Shown here: piece after piece, positions 1 through 55,149 of the stretch
How the letters are laid out: every line of letters starts with the position of its first letter
Numbering within the stretch: position 1 is the first letter of the stretch
IMG/VR virus record: IMGVR_UViG_3300021424_000040
Span: 1-55,149 of that record
Reading direction: 5' to 3' (one strand)
DNA length: 55,149 nt
From: a virus
Taxonomy: Duplodnaviria > Caudoviricetes
Program-made: the position numbers and the translations under genes
The notes under the pieces: generated by a model
What the model saw: the letters and a program-made list of their open reading frames with translations, nothing else
What the model was told of the DNA's origin: nothing
Databases searched by the model: none

Positions 1-226
1 AATGTAATAGGTTGAAACGAATCTCAAACTTTCTGTATCGGATTGAGATACCAAATAAATCATGTGGACCAATACCAAACAGAATGGATGGAAACCATTC
101 AGTAGCAGGAAACTCATCCCATTGCACTACACAATCAATGAATGCAAACTTAGGATAGTTTGAGAGCACATGGAAATACCATTCGTGCCCATAATCTTCG
201 TAGTAGACGTAATCAAAGAGTTTCAT
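1..226 (-). CDS. hypothetical protein, runs off the window edge (MKLFDYVYYEDYGHEWYF...)
   Basis: Manually translated open frame. Its ATG at 226 overlaps the stop of the upstream ORF (ATGA coupling). Not in the ORF track. Confidence 0.7.
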   Translation of the reverse strand, partial: MKLFDYVYYEDYGHEWYFHVLSNYPKFAFIDCVVQWDEFPATEWFPSILFGIGPHDLFGISIRYRKFEIRFNLLH

Positions 227-549
227 TTGTCTTTACCATTGAGAATCTTGTCAGCATCAGTGTGATAGAAATCCATTGGTTTATTCTTACCAAGCAACTG
301 CAGCACATGACCTTCAAAGTCAGTAGAATCTGACTCGTAGATGACATGACCGAAGTTATTATCACTCTCGGTATAGTTACCAAGATAATCAGCAAAGGTT
401 AGAAATACTGCCATAGCACGAGCTTTGTCATGCTCGGTGAGTGTTTTGTGTGGGTGTGCGATGATACACATAATGACATTGAATAGCTCAGCAAGCGTAT
501 AAGAAAACGCTGGTGCCTCTTCATTCAGTTTCAGCGGGTTGCTCGTCAT
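223..549 (-). CDS. hypothetical protein
   Basis: ORF 223..585; the likely start is MTSNPLK at 549, which reduces overlap with the upstream gene. Confidence 0.65.
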   Translation of the reverse strand: MTSNPLKLNEEAPAFSYTLAELFNVIMCIIAHPHKTLTEHDKARAMAVFLTFADYLGNYTESDNNFGHVIYESDSTDFEGHVLQLLGKNKPMDFYHTDADKILNGKDK

Positions 550-733
550 TCCATTCCTCATAGCGTGTTTGGATTCTACCATCATTCAGAAAAATATTCA
601 AGTGTCCTATGCTACCGTTTTCCAAATAGAATGCCATCCATACATGACGACCTTCTTCCATCACTTCATAGTGATATGATTTGATGTTGTCAAGCAGAAA
701 CTCATCTGGGTTGTAAATCTCTTTGTCAGTCAT
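521..733 (-). CDS. hypothetical protein
   Basis: 70-aa ORF with ATGA coupling to the upstream gene. Confidence 0.7.
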   Translation of the reverse strand: MTDKEIYNPDEFLLDNIKSYHYEVMEEGRHVWMAFYLENGSIGHLNIFLNDGRIQTRYEEWNDEQPAETE

Positions 734-1641
734 GTTACATCATTAATAAAGTTTCTATCAGGTACTAAACTAGCTTGATTTCTTAGCACACTTCCGTCAA
801 ATCCATCCATTAACCACACACTTTTACCACTATCCCATGCTTCTTTAATACCACCAACATTTGAGTTAAGTGCCCAACCATGGTCAGTATCTAGTATCTG
901 CGGTCCTTTGAAACCATCAACTCTCAGTGCTGGTGATGCTCCACGACCAACGCTAGGAACAATCCAGTCTGCTCCCGTTCGTTTCATCCAGCGTTGTTCT
1001 CCTCGGATACCAGTAGCATAACTCACACCAATATACTTGTCAGTAAACTTATTCCACCATTCAACAACTTTAGATTGAAACCATTTCGTTGATGCAGCGT
1101 TCAACTCATTACCAACTTCTGCCATTACATTATCATACTTGGATGCAATCTCTGCAACTCGTTTGACATGCGCTCGTTGATACTTGTTCCATTCACCTTT
1201 CGTATGAATGTCTTGTGGAATAGTAGGACCGTCTTTAAGACCGTTGAATGGATGATTCTCCCATGCACTACCAAACCCTTGAATAGCACCCTCAAACAAG
1301 CAAATACTGACCGTTAATCCTTCTTTATCTGCTTCTTTGATAGTATTCTCAAGTCTTGTATAGTAAGAGTCTTGTAGACTTCCATCATCTTTCCAAGGAA
1401 CACTACCAACACGCTGAACTCCTGGTGTATTACTACCCCATTTAGATGCAGCAAAGTTAGCTTTTCTAGTTTCAATAGTCCACAACCGAGTCCAGTTTCC
1501 TGTAACTCTATCCATACCTACAGTTTTACCACCAATAGGTTGAACATTATTCCATGTGTGATTGCCAGCAAACTGAGTTTTTTTGCCATCCACATAGAAA
1601 TCATCACCCTTGATTTGGATTCCAGTTAGATTGTCTTTCAT
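730..1641 (-). CDS. glycoside hydrolase-like TIM-barrel protein (GH5/clan GH-A-like)
   Basis: Pattern 'YYTRLENTIKEADKEGLTVSICLF', 'YDNVMAEVGNE' (NE acid/base motif) and 'PQILDTDH'. Confidence 0.6.
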   Translation of the reverse strand: MKDNLTGIQIKGDDFYVDGKKTQFAGNHTWNNVQPIGGKTVGMDRVTGNWTRLWTIETRKANFAASKWGSNTPGVQRVGSVPWKDDGSLQDSYYTRLENTIKEADKEGLTVSICLFEGAIQGFGSAWENHPFNGLKDGPTIPQDIHTKGEWNKYQRAHVKRVAEIASKYDNVMAEVGNELNAASTKWFQSKVVEWWNKFTDKYIGVSYATGIRGEQRWMKRTGADWIVPSVGRGASPALRVDGFKGPQILDTDHGWALNSNVGGIKEAWDSGKSVWLMDGFDGSVLRNQASLVPDRNFINDVT

Positions 1642-1649
1642 AATAGTTA

Positions 1650-2288
1650 TTAAGCAAAGTTATAATGAACTCGGGTATGAAACTCTTTGAAGCAACTCTG
1701 ATTGGAAAGTTTCATCATCACAGGAGGAATGTAATAGGCACATTCAGTGAAGAAATCTTCTTTGCTGAGAAACTTTAGACCATAAAGATACCAAGTGCCA
1801 AACTCTTCATGGAATTTCCTTACAGCACGATATTGCTTTGAAGTAATAGGCACATACTTATGCTCCTCATCAAAGTCATCACCATATGGTGTTGCCTGTG
1901 TCATCATAATACAGGTAGTTTGACCTTCACCAGTGCCGTAGTATTCACCAATCATATACACCCAGTATTCATCAACTGGAAATACATCACGCTGATACTT
2001 CTTCTCATAATCACTCATGGCAACATCAGCAACCAGTTGGTAGTTTTCTTTCCTCTTTGCTTCCAACTCTGCTCGTAGCTCTACCTTTTCAGTTTCAGCA
2101 AGTGCTTTGAGAGCATCGGAATACTTACCAATAGCACCACAAGCAGTTTGAATCACTTTGATTCTTTCGTCTTCAGAAAGTTTCTTCATACCTTCATCAT
2201 TCTCCTTATAAAGTTTGTCAAGTGCTTCCAATGCTTTGTTTTCTGCTTCTCTTCGTGCTGCTTCTTCAAGCATTTCTTCGTGTGTCAT
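1650..2288 (-). CDS. hypothetical protein with N-terminal coiled coil
   Basis: 212-aa ORF in the operon, with an E/K/A-rich helical N-terminus. Confidence 0.75.
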   Translation of the reverse strand: MTHEEMLEEAARREAENKALEALDKLYKENDEGMKKLSEDERIKVIQTACGAIGKYSDALKALAETEKVELRAELEAKRKENYQLVADVAMSDYEKKYQRDVFPVDEYWVYMIGEYYGTGEGQTTCIMMTQATPYGDDFDEEHKYVPITSKQYRAVRKFHEEFGTWYLYGLKFLSKEDFFTECAYYIPPVMMKLSNQSCFKEFHTRVHYNFA

Positions 2289-2568
2289 GTGTCACCTCAA
2301 AACATACTGAGTTAAACTTTTGTTTTAGCACACCACGTAATTCAATCCTAGTGTGCTGTGAATGCACTTCTACATGCTCTACATAGTATTTGTCACCTAC
2401 GATTAGGATACCAGTTGGGTCATCGTTGTTGCCCCATCTAACCTGCTCTGGTGAGCATCCTAGAAACTTTACTGTATCACCTGCTCTTATATCCATACGC
2501 TTTGCCCATCCTAGATTTGGCCACGTATCTCTATATATCTCATTCAACTTATCGTTGTCATAAAACAT
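2266..2568 (-). CDS. hypothetical protein
   Basis: 100-aa ORF tightly packed in the operon. Confidence 0.7.
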   Translation of the reverse strand: MFYDNDKLNEIYRDTWPNLGWAKRMDIRAGDTVKFLGCSPEQVRWGNNDDPTGILIVGDKYYVEHVEVHSQHTRIELRGVLKQKFNSVCFEVTHDTRRNA

Positions 2569-2569
2569 G

Positions 2570-3415
2570 TCAGGAATACATCAAAATCTCCGTAGCAGGT
2601 TTAGCAGCGTATCCTGTGCTAGTTTTTTTTCTTCGTCCCGCTGTATATGTTACAGGAAATCGCACCAGATTTAGATCACCTTTTCTATCATCAAAGAATG
2701 TAGAACCATCACAACGATTACACAACATCACATGACCATCAGTTGATTTAGCATGTTCGATCAGTTTTTCTGTAGCGGTATCATCCCAACTTGTACCATA
2801 TTTGGTGAAACTATCCCTATATGGCGGATCAAAATAAGTAAACGAACCAGTAGGACAATCAATGTAATCACCACACAGAATGTTTACACGTTGAAGCAAC
2901 TCATTCCAAGCAAAAACATTTTGCTTATCATACACTACATCAGTTTGATTCAATAGACCAGCTGGAGTGCCATATCTACCATTTGTGTTCTTGTTAATCT
3001 GCCAAATACCGTTAAAACCAGTTTTCATGAGGAAGTACAGAACTCCCGCCTCAAATGGTTTTGACCATTGTTGGTAATCGTATGCGTGAGCATGTCTCAC
3101 TTCAAAGAAATACTTCTTCCTGTCTTCTTTAGACAAACAAATGTATTTTGCCTGAAAGACATCTACAACGTTACAAAACTCTTCTGGATTTTCTTTTACC
3201 GATCGGTAAATATTCATGATATTATCGTTAATATCATTGATATATGCGTGTTCGGGATTATATTTCTGCATGATATGCAAAAACATAGCGCCACCACCAA
3301 AAAATGGTTCGCTATAAGAAGTGATATTTACTGCACTAGGAAGATAAGGCAGTTGATATTTAAGGACTTTGGTTTTGCCGCCTGCCCACATGAATAAAGG
3401 TTTAATCTTGGTCAT
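2570..3415 (-). CDS. dam: Dam-family (D12 class) N6-adenine DNA methyltransferase
   Basis: 'WAGGK', motif I 'EPFFGGGA', 'INDIN', 'FNGIWQIN' and catalytic 'DPPY'. The likely start is MTKIKPLF at 3415. Confidence 0.9.
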   Translation of the reverse strand: MTKIKPLFMWAGGKTKVLKYQLPYLPSAVNITSYSEPFFGGGAMFLHIMQKYNPEHAYINDINDNIMNIYRSVKENPEEFCNVVDVFQAKYICLSKEDRKKYFFEVRHAHAYDYQQWSKPFEAGVLYFLMKTGFNGIWQINKNTNGRYGTPAGLLNQTDVVYDKQNVFAWNELLQRVNILCGDYIDCPTGSFTYFDPPYRDSFTKYGTSWDDTATEKLIEHAKSTDGHVMLCNRCDGSTFFDDRKGDLNLVRFPVTYTAGRRKKTSTGYAAKPATEILMYS

Positions 3416-3617
3416 TCTGATAAGTAGGTGGATGATACTTAAGATATTCAAAGAAAGTTAGTTTCATTTCCTTGTGTGTCATGCCACAGTGTTTTGCTGC
3501 AGCTGGCAGAGTCATCTTAGCATGAAACAATCCTTCATTTGCTTCTCTGACGTTTTCTGGAGTGGTTTTAACTGGCACTTCAAATAATGCTGCTTTATTG
3601 ATTTTTAGTAAACCCAT
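3402..3617 (-). CDS. hypothetical protein, possible small HTH
   Basis: 71-aa ORF; 'MTLPAAAKHCGMT' resembles an HTH. Confidence 0.65.
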   Translation of the reverse strand: MGLLKINKAALFEVPVKTTPENVREANEGLFHAKMTLPAAAKHCGMTHKEMKLTFFEYLKYHPPTYQNDQD

Positions 3618-3801
3618 CTTTCATCTCTTCGATCGTATCAAACAGTTTGTCGATTGACTTGAGCTTATCAATGTCACACATCAACTCAGAAATATACTTA
3701 GATACTACTGGGCGCTCATTTCGTGCTGCAAATGCAAGTGCATTACGCATTGCTGCTTGTGCTTCATCCAGAGAATCTTCAACTTGTTTAGATAGTGCCA
3801 T
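3595..3801 (-). CDS. hypothetical protein
   Basis: ORF 3595..3825; the likely start is MALSKQV. Confidence 0.7.
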   Translation of the reverse strand: MALSKQVEDSLDEAQAAMRNALAFAARNERPVVSKYISELMCDIDKLKSIDKLFDTIEEMKDGFTKNQ

Positions 3802-3802
3802 A

Positions 3803-4054
3803 TTAAAAAAACCAAATTTGAACAAGTTTAACTGCTTCTACGATAGCAAAGAATGATCGGATTGTCAAGATATCCCACATTCGCATCTTTTGAAAATGTG
3901 GCCATGACAATACATTTCCTATCATTCTGCAGTAGATACCAACTTCAACACTAGTGAAAAGAATGATGACATAACCAACAACAAACATCATGTTGCCGAT
4001 TACCCTCATCCAACTAAGCATCGGATATCTAGGGTCAATAAATTTATATTCCAT
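3803..4054 (-). CDS. small membrane protein
   Basis: 83 aa with hydrophobic segments. Confidence 0.65.
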   Translation of the reverse strand: MEYKFIDPRYPMLSWMRVIGNMMFVVGYVIILFTSVEVGIYCRMIGNVLSWPHFQKMRMWDILTIRSFFAIVEAVKLVQIWFF

Positions 4055-4233
4055 TAGTCAGAAGCTCGCCATTGTGTAACTCTAGTGCGATTAGTTTGAA
4101 ACTCTTCTACGATTGTGAGGATTTTATGTGCTTTTTCTTTGGCACTTGATTCATTCCAATCCGTAGAGTTTTCACTCCAAAGATACCACATTTCTTCAAT
4201 AATACTATCAATGAGTTTATCATAATGCGTCAT
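4054..4233 (-). CDS. hypothetical protein (59 aa, MTHYDKLIDSIIEEMWYLWSE...)
   Basis: Manual translation. GGAGG SD upstream; stop/start overlaps on both sides; below the ORF-track cutoff. Confidence 0.7.
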   Translation of the reverse strand: MTHYDKLIDSIIEEMWYLWSENSTDWNESSAKEKAHKILTIVEEFQTNRTRVTQWRASD

Positions 4234-4355
4234 TGAATGACCTCCAGTTTGCGCTTTAATGCCTGCTTACGTGCTTTTGCTTGACGCATTGCCTGAGGTT
4301 TCAAGGTGCGTTTGCATTCTTTTTTAGAATGATGTTGCCAGTTAGGCGTAGTCAT
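4230..4355 (-). CDS. small basic protein (41 aa, MTTPNWQHHSKKECKRTLKPQAMRQAKARKQALKRKLEVIQ)
   Basis: Manual translation. AAAGGA SD upstream; ATGA coupling to the next gene. Confidence 0.65.
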   Translation of the reverse strand: MTTPNWQHHSKKECKRTLKPQAMRQAKARKQALKRKLEVIQ

Positions 4356-4382
4356 TGATCTGTCCTTTTAGATTATATAGGA

Positions 4383-4613
4383 TTATTCAAAGGTAGGGCA
4401 GACAAAATAGGAGAGTTCATCTCCATCTTTTGCAGTTCCCCACTCATGAAACTCTTGACAAAGAGCGAATATGTCAGCATGACGATTTTGTTTGTCAAGC
4501 ATCTCAAAACGTGCTTCCACGTATTCAAGAATGCCGCCAACCACGTCTCCAACGTCCTCGCAATCAATCATCGGAACCACGCCGTCGTCGCCGTAATCGA
4601 TGATGCCTTTCAT
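4383..4613 (-). CDS. small acidic hypothetical protein
   Basis: 76-aa ORF with CAGGA SD, directly downstream of a sigma70-type promoter. Confidence 0.7.
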   Translation of the reverse strand: MKGIIDYGDDGVVPMIDCEDVGDVVGGILEYVEARFEMLDKQNRHADIFALCQEFHEWGTAKDGDELSYFVCPTFE

Positions 4614-4637
4614 GGGTGTCCTGTTCAGTGCTTTGCT

Positions 4638-4667
4638 ACTGTAGCACGGGTGTCAACCCCCTGTCAA
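4638..4667 (-). promoter_or_regulatory. sigma70-type (early) promoter
   Basis: TTGACA (4667-4662), 18-nt spacer, TG-C-TACAGT (4643-4638). Confidence 0.7.
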
Positions 4668-6085
4668 GCCCCCTGACGAAATCCATCAATATAATCTAAA
4701 TGATTCATTGTTTGATCATTAAGTTCCGAAGATAAAGCGAACGGCGGAATATCTGAATAATATTTCCATTTATATCTACGTGCAGATAATGTGTGAAAAA
4801 TCATATCTGCATTAGTAATATCATTACCATCATTGCTGTCAAATCGTTCAATCACATCATCATAAAAATCCCAATGTACATTTTTATGATCTTTCCAAAA
4901 AAGTGTATCGTTCCTATAACAAGTTTTGTATTGTGCTAAAATAAAAGCAGCCCAAAATTTATACAAATGTTCTATAGATTTATTTGAAGTCCACAAACAA
5001 TGTTCATACACAGCTCCAGATCCATATCTCTTTTGTTGACTAAACAAATATTTTAATCGTATCAATGCATCTAAAGTTAATGTTATTCCAGGTGCATCCA
5101 AAGGTTCTAAAAATCCATTACACATACCAATAGTGCAAAAATTGCTATTAAAAGTTTTTTTACTATATCTTGGTTCGAATGAAACTAATCTAGGTGATAT
5201 GTTAGTATCTCCTATATCTTGTAAAAACTCTTCTAACGCTTGTTCATGTGTCACATGTCTATCACTAAAAACATACCCCGTCCCAATCCTAGAATATGTT
5301 GGTGTTATCCATCTCCATCCATATTTCATAGTTTTAGCTATCGTATATGGGTGGAACTGTTTACGTTTTTGTTTATATTCTAAAGGATAAACATATGCTT
5401 TATTGGTTAACAGTATGTCTGATAAATCTACATATTCTAGTCCAAGTTGATCAACGATCAAACTGTTTGAACCAGTTGCAAAAATAAAATAATCTGCTTC
5501 AATATGTGATCCATTTTGAAGTTTTAAAGATTTTATTCTGTTTTCGTCAAATACACAACCTAAAACAGTACTATGAATGACTTCAAAGTTATTTGTTTTT
5601 ATATGATTTGAAAGATAATCAATATATTTTGCAGCATCAAAATGCCAAGAAATAGGGTACTCGTCAAAATTTAATATGACTTCATTTGACCTCACAATGT
5701 TAAATAAATCTTTTGCATATAAATCATGAAATTTTGTTTGACTATCTCTATTAGATAACGAAGCAAAATACGATTTTGATTTTATTTTAATGTGATTCCA
5801 TGGAGTGCCTCCACGTTTAAAGTTGTGTAAAAAATCTTCATCTGACCAGTTTTTATAAAAAACTCCATATTTAACAGCAGCATCAGACTTCACGATAAAC
5901 TCTTGCATTTTACTGCCAATGTCAGCGTGAAAATCATTTAAAACTATAGTATTGGATTCACCAACTCCTATAGGCATTATTTCTGGTGAACCAATAATAG
6001 TAACTTTTTCTATGCTTTTGTCAATGGCAAAATAGTTTGCCGCCATCCATCCAGCTGCTCCAGTTCCAATCACACATATTTTCAT
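4664..6085 (-). CDS. flavin-dependent tryptophan halogenase-family protein (PrnA-like)
   Basis: GxGxxG 'GTGAAG', 'IGVGES', lysine in 'AVKYGV', 'WHFDA', 'GWRWITP', 'RIGTGYVFS' and 'FLEPLDAPG'. Confidence 0.88.
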   Translation of the reverse strand: MKICVIGTGAAGWMAANYFAIDKSIEKVTIIGSPEIMPIGVGESNTIVLNDFHADIGSKMQEFIVKSDAAVKYGVFYKNWSDEDFLHNFKRGGTPWNHIKIKSKSYFASLSNRDSQTKFHDLYAKDLFNIVRSNEVILNFDEYPISWHFDAAKYIDYLSNHIKTNNFEVIHSTVLGCVFDENRIKSLKLQNGSHIEADYFIFATGSNSLIVDQLGLEYVDLSDILLTNKAYVYPLEYKQKRKQFHPYTIAKTMKYGWRWITPTYSRIGTGYVFSDRHVTHEQALEEFLQDIGDTNISPRLVSFEPRYSKKTFNSNFCTIGMCNGFLEPLDAPGITLTLDALIRLKYLFSQQKRYGSGAVYEHCLWTSNKSIEHLYKFWAAFILAQYKTCYRNDTLFWKDHKNVHWDFYDDVIERFDSNDGNDITNADMIFHTLSARRYKWKYYSDIPPFALSSELNDQTMNHLDYIDGFRQGA

Positions 6086-6093
6086 AAAAATCT

Positions 6094-6456
6094 TTAATCA
6101 TATTTTACAAATGGAAAATTTTCAAAACAACTATCTCCATTTGAGGTGAAGATATGAACATATACATTATATTCCTCATAATCCATTTCGTTTATGAAAG
6201 GAAACCATTCTTGAGCTCTTTCTCTAGCGGCTATCTCATCTTCAAAAAACAAAACGTTATGCTTTTGAGATAATAAACAATCGACAACTTCTTCTGGACA
6301 TATTTTTTTGTAATGTTTAACAACTTCATCAATTTTTTGTTGATCTGACGATGCCTGAATACCAACTGCTTTGAAATACATCAAAGATTTCTGCTTAAGA
6401 GCAGCATATTCAGACATAGCTTGCCAAAAACTTTTTGGTTCGTAATATGATTCCAT
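6094..6456 (-). CDS. hypothetical protein
   Basis: 120-aa ORF coupled (TAATG) to the upstream oxygenase. Confidence 0.75.
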   Translation of the reverse strand: MESYYEPKSFWQAMSEYAALKQKSLMYFKAVGIQASSDQQKIDEVVKHYKKICPEEVVDCLLSQKHNVLFFEDEIAARERAQEWFPFINEMDYEEYNVYVHIFTSNGDSCFENFPFVKYD

Positions 6457-7151
6457 TAGTCAGAAAATCTCCTTCTTAGTTGCATGAAAATGTGAGTTAA
6501 TCGATTATTAAGATTATCAAATTCTGGTGTATTTAGTTTGTCTTTATACTCGTTGTTTATCTCATGTATATCACAAATAAGTTCCCTTATCATGGAATCT
6601 CTTATTTTACTTTGAACCCAAAAAACAGCAACATCTCTGGTTCCGCGTGTAACTTCAGTAACTTTATGTATGTAAGATGTAGGATAAAAAATAGCGTAAC
6701 CAGAATCCAGTTTAAAAGACTGAGTTTGATTACCTATTTGTAAAACAAGTTCTCCGCCATCATAATCAGTTGGAGGAGATAAGAAAAGAGTGCAACTATA
6801 ATCAGTTCTGATATAATCATTAGTGCTCTTATGTTTCATTATGGAGTTATCGTTATGGAATCCATAATACATCCCTTCAGTATACCGAGCAAAATTCATT
6901 ATTGATATAGATACAGGCAAAATATAGTTTCTAAAATCATAACAATCCTCCAAAGCATGTGCAATGATATCAGAAACTTCTAGATATTTTTTATCAGTAT
7001 AAGACTCTCCATGATCTGCTTCTAGATTATTTTTCTTATCTAGATTAATAGTTTTACCACCCCACAAACCAGATTCAAAAATAGCAGAGTCATAGTATTT
7101 TTTTATTTTATTGATTTGTATATCATTCAAAACTTTCATAACATAAAACAT
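6456..7151 (-). CDS. PKHD-type (PiuC/YbiX-like) 2OG-Fe(II) oxygenase
   Basis: 'YGFHND' (HxD), 'RTDYSCTLFLSPPTDYDGGEL', 'YPTSYIHKVTEVTRGTR' and 'WVQS'. Confidence 0.9.
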   Translation of the reverse strand: MFYVMKVLNDIQINKIKKYYDSAIFESGLWGGKTINLDKKNNLEADHGESYTDKKYLEVSDIIAHALEDCYDFRNYILPVSISIMNFARYTEGMYYGFHNDNSIMKHKSTNDYIRTDYSCTLFLSPPTDYDGGELVLQIGNQTQSFKLDSGYAIFYPTSYIHKVTEVTRGTRDVAVFWVQSKIRDSMIRELICDIHEINNEYKDKLNTPEFDNLNNRLTHIFMQLRRRFSD

Positions 7152-7157
7152 ACTTTA

Positions 7158-8072
7158 TCAACCCCCAGTATTTTCTAAATAATCTTCTGCGTTTTGTACC
7201 ATTCTATCTATATAAGATTTAGAGTTAGTGTTGCTAGGTGGAACAAACTGCAGCGGTGGGACAATAAGTTCAGTATCAATAGCATCCAATGATTTTTTAA
7301 TTTCTTGTCGTATTCTCTCAAAATCTTCCAGTTCTATTTCGCTTCCATCGACAGACCAATCAACTCTAGTTGATGGTAAAGATAACCAAGCTTGGAATCT
7401 TAGAAGCTTTCTCTTTATAGTTTCAAAATAATATTGATTAAACTGATCTGGAGTAGATAAATATTCTACTTCTTTATTTGGATATCTATCAATATAATGT
7501 TCAGGTATAATAGGAAATTTTGCAGTTAGAGGATTGTTTTCAAACTCTGGATCTATTTCTGGAAGATCTCGCAAATACTGCCTGTATTTTCTATATAAAT
7601 CTTGTTTTTCTGTATCTCTTACCGACCCATCATCAATAAAAATCCAATCAGTCATATAAAGCATTCTTTGCCTTAAAAGACGAAGATTAACCTGCAAAAT
7701 ATTAGTAAACTCATTTACTTTTTTTTGAACTTCTTCTTTTGCTTTTTGCAAATCTAATAATCTTGCTTGCTCATAAAATGATGCAAAAATGTTGTATGCA
7801 TCTTTAGCTTGTTCTAGAGTTGCTTCAGTAAACATGTAGTTTTTTTCTGAAGTTTGACGATATCTATAATCATAGATTTGTTTTTTTCTTTCGCAGTTGT
7901 ATTCTCCGCTCTCATAATACTCAAACAAAAGAATATAATCTTTATCATTGTGCCAGAAAGATCCCAACTGCTCACAAAGCAGCAATCTTTTTTCGTCATC
8001 TAAAGTAACTACCTGCCCCTGATAAACAATAGTACTTTCTTTTAGATTAGCTTGAAGAATAATGTTTGCCAT
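7158..8072 (-). CDS. tail fibre assembly chaperone-domain protein
   Basis: 'LRLLRQRMLYMTDW...YRKYRQYLRDLP...FP' matches the Tfa/tail-assembly chaperone signature R..R..LL..sDW...YRQ.LRDlP. Confidence 0.7.
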   Translation of the reverse strand: MANIILQANLKESTIVYQGQVVTLDDEKRLLLCEQLGSFWHNDKDYILLFEYYESGEYNCERKKQIYDYRYRQTSEKNYMFTEATLEQAKDAYNIFASFYEQARLLDLQKAKEEVQKKVNEFTNILQVNLRLLRQRMLYMTDWIFIDDGSVRDTEKQDLYRKYRQYLRDLPEIDPEFENNPLTAKFPIIPEHYIDRYPNKEVEYLSTPDQFNQYYFETIKRKLLRFQAWLSLPSTRVDWSVDGSEIELEDFERIRQEIKKSLDAIDTELIVPPLQFVPPSNTNSKSYIDRMVQNAEDYLENTGG

Positions 8073-8082
8073 TGATTATAAC

Positions 8083-8697
8083 TTATTTGAGTTTCGGAAC
8101 TTTGATATACCAACCAGTCAAAATATATTTATCTTCAGTAAATACAGTATTTCCTTTGTGAACATGAGTCATTCCAGCTGGCCAAATAACAACTGTACCT
8201 GCTTCTGATTTTATCCTGCGTTTTTGGTATAAAAACTCCGTTTCTGCCTCTCCATCTGGAAGAGTATTTAAATATATTGCCCAAACTAGTTCTCGATGGG
8301 CATGATCATATGATCCAGATTCATAATGCCACACATGATATCCGCCTCCTGGGGGAGTTTTTTGCATCTTAATATCTGTAGATATGATAGGAACGGTTTT
8401 TAACTGACCATATTCTCTGATATAATCCATCACACATGACTGAAGATATTGATTGATCTCTCCAGTAAACTCTGTATTATGTGCATTGATCATCAAAGAC
8501 AAATCTTTACGACCAAGATTATTATCATGAAACTGTTCAGTGCCATCCGCAAAAGAAGCTCTATCATTTGAGAAGACATCATCAAAATATTTTATATATT
8601 TTTTGCAAAGAGATACTGGAACGTGTTTTTTCCAAACACCAATAAACTCATCAAAATCACCCTCCATCAACTCTAGAGGTTTAATAGGTATAGTCAT
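8083..8697 (-). CDS. 2OG-Fe(II) oxygenase (prolyl 4-hydroxylase-like)
   Basis: 'KTPPGGGYHVWHYE' (HxE), 'YLN...GEAETEF', 'IWPAGMTHVHKG' and 'KYILTGW'. Confidence 0.9.
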   Translation of the reverse strand: MTIPIKPLELMEGDFDEFIGVWKKHVPVSLCKKYIKYFDDVFSNDRASFADGTEQFHDNNLGRKDLSLMINAHNTEFTGEINQYLQSCVMDYIREYGQLKTVPIISTDIKMQKTPPGGGYHVWHYESGSYDHAHRELVWAIYLNTLPDGEAETEFLYQKRRIKSEAGTVVIWPAGMTHVHKGNTVFTEDKYILTGWYIKVPKLK

Positions 8698-8712
8698 AGG
8701 TCACTCCAATAT

Positions 8713-9783
8713 TTAAAATGCTTTAATGATGTATTTATTTCGGTGATAAGCTTGCATCATAGACAATGTTTCTGCACTTGTCAAGTTAGTAGTTAATCTG
8801 CTGTCAAATAAAGTTCTAACTGAAGAAGAACTACTTACTTTTAGTGTACCTACGTTACATTCCAACCCAAGTTCAGTAACAGAAATAGTTTTACTTGCCG
8901 TGTTACCATATCCAACTGCACCTGAAGATATTCCTTCGTTGCCACCTTCTTGATCATGACCCCAAGTTCTAGCCTGCCCAGATGTATTTGCGGATATTTG
9001 ATGACTATGTTTTCTTGTTGTTGGAATATCTCCTGGACTTGCATTTTCTACTCTTCTTCGATAAGAAATAATACTACCAAATGCACCGTTTAAACAACAA
9101 ATCAACTCCGTTCCTCCTGGATCAGGTGGATTTACAATACTAGGTCCACCATCTGCTGAAGTTGCTGCTTCTTCATTCGTTAATCTACTATGTGGCAATA
9201 CATGAGTATGAGGTGGAGCAGAATATAGTTGTGTAGAACCAAAAGGACCAAAATTTTGTGTAATGTTACCAGATAATGTTATTGGTGCTTCAACTTCTAC
9301 ATTTTCAAATCCTCTAGATTTTTTACTAACAATTTCAAAAGTATCATCCTGAGTTGGGGTTTGCTGTCTAATATCAGAAATAACGTAAGAACCACCAATA
9401 CCACCAGGATAGTTAACATCTATTGGAGTCCCCCCACCTGCTCCACTATTAGGTGTTAATGTTGCACTGCCTGGAATATTACCATCTGATCTACCAGTTC
9501 CAGTCAAATATCTTGCCCTATAGTTAGGTAGGTTAAAAGTTCCTGTCATATTTGGATATGTACCACTTACAGTGCCGCCATAAGTAGTTCCTATTATTTC
9601 ATACAAAGCATAATATTGGTTTGGATTTAAACTAGAACCATCACATTCCAACCAACCTGGATAATCAACATCAATATCCCAATCATCAGTCGTGCTAGTC
9701 CACCCAGAAGGTTTTGGTATACAAACAACTGTTCCAACAGTTGCTCCACTTTTTTGTGATTGTTTAGAATATTTTACTGCCAT
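8713..9783 (-). CDS. tail-collar domain fibre protein (gp12-like short fibre)
   Basis: Collar motif 'GWLECDGS...YYALYEIIGTTYGG...FNLPNYR'; HxH motifs; C-terminal 'KYIIKAF'. Confidence 0.8.
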   Translation of the reverse strand: MAVKYSKQSQKSGATVGTVVCIPKPSGWTSTTDDWDIDVDYPGWLECDGSSLNPNQYYALYEIIGTTYGGTVSGTYPNMTGTFNLPNYRARYLTGTGRSDGNIPGSATLTPNSGAGGGTPIDVNYPGGIGGSYVISDIRQQTPTQDDTFEIVSKKSRGFENVEVEAPITLSGNITQNFGPFGSTQLYSAPPHTHVLPHSRLTNEEAATSADGGPSIVNPPDPGGTELICCLNGAFGSIISYRRRVENASPGDIPTTRKHSHQISANTSGQARTWGHDQEGGNEGISSGAVGYGNTASKTISVTELGLECNVGTLKVSSSSSVRTLFDSRLTTNLTSAETLSMMQAYHRNKYIIKAF

Positions 9784-9784
9784 T

Positions 9785-10648
9785 TTAATATTTTATTAAA
9801 TATTCTACTAAAATAAATGGTGGTTGAACATCATTTATAACATAAGTATCATCTATATTTATTTTAACATCTGTAAAAACTTTATCTTCTACTGGCGCTG
9901 TCAATGCTGCAATATTTCCAGATATACTTTTAGTTGGTGGCGATCCATACTTAACGGTGTGTGAGTGCAGTGTTGCTTCTTCAGAAAGATCATCACCAAT
10001 CTGAGTGTTTACAGCTTCTCCTCTAAAAGTACACTCAGCTCCAAAGGTTTGTGTAGTGTCATATGAATGATTTTCAGTCACTGCGGTTCCTCTAAGACTT
10101 ACGGTGTTGGCCCAGTGACCATGTGGAAGCATACTATCAGAAGTTACAGTAGATTGATCTGTTGATCCAGGAATAGATATAGCTAGATTACCATTTAATG
10201 TTACAGATCTTGCTGGAATAGCAAAAGAACCTGTATATTGAATAGCAACTGTTATTTGACCTTCCCCCTCTGTAGATTCTAACTCAACATCAACGCCAAC
10301 TTTAGGTTGTAATATTCCACTTGCAGCACCAACAGCATAATAACTTTCATATCCTCCAGATGAAGGACTTGCTTTTATGTATTTTGACCCTAAATCAGGT
10401 AGTTGCATTTCATCATTTTCCAAATCAACATTATCTTTTTTGTAAATTGATTGAGCACCAGTACCTAAAATCCTAGCAAGATTTGGATAAACATCTGCTT
10501 TGACTTTACTGCCATCACACCTAAGATATCCTGCGGGAACATATACTCTCCAATCTTCACCTGTTTTGCCATCCAATTTTCTAGGAAATGGCACTATAGT
10601 TCCAGCAGTTGTTCCGTATTTTCCTTTTTCGTAAGAATAGTTTGCCAT
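9785..10648 (-). CDS. tail-collar domain fibre protein
   Basis: 'GTIVPF...PAGYLRCDGS...YPNLARILGT...LPDLGSKY'; HGH and HSH; C-terminal 'QPPFILVEYLIKY'. Confidence 0.8.
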   Translation of the reverse strand: MANYSYEKGKYGTTAGTIVPFPRKLDGKTGEDWRVYVPAGYLRCDGSKVKADVYPNLARILGTGAQSIYKKDNVDLENDEMQLPDLGSKYIKASPSSGGYESYYAVGAASGILQPKVGVDVELESTEGEGQITVAIQYTGSFAIPARSVTLNGNLAISIPGSTDQSTVTSDSMLPHGHWANTVSLRGTAVTENHSYDTTQTFGAECTFRGEAVNTQIGDDLSEEATLHSHTVKYGSPPTKSISGNIAALTAPVEDKVFTDVKINIDDTYVINDVQPPFILVEYLIKY

Positions 10649-10649
10649 T

Positions 10650-11753
10650 TTACCAAGCCTTGATAATATACTGTATTCGTAACGAAGGAGTTGATGTATT
10701 TACATTAAACTGCAACAACTCTTCAAAAGTTTCGTTTACTGGTGCTACATTACCAGTGGTAATATCATTAACAACAATATTAGATTGTACCTGAAAACTA
10801 CCTTGATTTACAGAATAACCAACTGGACCATGTACGTGAGATCCCAATGAGTTATCATTACTTGAGTTAGCAGTTGGCCATACACTAAAAACATCACTTA
10901 TAGTGGTAGCAAAGTTAAAATTACCTGTGTTAACTAAAGTATTATCATTACTTCCTAACCAGTTTTTAGGTGCGGTATTAATCCTCTCTGGAGCATCAGT
11001 AACTCTGTCATTATTACTGTTGAATCCTCCACCTAAAGGAATGCCACCAGCAATAGAGTTTTTATAATAGTTATTTCTGTTTGTTTGAGCATTATTACAC
11101 TCGCTCAACAAAAAGTTATCATTATCACAACAGTCACCTGTCTGAAAAAGGTCAGGATCAAATATACCACCAGTCGACGGGTCGCACCCAGTAAAGACTG
11201 GATTACTGCCGAACTCGGTCTGGCATCGTTCTACTCCTCCGCTTCCTCTTCCAATACTAGAAAAATTACCAGTATGTGTGTGAGTAGGCCAATGATAATC
11301 TCCCAAAGTTCTAGAAGCAACAGTAACTTCATCAAAATATGCGGGGGGATTGATAGTTTGACCCGTTATTTTAGCAGTATATGTCCCCGAAGCAAGATTA
11401 TTATCAATAGCAACAGTTAGTGCAAGATTAGATGTGTAAATAACATTACTTAGATTTGATTGATTAGTTCCTATTTGACCTGAAAACACCGAAGAAGTTC
11501 CTGAAGGAAGGTAACTTGTTTTCATATCTGCTAAAGCTTTAGCATTTAAATCTGGCAACCTAAAAAAGTTTCCAGACCCACCATAATATTGACCAATAAT
11601 ATCAAACAAATCTGGATAATCAACGGATTGTTTAGTAGATCCATTACATGCGATCCATCCCTTAGGGATACTATCTTCGCCACCAGACCACGGCATAATA
11701 GTGCCGATGGCCATTCCTTTCATTGTTTTTAGTGCATTATAGTTAATAGACAT
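10650..11753 (-). CDS. tail-collar domain fibre protein
   Basis: 'IGTIMPWSG...IPKGWIACNG...YPDLFDIIG..YGG...FRLPDL'; HTH and HVH; C-terminal 'QYIIKAW'. Confidence 0.82.
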   Translation of the reverse strand: MSINYNALKTMKGMAIGTIMPWSGGEDSIPKGWIACNGSTKQSVDYPDLFDIIGQYYGGSGNFFRLPDLNAKALADMKTSYLPSGTSSVFSGQIGTNQSNLSNVIYTSNLALTVAIDNNLASGTYTAKITGQTINPPAYFDEVTVASRTLGDYHWPTHTHTGNFSSIGRGSGGVERCQTEFGSNPVFTGCDPSTGGIFDPDLFQTGDCCDNDNFLLSECNNAQTNRNNYYKNSIAGGIPLGGGFNSNNDRVTDAPERINTAPKNWLGSNDNTLVNTGNFNFATTISDVFSVWPTANSSNDNSLGSHVHGPVGYSVNQGSFQVQSNIVVNDITTGNVAPVNETFEELLQFNVNTSTPSLRIQYIIKAW

Positions 11754-11756
11754 ATC

Positions 11757-14700
11757 TTAGATTTCCATTATCCACCAACCTTGTTGCGCTGAATCAATGG
11801 CAGTTCCATTACCATCCAAGTTACCAATATAAAGAAGACCAAAAGCAGCATTTGGCGTATTAACTAAAAGTTCTCCGCTATCCCAAACAGTAGATCTATT
11901 TCCCGCCAATGTTCCAGTATCATCTCCCTGTATAGGAGTTGCATTCGAACCTTGTTTTGGTGCTCTAATAACTAGAGTACAGTTAAAGGTCAATCCACCA
12001 GAAGCATCAACAAATCTAATCATATCGCCAGTTTGAGGGGTTGCAGGTAACTTAAGAACCAAAGCTCCAGTACCACTTGGTTTAAGTATATAGTTGACAT
12101 TAGATATTAGCGTTGGTGCTGTTGCATCGGTGTTTGTTCCCGCGCTTAGATATAACCATTTTCTACCACCAGAGTTGGTAAAGTAGTTATTGATTCCTCC
12201 TAAATCAACCGAACCATTATTATTTACAGCAAACCTTTCAGTGCTGCTAGCATTAACAACAAAGTCGCCACCGCTAACAGTTAGATCTCCAGTTACAGTC
12301 ACATTATCTGCAAATGTAGCATCATTTCCACTCAATGTTAATACTGTAGATCCAGTACTAGACTTAATATCATTACCTGTTACAGTTAGATCGCCAACAA
12401 CGGTTACGTCGGATCCAGATAATGTTAGAGCAGTGTTTGTGCTTGATTTAATATCATTTCCACTTACTGTTAGATCACCAAGAACAAATGTATCTCCAGA
12501 AGAAGCATCAACATTTAATCTAGAAGTACCACCTACTTGAAGATCGATTAACTTGGAAGCATCATTTGAAGCAGTATTTGTGATATTTAACTTGATACCA
12601 GTAAAAGTAACCGCCGAACTGTTCCAAGTAGCAGTAGCATCTAATACATTAACATCGGTTGTTAATGTTCCTTGTGTAATAGTAGTTTCTCCATTACACA
12701 TATCAACCGTGAATCTATTCGTAGTGCTATCTTTGAGTGAGAATAGTCTATCAGCAGTTGTAGCAGAACAGGAACTTACAAGGTTAAATGGACCATAAAC
12801 AGTCAAACCACCAAGAGAAGTTGCGTCACTTACAACAGTTGCCCCATCAGTCGAATCAACTTCAAACTTAGTTGATCCAGCGCCATTAGTTACTTTAAGT
12901 TTTTGTGCTACAGATCCCGTTGAAGTACCAATCTTTACAGCTTCACCACTGCTACCAGAAACGTTTCTAGAAACAAAGATATAATCCCCTTGCGCTAATG
13001 TTCCACCAAACTCAGACAGATTAAATACGTCAGTTGTGCCACTTCCATCAACGTTTGCGATCAACCAAGTAGAGTCTAAAGCAACATTAACTTTTTTAAT
13101 ATTTGAATCATCAGGATGATTTGTTTTTGTTGGTAGGAAAGTACCATATGGTTGTCTAGTAACAATAATATAATAAGGAGCAGCAGTAGTTCTTCTCAAA
13201 CCACCCGAAGCAACTCTGACGATTTCTGGGTGTGTTGCAGTAGATCCAGATCCAGATACAGCACTATCAATCAAAATATCATCATTTTCAGAATAAGTTG
13301 GTGCAGACTCTAGAGGTAGATAGTATTGATTTCCAGACAATGCTGCTAATGCAGTGCCATCATCAGCAAGATAAGTGTTAATAGCATTTTGGAAGAACGT
13401 TCCACCCCAAGGTCCAGCACCAGCTGTATCTACTTTATTATCAAATCCACTAACAATCGTCACTAAGTCTACATTTTTATCTACGGGAGGAGCTGAAGGA
13501 TATCCCGTATGTGACGATATAGTAGACCCTAAAGATGCTCTAGCGCCATTAAACGAGAACGTAGCAGTGCCACCATCTAGAGTTATATTGCCCTTCACTA
13601 GTAGTGAAGCATCAACTGTTAAACTATTTTTAACTGTTGTAGTGCCACCCTGACCACCAATATTTAAAACTGATGCATTCAATCCGAAAGATATTTCAGA
13701 CGCAGATCCAGAATCAGAGAAGAAGTTTACTTTGCCCGCAGTAGTTCCTAGAGTAACTGTATCACTCAACCCTTTATTAATACCAATAGCAACATCACCC
13801 CAGAACTTAGTTGATCTAGTTTTAACTTCTAAGAAACTATTTGATTCATTTGCATTATAAGCACCACCAAGAGTTAACTTAGAAGAAGTAGCAGATGTAG
13901 ATGGATTTCCAATATCAACTCTCACATTTGCAGAAGAATTGAAAATATCTAATGTGGTAGAACCAGTTGCGGCAGTTGCAAGATTTACATCGTGAGTTCC
14001 AGTTCCTGTGTTTCCGATATTTAATGTTTGATTTACTGCAGCATTACCAATATTAATCGTCTGAGTTGATGTTGTAATATTTGCAATATTAAAAGAAGTT
14101 GCTCTCGCAGCAAAGTTTACTGTTGCTGGATAGTTGCCAATATTGAGAGTACCAGTAAATGTAGTATTATCAACAAAGTTAAACGTACCTGTAGTTACAG
14201 TAGTTGTGATGTCTCCGCCATTAACTTCAATATCAGATTCAAATCTAAAGTTTCCAGTGATTCTACCATCACCATCAACTACTATAGTTCTATCAAGTTC
14301 TGCATTTGTTATATTAATACCAATTCTATTAGTAGAAGTTGAAAGTCTAAATGTTGCTTCACTATTTGGATTTGCGCTATCACCGCCAATCAAGAATGCA
14401 TTTGAAACTCCATTGAATGTTCTGTTGGTTGGATTGGAGTTAGCAACATAGTTATTTGGACTGGTTGCTAGAGTCTTACCACTGAAGAATGCAGTACCAA
14501 CTAAATCTAAGTTTGCTCTAGGTACTGTTTCATCCGAAATAAATGCATTGTTGTACGCAGAATGTGGAGATCTAGAAACAGTATTGATTCCTAGTTTATA
14601 ATCACCAATATTTGATGTCTCTGTTCTAAGAGCTTCAGTACCAATGATTCCCCATTCTTTCCAATATGTGCTACTTCTAGAAACAACAATGTTTGGTTGA

Positions 14701-17700
14701 GTTTGTGTAATGATTGAGTATGTGTTGCTTTCTACTGTAATCTGCTGTCCTTCAGCTGGAGTAACATCTAGGTAAGTTGCACTTGAACTAAATGGATTCG
14801 CAACTGTATTAACTACACGCCAAATACCATTAATCTGAGCAATAGGAGATTGAGCACCAACAATCTTAATCTGAGTTGATTCAGTAATACTTAGAAGTGT
14901 ATTTGTCCAAGGAGGAGAACCAGCAACATTCCAGTTCAAGCGAATAATATTTCCACTTCCAAATCCTTGAATGCTAGCAATCTGTGGATTGGTAATACCA
15001 GAATCTCCTTGTTTAGTGATAACACTATAAGTATTCGCAAAAATCCAACCAGCTCCACCAGTTACATCTGTTTGAGATCCTTTGAGAAGAACATCGCCAG
15101 AAATAGGATTTCTAGAACCAAACTCAATGATTTGAGTTGAAGGTCCAGAACCACCAAAAGGAGATGCTTGATCTGGAGTTTTATTTGTAATATGTGTTCT
15201 GAATGTATAACTTTGCTCACCACGAGCATACATTCTTAACATTCCGAGAGAAATGCTATTCTTTTCAATCTTAATATCTCCAGTCTTTTGACCAAGAGAT
15301 GTTATATTTAACTTATCATCATCATTATTTAGATCAATATTAGTTTTTACTGTGATTGCTGGATCTACTGGACCACCAGAACTATTCAGAGCATTTACAT
15401 TAACAAAGATAGGTGAAGTAAATACACTTGGTTTAGTTCCATCAAATCCTTCAACAGTAATGATATCCTTGAAGGTAACAGGAACATCAAAGGTGGTAAC
15501 AAGAGTTCCAATATCTTCATTATCGTCTTCCGATTCAACAACTTCTGCTTTTTCTAAGAATGTTTCTTCGCCCGTGATAGCATTAATCTTACGGTTACCG
15601 ATATAAAGGTCACCGTTAGAGTTTAAACCAGTGTAGAATACGATACCAGCATCTTCTCTCTTTGCCTGAGCGTAGAAGTCTTGAGTATCAGTAAGAACAA
15701 CTTCCTGACGCGCAGGGAAACCAGTAGAGTAGTTACCAGGACCGAAACCAAGATATTCAAACGTATGGTTACCAGAACGTGCAATAGATGGTCTACGAAG
15801 TTCTACATATAGTCTCTTCTCAGTAGGATACTGAGAATCTCCCGAGATAGGAATCTTTCTCGTTTCCGAACCAGCAGAAGCAGGACCAGATTGAGCTTCG
15901 ATGATGTTTTCATCAGTGAAGCTATAAGTACCAGAACCAGGATCTTGAACAAAATCAAGAACAGCTTCTTTAGTTAGTGAGTTTTTAGAATCATTAACTG
16001 TAACCAATCCATGAACGTAGTTGTCTGCTGCTGAAATAGTTGCAGGGGGATCCTTGAGAGAATCATCAAGAGCTCTGTACCATTCTGGATCGTTCTTATA
16101 AAACTCTGGATATAGTTTGGAGATTGGTTGCGAGAATCTGAAGTTTCTGAAGTTTTCTCCAACACCAGAACCTACTGGGAATGGTCTAATGTCACCACGA
16201 ACGCAGGTTAGATAGTATACACCATCTTGCTGATTTGGAATCCTTCTTCTAATAGTATCGACTGAGAAAATATAATATGATCCCTCCAAGTCTTCAACAT
16301 CAGTAACTTCCGCAATCGTGTAACTAACGTTGGTGGAATCTTTCACAACATCTCCAGGAGTTAATGTGTAAACATTAGCACCCTCTACAGCATATAGATT
16401 TCTTGATTTATCTGTTCTACCACCATCAGGTTCATCCATCATCACTGCTGAAACAGAACCTTGCTTAAAGGTGGTTGTTTCAAAAACATTGAAATCTAAC
16501 ACCGAGTTTCCAGTGATTCCCTTAAGAATCAAGTAATACTCATTTTCATACTTCAAGAAAGCATGTACATATCCAGAACCAGAACATGCTCCTTCCCATT
16601 CAATAAAGTTATCTGAATCTAAATCGGTTAGACTTGCTTCAAAAGTTCCATCTCCTCCCTGTGGAGAAGTAATCTTTACTGTAGTGAAGATTGTAGTCTT
16701 GTAAGCTGCATCGACATCATGATCAAATACAGTTAACTCAAGGTAATTTACGCCATTGATTGTTCTTTGTCTAGCAGACTGAATGCTAGCAGTAATCTTT
16801 GAGTTGGTTTGTATCTTTACGGGATTTAGATATGGATCATAAACCGTATCATCAAAACCAGCTGCATTTAACTGAGCATATGTCCAACCCAGTTTTTCGC
16901 TTACCTGTTGATTAGCAGAGTTTAATGCATAGAATGTTGCAAATGGACTTGCATTGCCAGTTGGTTTTAATAGAATTTTTTGAGCAAGTAGTTTTCTCTT
17001 GGAGTCCGTTCTAAGTTTGAATACAAAACCATTTAGAGGATCTCTTACAGTAGTTCCTCTGTAAGCAGGAATAACAAATCTAAATCTGTAAACTCTGTCT
17101 TGTTTAGTTCTAGCATCATTAACTCTTTCATAGAAAGAATCTGATGTTTTTGCGTTATCACCAACAGAATCATCACTATAATCAGACTGTTTTAGTCTAG
17201 TAATAATATTGTTTGTAGAACCATCTGAAACAGTATTTAAATACCACCTACCCTTAGGAGTAGATGCAACATCTACTGTAGGATCAAACTTCAATGGTGA
17301 TCTCTTCTTGTTGGCAAACGTGTAGAAGGTAGTTCCACTATTCTCAAAGAACTCTACTGGGTTTTCATTTGCAATAGCATTTTGAGCAGTTAAGAAAATT
17401 TTAAACTTCTTGGCAATGTAGTTACCATTTCCATCATCAAAATATCTGACATAATACTCTGTAGTATCATTAAAAAGACCAATGTAAGTGTTAGCTGGAT
17501 TTGGCAACGTAGAGTTCGCACCCAAATCACTACCAGTCCTAAAAAATACTCGTTGTAATGTGACACCTGCATCATTGACAGGCACATCAAAGATATGGGG
17601 AGATTCTGTTAAAAAAGTAGTGGAATCAAATAAAGTGGTCTTATATTGATGCAAATCATACGAAATATCTTGCACATATTGATAAACATCAATAATAACA

Positions 17701-20700
17701 TTTTGATTAATATTTTCCGTTTCTGAAGAATAAATGTAAATACCAGCAGCTGCATTCTCTTCGCTAGTAGCAAGAAGAATTTTTTGTTGATCAGTTTTAG
17801 AAAAGTCTCCAGTGGCATAGTCGAATGGTTGAGTTCTTCTGCCAGGAGCGATTACAAAATACTTAGTATTTGTACTAAATCCTTTTGGTAGACGAACTAA
17901 TCGCTTATCGACATTAGATCCAGGTTTTGCTCTAGGAACAAGACGAACAGGAGTACCTGTTTCTAGATTATGTGGATTAGCTAATAGATTTTCACCTTGA
18001 ATCTCTTGAAGAGTAAAAGCAGTAGCTCTTTGAGATAGTAGTGCAGTATCAATCTCAGGAGCAGTTGGAGTTACTGAGTTTACACCATTTTGCAGAATAG
18101 TGGAGATAATCGCAAAATAAGTATTGAGAGCACTATAAATGCTGGAGCATTCCCCATCTCCACTATAAGTATAATCTTGTGTAACTGTGTTATCTACAGA
18201 TGGTTCTATAGTAGATGTCCAAACACCTTCTTCTAACTGGAAGAATACTTTAACACTAGTTCCAGCAACAGCAGTTTTAGTTGTGCCTAGATTAAACTTA
18301 CTACCTTTAGTTCCTAACTCAATCTGCGTGGAGTTTACGATTCTCTTAATATAAGAATCTGCTGGAATATAAGCAGTACTGATATTAGTAGATTTAGGAA
18401 CTACCTTACCATCAACGACTTCTTCATACTGATCATTATAATTTGTTAGTTCATTTCCAGTATTATTTCCAGTATTTGAAGGTATATTGTTTACTCCCAC
18501 TACTTTCATACCAACAGTCAATCCTCTGGTTGAAGGAACTGTTACAATAGCAGAGTTTGCAGTATTTACAGTTGCATAAGTATTGTGATTTCTCATCGCA
18601 GAAATACACAAATCTCTCACATAGTTGTAAGCATCAAGAGTTTCACTGAGTTCATCTTGAATATAGTCAAGTGTAAATCCATCATTTACTCCATCAGTGT
18701 CTTGTGTTACCCCAACATAATATGCTTTAGCAGCATTAATAGTATTAACATTTCCACCGAGTCTAAGGTCCGCAACGATTGCTTCTACAATATATCCAAT
18801 GTCGCGCTTACACTTGCTGTTTTCAGATACTCTAGACCATGCACCAGGATTTGGTGTTGGTAAAGAGTTTAGATTACCAGAAGAAATAGATGTGGTTAAA
18901 ATTGCGGTTAAAGTATCAATCGTAGTTCTTACGTTAGCACAATCATATAAACCATTATTTACGGCGGCAAGATTATTAAGATTTCCAGCAGTAAGAGTGG
19001 TAGTAACTATACCAAATAAGTTATCAATAATGCTTTTTGTGCTTGCACATGAGTTTACACTTGTATTAGATCCAGTTGCAGGATCTGGTAGGATAGTTAG
19101 ATCTTTAACTGTTAGTTGATTTGTAATAGCTTGCTTACAAAGATCTCTAGCAGCATTAAATGCAGCAATAGATGCAGTGATTTCTCCTGCTAAACCATTC
19201 GTAAGAAGTGCATTGCCACTAAAATATTCTTTAAGATTAGCAATAGTATACTCATTTCCACCAAAGTTTAAATCATTTGCAACCGCAGAAACAATAATAC
19301 CGATGTCTCTTTTGCATTTTGTACTTCCAGCAGTAGACTCTCCAGTATTTCCAGGAATGGCAGCAACTTGAGAAGTTGTTAGCGTAGCAAATGCACTATT
19401 AATAATTTCCTGTTTATTGGCAAAAATAAGATCACTTGCATTCTTTAATATACTAGCAGCAGCAGTTCTGTTTGCATAATCAATCGTTACTGTTGAGATA
19501 TATGGCACACCAATAGCAGGAGTACTAGAAGGAGCACTTAAAGCAGTATATTTAAACTGAGTAGCAGTAAGTCCACTAGAAAGAACAGTGAACTCACCAT
19601 TATATGCTGATTGATTTAATCCAATAACACTGATTGAAGTACCAACAGTTAAGTTATGAGGTGATGAACATGTTACCGTTACAGTAGTTCCACTTGCAGT
19701 CATTGAAGCAACTTGCAGTGAACTTGTGGAAGATAGCATATTAGCAATAGCTAACTTACACAAGTCTCTAACACGATTAAATGCAAATACAGACTGTGTT
19801 TCTTCTCCAGTTAAACCATTGCTTAATGGTTGACCATTATTACCGAAGTAAGATTCGGTTGCTTCAACCATATGAATGTTGCCACCATCATAAAGATCAT
19901 CTGCAATAGAATCAATAATAATCCCTAGGTCTCTGCGGCACTTGGTTTCATTAGGATTCACAAATCCAGGGGAAGAAGTAACCATTTCACTGTATGCAGT
20001 GTCGATGATTTCCTGTCTGTTTGCACGGATTAAGTTAGATGCATCTCTATATCTACCAGTATCTGCAGTGATACTTGGGTTTACATAAGGAATGTTTTGT
20101 AAATCTGGGTACTTTTCTAGAATATACCCAAATGCTTCTGATTGAATAAATGTTTGGTTCGCTTCAATCAGATTAGCAGCATCTTGACGAAGATTATATT
20201 CTGTGGTAAATGATGCCCCAGCTGGATTTAATGTGGTAAGAGAAGAAGCCCATCTTTTAAATCCAGAAGGACTTAATACTGCGCTCTTTTCTGTTGGACC
20301 AGACTCTCCAGTGCCAGCATTTAACTTAACTTTGATCTGTTCATTTACCCTCGCACCAAGTCTAAACTTATTTACAGACGCAGCTGGTCTGTTTTCTGGG
20401 TCTTTTACACTGTCACCAGCAAGATAAATTCTGCTGGTATTAGTGGTATCATTTGTAAGATTGATTTGAATAGGATAATACTGTTGTTTGGTTTTATCGG
20501 ACGTTTTGAGTTCTTGTGGAGGAATAATGTCTGTGATGTATCCACCCTTATCTTGGTTAAAGGAAAATCCTTTGAAACCAATCGAGTGCATCGATGTGTT
20601 ACCAAAGTTTGAGTTAGAGTTGGTGATAGACATATCACCACCAGACTCAAGCAGGAAGTGATCGGCAAAACCTACAGCGAAGATCGAAACGTTTTGAATG

Positions 20701-22295
20701 AACGAGTCATCTGAAGCACGAACGTGGAAGTTTCTCCAATCATCCTTCCAATATGCATCACCCTTAATGTGATAAGGAGTGGTTGCAAACGCATCAGTTA
20801 GAGGGGCTTGGTTCCATGTGTTGCTAAACTCATCGTAGCGAATGAAAGCACGGTCGTCTCTCTGTAGCGAAACACCTGTATACTGAGCGATAACCATCGA
20901 CTTGAAACCAGTCGCTCTGCGACCGTCAGCCCAGATACCACAGATACCCCAAGTCGAACGAATCGAGCAGTTGAAGACGTATGGGGATGCTGATTCTACC
21001 GAGTCAACCTCTGCCTGAACAGTAGCAGTTTGATTGAGAGGAATAGTAGAAGTAGCAGTATATGTTTCACCAGAAGTTAGATTCAAACCCTGTGCAGTGA
21101 ATGGCACACGATAGTAGAACACTTTAGGATCATTTGTGCTGATATTATATACAGCAAATACACCATTCAGTGCTTCATTGAGATTATTGTTAGTTACTGC
21201 AACGTACTGTCCAGGGAAGAATCCATGATTAATCTTAGTTCTTACTTCAAGAGTAAGAATACCTGTATCATTTCCAGTGCCGTCAATCAACTTGATACTG
21301 TCAATAAACACAGCATCAGAAAGAGGACCAACGATTCTATTTTCTTGTACTCTGTAATCAAACTCTCTACCACGAACAACAAGACGAGTCCATTTAGTAT
21401 CATCAGACTCTGGATTAATACCAACCACAACAGCATTTGCTACAAATGCATTCCCATTATAAAGAACTTTATCTCCACTATTATAAGTAGTTGTGCTTGA
21501 CCACTGTTGTGTTACGGGAGTGCTAGAACCTTCAACATACACATCATCAATATTTGGTTGATAATCACCAAAAGCTCTTGCAATCTTTCTGTAAAGTAAT
21601 CCTAAATCTTCTCTATCAGCAAACACGAAGTTTGTGATCTTGTGGTGTGAGAACTCAGGTACTGGGCGATTAGTTGTATCGTTTGGTTGCGTGTAGACGC
21701 GACCTACAGTACCGTCGTATAAAGGAGAGTTTGATGAAAGGTCTCCATCGAGAATGGTGAACTGCCAGAAATAACAACCACCAGTTACATTGAATAGAGC
21801 ACAACGAGGAACATCCTTATCAGCAGGATCAGGAACATATAGAGCACGAACCTGAGTTCTACGAAGGTCAGTACCTACAAGTGACGTACCTCTAGGAATA
21901 GTCGCACCACCATCACGACCATTGAATCTATAGAGAACATTGTCTGGATCAGATAAATCAAAACTTACATCTTCATTTGCTTCCCACTGCTGAAGAGCTT
22001 CATTGTATTGAAATACTGGAATATCTTCAACATCAGGTACGCCTGGTCTGTTATCAATATAGTGATTACCAGGAGCCAGCATGATTGTAAACTGGTCGAA
22101 TCTGTCGTTATCTACGTTTGGTAGATACGAGAATCTAGCAACCTCTAAAAACGCACGCTGAATGCTGATAAAAGGTCTTAAAGGTGTATTACCTCTGTTA
22201 TCTAAGGCGTCGGACGCATTATAATCATCGGGAGAAACATAAAGATATTTACCAGTCTTACTTGAAATAAGATTATCTAATCTCGTTAATGGCAT
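11757..22295 (-). CDS. giant (3512 aa) virion structural / tail fibre protein
   Basis: Uninterrupted ORF behind a TATAAATA late promoter. It has a beta-helix-like N-terminal region, a CBM5/12-like segment, Cys-containing helical repeats, G/T/S/N-rich beta repeats and a C-terminal gp9/10-like 'LKLPATPQTGDMIRFVD'. Confidence 0.85.
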   Translation of the reverse strand: MPLTRLDNLISSKTGKYLYVSPDDYNASDALDNRGNTPLRPFISIQRAFLEVARFSYLPNVDNDRFDQFTIMLAPGNHYIDNRPGVPDVEDIPVFQYNEALQQWEANEDVSFDLSDPDNVLYRFNGRDGGATIPRGTSLVGTDLRRTQVRALYVPDPADKDVPRCALFNVTGGCYFWQFTILDGDLSSNSPLYDGTVGRVYTQPNDTTNRPVPEFSHHKITNFVFADREDLGLLYRKIARAFGDYQPNIDDVYVEGSSTPVTQQWSSTTTYNSGDKVLYNGNAFVANAVVVGINPESDDTKWTRLVVRGREFDYRVQENRIVGPLSDAVFIDSIKLIDGTGNDTGILTLEVRTKINHGFFPGQYVAVTNNNLNEALNGVFAVYNISTNDPKVFYYRVPFTAQGLNLTSGETYTATSTIPLNQTATVQAEVDSVESASPYVFNCSIRSTWGICGIWADGRRATGFKSMVIAQYTGVSLQRDDRAFIRYDEFSNTWNQAPLTDAFATTPYHIKGDAYWKDDWRNFHVRASDDSFIQNVSIFAVGFADHFLLESGGDMSITNSNSNFGNTSMHSIGFKGFSFNQDKGGYITDIIPPQELKTSDKTKQQYYPIQINLTNDTTNTSRIYLAGDSVKDPENRPAASVNKFRLGARVNEQIKVKLNAGTGESGPTEKSAVLSPSGFKRWASSLTTLNPAGASFTTEYNLRQDAANLIEANQTFIQSEAFGYILEKYPDLQNIPYVNPSITADTGRYRDASNLIRANRQEIIDTAYSEMVTSSPGFVNPNETKCRRDLGIIIDSIADDLYDGGNIHMVEATESYFGNNGQPLSNGLTGEETQSVFAFNRVRDLCKLAIANMLSSTSSLQVASMTASGTTVTVTCSSPHNLTVGTSISVIGLNQSAYNGEFTVLSSGLTATQFKYTALSAPSSTPAIGVPYISTVTIDYANRTAAASILKNASDLIFANKQEIINSAFATLTTSQVAAIPGNTGESTAGSTKCKRDIGIIVSAVANDLNFGGNEYTIANLKEYFSGNALLTNGLAGEITASIAAFNAARDLCKQAITNQLTVKDLTILPDPATGSNTSVNSCASTKSIIDNLFGIVTTTLTAGNLNNLAAVNNGLYDCANVRTTIDTLTAILTTSISSGNLNSLPTPNPGAWSRVSENSKCKRDIGYIVEAIVADLRLGGNVNTINAAKAYYVGVTQDTDGVNDGFTLDYIQDELSETLDAYNYVRDLCISAMRNHNTYATVNTANSAIVTVPSTRGLTVGMKVVGVNNIPSNTGNNTGNELTNYNDQYEEVVDGKVVPKSTNISTAYIPADSYIKRIVNSTQIELGTKGSKFNLGTTKTAVAGTSVKVFFQLEEGVWTSTIEPSVDNTVTQDYTYSGDGECSSIYSALNTYFAIISTILQNGVNSVTPTAPEIDTALLSQRATAFTLQEIQGENLLANPHNLETGTPVRLVPRAKPGSNVDKRLVRLPKGFSTNTKYFVIAPGRRTQPFDYATGDFSKTDQQKILLATSEENAAAGIYIYSSETENINQNVIIDVYQYVQDISYDLHQYKTTLFDSTTFLTESPHIFDVPVNDAGVTLQRVFFRTGSDLGANSTLPNPANTYIGLFNDTTEYYVRYFDDGNGNYIAKKFKIFLTAQNAIANENPVEFFENSGTTFYTFANKKRSPLKFDPTVDVASTPKGRWYLNTVSDGSTNNIITRLKQSDYSDDSVGDNAKTSDSFYERVNDARTKQDRVYRFRFVIPAYRGTTVRDPLNGFVFKLRTDSKRKLLAQKILLKPTGNASPFATFYALNSANQQVSEKLGWTYAQLNAAGFDDTVYDPYLNPVKIQTNSKITASIQSARQRTINGVNYLELTVFDHDVDAAYKTTIFTTVKITSPQGGDGTFEASLTDLDSDNFIEWEGACSGSGYVHAFLKYENEYYLILKGITGNSVLDFNVFETTTFKQGSVSAVMMDEPDGGRTDKSRNLYAVEGANVYTLTPGDVVKDSTNVSYTIAEVTDVEDLEGSYYIFSVDTIRRRIPNQQDGVYYLTCVRGDIRPFPVGSGVGENFRNFRFSQPISKLYPEFYKNDPEWYRALDDSLKDPPATISAADNYVHGLVTVNDSKNSLTKEAVLDFVQDPGSGTYSFTDENIIEAQSGPASAGSETRKIPISGDSQYPTEKRLYVELRRPSIARSGNHTFEYLGFGPGNYSTGFPARQEVVLTDTQDFYAQAKREDAGIVFYTGLNSNGDLYIGNRKINAITGEETFLEKAEVVESEDDNEDIGTLVTTFDVPVTFKDIITVEGFDGTKPSVFTSPIFVNVNALNSSGGPVDPAITVKTNIDLNNDDDKLNITSLGQKTGDIKIEKNSISLGMLRMYARGEQSYTFRTHITNKTPDQASPFGGSGPSTQIIEFGSRNPISGDVLLKGSQTDVTGGAGWIFANTYSVITKQGDSGITNPQIASIQGFGSGNIIRLNWNVAGSPPWTNTLLSITESTQIKIVGAQSPIAQINGIWRVVNTVANPFSSSATYLDVTPAEGQQITVESNTYSIITQTQPNIVVSRSSTYWKEWGIIGTEALRTETSNIGDYKLGINTVSRSPHSAYNNAFISDETVPRANLDLVGTAFFSGKTLATSPNNYVANSNPTNRTFNGVSNAFLIGGDSANPNSEATFRLSTSTNRIGINITNAELDRTIVVDGDGRITGNFRFESDIEVNGGDITTTVTTGTFNFVDNTTFTGTLNIGNYPATVNFAARATSFNIANITTSTQTINIGNAAVNQTLNIGNTGTGTHDVNLATAATGSTTLDIFNSSANVRVDIGNPSTSATSSKLTLGGAYNANESNSFLEVKTRSTKFWGDVAIGINKGLSDTVTLGTTAGKVNFFSDSGSASEISFGLNASVLNIGGQGGTTTVKNSLTVDASLLVKGNITLDGGTATFSFNGARASLGSTISSHTGYPSAPPVDKNVDLVTIVSGFDNKVDTAGAGPWGGTFFQNAINTYLADDGTALAALSGNQYYLPLESAPTYSENDDILIDSAVSGSGSTATHPEIVRVASGGLRRTTAAPYYIIVTRQPYGTFLPTKTNHPDDSNIKKVNVALDSTWLIANVDGSGTTDVFNLSEFGGTLAQGDYIFVSRNVSGSSGEAVKIGTSTGSVAQKLKVTNGAGSTKFEVDSTDGATVVSDATSLGGLTVYGPFNLVSSCSATTADRLFSLKDSTTNRFTVDMCNGETTITQGTLTTDVNVLDATATWNSSAVTFTGIKLNITNTASNDASKLIDLQVGGTSRLNVDASSGDTFVLGDLTVSGNDIKSSTNTALTLSGSDVTVVGDLTVTGNDIKSSTGSTVLTLSGNDATFADNVTVTGDLTVSGGDFVVNASSTERFAVNNNGSVDLGGINNYFTNSGGRKWLYLSAGTNTDATAPTLISNVNYILKPSGTGALVLKLPATPQTGDMIRFVDASGGLTFNCTLVIRAPKQGSNATPIQGDDTGTLAGNRSTVWDSGELLVNTPNAAFGLLYIGNLDGNGTAIDSAQQGWWIMEI

Positions 22296-22333
22296 TACTC
22301 AGTTACCCTAACTATGGTGGATTTCTTCTGAGT

Positions 22334-22341
22334 TATTTATA
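22334..22341 (-). promoter_or_regulatory. T4-type late promoter
   Basis: Exact TATAAATA about 40 nt upstream of the giant fibre gene. Confidence 0.85.
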
Positions 22342-22342
22342 A

Positions 22343-22369
22343 GAAAAAACCTCAGGCGAACCTGAGGTT
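22343..22369 (-). terminator. rho-independent terminator after the tRNA cluster
   Basis: AACCTCAGG-TTCG-CCTGAGGTT followed by a T-run. Confidence 0.85.
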
Positions 22370-22391
22370 ACTGCGTCTTCCTTCACACGGA

Positions 22392-22465
22392 AGCCCAAGG
22401 TCGGACTTGAACCGACGACCTACGGTTTACAAAACCGTTGCTCTATCCAGCTGAGCTACTCAGGC
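22392..22465 (-). tRNA. tRNA-Thr(UGU)
   Basis: Cloverleaf GCCTGAG...; anticodon arm ACGGT-TTTGTAA-ACCGT; GGTTCAAGTCC T-loop; CCA not encoded. Confidence 0.93.
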
Positions 22466-22466
22466 A

Positions 22467-22733
22467 TTAATCATCTTTAGGAAGTAAATCTGGATTTTCT
22501 ACTTCTAACTCAAACATCAGAGGATGCATCTCTTCCATAATCAAATAGTTACAATAAACAAACATGTCTTCATCATCGTAATCACGGTATTGGAGTGCTT
22601 CTGATTGAACTGAAGGATGTTCTTGTATTATTTGAGGAAGTTCATCAAATGTATATGGAACACCTTGAATGAAATACATACGAACTACCTCACCCATATA
22701 AAAGCAATATGCTTGAGAGAGTGTGTATTTCAT
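22467..22733 (-). CDS. conserved cyanophage-type hypothetical protein
   Basis: 88-aa acidic ORF between two tRNA genes, with a CTAAATA late-promoter variant upstream. Confidence 0.8.
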   Translation of the reverse strand: MKYTLSQAYCFYMGEVVRMYFIQGVPYTFDELPQIIQEHPSVQSEALQYRDYDDEDMFVYCNYLIMEEMHPLMFELEVENPDLLPKDD

Positions 22734-22764
22734 AACATTTCCACTACAATGTATTTAGTGGAAA

Positions 22765-22847
22765 TAGGGCGAGGGGGACTTGAACCCCCACAGGCTAAGC
22801 CCGACAGATTTTAAGTCTGGTGTGTCTACCGATTCCACCACCGCCCC
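22765..22847 (-). tRNA. tRNA-Leu(UAA)
   Basis: GGGGCGG acceptor stem; anticodon arm CCAGA-CTTAAAA-TCTGT; long variable arm; GGTTCAAGTCC. Confidence 0.93.
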
Positions 22848-22861
22848 GTGGTGATGACAGT

Positions 22862-22890
22862 ATTATAGCAGATGCTCAAGTGACTGTCAA
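22862..22890 (-). promoter_or_regulatory. consensus sigma70 promoter for tRNA-Leu
   Basis: TTGACA-17 nt-TATAAT with an extended TG. Confidence 0.88.
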
Positions 22891-22891
22891 G

Positions 22892-22964
22892 TGCTGATTG
22901 TGGGGATCGAACCCACCTGTATCCGATTATGAGTCGGGTGCTTTCACCAGATAGCTAAACCAGC
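22892..22964 (-). tRNA. tRNA with CAU anticodon (elongator Met or lysidine-modified Ile2)
   Basis: GCTGGTT/AATCAGC acceptor; anticodon arm CCCGA-CTCATAA-TCGGA; lacks initiator features. Confidence 0.88.
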
Positions 22965-22965
22965 A

Positions 22966-23154
22966 TCAGCGTATCACAAAGTTTTGTGATTTTAACAGTT
23001 TACTACACTGGTCTTTTAGTTCAACTAACTCGTTGATTGTAGAACATTTAAAGGTGATAGTCGTTCCATCGTCACCTCGGATGATTACCTTCTTATTATA
23101 CAGGTCAACCGTGATGGTGTCAAGAGCTGACTCAGAAGGATTTTTAAGATTCAT
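22966..23154 (-). CDS. hypothetical protein
   Basis: 62-aa ORF with a GAGGT SD, downstream of a sigma70 promoter. Confidence 0.65.
   Translation of the reverse strand: MNLKNPSESALDTITVDLYNKKVIIRGDDGTTITFKCSTINELVELKDQCSKLLKSQNFVIR
23095..23123 (-). promoter_or_regulatory. consensus sigma70 promoter inside the 62-aa ORF
   Basis: TTGACA-17 nt-TATAAT. Confidence 0.75.
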
Positions 23155-23184
23155 AAGACTCAGACCTCAAAGCGCCACATTGCT

Positions 23185-23213
23185 AGTATACAGGGTTTGA
23201 TCGTTGCTGTCAA
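23185..23213 (-). promoter_or_regulatory. sigma70-type promoter
   Basis: TTGACA-17 nt-TATACT. Confidence 0.8.
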
Positions 23214-23215
23214 GC

Positions 23216-24763
23216 TCAGTTCAGGAATATTCCTGTCATGTTTTTGATTGTAGTTTTTGCTAGACTAATCTGAATATATTTGTCTATAGGTGGTACTATT
23301 GGGGTTGGAGAAACTGCCATAGTTACTTCTGTGCCGCTAAACAACACGGATTTTCCTATAACTGATCCCGCATAAACGCCAGGTTTTGTCAATCCTTTAA
23401 CTAACGCTGGAGTAGATAAATCTGCTTTCAATGACGCAGTATCAAATACTGCAGCAAACATAGATTCCTGAGATGCCATTATTACATTTCCAAGATTTGT
23501 AGTTAAATCTATATTTCCTGTTGTCGCCCTCACTTTTAATCCACCACCAACTGCTGTTGCTGGACTGTGTATGTATACAACTGGAGGAGTTTTCTCTACA
23601 CTTTTTGCTCCTATTGCTGGCTTGACAAGATTTTTATTTACGATATAATAACCAGCACTAACACCATTAATAATAGGAGATGGACCCAAAGGAGGCGGAA
23701 CTGGAACTAACTGCCTCATAACTTCCGTCATTTTTCTTCCGCCAATTTCTTCCAACATGTCACCTTCTACTTTAATACTCATAGTACCAGCAGATTCAAT
23801 AGCAAAGTTTCCTTGAGGATCATTCATAGCAATAATTTGTTCACCATCACACTTTGCGTAGTTAGCAGATTCTATTCCTTGTTTACTAACATAAGTTTGT
23901 TTGAAAACACTTGATTTCATTTCAATAGTTCCACCTTGCTCATCTGATGGTGCTTGTCCTGCTGTAGTTTGTTCTCCTGATCCAACACCAGCATGAATTT
24001 TAATGTCAGTACCTTTTAGTTCCAAAGAATCTGCTGCATCTATTAAAATATTATTCCCACCTAATCTAAGATCTCCATTTGAACATTTAATATCTGCGTT
24101 TCCATTAATATACAATGAAAAAGAAGGCCCTTCAGTTCCAGAAGAACCAGACTTGCCAGATAAAACTTTATTATTATTTCCAACTTCTATTACTAAATAT
24201 TCACCTACTTTAATCTGACTACCACCATCCGCCAAAACATGAAATCCACCTGTTTTTGGATCTTCGGATGGATTTTTTGTTCCTCGTATATAAAAACTTC
24301 CATCAGTATCAATAGTAAATCCAGCTCCAGAACTAGTTAGTACTTGATAAAAACTATCACCTGTCTGTGTATCATGTCCTTCAGTTTTTATAATATTGCC
24401 TCCCTGACTAACTTCAGATTTGACTTTATCGACCGCAGCAAATGCGTTTCCTGCTTGAAAGTTTTCTTGCGCTTCACTGTCAGTTCCAGAAGAACTTCCA
24501 GTGCCTTTTAGCTCATCTGGAATCCATGCTCCAATATTTTGGAGTACTCCCATTACTTCAGAACCAAAGTCATTAATGCTAGACTGTATATCAGATAAAG
24601 TATCACTTATTCCAGCAGTTAGATCTCCAGGGTCGCCAAGGTCTATAACATTAGGAGAAGTAGTTGATAGAGACGAATCACAACCTTCATCTTGCACTGG
24701 AACTGCCAGTGTAGAAGCTCCAGATCTTAGTTCTGCTTGCAACTCTAACCAAGTTTTTGCCAT
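23216..24763 (-). CDS. baseplate spike-related protein (gp5 C-terminal beta-helix-like)
   Basis: Follows gp5; short beta-strand repeats such as 'GTMSIKVEGDMLEEIGG' and 'INGNADIKC'. Confidence 0.55.
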   Translation of the reverse strand: MAKTWLELQAELRSGASTLAVPVQDEGCDSSLSTTSPNVIDLGDPGDLTAGISDTLSDIQSSINDFGSEVMGVLQNIGAWIPDELKGTGSSSGTDSEAQENFQAGNAFAAVDKVKSEVSQGGNIIKTEGHDTQTGDSFYQVLTSSGAGFTIDTDGSFYIRGTKNPSEDPKTGGFHVLADGGSQIKVGEYLVIEVGNNNKVLSGKSGSSGTEGPSFSLYINGNADIKCSNGDLRLGGNNILIDAADSLELKGTDIKIHAGVGSGEQTTAGQAPSDEQGGTIEMKSSVFKQTYVSKQGIESANYAKCDGEQIIAMNDPQGNFAIESAGTMSIKVEGDMLEEIGGRKMTEVMRQLVPVPPPLGPSPIINGVSAGYYIVNKNLVKPAIGAKSVEKTPPVVYIHSPATAVGGGLKVRATTGNIDLTTNLGNVIMASQESMFAAVFDTASLKADLSTPALVKGLTKPGVYAGSVIGKSVLFSGTEVTMAVSPTPIVPPIDKYIQISLAKTTIKNMTGIFLN

Positions 24764-24774
24764 AATACTTTACT

Positions 24775-27441
24775 CTACGGGCAATCGATAACCTCATCAG
24801 CACCAGATGGAGCGATTTCTCCAACCAGCTGATTAAACTTACTATTATCTAGGCAAGAAAAGGATGGTATTGCTTTAGCACCATACCCATTTCCTTGAAT
24901 AACTATTTCTGGATATTTTTCAAAACTTTTTATTTTGTCTAAAACTTGTACGTCAACTATATTTCCGTTATCATTTATTATAGCTCTAGCAATAGATGGA
25001 TCACCATTTACATATATTGTGGGAACTTTTGTATAACCTATTCCTGGCCTAATCAAAACAAATCCATCAATAACACATTGTTTAGTTCTAGTTTTATTTG
25101 GTGTATATCCTCTTCCTGGTCTTTGAACCAATACTTTCTGCAATCTTCCAGTATCATCTAAAACTGCTTTTGCTGATGCTCCAACACCAACACCATATAT
25201 TTTTATAAAGGGTGGAAAAACATATGGATCCCCAGGATCTTCGATTGGTATATCTATTATCTTACCATCCTCATCTACTTCAGGTGTACCCAATAACGGT
25301 GATTTAAATGTAGGTTGTTGTGGTGTTGTAGAAGGTGGAACAGGAACAGGATTCACAATAGTAAATAGTTTAGATCTAGCGGCTACATTAAATGTAACTT
25401 GTCTTGATCCAGTAAAACTTAGGTTTTCGGAAATAGTTATAGTTTTTGTTGCTACACTATTATTCATCGTCATTTTTCCAAGAATACTGTTGTTAACGAA
25501 GTCTCCCGTCTGAACCACACCAAACATTACATAATCAAACTCTGTTCCATTTGATATAGTATTGGAAAGATCAGTCAACGTAAAAGTAATACTTTCACCT
25601 GCTTCAACAATATTTTTATCCGATACTAAAGAATAAGATACAAACACACTAGGTTGTATATTTACAGTGGAATCAACAAACTCTATGTTATCACTAGCAT
25701 CTCCTACAGGATATATTGAAAAATGACCAGTAGTTGAAAAATTTGCAATAATATTTGTGTTTATTACCGATATAGTTTCTGATTGACCTCCAGTAGAGAA
25801 AAATCCACTACCGATTACCCCAGCAATCATTGGTAATGTAGTTACAGTTTCAGTATCATCATCTTCACCTGGCAAATCATCTTCGTCTGGTTCATATGGA
25901 TTAGGAAAATCATCAAAATAATCTGGACCAAATGGATCATCTGGTGGTTCCAATACCCCTTCTGGTTCTCCACTAAACTCATCTGGATTTGGTTCACCTC
26001 CACCAACATCTGCTTCTGTTAATGGGGGGCATGGAATAGCAGTAGATTCTTGGCAACTTGTTTGTAACGGAACTGGCGCAATATCATCTCGTATATCTGC
26101 TATAAGTTTGTCCAACATAGCAAAATCGTCAGCTCCTGGTTTCTTCTCAGGTCCAGTACAATTTTTAAGTTGTTCCTTATCTCTACATTTGTTGCCATTT
26201 CCACTACAAGAAATGCCCAAAAGTTGAAAAATATATTCTAATGCAGCACCCAAAATGTTCAGTGGACTTGCAATAATACCTAGTAAAGATTGAAGTGGTC
26301 CTAAAATAGCATCTATTAATCCAGTTAAATATGATTCTATTTCAGTCAAAATTTCAGATATTACTGCTTCCACTACACAAGTTGCGCCATTAACAACACT
26401 GGTTAATAAATCTGTTATTAATTTAGTTAAAAAATCAAGCAACTTTTTTTCTAAATCAGCGATCGAACAGTTAATCTTTCCCAACTGATCATTTAACCAC
26501 TGAATAATACTACCAAGAACTCCAGTCTTTTTAGTTTTTATTGCTTCTCCCGTTACTGGATCTATAGTCGGAGCTGGTATACCCATTGCAAACTTAACGA
26601 TAGCACCAACACCTTTTTTTATCAATGCTAGCATTTGAGCTTTTGCTCTTTCGATATATGCTCTAGCAACACCAAAAGCTCTATTAATATATCCTTTTGC
26701 TGCATTAGAATAATCAACTAAAGTTCCAGTAGCATTACTCAATAACTTAGTTCCTATTTGCCCACCACTACTTGAAATAGAACCAAATAGTTCAGTTAGA
26801 GTATTTTCCATCCAACTATCAGTTTTATTAGCATCTTTACATGCTACGTCAGCAACGTTCGCACAAGAAAATCTCGTAGAAGTTGCAGTGGTACTGTACT
26901 CGGAAGCAGATTGAGCAACAATCGGCGTTGGTCCTGGATTATTAGTTCCCTTTCCTTTAACGTCACCAGTATTTCCTGGTCTAGCATCTGATTTATTTAC
27001 TGCACCTACTGGTTGAGCAACATATGGATTAGTTGGTGGTATAAATCGAGTAAATGCTAAACATTCTTCAGTTTGTGTTTGAGCACTGAAATCATTACTG
27101 CTTGTGGAGTTTGTTACTTTCTGCAAACTACCCATAATAATAGGTTGTTGCCCTATAGCACCATCCATAAAGAAACCAATAACCCAGTCTCCTTTTTGTA
27201 ACTTCGCAGAAGAGTAGTTACTATTTCCTTCACTGGAAGGTGCGGTAACTGGCAGCATTACTACTGCCCAAGGTAAATCAGATACTGGAACTGCAGTGCA
27301 ACTTCTTACATGCTGACCGACAATACGAACTTTATACCTGTTAGAATTTTTTACACCATCTTCCGTCTCTACTTGTCCAATCCACCAGTAGAAACCGTCT
27401 TTTCCAGCAAAATTAACAGGTAAGTTAAGTTCAGGTAGCAT
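24775..27441 (-). CDS. gp5: baseplate hub subunit gp5 (N-terminal OB fold; no lysozyme domain seen)
   Basis: 'GKDGFYWWIGQVE...RYKVRIVG.H...LPWA.V.LP...GDWVIGFFMDG..GQQPIIMG'. Confidence 0.85.
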   Translation of the reverse strand: MLPELNLPVNFAGKDGFYWWIGQVETEDGVKNSNRYKVRIVGQHVRSCTAVPVSDLPWAVVMLPVTAPSSEGNSNYSSAKLQKGDWVIGFFMDGAIGQQPIIMGSLQKVTNSTSSNDFSAQTQTEECLAFTRFIPPTNPYVAQPVGAVNKSDARPGNTGDVKGKGTNNPGPTPIVAQSASEYSTTATSTRFSCANVADVACKDANKTDSWMENTLTELFGSISSSGGQIGTKLLSNATGTLVDYSNAAKGYINRAFGVARAYIERAKAQMLALIKKGVGAIVKFAMGIPAPTIDPVTGEAIKTKKTGVLGSIIQWLNDQLGKINCSIADLEKKLLDFLTKLITDLLTSVVNGATCVVEAVISEILTEIESYLTGLIDAILGPLQSLLGIIASPLNILGAALEYIFQLLGISCSGNGNKCRDKEQLKNCTGPEKKPGADDFAMLDKLIADIRDDIAPVPLQTSCQESTAIPCPPLTEADVGGGEPNPDEFSGEPEGVLEPPDDPFGPDYFDDFPNPYEPDEDDLPGEDDDTETVTTLPMIAGVIGSGFFSTGGQSETISVINTNIIANFSTTGHFSIYPVGDASDNIEFVDSTVNIQPSVFVSYSLVSDKNIVEAGESITFTLTDLSNTISNGTEFDYVMFGVVQTGDFVNNSILGKMTMNNSVATKTITISENLSFTGSRQVTFNVAARSKLFTIVNPVPVPPSTTPQQPTFKSPLLGTPEVDEDGKIIDIPIEDPGDPYVFPPFIKIYGVGVGASAKAVLDDTGRLQKVLVQRPGRGYTPNKTRTKQCVIDGFVLIRPGIGYTKVPTIYVNGDPSIARAIINDNGNIVDVQVLDKIKSFEKYPEIVIQGNGYGAKAIPSFSCLDNSKFNQLVGEIAPSGADEVIDCP

Positions 27442-27443
27442 AT

Positions 27444-27662
27444 TTAAACATCAAATACTTTACATTCTAGGGCGTTTGGATTTGAGTCGCAATACAACTC
27501 CAATGGAGATGGATCGTGACTATCGTTTGGATGATTTTGTTTATATTTTTCCAGTTGTCCTAGTTCTTCTTCTACATGTCTTCTGGATTGAGATGATACA
27601 AGTGGATCATCTAAAATTTTACGATCATTTTCGATATGATCATCGATATTTTTTTCTGACAT
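27444..27662 (-). CDS. cp12: CP12 Calvin-cycle inhibitor (phage type)
   Basis: 'RRHVEEEL...SPLELYCDSNPNALECKVFD' with the C-terminal Cys pair. Confidence 0.92.
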   Translation of the reverse strand: MSEKNIDDHIENDRKILDDPLVSSQSRRHVEEELGQLEKYKQNHPNDSHDPSPLELYCDSNPNALECKVFDV

Positions 27663-27665
27663 TTT

Positions 27666-29072
27666 TTAACTGCCTAAGTTATCTCGGATTAGTTCTAGAT
27701 TACATACCGCAATCAAACCTTTGTCATTATCTCTAATAACTTCGTAAGATATCTTCTTGATAAGATACAATCCACTATTTGCTTTATCGTATCTTTCTTC
27801 TTCTCTCTTCGATTGTACAGATTGATTGGGAAGTTTTACGTTTAGTTTATCTCCTGCCCTCAGTTGAAAATTAATGGGTATAGTGATATTTAGTACCTGA
27901 TTATTCAATATCATACCTCTGCTGATAGACTGAGCTAACCATTGCTTTTTAAAATCAGGAAACTCAGTGCTACCACCTTTATCTGGTGATGCTATTTCAT
28001 CTGAATCATGAAATATTTCATGATCAAAACACTGTAACATAATACGAGTTGGATACTCTGATAATGTTTTAATAGTATCTGGAATCTGTTCATCTTTTCC
28101 CAAATGATACATTTGAGGGTATTCTTTACTTAAATCAAAGAAATATTCTTCGTATTCACAACTTGATGTATTGAAAAAAGAAATCATAGATGAATATACC
28201 CCATATCTCATTTTTCTTAAAATATTTTCTTGTGCTGAAAAAGAATAGTTTAATATTTTATATGAATTTTTTTCTGCAGTATCTCTATCATCCTGAGCAA
28301 ATGCATAAACATAATCTTTATGTTTAACAGAAGCTTGTATCAATGCATCTATTGATTTAAAAACATATCCATCATATCTCTCAAAGAACATATACCCTGC
28401 ACTACCAGAAACTACAGCAGCTGATTTTGCTGTTGCTGAGTTAGTAACACCGTTTTCTCCAGATGTTGTTCCGCTACCTGTTGTAGAAGAAGTCGCATTT
28501 GCAATAGTTGGATTTGCTGAACTTGATACACATTCTGGGAGAATAGATGTTATTACATCAAATGGACGCTTGAGTGAAGGTATTAGTTTCATTTTATACT
28601 TACACGTCTCGCCATCAACTATCTTTCTATCTCCTAATTTTATATAGTTATCAATCAAATCCGCTGCAATAGCATCGCCAGTTCCCTTCAAAACTTTACC
28701 AACTCGCAAAGTTTCATTTCTAAGTGCTGCTTCAGAAAATAAATCAAGTATATACAGTTGTTTACTTTTAGAAACGATTCTATTTCTCACACCATAAACA
28801 ACAAACCTCCATTTAAAAGTTTCTTCTGAAATATTTGGTGCTTGTAACTCTATATCTACTATTTCGGTGCCAACAATAGGAACAGTTCCAATAAGGTTTA
28901 TAGCAGTATCAAATATCATCAACTCTGCTGCCATCGTATAACTTTCCACATTTTCAAATATTTTTATGCCAAATATTTGCGCTTCTGGATTGTTACCAGT
29001 AAGCATGTGCTCTTTTCCTTTTGTATCTGTTATAATAACTTTTTTAACTACTGCATTTAAATCCAATCCCAT
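27666..29072 (-). CDS. baseplate hub protein (gp27/late control D-like)
   Basis: 'IFENVES', 'YMFFERYDGYVFKSIDAL', 'LRAGD' and 'SGLYLIKKISY'. The likely start is MGLDLN at 29072. Confidence 0.65.
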   Translation of the reverse strand: MGLDLNAVVKKVIITDTKGKEHMLTGNNPEAQIFGIKIFENVESYTMAAELMIFDTAINLIGTVPIVGTEIVDIELQAPNISEETFKWRFVVYGVRNRIVSKSKQLYILDLFSEAALRNETLRVGKVLKGTGDAIAADLIDNYIKLGDRKIVDGETCKYKMKLIPSLKRPFDVITSILPECVSSSANPTIANATSSTTGSGTTSGENGVTNSATAKSAAVVSGSAGYMFFERYDGYVFKSIDALIQASVKHKDYVYAFAQDDRDTAEKNSYKILNYSFSAQENILRKMRYGVYSSMISFFNTSSCEYEEYFFDLSKEYPQMYHLGKDEQIPDTIKTLSEYPTRIMLQCFDHEIFHDSDEIASPDKGGSTEFPDFKKQWLAQSISRGMILNNQVLNITIPINFQLRAGDKLNVKLPNQSVQSKREEERYDKANSGLYLIKKISYEVIRDNDKGLIAVCNLELIRDNLGS

Positions 29073-31921
29073 TACATTGACCCCCAAGGAGAAGAAATAC
29101 AGAGAACAGATGCCAATCCATGACATGATGGATCGTTAGAATATTCTGAAGTATCTTGAGACGATTTAGAAGGTGACGGAACACTAGATGAGGATTCTCC
29201 GCCAATAACATTAATGATTGCTGTTTCGGACATTTCATCTGCTACTTGATTTGTTGCGGCAATAGGTGGTGCTGAAGGGGCAGTTTTAGGTGGAGATGCA
29301 GTGCTTGTCTCTGATTTTTGTGACGTATTACTTGCTAGTGGATTTAATATACCACTAAACATTTTTACCATTTTTTCAACATCATCTAAACGTTGTTCGA
29401 CCGTTATCTTATTATTGATATTAGCAACGCCAAACATCGAACCACCCTTTTCGTGTCCCAATAAATCTTTTATAGCGGCATCAGTTGCTGCTCTCCTGTT
29501 TCCAAGACCTTGAGGAACTGAACCAAGAGAACCAGAACTAGCTGCTCTCTGTAAAGCAGGAACTGCCTTATCAGATGCACCTTGCCCCATAGGTGTTGTC
29601 AACCATCTAGTAAGACGCTGGAACCAGCCACCCTCTTCAAAAGATGTCAGATTACTCTGCTTTGGAATAGCAATCTCTGGTCCATGGATTCCACCCAAAT
29701 CCTGTTTTTCATTTTGTCTTGACCAAACTGGAGTTTTATTGCTATTATCAATTAGTTTATCATTTGCTCTATAACTATATTCTCCTGGTTTTAATACACT
29801 AGCATTATTAAATGGATTCCAATCCCTCTTTGTACTAACTTGCCTGACAACTCCAGTACGCAAGTCTCTAACTAGATCGAAACTATCTGCCTTACCCTGT
29901 TTTTGGACTTCATCTAGATACAGTTGAGTAACTTTTTCTCCTGGTTTCCATCTATAAATCTGTCCTTTATTATCATACCAATATTTCTTATTACTTCCAA
30001 CAACAGGATTGAGGTCTGCACTTGGAACCATAACTTTATCTCCAGATGCAAGTTGAACCTGTGTTCCTTTAACCTCTTTTTCTGTAGTAAGCGCAGTTTC
30101 GCCATCTGCAACATTTATTCCAGCTGGCGCTATTCTTTCCATAGCTGCTCCAGCACCAGGAATATTTTCCAATGTTTGTTTCGTATCTTCTTGACGCTCA
30201 TTCGATCTTTCTTTATTAGCATCACCAGTTGGTTTTGGCGAACCACTGCCAGTAGTTTTATTATCTGTTTCTTTCTTAGCACCCAAAGCCTCTAGAGAAC
30301 CAGAAATAAGATTTTCTAAGAACTTTGATCTTTCTTTCTTAGCACTGGCATCTTCTTTAAACTTACCACCACCAACTTTTAGATTTGGTAATGCTTGAGA
30401 CATGCCAAACTGTCTAGCAAGATTTTGAATATCTGGACCCAATGCTTGCGCTACGGGAGTTCCCAACGGACCCATTCCTTTCACGAACTGATCAACTACA
30501 GAAAGCATAGAAGCAGCAGATGCTTTTATTCCAGGATCATCAGATCCAGAAAGACCTTTTGATTTTGCATCAGCACTGTTTAAATCAACAACTGCTTCTT
30601 TTCCTGCTTCACCCAACATAACAGAACCAGAAGAGTTCTTTATTCTCGATTCTGATGTTCCATATTCGTTACCCCATGCGGATCCCCAAGACCCCTTTTT
30701 GCTATTTGGATCAAATGCTTGTCTAAAATTTTCTCTAAGATTGGCGTCAATCTCTGCCATCTTAGCATTTGATTTACTAACATCCCCACCTGCCATTATT
30801 AGTTCAAAAATAGCTCTGAATGGAGCTCCAATAGTCTCTGCCACAGCAGACTGGCCGTCAAGCACACGAGCAATAGGATCTTCTGTCATATCTAACAGCT
30901 GATCAGGTATGATCCCAGTTTGTGCTGCTATACCAACTGGAGTAAGCGGAGGTATCATTAAAAAAGTATTCAAAAATGGATTTTTTAGAACTTCCTTTTT
31001 CTTTTTACTGTCAAGTGCTCTCCATTGATCCCCTAGACCACGGGTTGCTTCTCCAACTGCGCTAGCAGCAAGTCCTGTGCCCGCCACAGCGGCAGTTGCT
31101 GCCGCACCAGAGGCAACTGCTCCTGCCGTAATACCACCTCCCGCTGCCGCTCCGCCGCCCGCTGCAGCGCCTCCACCACCCAATCCCAACATGTTAGCAA
31201 CTGGACCAGGAAGGAATCTGGCGATCAGTGCAGACAATCCACCACCAGACATCAATCCAGATACAAAGTTAATAACACCTTGCATCTGTTGCCACTTATC
31301 CATCAAAAATCCAGTTAAGGTATCTCCACCAGTTTTTTCTGATGATGCCATTCCAAACATACCAGAAGCACCAGCAGCTCCAGATGCTGATTGTGGACGT
31401 TCACCGCCCATCAGTTCTATTAGTTCTCCTTGTGATTCTAGTTGATCTGCAAGAATAGCTTGTACACCCGTTATTCCGTTAGAAGTAAAACTACTAGATT
31501 GCAGTTGAGAGTTTAATAGTTGAGTTATAGCAGTTAAACCACCCTGAATGGAGGTTGTATCCGCAACAAGCGAACCAAATCCACCTGTAAGTATTTTTGC
31601 TAGTCCAGCTCCAGCACCACCACCTCCTCCCCCAGTAGGGGATGATTTAGGTTGTTCTGGTTTAGGTGGTTCTTTATATTTAAAGTTTTCTCCAAATGTT
31701 TTTTTGCCAGATAAAAATCCACCACCAAAGTTATGGGCAAGTGCTTTTTTAAATAGTCCTTTTTTATCCTCTTCAGCAACTTCACCGCCTTCTGCTTCTA
31801 CTTTTTCTTGACGTTCTTTTTCTTGTTTAGCATCATCTCTAGATTGCATAGCTTTACCAGCTATAAATCCACCTAATGTTTGTCCACTCGTTTTTTGAGA
31901 TTGCTCTACGCCAAATGACAT
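29072..31921 (-). CDS. tape-measure-like / baseplate hub-associated protein (paralog 3)
   Basis: 949 aa; Gly/Ala-rich hydrophobic helices; 'MLGEAGKEAVV' and 'FEEGG' motifs typical of TMP C-termini. Confidence 0.6.
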   Translation of the reverse strand: MSFGVEQSQKTSGQTLGGFIAGKAMQSRDDAKQEKERQEKVEAEGGEVAEEDKKGLFKKALAHNFGGGFLSGKKTFGENFKYKEPPKPEQPKSSPTGGGGGGAGAGLAKILTGGFGSLVADTTSIQGGLTAITQLLNSQLQSSSFTSNGITGVQAILADQLESQGELIELMGGERPQSASGAAGASGMFGMASSEKTGGDTLTGFLMDKWQQMQGVINFVSGLMSGGGLSALIARFLPGPVANMLGLGGGGAAAGGGAAAGGGITAGAVASGAAATAAVAGTGLAASAVGEATRGLGDQWRALDSKKKKEVLKNPFLNTFLMIPPLTPVGIAAQTGIIPDQLLDMTEDPIARVLDGQSAVAETIGAPFRAIFELIMAGGDVSKSNAKMAEIDANLRENFRQAFDPNSKKGSWGSAWGNEYGTSESRIKNSSGSVMLGEAGKEAVVDLNSADAKSKGLSGSDDPGIKASAASMLSVVDQFVKGMGPLGTPVAQALGPDIQNLARQFGMSQALPNLKVGGGKFKEDASAKKERSKFLENLISGSLEALGAKKETDNKTTGSGSPKPTGDANKERSNERQEDTKQTLENIPGAGAAMERIAPAGINVADGETALTTEKEVKGTQVQLASGDKVMVPSADLNPVVGSNKKYWYDNKGQIYRWKPGEKVTQLYLDEVQKQGKADSFDLVRDLRTGVVRQVSTKRDWNPFNNASVLKPGEYSYRANDKLIDNSNKTPVWSRQNEKQDLGGIHGPEIAIPKQSNLTSFEEGGWFQRLTRWLTTPMGQGASDKAVPALQRAASSGSLGSVPQGLGNRRAATDAAIKDLLGHEKGGSMFGVANINNKITVEQRLDDVEKMVKMFSGILNPLASNTSQKSETSTASPPKTAPSAPPIAATNQVADEMSETAIINVIGGESSSSVPSPSKSSQDTSEYSNDPSCHGLASVLCISSPWGSM

Positions 31922-31947
31922 CTATCGACCCTACCTTGTATTGATAT

Positions 31948-34392
31948 TTATCGTGAACGACGCATAGTTAACTCTCTGATAAACTTAAGGGGGTCAAAAA
32001 ATGCACCACCACCCGAACTTCGGGTTGAAGATCTAGAAGACGGAGACACTGATGGTTGTGAAGAACCACCACCTACTCTATTGACAACAATATTCCCCTG
32101 TTTTTTATCAGACGTTGCAACCACCCTTGTCTGAGAACTAACTGTTTTGGGAATAGGTGCAGGTTTTGGTAGTTTTGCGTCATAAAACCATCCATGGAAG
32201 TTATAGTTTTTACCTCTAGTAATATCGCCAGGTTTCATATAAGGTTTCTGACTTTCTCCCATAAAATCTGTTCTACCACCAACAAATCTTGCTGCTGCTT
32301 GCTGTAAAGTGGGATTTGTTATAGATTTTGCTGCCATATCAACTTTACTTGCATTCCCAACCGCAGCAATAGCAGATTTTCGATCTTTAATAGCATTCCA
32401 TTTACCAGCATTATTAAATGTTGGTTGATACTGTCCAGGAGCAGTTATAATAGATGATATACTTCTTCCGCCAGGATAAGAACCAATTGCAGCACGATTA
32501 TATAAAGACTGTGCAACATCTGCTTGTCCCTGTGAATGTAATGAATCTTCTTTTGATGTTAATGCTGCTATTTTCCAAAACTCCGCAGAACCACCAGCAG
32601 AAAAATAAGAAGAAACTTTTGCATCTAATCCAGAAGCAATCTCTGACCATCTTTTAAATACTCCCATTGGATCATCTTTCATGCTATATTCTTTGTTTTC
32701 AATCGGATAAACTTCAAACCCCCCATCAAATACACGAACGATCTCTTTACCGTGTAGAGTAACGGGCAAACCCTGAATATTACTATCAAAACCACTTTCG
32801 GGTCCATCCACAATGTATGTACCTAATATATTTTTGCTATTTCCGATAGAAGTACCTCTAGAAGCTGATATTTTAGCAAGTACCGCTTTGGAATCTGCTA
32901 TTCTTTCCGCTTGTTCTCTTGGCCCTTGGTCTGCTGGTCTTTCATAATTATGCAACACCCAATTACTTGCTTCTTCTATTGTTTTTGATGCCTTGAAACG
33001 ACCTTCACGATCATATGTAGGAAATTCTCTTTTCAACATTTCATAGTTAATTGCGTCAGTCAACCCTTGTTTGTCTGGATCAACACCCATGCTCTTAGCA
33101 AGGTCATATAACTTCTGCTGTCTGGATGCAGTAGTCCATTGCGCCCACCCATATCCACATTTTCCAGGCATTGCTTGAGGAAGCAATCCTTTTTTGCTGC
33201 CCTCCAACAAATCTGGGACAAGATTAGTATTTTCTTGAGTTAAGTTTCCTACGATTCCTGCTGCCTGAAAGTCTGCATAACCCAAATCTTTCATGAGCAT
33301 TTTTGCTATCTTTACTGCTTTTTCGCTAGCGTTACCAGTAAAATCTCCAGGAGTAACATTTTCTCCAGTAATACCAGTAAATGTTTTATCTATAAACTTG
33401 GAAATAAAATCTTCATCATTTAAAAACTTACCCCAAGTTTTTCCAAACTCTTTAGAAGCAATATCTTTTTCTCTTTCAGCAGCCGCTGCAGGTCCACCTA
33501 ATAAGTTACTTAGTATGCTATCAGTAACGCCTAATGCTAAAGCAAATGGTTTTACTAGTGATTTTACATATGGTAAGAAAAATCCACCAATCGCACCAGA
33601 ACTTTTTATAAACTGACTAATCAAGTTAACAGAAGCAATACCTGCTGCTTGTAAAGGTAATTGCATTACATCAGCATATGGCACTAAAGATTGTGTTTTA
33701 TCTTTTTTAGGCAATCCTGGGGTTATGCCTCCTTCTGCTTTTTTATCTGGAGAAGATGGGGGATTTACGGTTGGTGGTTTTGATGAGGATTGATTAGATT
33801 GAATAGAATTTGTGGTATTTTTGGATGATTCATCCACAGAATCAATATCTTCAGTATCGTCTTCTTCTTCATCCGAAAGTTGCTGTGGTTTTTTTGCTTC
33901 TGCTATCTCAATCTCTGGAAAATTAGAAAACTTATGAGCAATCGCAGTAAATACTGCTTTTTCTAGTTCTGCGCGTTGCGCTAACATATCAGTCAAAATC
34001 TCGATATTTTGTGCCATAGCAAGATCTTGCTCTGTCACTTCCGACATAACTTTACCGAGATGATATATTTTAGTCTTTATTTCTTCGGTTTGTCTAGAAA
34101 GACGATAAAAACCTTGTTCTAGCTCCTTGCCAAATGACAACTGTTGCTTTTGTTGTTCTCTTTTTTCCTTTGTCTTTTTCTCTAATATTTTTGATACAAA
34201 ATATCCACTAAGAGTTCCACTAGATGTTTTTTTCTTCTTATTTTTATCTTTTGATTTTCCGCCAAGCAAAAACTCAGTTAGGGTGCCACCACCAGATGTT
34301 GATTTTTTAGATTTTTTCTTATCTTTTGATTTAGCATCATTTCGAGACTTCGATGCTTTTTCTACGATATATTCTGTTAGTGTTTTTGCCAT
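31948..34392 (-). CDS. tape-measure-like protein with phage tail lysozyme and SleB-like cell wall hydrolase domains (paralog 2)
   Basis: 'AAGIVGNLTQE...GYGWAQWT...R...YERPA' (Phage_lysozyme2-like) and 'ADVAQSLYNRA...IITAPGQYQP' (Hydrolase_2-like). Confidence 0.75.
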   Translation of the reverse strand: MAKTLTEYIVEKASKSRNDAKSKDKKKSKKSTSGGGTLTEFLLGGKSKDKNKKKKTSSGTLSGYFVSKILEKKTKEKREQQKQQLSFGKELEQGFYRLSRQTEEIKTKIYHLGKVMSEVTEQDLAMAQNIEILTDMLAQRAELEKAVFTAIAHKFSNFPEIEIAEAKKPQQLSDEEEDDTEDIDSVDESSKNTTNSIQSNQSSSKPPTVNPPSSPDKKAEGGITPGLPKKDKTQSLVPYADVMQLPLQAAGIASVNLISQFIKSSGAIGGFFLPYVKSLVKPFALALGVTDSILSNLLGGPAAAAEREKDIASKEFGKTWGKFLNDEDFISKFIDKTFTGITGENVTPGDFTGNASEKAVKIAKMLMKDLGYADFQAAGIVGNLTQENTNLVPDLLEGSKKGLLPQAMPGKCGYGWAQWTTASRQQKLYDLAKSMGVDPDKQGLTDAINYEMLKREFPTYDREGRFKASKTIEEASNWVLHNYERPADQGPREQAERIADSKAVLAKISASRGTSIGNSKNILGTYIVDGPESGFDSNIQGLPVTLHGKEIVRVFDGGFEVYPIENKEYSMKDDPMGVFKRWSEIASGLDAKVSSYFSAGGSAEFWKIAALTSKEDSLHSQGQADVAQSLYNRAAIGSYPGGRSISSIITAPGQYQPTFNNAGKWNAIKDRKSAIAAVGNASKVDMAAKSITNPTLQQAAARFVGGRTDFMGESQKPYMKPGDITRGKNYNFHGWFYDAKLPKPAPIPKTVSSQTRVVATSDKKQGNIVVNRVGGGSSQPSVSPSSRSSTRSSGGGAFFDPLKFIRELTMRRSR

Positions 34393-34493
34393 GATCGACC
34401 TACCTAGCTAAAATATTTAGAAAAACCTTTTTTGTCAAAAATTTGCCGAGATTTTTTTTCGACCAATTTGGTATTTAAGAGTCATTTTTGAAA

Positions 34494-37199
34494 TCACTGC
34501 ATCCTACGAAGTTTTTGAAGTTCCATGACCATGTTCGTATCCATTTTTAAATCCACAAAGACAGGAGTTGAATCTGAGTATGCAGTTGATACAATACCAT
34601 TTGATTTACTCATAGGCATCTCTATAGTAGTAACTTTTGCAGCTGGTTTGTTTTCTGTAGCAGTTACAGTTGAAGTTGGTGATGCTGGTGGAGTCACTGG
34701 CGATTTTTGCTGCAACACTGATTGTATTTCTTCATAACCAGATTGTCCCGACTTAACTTTGTTAGCAAGTTTTGGGTATAATTTTGCCCATTGTTGCATT
34801 GGAGTTAGATTTGGATCAACTACAGTAGTGGTTATTTTTTCTACAGCATTTGCTTGTGGTTTTTTGCTTTGTGGTTTTGACGATGATGATGTTGGTCTTC
34901 TATCTTGTATAAACCTATTTTGAACACCTGGAGCATTCAAAGTATTCATCGTATAACTTTTTCCTGATTTGTTTAACTGCTGCCAACCGTAGTTTTTACC
35001 TGCCCAATAAACATCTTTGCCATTTAGTTTTGCTTTTGAACCCAACTCTCTTTCCTTTTTTTTGGTTTTAAAAACACCCATGGGATCCCACCATGCATTA
35101 CCACCAGAAGCAAAACTAGGTTTATTTTGATGAGTCCATTCAACTGGGTCTATCCTGTCTCCCCAGCTACCTTTCCTAACTTCCCAGTGTAGGTGTACCC
35201 CTTCAGAGTGTCCAGTTGTACCCGTTGTTCCCAAAACCTGCCCCGCTTGTACCTTAGATCCCTTAGTAATGCTATCTGCCACTTTTTCTAAGTGACCATA
35301 AAATGTGAATATCTTGGGAGAGTCATGTTGAATCTCCACATAGTTTCCATAACCATAACCACTATTTTTTGGCCAGTCTCTATTAACATCAGTAATCGTT
35401 CCAGCAAAGGGAGTAATAATCTTAAGATTTTGATATCCTGCTGGAGCTAAGTCGATACCAGTGTGGGGTTTGCCCCACCGCATACCAAATCCAGAAATAT
35501 AATGTAATTTTCCCGTGTCTGATTTTGTATACGGAACCCACGCAGGAGGTTTAGAAACATTAGTTCCCCCCATTCCACCAAGACCTTCGCCATTTGGTCC
35601 GATTGTCAAAATATCTTTTGCTATTTCTGCAGCACCACCACCTTCTCCATCTTCTCCTTCGCGTACCCCACCTTCAAAAATCAAACGGTTATTCTTAAAA
35701 TATAGTTTCCATGACTTATAGAACTTCCTTTCTTCACCTTCATTAGGAATCACGCCAGCATATGCTGGTCCACCTAACATATCCAAAACAATATTTACGG
35801 GTATGCCAAGTATTGATGCAGCAGACTGAACTAACTTTGGTAACGCATTATTAAAATATCCTGCGAGTGGTCCCAAGGAAGACAATACATTACCAAATAC
35901 AGATATTACTGAACCCAGCAATCCTTTCATGGGCAAAGACATAACTTTGCCCAATCCATTGATGTATTCAATCTCATCATAGTTACCAAACATATCTTTA
36001 CCATAGTTTCTATTCAATGGTATAATCGCTGTGCCTGGTGCCAAGTTTCCTACAGTAGGATTAGTATAGATTCCAGGTTGGATTATATTTTTTAGTCCAG
36101 TGCCAGGAGATATGCCACCTTCTGCCATTGCTGGCATGGAAGTTGACATCAAACCAGAAGAGGCTTTTCTTGGCGATTGTGGTTTGGTATCTGGTTTCCA
36201 AAACTCCCACCATTGTTTTGGTGGTTCTGGTTCTTGTTTTGGTTCTGGTACTTCAGGAGTAGACTCTTGTTGTATCGGTTCTTTATCTACTTGAATATCA
36301 TCCAATCCCAAATCAATAGATTGTTCTCTTGATTTAGATTCAAGATCATTTAGAAACTCAGTGTAGTTTTCTACTTGCTGACCAACTAAAAACTGGGCAA
36401 GTTTTAATCCTTCATTACTAGATCTTATGACAGAAGTTCTTCTCTTAACTAATGTCGTCTGCGCGGATAACTCAGCACTTATGTTATCTAAAATAGCAGA
36501 TAACTCAGTAATCTTTTGACGTGCAGCATTAGGAAACTTCTTGGGGATTAACTGCAAAGGAGACTTAGACTCAGTAGAGTTTGAAATAACTTCTTCTTCA
36601 GGTGAAGAAGCAAGAGTTTCTGTTAAAGATTTTGGACTATCTTCTGATGTCTCGGCATCTACTATTTCTTTTATCTTAGTCTCTTCTTCTTGTTGCTGAG
36701 CAAGTTTAATATCAGAAGAGTTTGTGTAACTACCTTCCCATGGATCCGCAATAGGTTCCATAGGTGCTATCAAAGGTTCTGCTGCTTGAACATTTGCAGA
36801 CTTTCTGCCCTTGACTATCTCAGCTATTCTAGATTGAACTTGTTTTGCTTCAATCTTATCATCAACTTCTTTGCGAAAAGGTTTCTCTAGAAACTCCTCA
36901 ACCAACCATTTCTGATATTGCTCTTGATTGTATGCACCACCGTACTTATCATTCTGATTGACTTGAGGATACCAACCACCAGATTTAATGTTCTCGATTA
37001 ATCGATTGGCGTCTGCTTCAGACAATTTGACATAAGATGAGTATCTAGTACCACCTAGTTCAGGCAGTTCTCTACCAGTCAATCTACCTTTAAGTATTAA
37101 CCAAGATTTTTCACCAGTTTTGTCCGCAGGCCACCATGGTTGCTTAGGATCTAATATACCCTCTGGCGGTTGTTCTATTTCTAAGTCTTCTGGATTCAT
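34494..37199 (-). CDS. tape-measure-like protein with M23 peptidase domain (paralog 1)
   Basis: 'SGFGMRWGKPHTGIDL', 'GYGNYVEIQH', 'YGHL' and 'TGHSEGVHLHWEVR' (HxxxD and HxH zinc ligands). Confidence 0.8.
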   Translation of the reverse strand: MNPEDLEIEQPPEGILDPKQPWWPADKTGEKSWLILKGRLTGRELPELGGTRYSSYVKLSEADANRLIENIKSGGWYPQVNQNDKYGGAYNQEQYQKWLVEEFLEKPFRKEVDDKIEAKQVQSRIAEIVKGRKSANVQAAEPLIAPMEPIADPWEGSYTNSSDIKLAQQQEEETKIKEIVDAETSEDSPKSLTETLASSPEEEVISNSTESKSPLQLIPKKFPNAARQKITELSAILDNISAELSAQTTLVKRRTSVIRSSNEGLKLAQFLVGQQVENYTEFLNDLESKSREQSIDLGLDDIQVDKEPIQQESTPEVPEPKQEPEPPKQWWEFWKPDTKPQSPRKASSGLMSTSMPAMAEGGISPGTGLKNIIQPGIYTNPTVGNLAPGTAIIPLNRNYGKDMFGNYDEIEYINGLGKVMSLPMKGLLGSVISVFGNVLSSLGPLAGYFNNALPKLVQSAASILGIPVNIVLDMLGGPAYAGVIPNEGEERKFYKSWKLYFKNNRLIFEGGVREGEDGEGGGAAEIAKDILTIGPNGEGLGGMGGTNVSKPPAWVPYTKSDTGKLHYISGFGMRWGKPHTGIDLAPAGYQNLKIITPFAGTITDVNRDWPKNSGYGYGNYVEIQHDSPKIFTFYGHLEKVADSITKGSKVQAGQVLGTTGTTGHSEGVHLHWEVRKGSWGDRIDPVEWTHQNKPSFASGGNAWWDPMGVFKTKKKERELGSKAKLNGKDVYWAGKNYGWQQLNKSGKSYTMNTLNAPGVQNRFIQDRRPTSSSSKPQSKKPQANAVEKITTTVVDPNLTPMQQWAKLYPKLANKVKSGQSGYEEIQSVLQQKSPVTPPASPTSTVTATENKPAAKVTTIEMPMSKSNGIVSTAYSDSTPVFVDLKMDTNMVMELQKLRRMQ

Positions 37200-37375
37200 T
37201 TCATCGCCTTCTGTCTTGCTTTGTCGTTTTGCTCTTCAATATAAGCGTTTAACATAGTGACATACACGATTCTTTCCCAGGGAAGCATGTTCTCTAACTC
37301 CGATAATGAAAACTTATGATGATACATCAAGTTAAAGTTTGATTGATAGTGGTTCACCAGATTTTCATGGAACAT
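37196..37375 (-). CDS. gp51: baseplate hub assembly catalyst gp51 (59 aa)
   Basis: Manual translation MFHENLVNHYQSNFNLMYHHKFSLSELENMLPWERIVYVTML...; 'ELENM.PWER' signature; directly follows gp26. Confidence 0.85.
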   Translation of the reverse strand: MFHENLVNHYQSNFNLMYHHKFSLSELENMLPWERIVYVTMLNAYIEEQNDKARQKAMK

Positions 37376-37377
37376 GC

Positions 37378-38094
37378 TTATCCGAAAAAATTTACAAGTC
37401 CCTCAATAGTATAATCTGATTCAACTTCTGTTTTTGGATTTTTAACTGTGAAAGTATGAGATAGTTTTGGCATGGTAGCAAAGAAATCTTTCACTTTCTC
37501 AAACTGTTTTGAGGTCATGCCACCAATCCACTCTTCAATCTCCTTCTTTGGGGTAGTTTTTGCTTCATACACATCTTCACCAACAAAAATTTGATCAACA
37601 GAATCTACAATAATATCAAATACTTCTTCTGCATTCAAACTCTTCATCATGATTTGCGTTTGAATAAACTGATCCATGCCTGGATACTTCATGATCAATC
37701 CAGAATCATCCGACAACATGATTTTATTTGTGTGTTTTTTGTCCTTTATTACTTTTACTTGGTTGATATCCAACTCATAATCAACTTGAGTTTCATTATC
37801 ATCTTGACATGTGATTTTCATTTTTACAGTCTCGCCAACAGATTTGGCGCGAATGTTAAGAAACAAATATTCAATATCAAAAGAAGCAAGTTCAGTAACT
37901 TTAACTCCTCTAGTCAATACACAATCTTTTACTATATCAACAACAGCATTTGTAATCTGTTTTTCATCCTCAGATTCCATTGCCATAAGAAGAATCTTTT
38001 CTTCTTTCACTAAGAATGGTCTGTATTTAATAGTCTTGCCTGTAGATGGTAGTTCCAACTCATAGTTAGGCACTGGTGGTTTTGGTAAAGCCAT
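37378..38094 (-). CDS. gp26: baseplate hub subunit / assembly chaperone gp26
   Basis: 'MALPK...YELELPSTGKTIKYRPFLVKEEKILL...FDIEYLFLNIRAKSVGE...GLVNFF'. Confidence 0.92.
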   Translation of the reverse strand: MALPKPPVPNYELELPSTGKTIKYRPFLVKEEKILLMAMESEDEKQITNAVVDIVKDCVLTRGVKVTELASFDIEYLFLNIRAKSVGETVKMKITCQDDNETQVDYELDINQVKVIKDKKHTNKIMLSDDSGLIMKYPGMDQFIQTQIMMKSLNAEEVFDIIVDSVDQIFVGEDVYEAKTTPKKEIEEWIGGMTSKQFEKVKDFFATMPKLSHTFTVKNPKTEVESDYTIEGLVNFFG

Positions 38095-38144
38095 GATTAC
38101 TCCAAAAAGATATGATGTCGTAAAAATATTTAGATGAGATTATA

Positions 38145-38771
38145 TTATCTACCGTTCAAGGTATCTTTTCCTATACCCCAACGTCTGTAATAAAAATTAC
38201 AGGTAATTTTCACTAACTGAGAAGAACCATACGAAAGAGGTGTTTGATCTAACGAATATGGCCAAGCATCATACAAAGTATAAGTAGTTGAGATTGCTCC
38301 GTTATCGTTTGTTCTGGATCTCTCGGTCTTATATATTTTTATTTTTGATTGATATTCGTTTGGATATCTTAGTCTTCTACCAGATTCAGTTCCATCAGCA
38401 TTCCCATTGCCATCATCAAAAATAAATCGCATCCATTCACCAAGTTTATGTAATGGAGTCATATATGCATCACACATAAATGATAGTTGAATGTCATTAT
38501 ATATTGGTCCAGTTGGATAATAGACTGGCGCATCTCCAGCCATTCTAGTTACAGATCCTGTTGCAAATTGATATCCTGGTAAAGAAACTTCATCACAAAA
38601 TATCATCATTCTAGTGTCGTCAGTGATGGAACTATTTTTATAGGACCAAGTAGTTCCGCCAAATAACTTAGTACCAGAAAAATCAATTTCCACAGCGAAG
38701 TTATTACTGGTCGCCATACCCTTTCCTTGGGTTATCATCGTCAGTAATGATTGTATTCCTGTGCTTGCCAT
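38145..38771 (-). CDS. tail tube initiator gp54-like (tail tube fold)
   Basis: 'CDEVSLPG', 'YTLYDAWPYSL...LSYG...KITCNFYYRRW' match the gp19/gp54 fold. Confidence 0.7.
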   Translation of the reverse strand: MASTGIQSLLTMITQGKGMATSNNFAVEIDFSGTKLFGGTTWSYKNSSITDDTRMMIFCDEVSLPGYQFATGSVTRMAGDAPVYYPTGPIYNDIQLSFMCDAYMTPLHKLGEWMRFIFDDGNGNADGTESGRRLRYPNEYQSKIKIYKTERSRTNDNGAISTTYTLYDAWPYSLDQTPLSYGSSQLVKITCNFYYRRWGIGKDTLNGR

Positions 38772-38772
38772 C

Positions 38773-38801
38773 TATAAATATTTGGGGAAGATGTATTTAT
38801 A
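38773..38801. promoter_or_regulatory. pair of face-to-face late promoters
   Basis: TATAAATA on + (38773-38780) and on - (38801-38794) in a 33-bp divergent intergenic gap. Confidence 0.85.
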
Positions 38802-38804
38802 TTT

Positions 38805-39239
38805 ATGGCATACTCTGGATTCTTTAAACCAACTAACCCCAAGAAATACAGAGGCAACCCAACGAACATCATCTACCGTTCGCTATGGGAAAGAAAGTTC
38901 ATGATGTTCTGCGACCGCAATCAAAGTGTCATGGAGTGGGGCAGTGAAGAAGTTGTGATACCATACCGCTCACCGATTGATGGTAGGGTACACAGATATT
39001 ATGTGGACTTCTATATTAAAGTTCGTACCAAAACAAATGAAATCAAAAAATATCTCATTGAAGTTAAACCGAAGAAGCAAACAGTTCCTCCACCACCATC
39101 AAAAAAACAAACTAAAATATACAAAGATAAAGTATTAACGTTCTTAAAGAACCAAGCGAAGTGGGAAGCCGCAAGTGACTGGTGTGAGGATAGACAAATG
39201 CAGTTCCTTATTCTCACCGAAGATCACTTGGGGGTATAA
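38805..39239 (+). CDS. gp4: head completion nuclease gp4
   Basis: 'MAYSGFFKPTNPKKYRGNPTNIIYRSLWERKFM...RYYVDF...EVKP...NQAKWEAA'. Confidence 0.93.
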   Translation: MAYSGFFKPTNPKKYRGNPTNIIYRSLWERKFMMFCDRNQSVMEWGSEEVVIPYRSPIDGRVHRYYVDFYIKVRTKTNEIKKYLIEVKPKKQTVPPPPSKKQTKIYKDKVLTFLKNQAKWEAASDWCEDRQMQFLILTEDHLGV

Positions 39240-39242
39240 CAA

Positions 39243-39920
39243 ATGGCAAAGGGATTTAAATCCACAAAAAAAGAAAAATCAAAAGGATACAATACACTTT
39301 TTGAAAGAGTAAAAGAAAAAAGTGGCGGCGAAGAACAGTCTTGGCAGTGGTATAGAAAGACTGTTCGTTCAATGGCGTTGGAATATAAACAACAACCTGA
39401 AAAAACTATACGCGACGAAAGAAAAGACAGAACAGATACTGAAGATAATCAAGACGAAAATAGATTAAGAAGATACGCCAGACAAGGAAGATTATTTCTG
39501 TTTGAATACGAAGCAAAGATGAAGTACCTTCCTTACTATGATACGTTTCCGCTTGTATATGTGTTCAGTGCAAATGCAGATCACTTTATTGGAGCAAACT
39601 TACACTACTTACATCCAAGAAAAAGACCACACGTTATAGAAAGATTAAAAGATGGAAGAATTGATATACCTCGCGTATGTATCCATAAATATATTCTAGA
39701 CCATGTTGACGGATTTCTTCTTGATCTTGCTATAGATGAATGGGATACTGCTATCTCATTACCCGTTGAACATTTCGTAAGGGAACGAGGAAATGTTTTA
39801 GTGCCATACAAATCAACAGATGTATGGACAGAAACAAATGATAAATGGGGTGATAGAATCAAAGCAAAACGAATCATCAAAGGTTATGGTAGACCAGAAG
39901 ACATCGAGGAAGTAAGTTAA
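39243..39920 (+). CDS. gp2: DNA end protector protein gp2
   Basis: 'FEYEAK...LPYYDTFPLV...GANLHYL...IHKY'. Confidence 0.85.
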   Translation: MAKGFKSTKKEKSKGYNTLFERVKEKSGGEEQSWQWYRKTVRSMALEYKQQPEKTIRDERKDRTDTEDNQDENRLRRYARQGRLFLFEYEAKMKYLPYYDTFPLVYVFSANADHFIGANLHYLHPRKRPHVIERLKDGRIDIPRVCIHKYILDHVDGFLLDLAIDEWDTAISLPVEHFVRERGNVLVPYKSTDVWTETNDKWGDRIKAKRIIKGYGRPEDIEEVS

Positions 39921-40801
39921 TGTCACGATTAGTTTATCCAGAAAGAATACAACGTAGTAAAGACTACATTAAATTTCAGTTTAAAGAATATGACACACCA
40001 TACAAAGGCGGTGCTTCTGGAAACGAAGCTGGTCAAGATTATTTTGCAACTAAAGAACTCGCTAATAAAGGAACTCCAATATATTTACCAATGCCAGATG
40101 AAATTGGTTCTTCATTTCAAGGTAACTGGGGAGGAAAAGATATCACAGGATTAGCACAGTTAGCGTTAGGAACAGTTGGAAAAACAGCAGGTGGAATAAT
40201 AACAGGTGATGCGAAGCAACTGGTTGGTGGCATAGCAAACTTGTTTAAAGTAGATACGTTAAAATCTGCTGGTGGTGGTCTTGTCGCAGATGCACTAGAA
40301 ACATTAGGAGCTAAAGTAAATGAAGCGCCTGGTCTGGGAGGAAATCTAACAACAAATGACATCCTACAACTAACAACAGGATCAATCATAAATCCAAATA
40401 CCGAACTTCTATATAGTGGAACTGGACTAAGAACACATGGGTATTCATTTAAAATGATACCACACACTAAATCAGAAGCAACTAGTATTCTTCAAATAGT
40501 TAATGAGTTTAAAAAAGCATGTGCTCCCAAAAGAAAAAGTGCTGCTCTTGGAGATTTAACAAAAAACTTCATAGGTTTGCCTGATTTGTGTGAGGTAACT
40601 TTTATATCTGGAAGTACAGAAAATCGAAATCTTCCAAAGTATAAACCCTCCGCAATAACATCAGTACAAGTTAACTATGTTACAGATGGTAAATATGTTT
40701 CTTTTACTGGTGGAGAACCTATCGGAGTAGCATTGACTGTCGCATTCATGGAAACAAAACTAGTCTTTAGAGAAGATATCGAAGGAGGTAGTGCAAGATA
40801 A
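39920..40801 (+). CDS. gp48: baseplate tail tube cap gp48
   Basis: 'IYLPMP', 'INPNTELLYSG..LRTHGYSFKMIP...EA..I..IV..FK' and 'AITSVQVNY'. Confidence 0.85.
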   Translation: MSRLVYPERIQRSKDYIKFQFKEYDTPYKGGASGNEAGQDYFATKELANKGTPIYLPMPDEIGSSFQGNWGGKDITGLAQLALGTVGKTAGGIITGDAKQLVGGIANLFKVDTLKSAGGGLVADALETLGAKVNEAPGLGGNLTTNDILQLTTGSIINPNTELLYSGTGLRTHGYSFKMIPHTKSEATSILQIVNEFKKACAPKRKSAALGDLTKNFIGLPDLCEVTFISGSTENRNLPKYKPSAITSVQVNYVTDGKYVSFTGGEPIGVALTVAFMETKLVFREDIEGGSAR

Positions 40802-41490
40802 TGGCATTTTTTAATCGTATACCAAATGTAGAATATGATAAGAAACCTTCAAGGTTTCCATATTCCGAAAAAGAATATGTACTCGTGAAAAACTTCTTTC
40901 GTAGACACAAGTTAACAGAAGAATCATACAACTACATCAATCTATTCAATGAATATGTTCTCACTGATGAAGACCGAATAGATTATCTTGCATACAAAAC
41001 ATATGGGCAATCAGAATTTGACTGGGTTATTCTGATTACTAACAATGTAATCAACTCATACTTTGATTTACCAGTAAAAGAATCTGACCTGTATGAAATG
41101 GTAGACTTTGCCTATCGCTACGAACCATTTGAAACAGGTGAAGAAAATACATTACCAGCCGATAGAACTCATCACTACGAAACATACGAAATCAAAAACT
41201 CCCAAGGGAAAATTGTTCTACAGAAAGGATTAAAAGTAGAACGTTCTTTCTATACGTCACCATTCAAGTACAATGATGGGAATGGAACTATCGTAACTAA
41301 GACTGGCAATCAAGTTTGTCGTATCGTTACCAACTACGAATACGAAAAAACTCTGAACGATGATAAGAGAAAAATCTATCTCTTACGTCCAGAGTTTGTG
41401 CAAGATTTTATTGATCAGTATGAGAAAGAAATGGAATACTCTAAGTCTTCCTCATACATCGACAGATTCACTAAGAAATCTGGAGTTTAA
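40801..41490 (+). CDS. gp53: baseplate wedge subunit gp53
   Basis: LysM-like 'DRIDYLAYKTYG...DWVILITNN', 'HHYET' and 'TNYEYE...ND.KRKIYLL'. Confidence 0.9.
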   Translation: MAFFNRIPNVEYDKKPSRFPYSEKEYVLVKNFFRRHKLTEESYNYINLFNEYVLTDEDRIDYLAYKTYGQSEFDWVILITNNVINSYFDLPVKESDLYEMVDFAYRYEPFETGEENTLPADRTHHYETYEIKNSQGKIVLQKGLKVERSFYTSPFKYNDGNGTIVTKTGNQVCRIVTNYEYEKTLNDDKRKIYLLRPEFVQDFIDQYEKEMEYSKSSSYIDRFTKKSGV

Positions 41491-42411
41491 TCAGTCTTCC
41501 TCAGCAAGGCGAGCGAAGTAACTGAGAGCATCATCTTCTTCCTCATCTACACCAGCAGCGACTGCAACCTTAGGAAGGGCAGGTTCGCGGCGGGTAGCAG
41601 GAGCAGGAGCAGAGAACTCTTCATCCTCTTCCTCATCCATCACACGAGTTGCTTGAGCAGCACGGGCGGATGCAGGAGTCTGAGTGATGCCAAGCACCAG
41701 ATTCAGACGCTCTTCAAGTTCTTCATAGGACTTGAAGTTATCAGGAGACACAAATGCCTGAAGAGAATGTGCCTGACGCCAGATAGATTCCAGTTTGGTA
41801 TCATCTGCATTCAGAGCAGAAGGAGCAGCGAACTCGGACTTGTCGTAGTTCCAGTAACCAGCAACATTAGTGATTTTCAGTTTAAAGTTAGCACCTTCCC
41901 ACAGATCGAAAGGATTCACAGGAGTTTCATCTTCAAACTCAGGTTGCATAGCGGCAGTGATCTTGTCGAAGATCTTCTTACCAAACTTGTACAGGAACAC
42001 TTTACCCTCGTTCTCAGGGTTTGCTTTGTCACTCACAACATAGATGTTAGCATAATAAGTCAGTTTACGCTTCTGCTTACGAGCAGTTTCTTTATCAGAA
42101 TCACGACCGCTATTCCACAGACGACGGTTCACTTCACCAACAGGATCTTTCTGACCAAGAGTAGTCAGAGAGTTTTCGATGTACCAACCACCATCACCTT
42201 GGAAGGCATGAGAATATAGCTTAACGAACGGAATGTCTTCTCCATCAGGTGCAGGAAGAAAACGAATAACAGCGAACCCGTTACCAGCGGCGTCAACACT
42301 GGGCTTCCAGAAGCGATCATCGCTAGTGGAAGTAGAGTTTGCTTTCTCAAGTTCCTTCGTCAAAGAAGCAAAGGAGTTTTGAGATTTACGCTTAAGATCA
42401 GCGAAAGACAT
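41491..42411 (-). CDS. gp32: single-stranded DNA binding protein gp32
   Basis: 'MSFADLK...DDRFWK...GNGFAVIRFLP...GWYIENSLTT...YKFGKKIFDK'; acidic tail 'DDALSYFARLAEED'. Confidence 0.96.
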   Translation of the reverse strand: MSFADLKRKSQNSFASLTKELEKANSTSTSDDRFWKPSVDAAGNGFAVIRFLPAPDGEDIPFVKLYSHAFQGDGGWYIENSLTTLGQKDPVGEVNRRLWNSGRDSDKETARKQKRKLTYYANIYVVSDKANPENEGKVFLYKFGKKIFDKITAAMQPEFEDETPVNPFDLWEGANFKLKITNVAGYWNYDKSEFAAPSALNADDTKLESIWRQAHSLQAFVSPDNFKSYEELEERLNLVLGITQTPASARAAQATRVMDEEEDEEFSAPAPATRREPALPKVAVAAGVDEEEDDALSYFARLAEED

Positions 42412-42466
42412 AGGATTACCTCGGATTGTTTTGGATTTGGTTTGTGTGACGCCCGATCACTTAGTC

Positions 42467-42495
42467 ATCATACCACAGGCAGAGGTCGGCGTCAA
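42467..42495 (-). promoter_or_regulatory. sigma70-type promoter for gp32
   Basis: TTGACG-17 nt-TATGAT with TG. Confidence 0.75.
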
Positions 42496-42836
42496 CCCTC
42501 TGCCTCTATCTCCTTCTCAAACTGGTCGAGCTTGGCAAGCATCTCACGCATCAGGGAGAGCACGTCAGCGGTCTCCCACCAACCGTAGAGCATCTTAGCA
42601 CCCTGTTCGATCTGCTCGCACATATCAACTGCTCTGGGATCGTCTGATAGTTTCAGACGCATGTAAAAGATCTGTTGTTTTTCAACCAGTGCTCGTACAG
42701 TATCAATATAGTTCAGCTGATCTTCTTTGCTCCCTTGAAAAGGACCAGAAAGTGTCAGCTCCATTGCTTCCATTTGAAGACGCTCCATTTCTTTTGCTTC
42801 TTCACGGACAATATCAGAATCAAAGAAGTCAGTCAT
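42492..42836 (-). CDS. DUF1825-like protein
   Basis: 'FFDSDIVREE...KQQIFYMRLKLSDDP.A'. Confidence 0.75.
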   Translation of the reverse strand: MTDFFDSDIVREEAKEMERLQMEAMELTLSGPFQGSKEDQLNYIDTVRALVEKQQIFYMRLKLSDDPRAVDMCEQIEQGAKMLYGWWETADVLSLMREMLAKLDQFEKEIEAEG

Positions 42837-43087
42837 ACCAGCATCAGTTTAGCGCGAGATGTTTTTTTGATGAAGTTCAGTTGTTGAGCTTCGTGCTTAA
42901 GTTTTTCTTTAAGAGGTTTGGAAATCAGTTTAGGAACAGTTTCAATCTCAATATCATTTTCACTACAGAAATGTAGAATAGCATCAATGTAACTCATCTT
43001 GTCATTATTTACAAGAGTTTCTACTTCCGTAGAAAACTTCGCAATAGTCATAAATTTATCCTCTATTAGTTTAGATTTATCCTCCAT
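42833..43087 (-). CDS. gp33: late transcription coactivator gp33
   Basis: 'FSTEVE...MSYIDAILHFC.EN.IEIE...KLISKPLKEKL..EA..LNF'. Confidence 0.9.
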   Translation of the reverse strand: MEDKSKLIEDKFMTIAKFSTEVETLVNNDKMSYIDAILHFCSENDIEIETVPKLISKPLKEKLKHEAQQLNFIKKTSRAKLMLV

Positions 43088-43751
43088 ATGTTTCCTGGTA
43101 GAGTGAGCGTAGTTCTATGAAACGGTCGAGATATTTCTTCTCAGGTTTCTTGATAACGACTTGAGTGTTACCATCTTCACATGCAACGATGGTGACAAGT
43201 TGTTGAATGCGTGTCTTATATAGTTCATAAAACATGCACCCATAAACTGTTTCTTGAATATAATAGTCTTCCATCCATTCTTCGCGCTTCTCTTCCGCTG
43301 AGGTTTTGAAGTCAATGACGGATGGAATACCATCAAACTCACCGATGCAATCAACTCGCCCTGCAACTTCCAAGTTGTCAGAGTATAATGCTGCTTCTTG
43401 TAAATAGACCTTAGTGATTCTATTGAGAGTTGGAACAGCATTTTTAAACATCATAAGGGGGAGGGGTTGCCCTTTGAAGTTGTCCTCATTATAGCAGTTA
43501 TTGAGCAAATCTTCAACCATCTTATGAAAGTTTGTGCCGCGAGTAGAGGCACGAGTTGAGATTCGCTGCGCTTTGTCATGACCGACACGCTGCTTCCACT
43601 CATTCAGTTTCTTTTTCTTCTTCGGGCACACCCCAAGAACAGTTGTAATAGATGGATACTTACCACCAGAAGGTGTAGGATAAAGCCTACGACCTTCTAC
43701 CATGATAGGTTCAATCTCAATGGGTTTGAATGACGAAGAATGAAGAAACAT
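43077..43751 (-). CDS. PD-(D/E)XK exonuclease
   Basis: 'YPSITTVL', 'RGTNFH', 'AGRVDCI', 'IDFKTS' and 'YYIQ'. Confidence 0.88.
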   Translation of the reverse strand: MFLHSSSFKPIEIEPIMVEGRRLYPTPSGGKYPSITTVLGVCPKKKKKLNEWKQRVGHDKAQRISTRASTRGTNFHKMVEDLLNNCYNEDNFKGQPLPLMMFKNAVPTLNRITKVYLQEAALYSDNLEVAGRVDCIGEFDGIPSVIDFKTSAEEKREEWMEDYYIQETVYGCMFYELYKTRIQQLVTIVACEDGNTQVVIKKPEKKYLDRFIELRSLYQETYGG

Positions 43752-44510
43752 TTAGAAACCTAGATTAATTTTACTAATAATGTAACTGCGAACAAGACCA
43801 GAACGAACGATGTCTTGCACACCAAACTCAATAGATTCAAACTCATCCATTGTAGAGATGATCTTTTGAAAGTCAAGGATGCCATTGCGTTCGTTAGTTT
43901 TGATCAAATCTGTCTGTTGCACATCGCCACAGAACATAATCTTACAATCCTGACCAACACGAGTGATGATTGAATCAAGTTCGTGGAAGTTAAGGTTCTG
44001 CATTTCATCTACAACAATGATGCAGTTATCCATGGTGGTGCCGCGCAGGAATGAAGTAGACCAGAAGCTGATGGTTCCTTGGTTCTTTAGATTGCCATAC
44101 AGTAGTTCAAACTCTTCATCAGTTGAAAGGTTGAACATATACTTTACCATATTCTTATAAGGAATCTGATAGAGCGATGACTTATCTTCATGGTCACCAG
44201 GAAGGAAACCAATCTCGCGTGTCGCTACAAGTGAGCGAACAATATAAACTTTTTCGTAGGGAGTGTTCTCGTTCAGAACATCTTTGAGTGCCAGATAGAG
44301 AGCAACAAATGTTTTACCAGTGCCAGCAGCACCGTAAGCAAACAGATGCTTATCATTTTCCCATGCTTCAAACATCTTACCTTGTGATTCGGTAAGAGGT
44401 TCGATATCTTTAGCAAAATATTCTTCGTTGAGAGGCTTCTTGCGCTTCATTTGCTTTACGCTCATTCCAGTTGGAACAGCTTGCTTAGTCTTACGATTTC
44501 TTACAGGCAT
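43752..44510 (-). CDS. phoH: PhoH-family ATPase
   Basis: Walker A 'GAAGTGKT', 'IGFLPG', 'FLRGTT', 'DEMQN', 'GDVQQTDL' and 'DIVRSG'. Confidence 0.95.
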   Translation of the reverse strand: MPVRNRKTKQAVPTGMSVKQMKRKKPLNEEYFAKDIEPLTESQGKMFEAWENDKHLFAYGAAGTGKTFVALYLALKDVLNENTPYEKVYIVRSLVATREIGFLPGDHEDKSSLYQIPYKNMVKYMFNLSTDEEFELLYGNLKNQGTISFWSTSFLRGTTMDNCIIVVDEMQNLNFHELDSIITRVGQDCKIMFCGDVQQTDLIKTNERNGILDFQKIISTMDEFESIEFGVQDIVRSGLVRSYIISKINLGF

Positions 44511-44512
44511 AT

Positions 44513-44743
44513 TCAGAGACGATTAATGTTTGAACCAGGGGTATCGGCAGCACGATTGATAATGTGTTTCCAATCGCTATCAGTTTTATTCTGCCAGTTT
44601 CCTACTTCAGATACGGCATGAAGTATTGTAGGCATCTGAGTTAGATGAGGATTGTCTGTGAGATATTGTTCCCTTTCAGCCATATACATCCACTTCTCAA
44701 ACTCATCGCCTGTATTGTTATCTTTGAATCTGTAAGTTGGCAT
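44513..44743 (-). CDS. FmdB-like small protein (76 aa)
   Basis: The true start is likely MPTYRFKDNNTG at 44743, within ORF 44513..44962. Confidence 0.7.
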   Translation of the reverse strand: MPTYRFKDNNTGDEFEKWMYMAEREQYLTDNPHLTQMPTILHAVSEVGNWQNKTDSDWKHIINRAADTPGSNINRL

Positions 44744-45281
44744 CTTCAATAAACCATGATGGAACAGTGGCAGGAGATTTCCATTTCGCAAACGAAACTT
44801 TATCTCCAATATAGTAATTACGGTATGACTGGATACTATCTCCAGGCACTTTATATTTATCTGGCATCGCAGGAGGGGGGTCAACCCACCCAGCATGTTT
44901 AATATTGAATGGCGGAACCCAAAGATAACTAACCATACTCTCAGTGCTATGATAGTTTCCATAACGTCGGGTGTATTCTACACAGCAGTGCTGAAACAAA
45001 TCAAACAACCAGCGATAGTGTGACGAAGATTGTCGCACCCAAATGTTAGAAGGATGATTGATATGGGATGCTTTGTATAGAATGTCTTCGCGTGGTTTGT
45101 CAAGTCGCCAGCGTTTGATGCTGCGATTGTTTGCCGTCTTGGCAGTATAAGGAATGCCGTCAAGCACACGATGAGCAGTAGACATGAGTTGAGCATACTC
45201 AACAATCATTTTCACTACATGCTTATCGCAATGCTCGGCGGCACAAGTGCGTGGGTCGTAACTCAAGTAGAAGATATTCAT
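44718..45281 (-). CDS. pyrimidine-dimer DNA glycosylase (DenV)-family protein
   Basis: 'MNIFYL...HCDKHVVKMIVEYAQLMST...HINHPSNIW...EYTRRYG..H...AMPD...YRNYY'. Confidence 0.75.
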   Translation of the reverse strand: MNIFYLSYDPRTCAAEHCDKHVVKMIVEYAQLMSTAHRVLDGIPYTAKTANNRSIKRWRLDKPREDILYKASHINHPSNIWVRQSSSHYRWLFDLFQHCCVEYTRRYGNYHSTESMVSYLWVPPFNIKHAGWVDPPPAMPDKYKVPGDSIQSYRNYYIGDKVSFAKWKSPATVPSWFIEDANLQIQR

Positions 45282-45302
45282 AGAGTCTCTGTCATTGACT
45301 CC

Positions 45303-45331
45303 ATTATATCACCATTCCAGTGCTTCTGCAA
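45303..45331 (-). promoter_or_regulatory. sigma70-type promoter
   Basis: TTGCAG-17 nt-TATAAT with TG, upstream of the DenV-like gene. Confidence 0.55.
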
Positions 45332-45968
45332 CCGTTGGAAACTGTTCTTTGAACACCTCTTTACACTGCTCAGCGATGACCATATGTTCTTTCTGTGTTC
45401 CGTTAGCAGAACGCAGATTGATATAGTGTGCCCAAGAACGCACTGAGCCTGTCATATACAGGCGCGTGGTAGTTGCTAAAGGAAGCACAAAGCGAGCACA
45501 CTCCTTAGCGACACCATGCTCTAGCAGGCGCTTGTAGAGGTTGTTAGAACGGATGAAGTGCTCTTGAATTTCTGTCTCAAGAACAAGTTTTAGATACCCT
45601 TCAAGATCATCAGTAGAATTCTGACGATTCTTATCATCTTGACGACGCAATTCTGGTACAGGAATATCTCCTGTTAACAGATTAGTATCAGCATAGCGTT
45701 GCGAAAACTCTTGGAATGTAAATGAACGGTGACGCAAGATTTGCGCTGCAATACCACGGGAGGTTTCAATCTCCAGTGTCATATGAGATTGCTCAAACAC
45801 AGACCAATGATTATGCTTAATACAATAACGCAATAACCCTGCGTAGTTTTCGTTATCTTGATTACTAGGGTTAGACACTCTAGCAACATACGCCATTGTC
45901 TTTTCTGCATCAGGCGTGACGGAAATGAGTTTAACTTGAGAATGGATTGTCATATTGTGTGGCACCAT
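45309..45968 (-). CDS. thyX: FAD-dependent thymidylate synthase
   Basis: 'HWSVFEQ', 'QILRHRSFTFQEFSQRY', 'KECARFVLP' and 'R...GTQKEH'. The exact start is uncertain. Confidence 0.95.
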   Translation of the reverse strand: MVPHNMTIHSQVKLISVTPDAEKTMAYVARVSNPSNQDNENYAGLLRYCIKHNHWSVFEQSHMTLEIETSRGIAAQILRHRSFTFQEFSQRYADTNLLTGDIPVPELRRQDDKNRQNSTDDLEGYLKLVLETEIQEHFIRSNNLYKRLLEHGVAKECARFVLPLATTTRLYMTGSVRSWAHYINLRSANGTQKEHMVIAEQCKEVFKEQFPTVAEALEW

Positions 45969-46137
45969 CGAGACGACGAACTTCAGCGAGAGTAGATTTA
46001 CGATAACGATTGTATTGCTTTACAATCTTTCTAAACTCTTTTTCATTAATTTTTGCGCTTAGAAAAGGAGTTTGTGGTTCTACTTCAGGTGATTCTACCA
46101 CTTCTTGTGCTTCAATGTCAATGATTTCTTCAGTCAT
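45931..46137 (-). CDS. hypothetical protein
   Basis: 68-aa ORF in the operon. Confidence 0.6.
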   Translation of the reverse strand: MTEEIIDIEAQEVVESPEVEPQTPFLSAKINEKEFRKIVKQYNRYRKSTLAEVRRLDGATQYDNPFSS

Positions 46138-46138
46138 A

Positions 46139-46534
46139 TTAGTTAGATGTAAGATTTAAAGTCACAGAAATAATGTCTCCACTATTTGCTATATTATATG
46201 GAGCACTAGGAAATCTTTCAGCAAACAATACCTGATTGTTTGTTGTAGTGATAACATAATATCCATGTACGTTTCCAACAGATCCAGTAAAAGACCACGT
46301 TTGTGTTGGATATGATGCAGTTGGACCGTTAACTGTCCACGCACTGCCGATTAGATTGATAGCAGCATAACCATTGCTCTGAGTTACCTGAGTAAAATCT
46401 GTAGATAAACTATCTTGCGATGGAGTATAGTCATTACTATACAAACGCAGTTGCAAATTTTCTACAGAAACATCATTTGCTACCAAATACGCTAAAGCTA
46501 AACTTTTAGCAGCATCAGTTACTTGTAGCGCCAT
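46139..46534 (-). CDS. beta-rich hypothetical protein, possibly structural
   Basis: 'LRLYSND.TP...GYAAI.L...W...ASYP.QTWSF...GYYV...AERF'. Confidence 0.65.
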   Translation of the reverse strand: MALQVTDAAKSLALAYLVANDVSVENLQLRLYSNDYTPSQDSLSTDFTQVTQSNGYAAINLIGSAWTVNGPTASYPTQTWSFTGSVGNVHGYYVITTTNNQVLFAERFPSAPYNIANSGDIISVTLNLTSN

Positions 46535-46792
46535 TTACTTCCTCCTTTTTTCTTCTTTTGCTGGTTTGTTGCCCCATAGTTTAGGATTAACTCTTCCTTC
46601 GGATTGTTTCCAACCTTTTAGACCTTCTCTATATCTATCCCAATAGTAGTCAAAGATTTCTACTTGTTTATCAGAGATAACTAAATCATATGCAAGTGCT
46701 CCATCGATTTCATAAGTAACTAAGTAAGCAGTGTAAGGCAAACCTCTATCGTTTGCCAGTTCAGGATCACAGTTTTGATGGAGAATCTTCAT
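46535..46792 (-). CDS. conserved cyanophage-type hypothetical protein
   Basis: The likely start is MKILHQNCDP; contains 'IFDYYWDRY...GRVNPKLW'. Confidence 0.75.
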   Translation of the reverse strand: MKILHQNCDPELANDRGLPYTAYLVTYEIDGALAYDLVISDKQVEIFDYYWDRYREGLKGWKQSEGRVNPKLWGNKPAKEEKRRK

Positions 46793-47241
46793 CAGGAACG
46801 ACCTCCCCATTGAATCTGCGGGAAGGTTTCTTCGATAAGTGCCTTTGAAATACGAGTATACTTTTTCTGTAAATTTTTATCTTTCACCAGACAAAGAACT
46901 TCTGCTTCATCTGGGTGAAGATTCTCAAGCATTCCCAAAAAGATTTGTTCTCTTTTTGATTGAGTAATACCAGACCCACCTTTTACAAAGTGGAACATTT
47001 TTTTACCTTCATTTTCTAATAAAAGATGATCTGTTCCTTCTGGAGCTGGGTTGGGTGTGTATGGGACTTCGCCTTCGGGTAGCATTGATACTACACTTTC
47101 ATCATAGTTCCAAATAAAAAGTGATCTTAATACTTGAGTATTATTTTGAAGAAGAATCTTTTTCTTTTCTTCTTTAGTTTTTGCGTTATTTACTTTACGC
47201 AATACCTCTGAGATTAGAGGGCGGTATGTTTTAGTTGCCAT
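46792..47241 (-). CDS. conserved T4-like hypothetical protein
   Basis: 'LISEVL...LPEGEVPY...KREQIF..MLE.LHPDEA'. Confidence 0.8.
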   Translation of the reverse strand: MATKTYRPLISEVLRKVNNAKTKEEKKKILLQNNTQVLRSLFIWNYDESVVSMLPEGEVPYTPNPAPEGTDHLLLENEGKKMFHFVKGGSGITQSKREQIFLGMLENLHPDEAEVLCLVKDKNLQKKYTRISKALIEETFPQIQWGGRS

Positions 47242-47247
47242 GTCAGT

Positions 47248-48138
47248 TCAAAATGGTTGTGTGTTACGAAATACATATTCTTCCATCAACTTAGTGAGTT
47301 GATGTTGCTGAAAGTATTCTAATGGAACTTTCCTTTCGTTGCTATTTAGTGCTTTGTAATACGATACAATCTCGGTAGCCAGATTTTCTGGAATACATGT
47401 AAGATCAATAAGTTTTTTATTCCTCATGTAGTTTGATTTTTCTTCAGGAGTTTTACAGAAATCCCATGGATCTTGTTTTACCCATCTTTCTAAGTTTTTC
47501 TTACTTATAGGTTTCTGTCTCTTACCTACCACAAATGTATCAGCATCAGATAGGAAGTTAGGTATGCCATCTGACTTATCTCCTTTAATGATATGCTCTC
47601 TGGCATATGCTTTAGGGTCTGCATGTTTAATCTCCTTCTTAAGAATAGGATTATATTGCTTTACAAAAGGATACTTCTGTAGTTGAATAAAATCTTTATC
47701 TCCCGAAAGAATCAGAACCTCTTCTGGTTGCCTACCTTCTTTTTCAAGTTTGATATTTCGATACGATTGATAAGTAGTAAGAGTGCTGATAACATCATCT
47801 GCTTCAGCGCCATATATTTCAACAACCTTGTATGGAAAATAGGTTTTGATTTCATCGCGTATCTTATTCAGAACTTCGAAGATAGCATTCCAATCTAGGT
47901 CGGATGCTTCTCGGTCTTTCTTTCTATTCTGTTTGTAATAAGGAAATGCTTCCTTGCGCCAATAGTGCTTACTATCATAGGCTAGAACAACCTCACCATA
48001 CTTAGGAGAGTATTGTTTTTCAAAATTACGAAGGGCAGTAAGCACCATATGTCGAACAAGGTTTTCATTTAATGCATCACCTTTCAGTTGCATCATCAGA
48101 TTACTAATCATAATCTGATTCATATCAATTAGAATCAT
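47248..48138 (-). CDS. rnh: T4-type RNase H (5'-3' exonuclease)
   Basis: 'MILIDMNQ', 'YWRK..FPYYK.NRK', 'EADDVI', 'SGDKDFIQL' and 'GDKSDGIPN'. Confidence 0.93.
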   Translation of the reverse strand: MILIDMNQIMISNLMMQLKGDALNENLVRHMVLTALRNFEKQYSPKYGEVVLAYDSKHYWRKEAFPYYKQNRKKDREASDLDWNAIFEVLNKIRDEIKTYFPYKVVEIYGAEADDVISTLTTYQSYRNIKLEKEGRQPEEVLILSGDKDFIQLQKYPFVKQYNPILKKEIKHADPKAYAREHIIKGDKSDGIPNFLSDADTFVVGKRQKPISKKNLERWVKQDPWDFCKTPEEKSNYMRNKKLIDLTCIPENLATEIVSYYKALNSNERKVPLEYFQQHQLTKLMEEYVFRNTQPF

Positions 48139-48381
48139 TTAGTCCTCGTCGTTGTACTCCTCAAAATCTTCAGAATTCTCAAAGCGAACTGCTACAATCT
48201 CATCAGGAATCAGTTGACCGTTCTCATCAAACATTTCAGGATGCATTGGTTGAATCCTGTTTTTGTCTAGAAATGCATAGATGATGTCGTTACCGAACCA
48301 TCCAGCAATGAAACCGATAGCGAATGAACCGATGATGCCTATTCCACTAAAGAATAGAATGTATGGTGTTGCTGACTCCAT
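48139..48381 (-). CDS. small membrane protein (DUF2973-like)
   Basis: TM helix followed by 'HPEMFDENG...DEIVAVRF'; likely start MESATP with a GGGAG SD. Confidence 0.7.
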   Translation of the reverse strand: MESATPYILFFSGIGIIGSFAIGFIAGWFGNDIIYAFLDKNRIQPMHPEMFDENGQLIPDEIVAVRFENSEDFEEYNDED

Positions 48382-48382
48382 T

Positions 48383-48520
48383 TTACTGCTCCCTTGTTGG
48401 TTTGTCAACCTCCCAAGTGAACTCCAAATTGAAATGGAATGTCTTGCGTAGGAGGTTGAATGTTTTACTCAGTTGTAATCCATGTCTAGGTTTGACTTTA
48501 TCAACCCTCCTACGCAGCAT
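48383..48520 (-). CDS. small basic hypothetical protein
   Basis: The likely start is MLRRR at 48520; AATAAATA late-type box upstream. Confidence 0.5.
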   Translation of the reverse strand: MLRRRVDKVKPRHGLQLSKTFNLLRKTFHFNLEFTWEVDKPTREQ

Positions 48521-48533
48521 GAATTCTATACCT

Positions 48534-48917
48534 TTATTTATTTGAGGTTGTGACCGTCTTCTTCTTGTTCTTGCTCCCAGGTTTTCTTCCTCTGCGTTTT
48601 GATTGCTCATACTTATTAGCATCCTCCATAATATTAGAAAGATAATCTTTTATTTTTCGAGCTCTAGGTTTACTTATCCACCCGTATGCTTCTCTAACAA
48701 AAGATGCAGAATCTCCACCCGTTAAATATAAATCAAGTTCTTCCACTTGATCTTTGATAGAAATAAACAACGTAGAGTTGATGAAAGATAGCACTTGTTC
48801 TCTTTTCAAATCTTGAGATTTCAAATACTCATAAAAATTTAACTGATACTTTTCTTCAAAGAAAGCACGTTCGATTTCTATATTTACTACGTCGTAAATA
48901 TCTTCGAGAAAAATCAT
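48534..48917 (-). CDS. conserved cyanophage-type hypothetical protein
   Basis: 'REAYGWISKPRARKIKDYL...RGRKPGSKNK'. Confidence 0.8.
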   Translation of the reverse strand: MIFLEDIYDVVNIEIERAFFEEKYQLNFYEYLKSQDLKREQVLSFINSTLFISIKDQVEELDLYLTGGDSASFVREAYGWISKPRARKIKDYLSNIMEDANKYEQSKRRGRKPGSKNKKKTVTTSNK

Positions 48918-48918
48918 G

Positions 48919-49173
48919 TCACTTCTTCTTGTTACTAGATACCAATCCTTCCTTCACAAAAAGTCTAACAGTATCTACCAGTCCACCGACAGGAACATCA
49001 TCAATAACCACAAACGGAAAACCTGGAACATTTGGAAAAGAAGATAAGAAATCCTTTTTACTCATAGTTACGTTAACAACAATCTCTTCGTATTCAACTT
49101 CAGCTCTCCTAAAAAGTTCTTTTAAATGACTACAGGAAGGACATCCTCTTAATGTATAAGCCTGGATTTTCAT
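48919..49173 (-). CDS. nrdC: glutaredoxin
   Basis: CxxC 'GCPSC', 'FPFVVID' and 'VGG'. Confidence 0.85.
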   Translation of the reverse strand: MKIQAYTLRGCPSCSHLKELFRRAEVEYEEIVVNVTMSKKDFLSSFPNVPGFPFVVIDDVPVGGLVDTVRLFVKEGLVSSNKKK

Positions 49174-49174
49174 A

Positions 49175-49525
49175 TTAAATACCTCTATGAATAACTGTAA
49201 ATATTGGTTCTTTAGATTCTAGCACATCCGCCATGAATCTACAAGCAACATCTGGTGCCGTGTGATCGCCACAAGTGAAGATATCTACCGCAGCATACCT
49301 CTTTTCAGGCCAGGTATGAATGCTAATATGACTTTCTGATAACAGGCAAACAGCGGTGATTCCCTGTGGCGTAAACTCATACTTAACTTCTTCAATCAAT
49401 GTTGCGTTAGCATGTTCTACTGCTTGCCTAAGGGAAGTGCTAATAAAATGCGAATCGTTTAAAAGGTCTGCATTACATTCACATAACTCTGCGATATGAT
49501 GCACACCTAGCACTTCTTTGACCAT
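49175..49525 (-). CDS. speD: pyruvoyl-dependent S-adenosylmethionine decarboxylase proenzyme
   Basis: 'FTPQGIT...LLSESHISIHTWPE..YAAVDIFTCG' (E/SH cleavage site). The likely start is ATG 49525 with a GGAG SD. Confidence 0.92.
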   Translation of the reverse strand: MVKEVLGVHHIAELCECNADLLNDSHFISTSLRQAVEHANATLIEEVKYEFTPQGITAVCLLSESHISIHTWPEKRYAAVDIFTCGDHTAPDVACRFMADVLESKEPIFTVIHRGI

Positions 49526-49549
49526 CAATGTAACTCCAATGTCGTTCAA

Positions 49550-49584
49550 TATTTATCCAATAAAAAAGGGGGATTGCTCCCCCC
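49550..49584 (-). terminator. psbA terminator followed by a late-promoter variant
   Basis: GGGGGA-GCAA-TCCCCC-TTTTTT, then GATAAATA (49557-49550). Confidence 0.85.
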
Positions 49585-49608
49585 AGTTTATCAGTTGTAA
49601 CTGAAGTG

Positions 49609-50691
49609 TCAACCGATTGCAGGTGCGGTGAGAGCAACAGGAGTTGCATCAGCAGCAGCAAGATCAAGAGGGAAGTTGTGAGCGTTGCGCTCGTGCATCA
49701 CTTCCATACCAAGACCACCACGATTCAAGATGTCTGCCCAAGTTGGGATGACACGATTGGAACTATCAACGATTGATTGGTTGAAGTTGAATCCGTTGAG
49801 GTTGAATGCCATGGTGCTAACACCAAGAGCAGTAAACCAGATACCGACAACAGGCCAAGCAGCAAGGAAGAAGTGCAGTGAACGTGAGTTGTTGAACGAT
49901 GCATACTGGAAGATCAGACGACCAAAGTAACCGTGAGCAGCTACAATGTTGTATGTTTCTTCTTCTTGTCCAAACTTGTATCCGTAGTTCTGGGATTCGT
50001 TCTCTGTGGTTTCACGAACGAGGGAACTTGTGACCAAAGATCCATGCATAGCAGAGAAAAGAGAACCGCCAAATACACCAGCCACCCCAAGCATATGGAA
50101 GGGGTGCATGAGGATGTTATGCTCCGCCTGAAAAACAAGCATGTAGTTAAATGTTCCACTAATGCCGAGCGGCATGGCATCAGAGAAGGAACCTTGTCCA
50201 AAGGGATACACGAGGAAAACTGCAGAAGCAGCAGCAACGGGTGCGCTGTAGGCAACACAAATCCAAGGACGCATACCCAGTCGGTAAGAGAGTTCCCATT
50301 CACGACCCATGTAGGCATAGATACCGATTAGAAAGTGGAAGACGACCAGTTGAAATGGTCCACCATTATATAGCCACTCATCGAGTGAAGCGGCTTCCCA
50401 GATGGGATAGAAGTGCAGTCCAATAGCATTGGACGATGGGACAACAGCACCAGAGATGATGTTGTTTCCATACATAAGAGAACCAGCGACGGGCTCACGG
50501 ATGCCGTCAATATCCACGGGGGGTGCGGCGATGAAGGCGACGATGAAGCAGATGGTTGCTGCAAGCAGGGTGGGAATCATAAGAGTTCCAAACCAACCGA
50601 CATACAAACGATTGTCGGTAGAGGTAACCCACTCGCAGAAGTTTTGCCAAATGTTTTCACCACCGCGACGTGTTGCGATAGTTGCAGTCAT
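49609..50691 (-). CDS. psbA: photosystem II D1 protein
   Basis: Full-length D1 from 'NRLYVGWFG' to '[14 protein letters not shown]'; no intron. Confidence 0.99.
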
Positions 50692-50751
50692 TGAAAATAC
50701 TCCGAGTAGTTGAGAAAGTATTGTTAAGGAATGTTTCGTTTCCTTAACATT

Positions 50752-50785
50752 TATTTATAGTAGCACGGTTCCCCGTACCTGTCAA
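50752..50785 (-). promoter_or_regulatory. overlapping sigma70 and late promoters of psbA
   Basis: TTGACA (50785-80)-17 nt-TACTAT (50762-57), overlapping TATAAATA (50759-52). Confidence 0.85.
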
Positions 50786-50804
50786 GCCCCCTGACAGCAC
50801 CATT

Positions 50805-50821
50805 TATAAATAACATAAATA
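50805..50821 (+). promoter_or_regulatory. tandem late promoters
   Basis: TATAAATA (50805-12) and CATAAATA (50814-21) upstream of the 878-aa gene. Confidence 0.8.
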
Positions 50822-50845
50822 GAAAACTTTTCACGGCGTCGTGTA

Positions 50846-53482
50846 ATGGCAAATCGCTTTCCGTTAATTGGTAACTCTGTCACTAAAAGATTAGAAGAAC
50901 TGGCAACAGGGGACAACTTAAATCTGTCTCAAAGTGGCATTTATGATGGTGTTGGAGTAGGTAATGAGGGTCAGATACTTTATTCTACTGGTGATGGTGT
51001 TGAGTGGGCAAATGTCCCCGCAGAAATAGATACAACATATTCCATAGGTGCAGAAGATGGCACTGATGGGAAAAAAATTATTAGATTAACAGACGTAAAC
51101 TTGGTTACGGATGATGTTACATTAGTTCCTGGAACAAATATTTCATTAAGTAGAAGCAACGATGAAATAACAATCAATGCTACTTACATCGATAACGATA
51201 CTATCACCAGTATTAAAGGCGGTTCAGCAGGTAGCTTTGTCACTGGAGATGTAACTATTTCTCCATCTGGTTCGGTTTTCATTACTCAAGCAGGCAATAC
51301 TATCACTATTGGTGCTTCAGATACCAACACCATTACTAGATTGAAGGGTGGTTCTTCTGGTTCATTTGTTACTGGGGATGTTACTATCACTGCATCTGGT
51401 GCTTCATCGGCTTCTCAAGCAGGAAATACGATTAACATCATAAGCACAGATACAATAACAAGAATCAAAGGAGGAGCATCTGGGTCTTTCACTACTGGAG
51501 ATGTAACATTTACTGGAGGAGCAGCAACTACAGTATCGCAAAACGGTCAAACTGTTACAGTATCATCCCCCAATACAACTTATGGATTGAATGTAGGAAG
51601 CAGTTCAACAACAGTAAAAACTATTACATTAGCTGGTTCTGATAATACCAACGTAGTAGTATCTCTAACTGCTGGTCCTGGTGTTATATTAACAGTTGAC
51701 AATAATGACATTGAGTTTTCGGTAGACGTAACAACTATTAATGTTTCGGACTTAGGGGACACCACAATCACAAACCCAACAAACGGGCAAGTACTAAAAT
51801 ATAGTAGTGATGGATGGATAAATCAAGCAGTAAACTATTCTGAAATATCAAATCTACCAGATTTAAAGACTGTAGCAACTACTGGTTCTTATAGCGACCT
51901 ACTGAATCTACCAGATTTAAAGACTGTAGCAACTACTGGTTCTTATAGCGACCTACTGAATCTACCAGATTTAAAGACTGTAGCAACTACTGGTTCTTAT
52001 AGCGACCTACTGAATCTACCAGACTTGGTAACAGATGCTTCGGACTTAACAGATACAACGGGAAGATTCTTCTCTGGAGATTATGAAGACTTAGACAATA
52101 CTCCAGCATTATCACAGTTAGCAATCAGTGCTGACTATAACGACATTCAAGTTAATAAACCCACTATTCCTCCCGATAGAGAGTATGTAGTATCAGCAGA
52201 AACTGATGTCTCTGGAGCTGCAATAAGATTAAGAGAAATAAATGCACTGGTTGATGATAACCTATTAATCCAATCTGGTTCTGGAATAAACGTAAGTAGA
52301 ATAGACGAAAATACTATCAATATTTCATCTACTATAAGTGGATTGCCTAGCGGTCTAACTGCAACTGCATCGTCTTTGGTTTTTGAAGGTGCTACGGTCA
52401 ATACCTTCAAAACTACTTTATCTGTTGTCGATCCTACTGCTAATAGAACTCTAACTTTACCCAACGCAAATGGTACAATTATTATAGATTCCACGAACAA
52501 AACATATGCATCTGATGTAACAGAAACAGATAGTAAGTTTTACGAATCAAAGCTAGGTCTATTGGGTTCAAATACTGGCGCCACAACATATTCGATTATT
52601 GCTGGCACTAAGGGATTAGTTGTAAGTTCCGATGCTGCAGTTGGTGGTCAGCAATCTGCATCACTAGGAAGAGGCATGACTATAACTCCTCCTCCATCTG
52701 TACACATAGGAACCGCTGCTCCATCATGGGCTAAAGATGGAGACCTATGGTATAACAATCAGACGGGAACATTAAGAATATTTGATGAAAGTTTATATCC
52801 TACACCAGATGTTACTGTTGATTATTTCCAAGCAGTAGATCAGGGAGAAGGTAGATTCTTCTGTGATAGAGCTCCACTCATTTATATCCCATTGGAATCT
52901 CAATATGTAGTTGGTCCTGGCATTCCAACAGGAGCATTTGTAAGTAGTAGATTTGATCCACAAACAGGAAATAATGTTGGTTGGTTTAACTTAAATACAA
53001 CAGTCACTAGTAACATACCACACAACGCAACTCTAAGAGTTTATAACTCAAATCCAAATGTAAACATAAACAATATTTGGAGAGTTTTATACGAACAATC
53101 AGACTCTTTACAATCCAGAACAGCAGCAGTGGTAACTACGTCCGCATTAGCGCCCAGTGTTGGGGAAAATGTAACTTTTAATGGATTCAAAACATATTCC
53201 CTCCTAAAAATTCAAACAAATAAAGAAGCTTGGGTTACTTTATACACCAGTGAATCTGCAAGAACTAATGATGCCTCAAGATCAGAAGGTACTTCTGCTC
53301 CAGATAACTCAGGAATCATTTGTGATTTTATTACAGGTGGTGCAGAAACAATAATAGTAACTCCAGTAAAAATAGGATTTACCGAAAATGGCACTACCAA
53401 TATTCCCGCCAGAATCGTAAATAAAACTGGAATAGAACAAACCGTCACAGTAACCATAACTTTGGTAAAACTCGAAGCATAA
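50846..53482 (+). CDS. fibre-like virion structural protein with internal repeats
   Basis: T/S/G-rich beta repeats, 'PTNGQVLKY..DGWIN', 'ATTGSYSDL' repeats and 'GDLWYN'; late promoter upstream. Confidence 0.75.
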   Translation: MANRFPLIGNSVTKRLEELATGDNLNLSQSGIYDGVGVGNEGQILYSTGDGVEWANVPAEIDTTYSIGAEDGTDGKKIIRLTDVNLVTDDVTLVPGTNISLSRSNDEITINATYIDNDTITSIKGGSAGSFVTGDVTISPSGSVFITQAGNTITIGASDTNTITRLKGGSSGSFVTGDVTITASGASSASQAGNTINIISTDTITRIKGGASGSFTTGDVTFTGGAATTVSQNGQTVTVSSPNTTYGLNVGSSSTTVKTITLAGSDNTNVVVSLTAGPGVILTVDNNDIEFSVDVTTINVSDLGDTTITNPTNGQVLKYSSDGWINQAVNYSEISNLPDLKTVATTGSYSDLLNLPDLKTVATTGSYSDLLNLPDLKTVATTGSYSDLLNLPDLVTDASDLTDTTGRFFSGDYEDLDNTPALSQLAISADYNDIQVNKPTIPPDREYVVSAETDVSGAAIRLREINALVDDNLLIQSGSGINVSRIDENTINISSTISGLPSGLTATASSLVFEGATVNTFKTTLSVVDPTANRTLTLPNANGTIIIDSTNKTYASDVTETDSKFYESKLGLLGSNTGATTYSIIAGTKGLVVSSDAAVGGQQSASLGRGMTITPPPSVHIGTAAPSWAKDGDLWYNNQTGTLRIFDESLYPTPDVTVDYFQAVDQGEGRFFCDRAPLIYIPLESQYVVGPGIPTGAFVSSRFDPQTGNNVGWFNLNTTVTSNIPHNATLRVYNSNPNVNINNIWRVLYEQSDSLQSRTAAVVTTSALAPSVGENVTFNGFKTYSLLKIQTNKEAWVTLYTSESARTNDASRSEGTSAPDNSGIICDFITGGAETIIVTPVKIGFTENGTTNIPARIVNKTGIEQTVTVTITLVKLEA
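51851..52023 (+). repeat. perfect 54-bp tandem repeat, 3.2 copies, in frame (NLPDLKTVATTGSYSDLL)
   Basis: Unit aatctaccagatttaaagactgtagcaactactggttcttatagcgacctactg at 51851, 51905 and 51959, with a partial copy at 52013. Confidence 0.97.
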
Positions 53483-53510
53483 AAAAGGGGGGTCTATAGA
53501 CCCCCCTTTA
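53481..53510. terminator. bidirectional rho-independent terminator
   Basis: AAAGGGGGGTC-TATA-GACCCCCCTTT between convergent genes. Confidence 0.88.
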
Positions 53511-53515
53511 AAGTA

Positions 53516-53635
53516 TCACCACACACCAGGAATAATCTGACCAGTAGTGAGGTAAGTGCCAACAGCAATGACGAATCCAAGCATTGCCAGACGTGCGTTG
53601 AGGATCTCTGCCTCAGGGGTGAATCCGAATTTCAT
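53516..53635 (-). CDS. hli: high-light inducible protein (39 aa)
   Basis: Manual translation MKFGFTPEAEILNARLAMLGFVIAVGTYLTTGQIIPGVW (ExxNxR.AM.G and TGQIIPG); AAGGAG SD. Confidence 0.93.
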   Translation of the reverse strand: MKFGFTPEAEILNARLAMLGFVIAVGTYLTTGQIIPGVW

Positions 53636-53832
53636 TTTGTTTCTCCTTGATAAGGGTGTTGTTGTTTGAGTTCAGGGTTTGATTCAGATGAAACCACTTG
53701 TTTAACAGGTTTGATGACAATGAACTTGTCATTCTTTAGGGTGCCTGCAATCTTGACCTCAAGATCAATCTCGCTATCCCACCCAATTTCTTGAAGGGCA
53801 ACACTAAGTTGCCCCAACATTCCAGCACTCAT
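53632..53832 (-). CDS. hypothetical protein in the hli cluster
   Basis: 66-aa ORF coupled at both ends. Confidence 0.75.
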   Translation of the reverse strand: MSAGMLGQLSVALQEIGWDSEIDLEVKIAGTLKNDKFIVIKPVKQVVSSESNPELKQQHPYQGETK

Positions 53833-53918
53833 TAGTATGTTTCAGCGAGTTGCTCTACAGCATAGCATAGAGTAACGAAAAAAGCAACCGAGGTAACGGT
53901 AAAAATAACTTCAGTCAT
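53832..53918 (-). CDS. 28-aa single-TM peptide (MTEVIFTVTSVAFFVTLCYAVEQLAETY)
   Basis: Fills the gap exactly, with TGATG and TAATG translational coupling. Confidence 0.65.
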   Translation of the reverse strand: MTEVIFTVTSVAFFVTLCYAVEQLAETY

Positions 53919-54112
53919 CAGAAGATACCAAAGAAGAGTTTGCCAGTGAGTGAATAAGAAATAGCACCAGCAATAATACCGACCATAGCCCAGCGCCCAT
54001 TGTATTTCTCCTTTACTTGGTTGGGTGTATCCATTCCATAGTTTTCGTAATACATGGTAGGCTCAGTTGCCCACATGTTTTGTTGTCCACGGTCGTTTGT
54101 TGTAACAGTCAT
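53918..54112 (-). CDS. hli: high-light inducible protein (64 aa)
   Basis: 'MTVTT..RGQQNMWATEP.MY' and 'EKYNGRWAMVG...TGKLFFGIF'. Confidence 0.92.
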   Translation of the reverse strand: MTVTTNDRGQQNMWATEPTMYYENYGMDTPNQVKEKYNGRWAMVGIIAGAISYSLTGKLFFGIF

Positions 54113-54136
54113 GTGTTTTGTAACGAATCTTTACAT

Positions 54137-54165
54137 AGTATATAGTATTGTAAAGAGTTTGTCAA
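54137..54165 (-). promoter_or_regulatory. sigma70-type promoter of the hli cluster
   Basis: TTGACA-17 nt-TATACT. Confidence 0.8.
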
Positions 54166-54233
54166 GCCCCATCTGTCAGCAAATGACAATAAGCATTTCC
54201 ACTCATCTAAATAGCTCGTTATACTACACCCAT

Positions 54234-54359
54234 ATGAGGTATATTCATATTTGTTTATTACTTTGGAATGGCAAAACAGAATGGAGAGTTATTCCCTGGG
54301 GAAAAAAACATTTAGATCTTCACAGAAAAGATGGTGACATAATAATGTATAAAGAGTAA
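54234..54359 (+). CDS. small hypothetical protein (41 aa)
   Basis: MRYIHICLLLWNGKTEW... downstream of CTAAATA (54207-13). Confidence 0.45.
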   Translation: MRYIHICLLLWNGKTEWRVIPWGKKHLDLHRKDGDIIMYKE

Positions 54360-54363
54360 ACAC

Positions 54364-54576
54364 ATGTATAACTTATCAAGCAGAGACGTTAATCGTATCA
54401 TCACAGCATGTAAGCATTACGCTTACCACGAAACTGGTAGCGAATGGATGCACGACGAGTATATTAAAATCATCGAAAAACTTTGCACGTATCTTGACCA
54501 AAACTTCGACAAGGATACACAGAAGCCACTTGAGTGTTACATTAATGTAAAGAAAGATGACTCATCTAGTAGTTGA
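54364..54576 (+). CDS. hypothetical protein
   Basis: 70-aa ORF. Confidence 0.7.
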   Translation: MYNLSSRDVNRIITACKHYAYHETGSEWMHDEYIKIIEKLCTYLDQNFDKDTQKPLECYINVKKDDSSSS

Positions 54577-54727
54577 AATCTTAAATAATCCCATCAGTTT
54601 AGGCATTCTCTGTTTTGCCTTGGTAATGTTTCCTATCATAGGTATCGCTAAAATCCATGAGTCACAGAATGAATCAAATACAACCAGAGCATTTAGTAAC
54701 GAAAAAAGAATGTCAGGAGATGATTGA
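54557..54727 (+). CDS. small membrane protein (MTHLVVEILNNPISLGILCFALVMFPIIGIAKIH...)
   Basis: Manual translation; one TM helix; overlaps its neighbours. Confidence 0.5.
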   Translation: MTHLVVEILNNPISLGILCFALVMFPIIGIAKIHESQNESNTTRAFSNEKRMSGDD

Positions 54728-54875
54728 TGCTGCTATACGAAGGCACAATAGGAATGCTTCCATTATTTCTATGTGCGTTGGTTGGCTGGTTCTTGCTTTA
54801 TTTGCTGAAGGATTGCTGAGATTGATTGGCGTCATTCCCCCACTACTACCATGGCTCAACATTACCCTGAAATAA
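54657..54875 (+). CDS. small membrane protein
   Basis: 'ECQEMIDAAIRRHNRNASIISM' followed by a TM helix. Confidence 0.7.
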   Translation: MSHRMNQIQPEHLVTKKECQEMIDAAIRRHNRNASIISMCVGWLVLALFAEGLLRLIGVIPPLLPWLNITLK

Positions 54876-55042
54876 TCGGTATTGCTTTTCTATTGGTCTT
54901 TGCTGCCACGATGTTCTATCAAGGCACAATGATTATGAAAGGATTGAGAGGTTACAGACACTGTGCAAGAGATCAACACGAATCAGAAAATATGCGACGA
55001 AGATTAGAAGAAATGATGAACAAAAAAATAAATGATCACTGA
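54851..55042 (+). CDS. small membrane protein
   Basis: 63-aa ORF with a TM helix. Confidence 0.65.
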   Translation: MAQHYPEIIGIAFLLVFAATMFYQGTMIMKGLRGYRHCARDQHESENMRRRLEEMMNKKINDH

Positions 55043-55149
55043 AGAAGACATAAAAGAATTACAAGAAAGAGTTTTAGATTTAAAAATGATAGAGCTCTTT
55101 GAAGAACCATCCACCTACGAAGACGAAGATTATGGAAATGACAGAATTT
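55032..55149 (+). CDS. acidic hypothetical protein, runs off the window edge
   Basis: MITEEDIKELQERVLDLKMIELFEEPSTYEDEDYG... Confidence 0.6.
   Translation, partial: MITEEDIKELQERVLDLKMIELFEEPSTYEDEDYGNDRI

What the first reader, a model, noticed from the sequence alone, without database searches (positions are those of the whole stretch)
4664..11753. Candidate tail-fibre tailoring system: halogenase and two 2OG-Fe(II) oxygenases interleaved with collar fibres and their chaperone
Seen: one run of genes with gaps of at most 15 bp downstream of the late promoter at 22334: giant fibre, three collar fibres, P4H-like oxygenase, Tfa-like chaperone, PKHD oxygenase, 120-aa ORF, halogenase. I saw no internal terminator. 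The chaperone sits between the two oxygenases. Established: cyanophages carry many 2OG oxygenases and PrnA-like halogenases whose natural substrates are largely unknown. Inference: these enzymes are not general metabolic genes but post-translationally hydroxylate or halogenate the receptor-binding fibres (RiPP-like tailoring of a virion protein), affecting host range or stability.
Basis: partly seen in the sequence, partly recalled or inferred. Interest (0 to 1): 0.78.

Follow-up and report, generated by a model that had tools for sequence, protein, structure and literature searches.

The report
Cyanophage fibre cassette with embedded oxygenases
A marine cyanobacterial virus carries two oxygen-dependent enzymes wedged between its short tail fibres and the fibre-folding helper, an arrangement kept across many related viruses that hints the fibres or helper are chemically modified, whereas the neighbouring halogenase looks like a movable add-on.

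Summary
On the minus strand a giant fibre, three tail-collar fibres, a P4H-fold 2OG oxygenase, a Tfa-like chaperone, a PiuC-like 2OG oxygenase, a 120-aa ORF and a flavin-dependent halogenase follow one another. Gaps range from -1 to 15 bp, behind one TATAAATA late-promoter motif.

The core order, collar fibre then 2OG then chaperone then 2OG, is a fixed cassette of T4-like cyanophages:
- In 80 of 80 related loci the oxygenase sits directly before the chaperone.
- In 79 of 79 evaluable loci a collar fibre precedes it.
- In 63 of 71 a second 2OG follows.
- The oxygenase and chaperone are present together or absent together in 10 of 10 genomes.
- The first oxygenase folds like protein prolyl hydroxylases.

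The halogenase is not part of this cassette. It occurs in 0 of the 80 loci, and its own clade sits in varied contexts. Other halogenase clades do lie behind other fibre modules in four genera.

Cellular relatives of the first oxygenase lie next to TonB-dependent receptors and halogenases, not next to fibres. A small-molecule role therefore stays open. No modification was shown.

The parts
22334..22341 (-). T4-type late-promoter motif TATAAATA, 38 bp upstream of the giant fibre start codon
   Evidence: only exact copy on the minus strand between 4 and 22 kb; sequence context
22348..22369 (-). Strong hairpin with a T run that closes the upstream tRNA unit just before the late promoter
   Evidence: 9 pairs, 5 GC, T-rich tail; tRNA-Thr at 22392-22465
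11757..22295 (-). Giant fibre protein, 3512 aa
   Evidence: (phrog_4527 short tail fiber E 0; phrog_529 tail fiber E 2e-290)
10650..11753 (-). Tail-collar fibre 1 (367 aa), gp12-like, with HxH motifs and a conserved C-terminal end
   Evidence: PF07484 59.6 bits; phrog_4591 E 2e-49
9785..10648 (-). Tail-collar fibre 2 (287 aa)
   Evidence: PF07484 28.5 bits; phrog_4714 E 3e-45
8713..9783 (-). Tail-collar fibre 3 (356 aa), the fibre directly upstream of the first oxygenase; it ends in the family's shared C-terminal motif
   Evidence: PF07484 50.4 bits; phrog_4924 E 8e-33
8083..8697 (-). 2OG-A: P4H-fold 2OG/Fe(II) oxygenase (204 aa), the conserved gene between fibre and chaperone
   Evidence: PF13640 32.6 bits; H121, H124, E126, H178, H180, K190 invariant in 47 sequences; pLDDT 89.8; best matches are prolyl hydroxylases; 80 of 80 loci
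7158..8072 (-). Tfa-like tail fibre assembly chaperone (304 aa)
   Evidence: PF16778 29.8 bits; phrog_4697 E 3e-36; 33-sequence alignment, invariant W40 D45 Y79 L138 D142 D148 R164 R168 P190
6456..7151 (-). 2OG-B: PiuC/PKHD-type 2OG/Fe(II) oxygenase (231 aa)
   Evidence: PF13640 47.9 bits; PiuC 9ghl E 2e-25, metal and 2OG motifs aligned; homologues sit after the chaperone in many cyanophages
6094..6456 (-). Conserved 120-aa ORF of unknown function, overlapping the stop of 2OG-B by 1 bp
   Evidence: phrog_4883 E 1e-8; a homologue within 4 genes after the chaperone in 53 of 58 loci; no lead
4664..6085 (-). Flavin-dependent halogenase (473 aa), last gene of the tight run; lineage-specific cargo
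   Evidence: PF04820 246.7 bits; FAD motif, catalytic Lys, WRWITP, FLEPLD invariant in its clade; fold; linkage not conserved
4638..4667 (-). Sigma-70-like promoter match overlapping the halogenase stop codon; likely start of the next unit
   Evidence: TTGACA, 18 nt, TACAGT, with TG; GC3 jumps from 0.19 to 0.44 here. A consensus match only.

Best explanation
The region is the gp12-like (tail-collar) short-fibre module of a T4-like cyanomyovirus, read from one T4-type late promoter.

Its core is a fixed cassette of these phages: collar fibre(s), then a prolyl-hydroxylase-fold 2OG/Fe(II) oxygenase, then a Tfa-like assembly chaperone, then a PiuC-like 2OG/Fe(II) oxygenase, then a small conserved ORF. 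The conservation is shown.

The rest is inferred. The two oxygenases are made together with the fibres. During fibre maturation they hydroxylate a conserved protein element of the module. The likeliest target is the fibres' shared C-terminal part or the chaperone itself, rather than the variable receptor-binding part. The reason is that the first oxygenase is far more conserved (54-81% identity) than the chaperone (20-38%) or the fibres.

The halogenase is a catalytically intact but mobile cargo gene. In this lineage it landed in the variable slot after the cassette and probably rides on the late transcript. It is not a fixed member of the fibre system, and its substrate is unknown.
For: Gene order and tiny gaps are shown, and the late-promoter motif.

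Conserved order in 80 IMG/VR loci, chosen only by similarity to the first oxygenase (best 80 of at least 599; 43 clusters at 90% identity):
- The oxygenase lies directly before the chaperone in 80 of 80 loci.
- A collar fibre lies directly upstream in 79 of 79 evaluable loci.
- A second 2OG follows the chaperone in 63 of 71.
- An orf120 homologue lies within four genes in 53 of 58.
- Median gaps are 8, -1 and 2 bp.

The same order is annotated in S-RIM44, S-CAM4, S-H9-1, ACG-2014h, S-PM2 and S-RSM4, which are six genera.

Phyletic pattern: in 5 of 5 cassette genomes the oxygenase profile matches at 263-305 bits right before the chaperone. In 5 of 5 genomes without the chaperone (Syn9, P-TIM40, S-SZBM1, S-B64, HTVC008M) the best match is 107 bits or less.

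Catalytic and fold evidence:
- Catalytic-type residues are invariant in 47 sequences.
- The AF2 model (pLDDT 89.8) is closest to P. putida P4H, PBCV-1 collagen prolyl hydroxylase and PHD2 (E about 1e-8, TM 0.62-0.72). All of these are protein hydroxylases.
- The second oxygenase aligns with solved PiuC, including its metal and 2OG motifs.

Third-position GC of the five genes (0.19-0.24) matches the structural genes (mean 0.233, n=14), not the non-structural ones (0.357, n=20; Mann-Whitney p 2e-4).

Precedent in print: Iyer et al. 2010 proposed tail-collar-domain proteins as substrates of co-encoded 2OG dioxygenases in bacterial operons (passages read).

The halogenase as cargo: it occurs in 0 of 80 loci. 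Its clade (100/100 support) sits in varied contexts. In two relatives it lies 14 kb from the chaperone.
Against: - No modified residue was seen; everything on function is inference from gene order and fold.
- T4-like cyanophage genomes are broadly syntenic, so conserved order alone can be inherited architecture.
- The 80 loci were selected through the oxygenase, so the count is conditional on it.
- Gene labels in that count come from my own crude ORF calls and iterated profiles.
- The closest cellular relatives of the first oxygenase (36-38% identity) lie next to TonB-dependent receptors (2 loci) or Trp-halogenase genes (2 loci). None lies next to a collar protein (10 loci examined).
- PiuC-type enzymes have no known protein substrate that I could find.
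- No invariant proline exists in the fibres' C-termini. The common one is missing in the window's own fibre.
- Halogenase and 2OG genes also pair up away from fibres (HTVC008M between terS and terL; L009 and L013). This fits a shared non-fibre substrate.
- Expression timing was not measured.
Confidence: 0.4

Rival explanations
1. Small-molecule reading. The oxygenases and the halogenase act on metabolites: a halogenated or hydroxylated secondary metabolite, a siderophore-like compound, or 2OG-linked host metabolism. They sit behind the fibres only because that is where cyanophage genomes keep a plastic region that piggy-backs on late transcription.
For: - Cellular relatives of the first oxygenase lie directly after TonB-dependent receptors (L117, L118) or beside Trp-halogenase genes (L119, L121).
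- The second oxygenase is PiuC-like. Its bacterial namesake is discussed with a siderophore receptor in the cefiderocol papers listed (listing only).
- Halogenase plus 2OG pairs occur apart from fibres.
- Iyer et al. 2010 read the Syn9 array of ten dioxygenases and two halogenases as secondary-metabolite genes (passages).
- Sullivan et al. 2010 tied cyanophage 2OG oxygenases to host 2OG/nitrogen status and DNA repair (passages).
- The slot after orf120 holds different cargo in different phages.
Against: - A plastic region does not explain why one orthologous oxygenase sits exactly between fibre and chaperone in 80 of 80 loci with gaps of a few bases.
- It does not explain why that oxygenase is lost together with the chaperone.
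- The best structural matches are protein prolyl hydroxylases, not small-molecule oxygenases.
- GC3 is of the structural class.
Confidence: 0.3
2. Both oxygenases and the halogenase form one tailoring system that hydroxylates and halogenates the receptor-binding fibres.
For: - One tight run lies behind one late-promoter motif, and the halogenase is separated by 8 bp.
- Halogenase GC3 (0.19) is of the structural class, with a jump right after it.
- The halogenase's catalytic motifs are invariant in its clade.
- Fibre-adjacent halogenases recur in separate lineages. One is fibre, then gp38-like adhesins, then halogenase(s), then a 2OG array in Syn9, P-TIM40, S-RIM44 and S-SZBM1. Another is L010, with an S74 fibre, five 2OG genes, a halogenase and a sulfotransferase.
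- In all, 6 of 18 halogenase loci examined lie within about 5 kb downstream of fibre genes.
Against: - The halogenase occurs in 0 of 80 cassette loci.
- Within the window's own halogenase clade, only 2 of 8 context types are near fibres.
- In two relatives it lies 14 kb from the chaperone.
- Fibres take up a large share of these genomes, so 6 of 18 is not clearly above chance. No permutation test was run.
- The four-genus block can be plain vertical inheritance.
- No protein-halogenating feature could be told from the fold.
Confidence: 0.1
3. Nucleic-acid reading. The 2OG oxygenases repair or modify DNA or RNA (AlkB-like), as often written in cyanophage genome papers.
For: Genome papers repeat this suggestion (passages). 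PHROGs lists weak matches of both oxygenases to families labelled DNA endonuclease.
Against: - Those 'DNA endonuclease V' labels seem wrong. The ~170-aa cassette genes so labelled hit PF13640, at or above the cut-off in 2 of 3, and not the pyrimidine-dimer glycosylase family.
- The fold search puts prolyl hydroxylases on top.
- The position is inside a fibre module.
Confidence: 0.05
4. Sensor reading. The P4H-fold enzyme works like PHD-type sensors and makes fibre maturation depend on host 2OG, oxygen or iron status by hydroxylating the chaperone.
For: - The fold is similar to PHD2 and to the bacterial EF-Tu prolyl hydroxylase.
- An invariant proline (P190) and a nearly invariant one (P187) lie in a conserved chaperone motif.
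- 2OG is a nitrogen-status signal in cyanobacteria (Sullivan et al. 2010, passages).
Against: This is pure inference, with no test here. The chaperone-oxygenase complex prediction gave no verdict, which counts neither way.
Confidence: 0.05

Closest known systems
Phage tail fibre plus Tfa-type assembly chaperone modules (Mu/P2/T4 type; PF16778)
   Same: Fibre genes are followed by a chaperone with the Tfa domain, under late transcription.
   Different: An oxygenase gene is always inserted between fibre and chaperone, and usually a second one follows. I know of no such insertion in the classical modules (recalled, not searched systematically).
Viral protein hydroxylases acting on virion or collagen-like proteins: PBCV-1 collagen prolyl hydroxylase (PDB 5c5t); Mimivirus L230 lysyl hydroxylase (recalled)
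   Same: A virus-encoded P4H-fold 2OG oxygenase. PBCV-1 vCPH is rank 2 in the fold search (TM 0.62/0.70).
   Different: Sequence identity is only 14-19%. No collagen-like or proline-rich repeats were seen in the fibres. The host is a bacterium and the virion is tailed. No activity is shown.
Bacterial operons joining tail-collar-domain or collagen-like proteins with 2OG dioxygenases and sulfotransferases (Iyer, Abhiman, de Souza, Aravind 2010, PMC2938197)
   Same: A tail-collar-domain protein is co-encoded with 2OG dioxygenases and proposed as their substrate (passages read). L010 even adds a sulfotransferase and an APS kinase.
   Different: [quoted passage not shown] They are cellular, have no Tfa chaperone, and remain a prediction as well.
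Syn9-type array of tandem dioxygenases with two Trp-halogenase homologues (same paper); VirX1 of cyanophage Syn10 (PDB 6qgm)
   Same: Cyanophage halogenase plus 2OG oxygenases occur in one run. In Syn9, P-TIM40, S-RIM44 and S-SZBM1 the array also follows fibre and adhesin genes. VirX1 matches the window's halogenase at E 1e-32.
   Different: The window's halogenase belongs to a separate clade, is single, is about 30% identical, and is shorter (473 aa against 489-545). The array was read as secondary-metabolite genes. VirX1's iodinating activity is recalled, not checked here.
PiuC/YbiX PKHD-type hydroxylases of proteobacteria (PDB 9ghl, 3dkq)
   Same: 2OG-B aligns over residues 62-230 with conserved metal and 2OG motifs (E 2e-25). 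S-PM2 and Syn1 annotate their orthologue as PiuC.
   Different: The bacterial genes sit by iron-uptake receptor genes, whereas the phage gene sits after a fibre chaperone. The substrate is unknown in both.

Membership tests
2OG/Fe(II) oxygenase, P4H-like (PF13640): 2OG-A, 8083-8697 | Score over Pfam's curated cut-off | tested here: met
   32.6 bits against 27; phrog_61 E 4e-47
2OG/Fe(II) oxygenase, P4H-like (PF13640): 2OG-A | His-x-Asp/Glu ... His metal triad and a basic 2OG-binding residue about 10 positions after the distal His | tested here: met
   H124, E126, H180 and K190 are invariant in 47 sequences, as are H121 and H178. Which histidines bind the metal is inferred from spacing, not from a superposition.
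2OG/Fe(II) oxygenase, P4H-like (PF13640): 2OG-A | Double-stranded beta-helix fold closest to protein prolyl 4-hydroxylases | tested here: met
   Model pLDDT 89.8. Top Foldseek matches are 4j25, 5c5t and PHD2 entries, E about 1e-8, TM 0.6-0.74.
2OG/Fe(II) oxygenase, P4H-like (PF13640): 2OG-A | Hydroxylates proline in a protein substrate | not testable with these tools
   Needs enzymology or mass spectrometry
PKHD-type hydroxylase PiuC/YbiX: 2OG-B, 6456-7151 | Sequence similarity to solved members, with metal and 2OG motifs aligned | tested here: met
   9ghl E 2.1e-25 and 3dkq E 1.8e-24. The H-x-D, distal H and R-G-x-R stretches are identical or conservative in the printed alignment.
Tfa-type tail fibre assembly chaperone (PF16778): 7158-8072 | Tfa domain over the cut-off, encoded downstream of the fibre it serves | tested here: met
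   29.8 bits against 26.6 at residues 129-172; phrog_4697 E 3e-36. It lies downstream of the fibres but with one gene in between.
Tfa-type tail fibre assembly chaperone (PF16778) | Binds and folds the fibre's C-terminal part | not testable with these tools
   A fibre trimer plus chaperone exceeds the size limit of the complex tool; not tried
Flavin-dependent (Trp-type) halogenase (PF04820): 4664-6085 | FAD-binding GxGxxG and the catalytic lysine | tested here: met
   G7, G9, G12 and K72 are invariant in the clade. K72 aligns with the lysine of PrnA in the printed alignment. That this is PrnA's K79 is recalled.
Flavin-dependent (Trp-type) halogenase (PF04820) | WxWxIP motif | tested here: inconclusive
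   Present as W-R-W-I-T-P, invariant in the clade: both tryptophans and the proline are kept, but the I/P spacing is shifted
Tryptophan halogenases proper (PrnA/RebH/Thal) | Glutamate of the F-L-E-P-L-E stretch and a full C-terminal tryptophan-binding module | tested here: not met
   Asp stands in place of that Glu, invariantly in the clade. The protein is 473 aa against 497-554 aa for the solved chains listed. I therefore do not file it as a tryptophan halogenase, only as a flavin-dependent halogenase of unknown substrate.
Enzyme-substrate tailoring system (RiPP-like logic applied to a virion protein) | Enzyme genes keep their linkage to the substrate gene across relatives | tested here: met
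   For the two oxygenases: 80 of 80, 79 of 79 and 63 of 71, plus co-absence in 5 of 5 genomes
Enzyme-substrate tailoring system (RiPP-like logic applied to a virion protein) | The halogenase keeps the same linkage | tested here: not met
   0 of 80 loci; varied contexts in its clade; 14 kb away in G002 and G003
Enzyme-substrate tailoring system (RiPP-like logic applied to a virion protein) | The modification is present on the mature protein | not testable with these tools
   Needs virion mass spectrometry
T4-type late transcription unit | TATAAATA upstream of the first gene and no strong terminator inside | tested here: inconclusive
   The motif is present at 22334-22341 and only weak hairpins lie inside. 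No transcript data: no RNA run was listed.

The most novel reading that the evidence does not exclude
T4-like cyanophages chemically tailor their host-recognition apparatus after translation. P4H-type and PiuC-type oxygenases, built into the fibre-chaperone cassette, hydroxylate fibre or chaperone residues. In some lineages flavin-dependent halogenases (and in others sulfotransferases) add further marks to fibres or gp38-like adhesins. Because the chemistry needs 2OG, O2 and Fe(II), fibre maturation, and with it infectivity or host range, would be coupled to the physiological state of the infected cell.
Probability: 0.1. Interest if true: 0.85.

Novelty: new variant of a known kind. Interest (0 to 1): 0.58.

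Why it matters
Cyanophages carry many 2OG oxygenases and Trp-halogenase homologues. Their natural roles have stayed open since the first genomes. The papers I read offer nitrogen status, DNA repair or secondary metabolites.

The result here gives two of these oxygenases a concrete, testable context. They are fixed parts of the short-fibre assembly cassette in cultured phages such as S-PM2, Syn1, S-RSM4 and S-RIM44. Virion mass spectrometry or co-expression could therefore settle the question quickly.

If fibres or their chaperone are hydroxylated, that would be a new kind of virion maturation step in tailed phages. It would also link host physiology to phage infectivity in the ocean's most abundant phototrophs.

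If they are not, the strict gene order still needs another explanation. The study also shows that the halogenase should not be lumped in with the oxygenases on the strength of adjacency alone.

My searches for a printed statement of the fibre-hydroxylation idea in cyanophages found none. Most subscription papers are outside that library.

Tried and rejected
- phmmer of 2OG-A against PDB sequences gave 0 hits, so I went to a fold search instead.
- Complex prediction with the chaperone (A2) and 2OG-A (A1) gave no verdict: score 0.21, mark 0.32, controls not run. It counts neither for nor against binding.
- The look-up of sequencing runs for RNA listed no RNA holder.
- The protein-atlas search for orf120 gave best scores of 0.80, below the level of a lead.
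- I considered a conserved proline near the fibres' C-terminus as the hydroxylation site. It is common but not invariant, and the window's own fibre lacks it, so I dropped it as a universal site.
- I considered the low G+C of 5-8 kb (0.30-0.32) as a sign of recent acquisition. I rejected this because GC3 of these genes equals that of the structural genes; the dip reflects amino-acid composition.
- I considered fibre-adjacency of halogenases as one ancient association. I rejected this because the window's halogenase clade is separate from the fibre-adjacent Syn9-type clades.
- Literature on expression timing of the orthologous genes gave nothing gene-specific in the passages searched. The one supplementary file listed for PMC5931967 was not opened and may hold per-gene data.
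- Searches on PiuC function found no paper with all terms and only resistance papers in the listing.
- Two slips of mine: a search term with brackets (re-sent) and a wrong frame for a partial fibre reference (corrected).

Full report
**What is there.** The window is a whole 55-kb IMG/VR virus record, estimated 29% complete. It comes from a T4-like cyanomyovirus and carries psbA, speD, phoH, thyX, gp32 and baseplate and tail genes.

On the minus strand nine ORFs follow one another with gaps of 3, 1, 1, 15, 10, 6, -1 and 8 bp:
- a 3512-aa giant fibre (phrog_4527, E 0);
- three tail-collar fibres (PF07484);
- a 204-aa PF13640 oxygenase, here 2OG-A;
- a 304-aa Tfa-like chaperone (PF16778, phrog_4697);
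- a 231-aa PF13640 oxygenase, here 2OG-B;
- a 120-aa ORF (phrog_4883);
- a 473-aa PF04820 halogenase.

TATAAATA lies at 22334-22341 on the minus strand. It sits 38 bp before the giant gene and just after tRNA-Thr and a strong hairpin. It is the only exact copy on that strand between 4 and 22 kb. Inside the run the scan finds only weak hairpins, and the total is not clearly above shuffles (15 against 9.2 +/- 3.3). Right at the halogenase stop codon there is a sigma-70-like match.

**The core of the run is a conserved cassette.** I searched IMG/VR with 2OG-A and kept the best 80 of at least 599 loci (48-63% identity). They form 43 clusters at 90% identity and 25 at 70%. I called ORFs and labelled them with profiles iterated from the window's proteins. 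This is a crude procedure, and the loci were selected through the oxygenase.

Counts:
- The oxygenase lies directly before the chaperone in 80 of 80 loci.
- The gene directly upstream is a collar fibre in 79 of 79 evaluable loci.
- The gene after the chaperone is a 2OG oxygenase in 63 of 71. In the 8 exceptions it is the orf120 homologue (6) or an unlabelled ORF (2).
- An orf120 homologue lies within four genes in 53 of 58.
- A halogenase is present in 0 of 80.
- Median gaps are 8, -1 and 2 bp.

Deposited annotation shows the same order in S-RIM44, S-CAM4, S-H9-1, ACG-2014h, S-PM2 and S-RSM4, which are six genera. Coordinates show it in further phages.

The pattern is also phyletic. The 2OG-A profile matches at 263-305 bits, right before the chaperone, in 5 of 5 cassette genomes. 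In Syn9, P-TIM40, S-SZBM1, S-B64 and HTVC008M the chaperone profile finds nothing, and the best oxygenase match is 107 bits or less.

**What the enzymes look like.**

2OG-A:
- It has invariant H121, H124, E126, H178, H180 and K190 in 47 sequences.
- Its AF2 model (pLDDT 89.8) is closest to the P. putida EF-Tu prolyl hydroxylase, the PBCV-1 collagen prolyl hydroxylase and human PHD2 (E about 1e-8, TM 0.6-0.74).

2OG-B aligns with solved PiuC, with the metal and 2OG motifs conserved (E 2e-25). S-PM2 and Syn1 already name their orthologue PiuC.

The ~170-aa gene that follows in many phages is labelled 'DNA endonuclease V'. It hits PF13640 (30.5, 24.0 and 29.1 bits; cut-off 27) and not the glycosylase family. 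Many cassettes therefore hold three 2OG-type genes. The window lacks this third one.

The halogenase:
- It keeps the FAD motif, the catalytic lysine, a W-R-W-I-T-P motif and F-L-E-P-L-D invariantly within its clade.
- It has the Trp-halogenase fold (pLDDT 86.7; best TM with two orphan marine enzymes, 9lu2 and 2pyx).
- It has Asp where tryptophan halogenases have Glu, and it is shorter than all solved relatives listed.
- I therefore call it a flavin-dependent halogenase of unknown substrate.

**Clues to the oxygenases' target.**
- 2OG-A is much better conserved (54-81% identity to the window) than the chaperone (20-38%, apart from the 84% close relative).
- It is also better conserved than the fibre upstream, which ranges from 349 to 1568 aa among complete copies.
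- The fibres share a short C-terminal motif across all loci and across the window's three collar fibres.
- The chaperones share an invariant proline (P190) and a nearly invariant one (P187) in a conserved motif.
- A conserved element such as these is a better candidate substrate than the variable receptor-binding parts. This is inference only.
- A common proline near the fibre end is not invariant and is missing in the window's own fibre.

**The halogenase is a different story.**
- Its homologues (38-51% identity) form one clade with the window's (100/100 support).
- Within that clade the neighbours differ: neck genes; RNA ligase and PNK; ferredoxin and psbA; talC and glutaredoxin; gp33 and gp32. 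One locus has an S74 fibre, five 2OG genes, a sulfotransferase and an APS kinase.
- Only the 88%-identical relatives share the window's layout.
- In two related genomes that share many flanking genes, the halogenase lies 14.0 and 14.6 kb from the chaperone.
- In S-H9-1 and ACG-2014h, whose layout otherwise mirrors the window, other small genes fill the slot after orf120.

On the other side, halogenases of other clades follow a different fibre module. The order there is fibre, gp38-like glycine-rich adhesins, one or two halogenases, then a 2OG array. It is seen in Syn9, P-TIM40, S-RIM44 and S-SZBM1, four genera.

Altogether, 6 of 18 halogenase loci that I examined lie within about 5 kb downstream of fibre genes. 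The 12 others (S-B64, Syn1, S-PM2, S-MbCM6, HTVC008M and seven IMG/VR loci) do not. Fibres fill a large part of these genomes and I ran no permutation test, so I cannot call this enrichment.

**Composition.** The dip in G+C at 5-8 kb is not a sign of foreign origin.
- Third-position GC is 0.19-0.24 for 2OG-A, chaperone, 2OG-B, orf120 and halogenase.
- This resembles the 14 structural genes of the window (mean 0.233) and differs from the 20 non-structural ones (mean 0.357; Mann-Whitney p 2e-4).
- GC3 jumps to 0.44 in the ORF right after the halogenase.
- The structural and non-structural labels are mine, from PHROGs categories.
- This fits membership of all five genes in the late, structural expression class. 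It is indirect.

**Evidence for the rival reading.** The closest cellular relatives of 2OG-A (36-38% identity; 10 MAG loci examined) sit as follows:
- directly after TonB-dependent receptors (2 loci);
- beside Trp-halogenase genes (2 loci);
- on phage-like contigs (2 loci);
- alone (4 loci).

None sits beside a collar protein. Together with the PiuC likeness of 2OG-B, and with halogenase-2OG pairs far from fibres (HTVC008M, between terS and terL), this keeps a small-molecule role alive.

In the literature:
- Iyer et al. 2010 read the Syn9 array as secondary-metabolite genes. In the same paper they proposed that tail-collar-domain proteins in bacterial operons are substrates of co-encoded dioxygenases and sulfotransferases (passages).
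- Sullivan et al. 2010 linked the oxygenases to 2OG/nitrogen status and DNA repair (passages).
- Later genome papers repeat the DNA repair idea.
- A 2025 paper found an Ofd1-like 2OG oxygenase in a cyanomyovirus virion proteome (section read). I could not tell whether it is an orthologue.
- A 2026 preprint reports mutations in 2OG oxygenase genes of coevolved cyanophages, without saying which ones in the passages I read. Its supplements are closed.

**Verdict.**
- The two oxygenases are genuine, conserved members of the short-fibre assembly cassette. Protein hydroxylation during fibre maturation is the best single reading (about 0.4).
- A small-molecule role is the main rival (about 0.3).
- The halogenase is catalytically intact and probably late-expressed, but it is mobile cargo. 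A fibre-halogenating role gets about 0.1.

What is new is not the genes, which are annotated in many genomes. It is the strict, cassette-level coupling of P4H-type and PiuC-type oxygenases to a fibre-chaperone pair, and the testable hypothesis that follows from it.

Noticed in passing
window 22392-22465, 22765-22847, 22891-22964 (minus strand): Three tRNA genes (Thr-TGT, Leu-TAA, Met-CAT) lie just upstream of the late fibre operon. Perfect sigma-70 consensus matches lie at 23123-23095 and 22890-22862.
   Followed up: partly
whole window: Third-position GC separates structural genes (mean 0.233, n=14) from non-structural genes (mean 0.357, n=20; p 2e-4). Outliers are the head-closure gene (0.44) and two small ORFs at 46139-47241 (0.21-0.26). 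This may be a codon-usage signature of expression class.
   Followed up: partly
window 8713-11753; loci L020-L099: Collar fibres of very different length (349-1568 aa) all end in the same short C-terminal motif, which is shared by the window's three collar fibres but not by the giant fibre. The fibres also carry several H-x-H motifs, reminiscent of the metal sites of T4 fibres (that comparison is recalled).
   Followed up: partly
L001 11262-11777, L002 11072-11587, L114 5989-6498: Genes labelled 'DNA endonuclease V' inside the cassette of S-RIM44, S-CAM4 and S-PM2 hit the 2OG oxygenase family PF13640 and not the pyrimidine-dimer glycosylase family. The label is probably a propagated misannotation.
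   Followed up: yes
L117 2881-6579, L118 2685-6579: In two gammaproteobacterial MAGs, the closest cellular relative of 2OG-A lies directly after a TonB-dependent receptor gene. This is the same kind of pairing as bacterial piuA-piuC. Both phage oxygenase types thus have bacterial cousins beside outer-membrane receptors.
   Followed up: no
L010 1115-14975: A viral contig carries this order: S74-domain fibre, a 1144-aa protein, three 2OG genes, a halogenase, two 2OG genes, a sulfotransferase and an APS kinase. It resembles the hydroxylate-then-sulfate operons proposed by Iyer et al. 2010.
   Followed up: no
L110 5418-7377 (Pelagibacter phage HTVC008M): A phytanoyl-CoA-dioxygenase-type 2OG gene and a halogenase sit between the small and large terminase genes, inside the packaging operon.
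   Followed up: no
L100 11364-13348 (Syn9 gp38, gp39): The genes labelled 'tail fiber assembly' just upstream of the Syn9 halogenases carry the glycine-rich domain PF21722. They look like gp38-type adhesins rather than plain chaperones (the gp38 comparison is recalled).
   Followed up: partly
window 29072-31921 (minus strand): A 949-aa ORF among baseplate and tail genes has no PHROGs match at E 1e-5. It overlaps the next ORF (27666-29126) by 55 bp.
   Followed up: no
window 2570-3451 (minus strand): A Dam-type N6-adenine DNA methyltransferase (PF02086, 96.8 bits) lies downstream of the run. Syn9 also has a methyltransferase after its halogenase/2OG array, which suggests the same genomic neighbourhood.
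   Followed up: no
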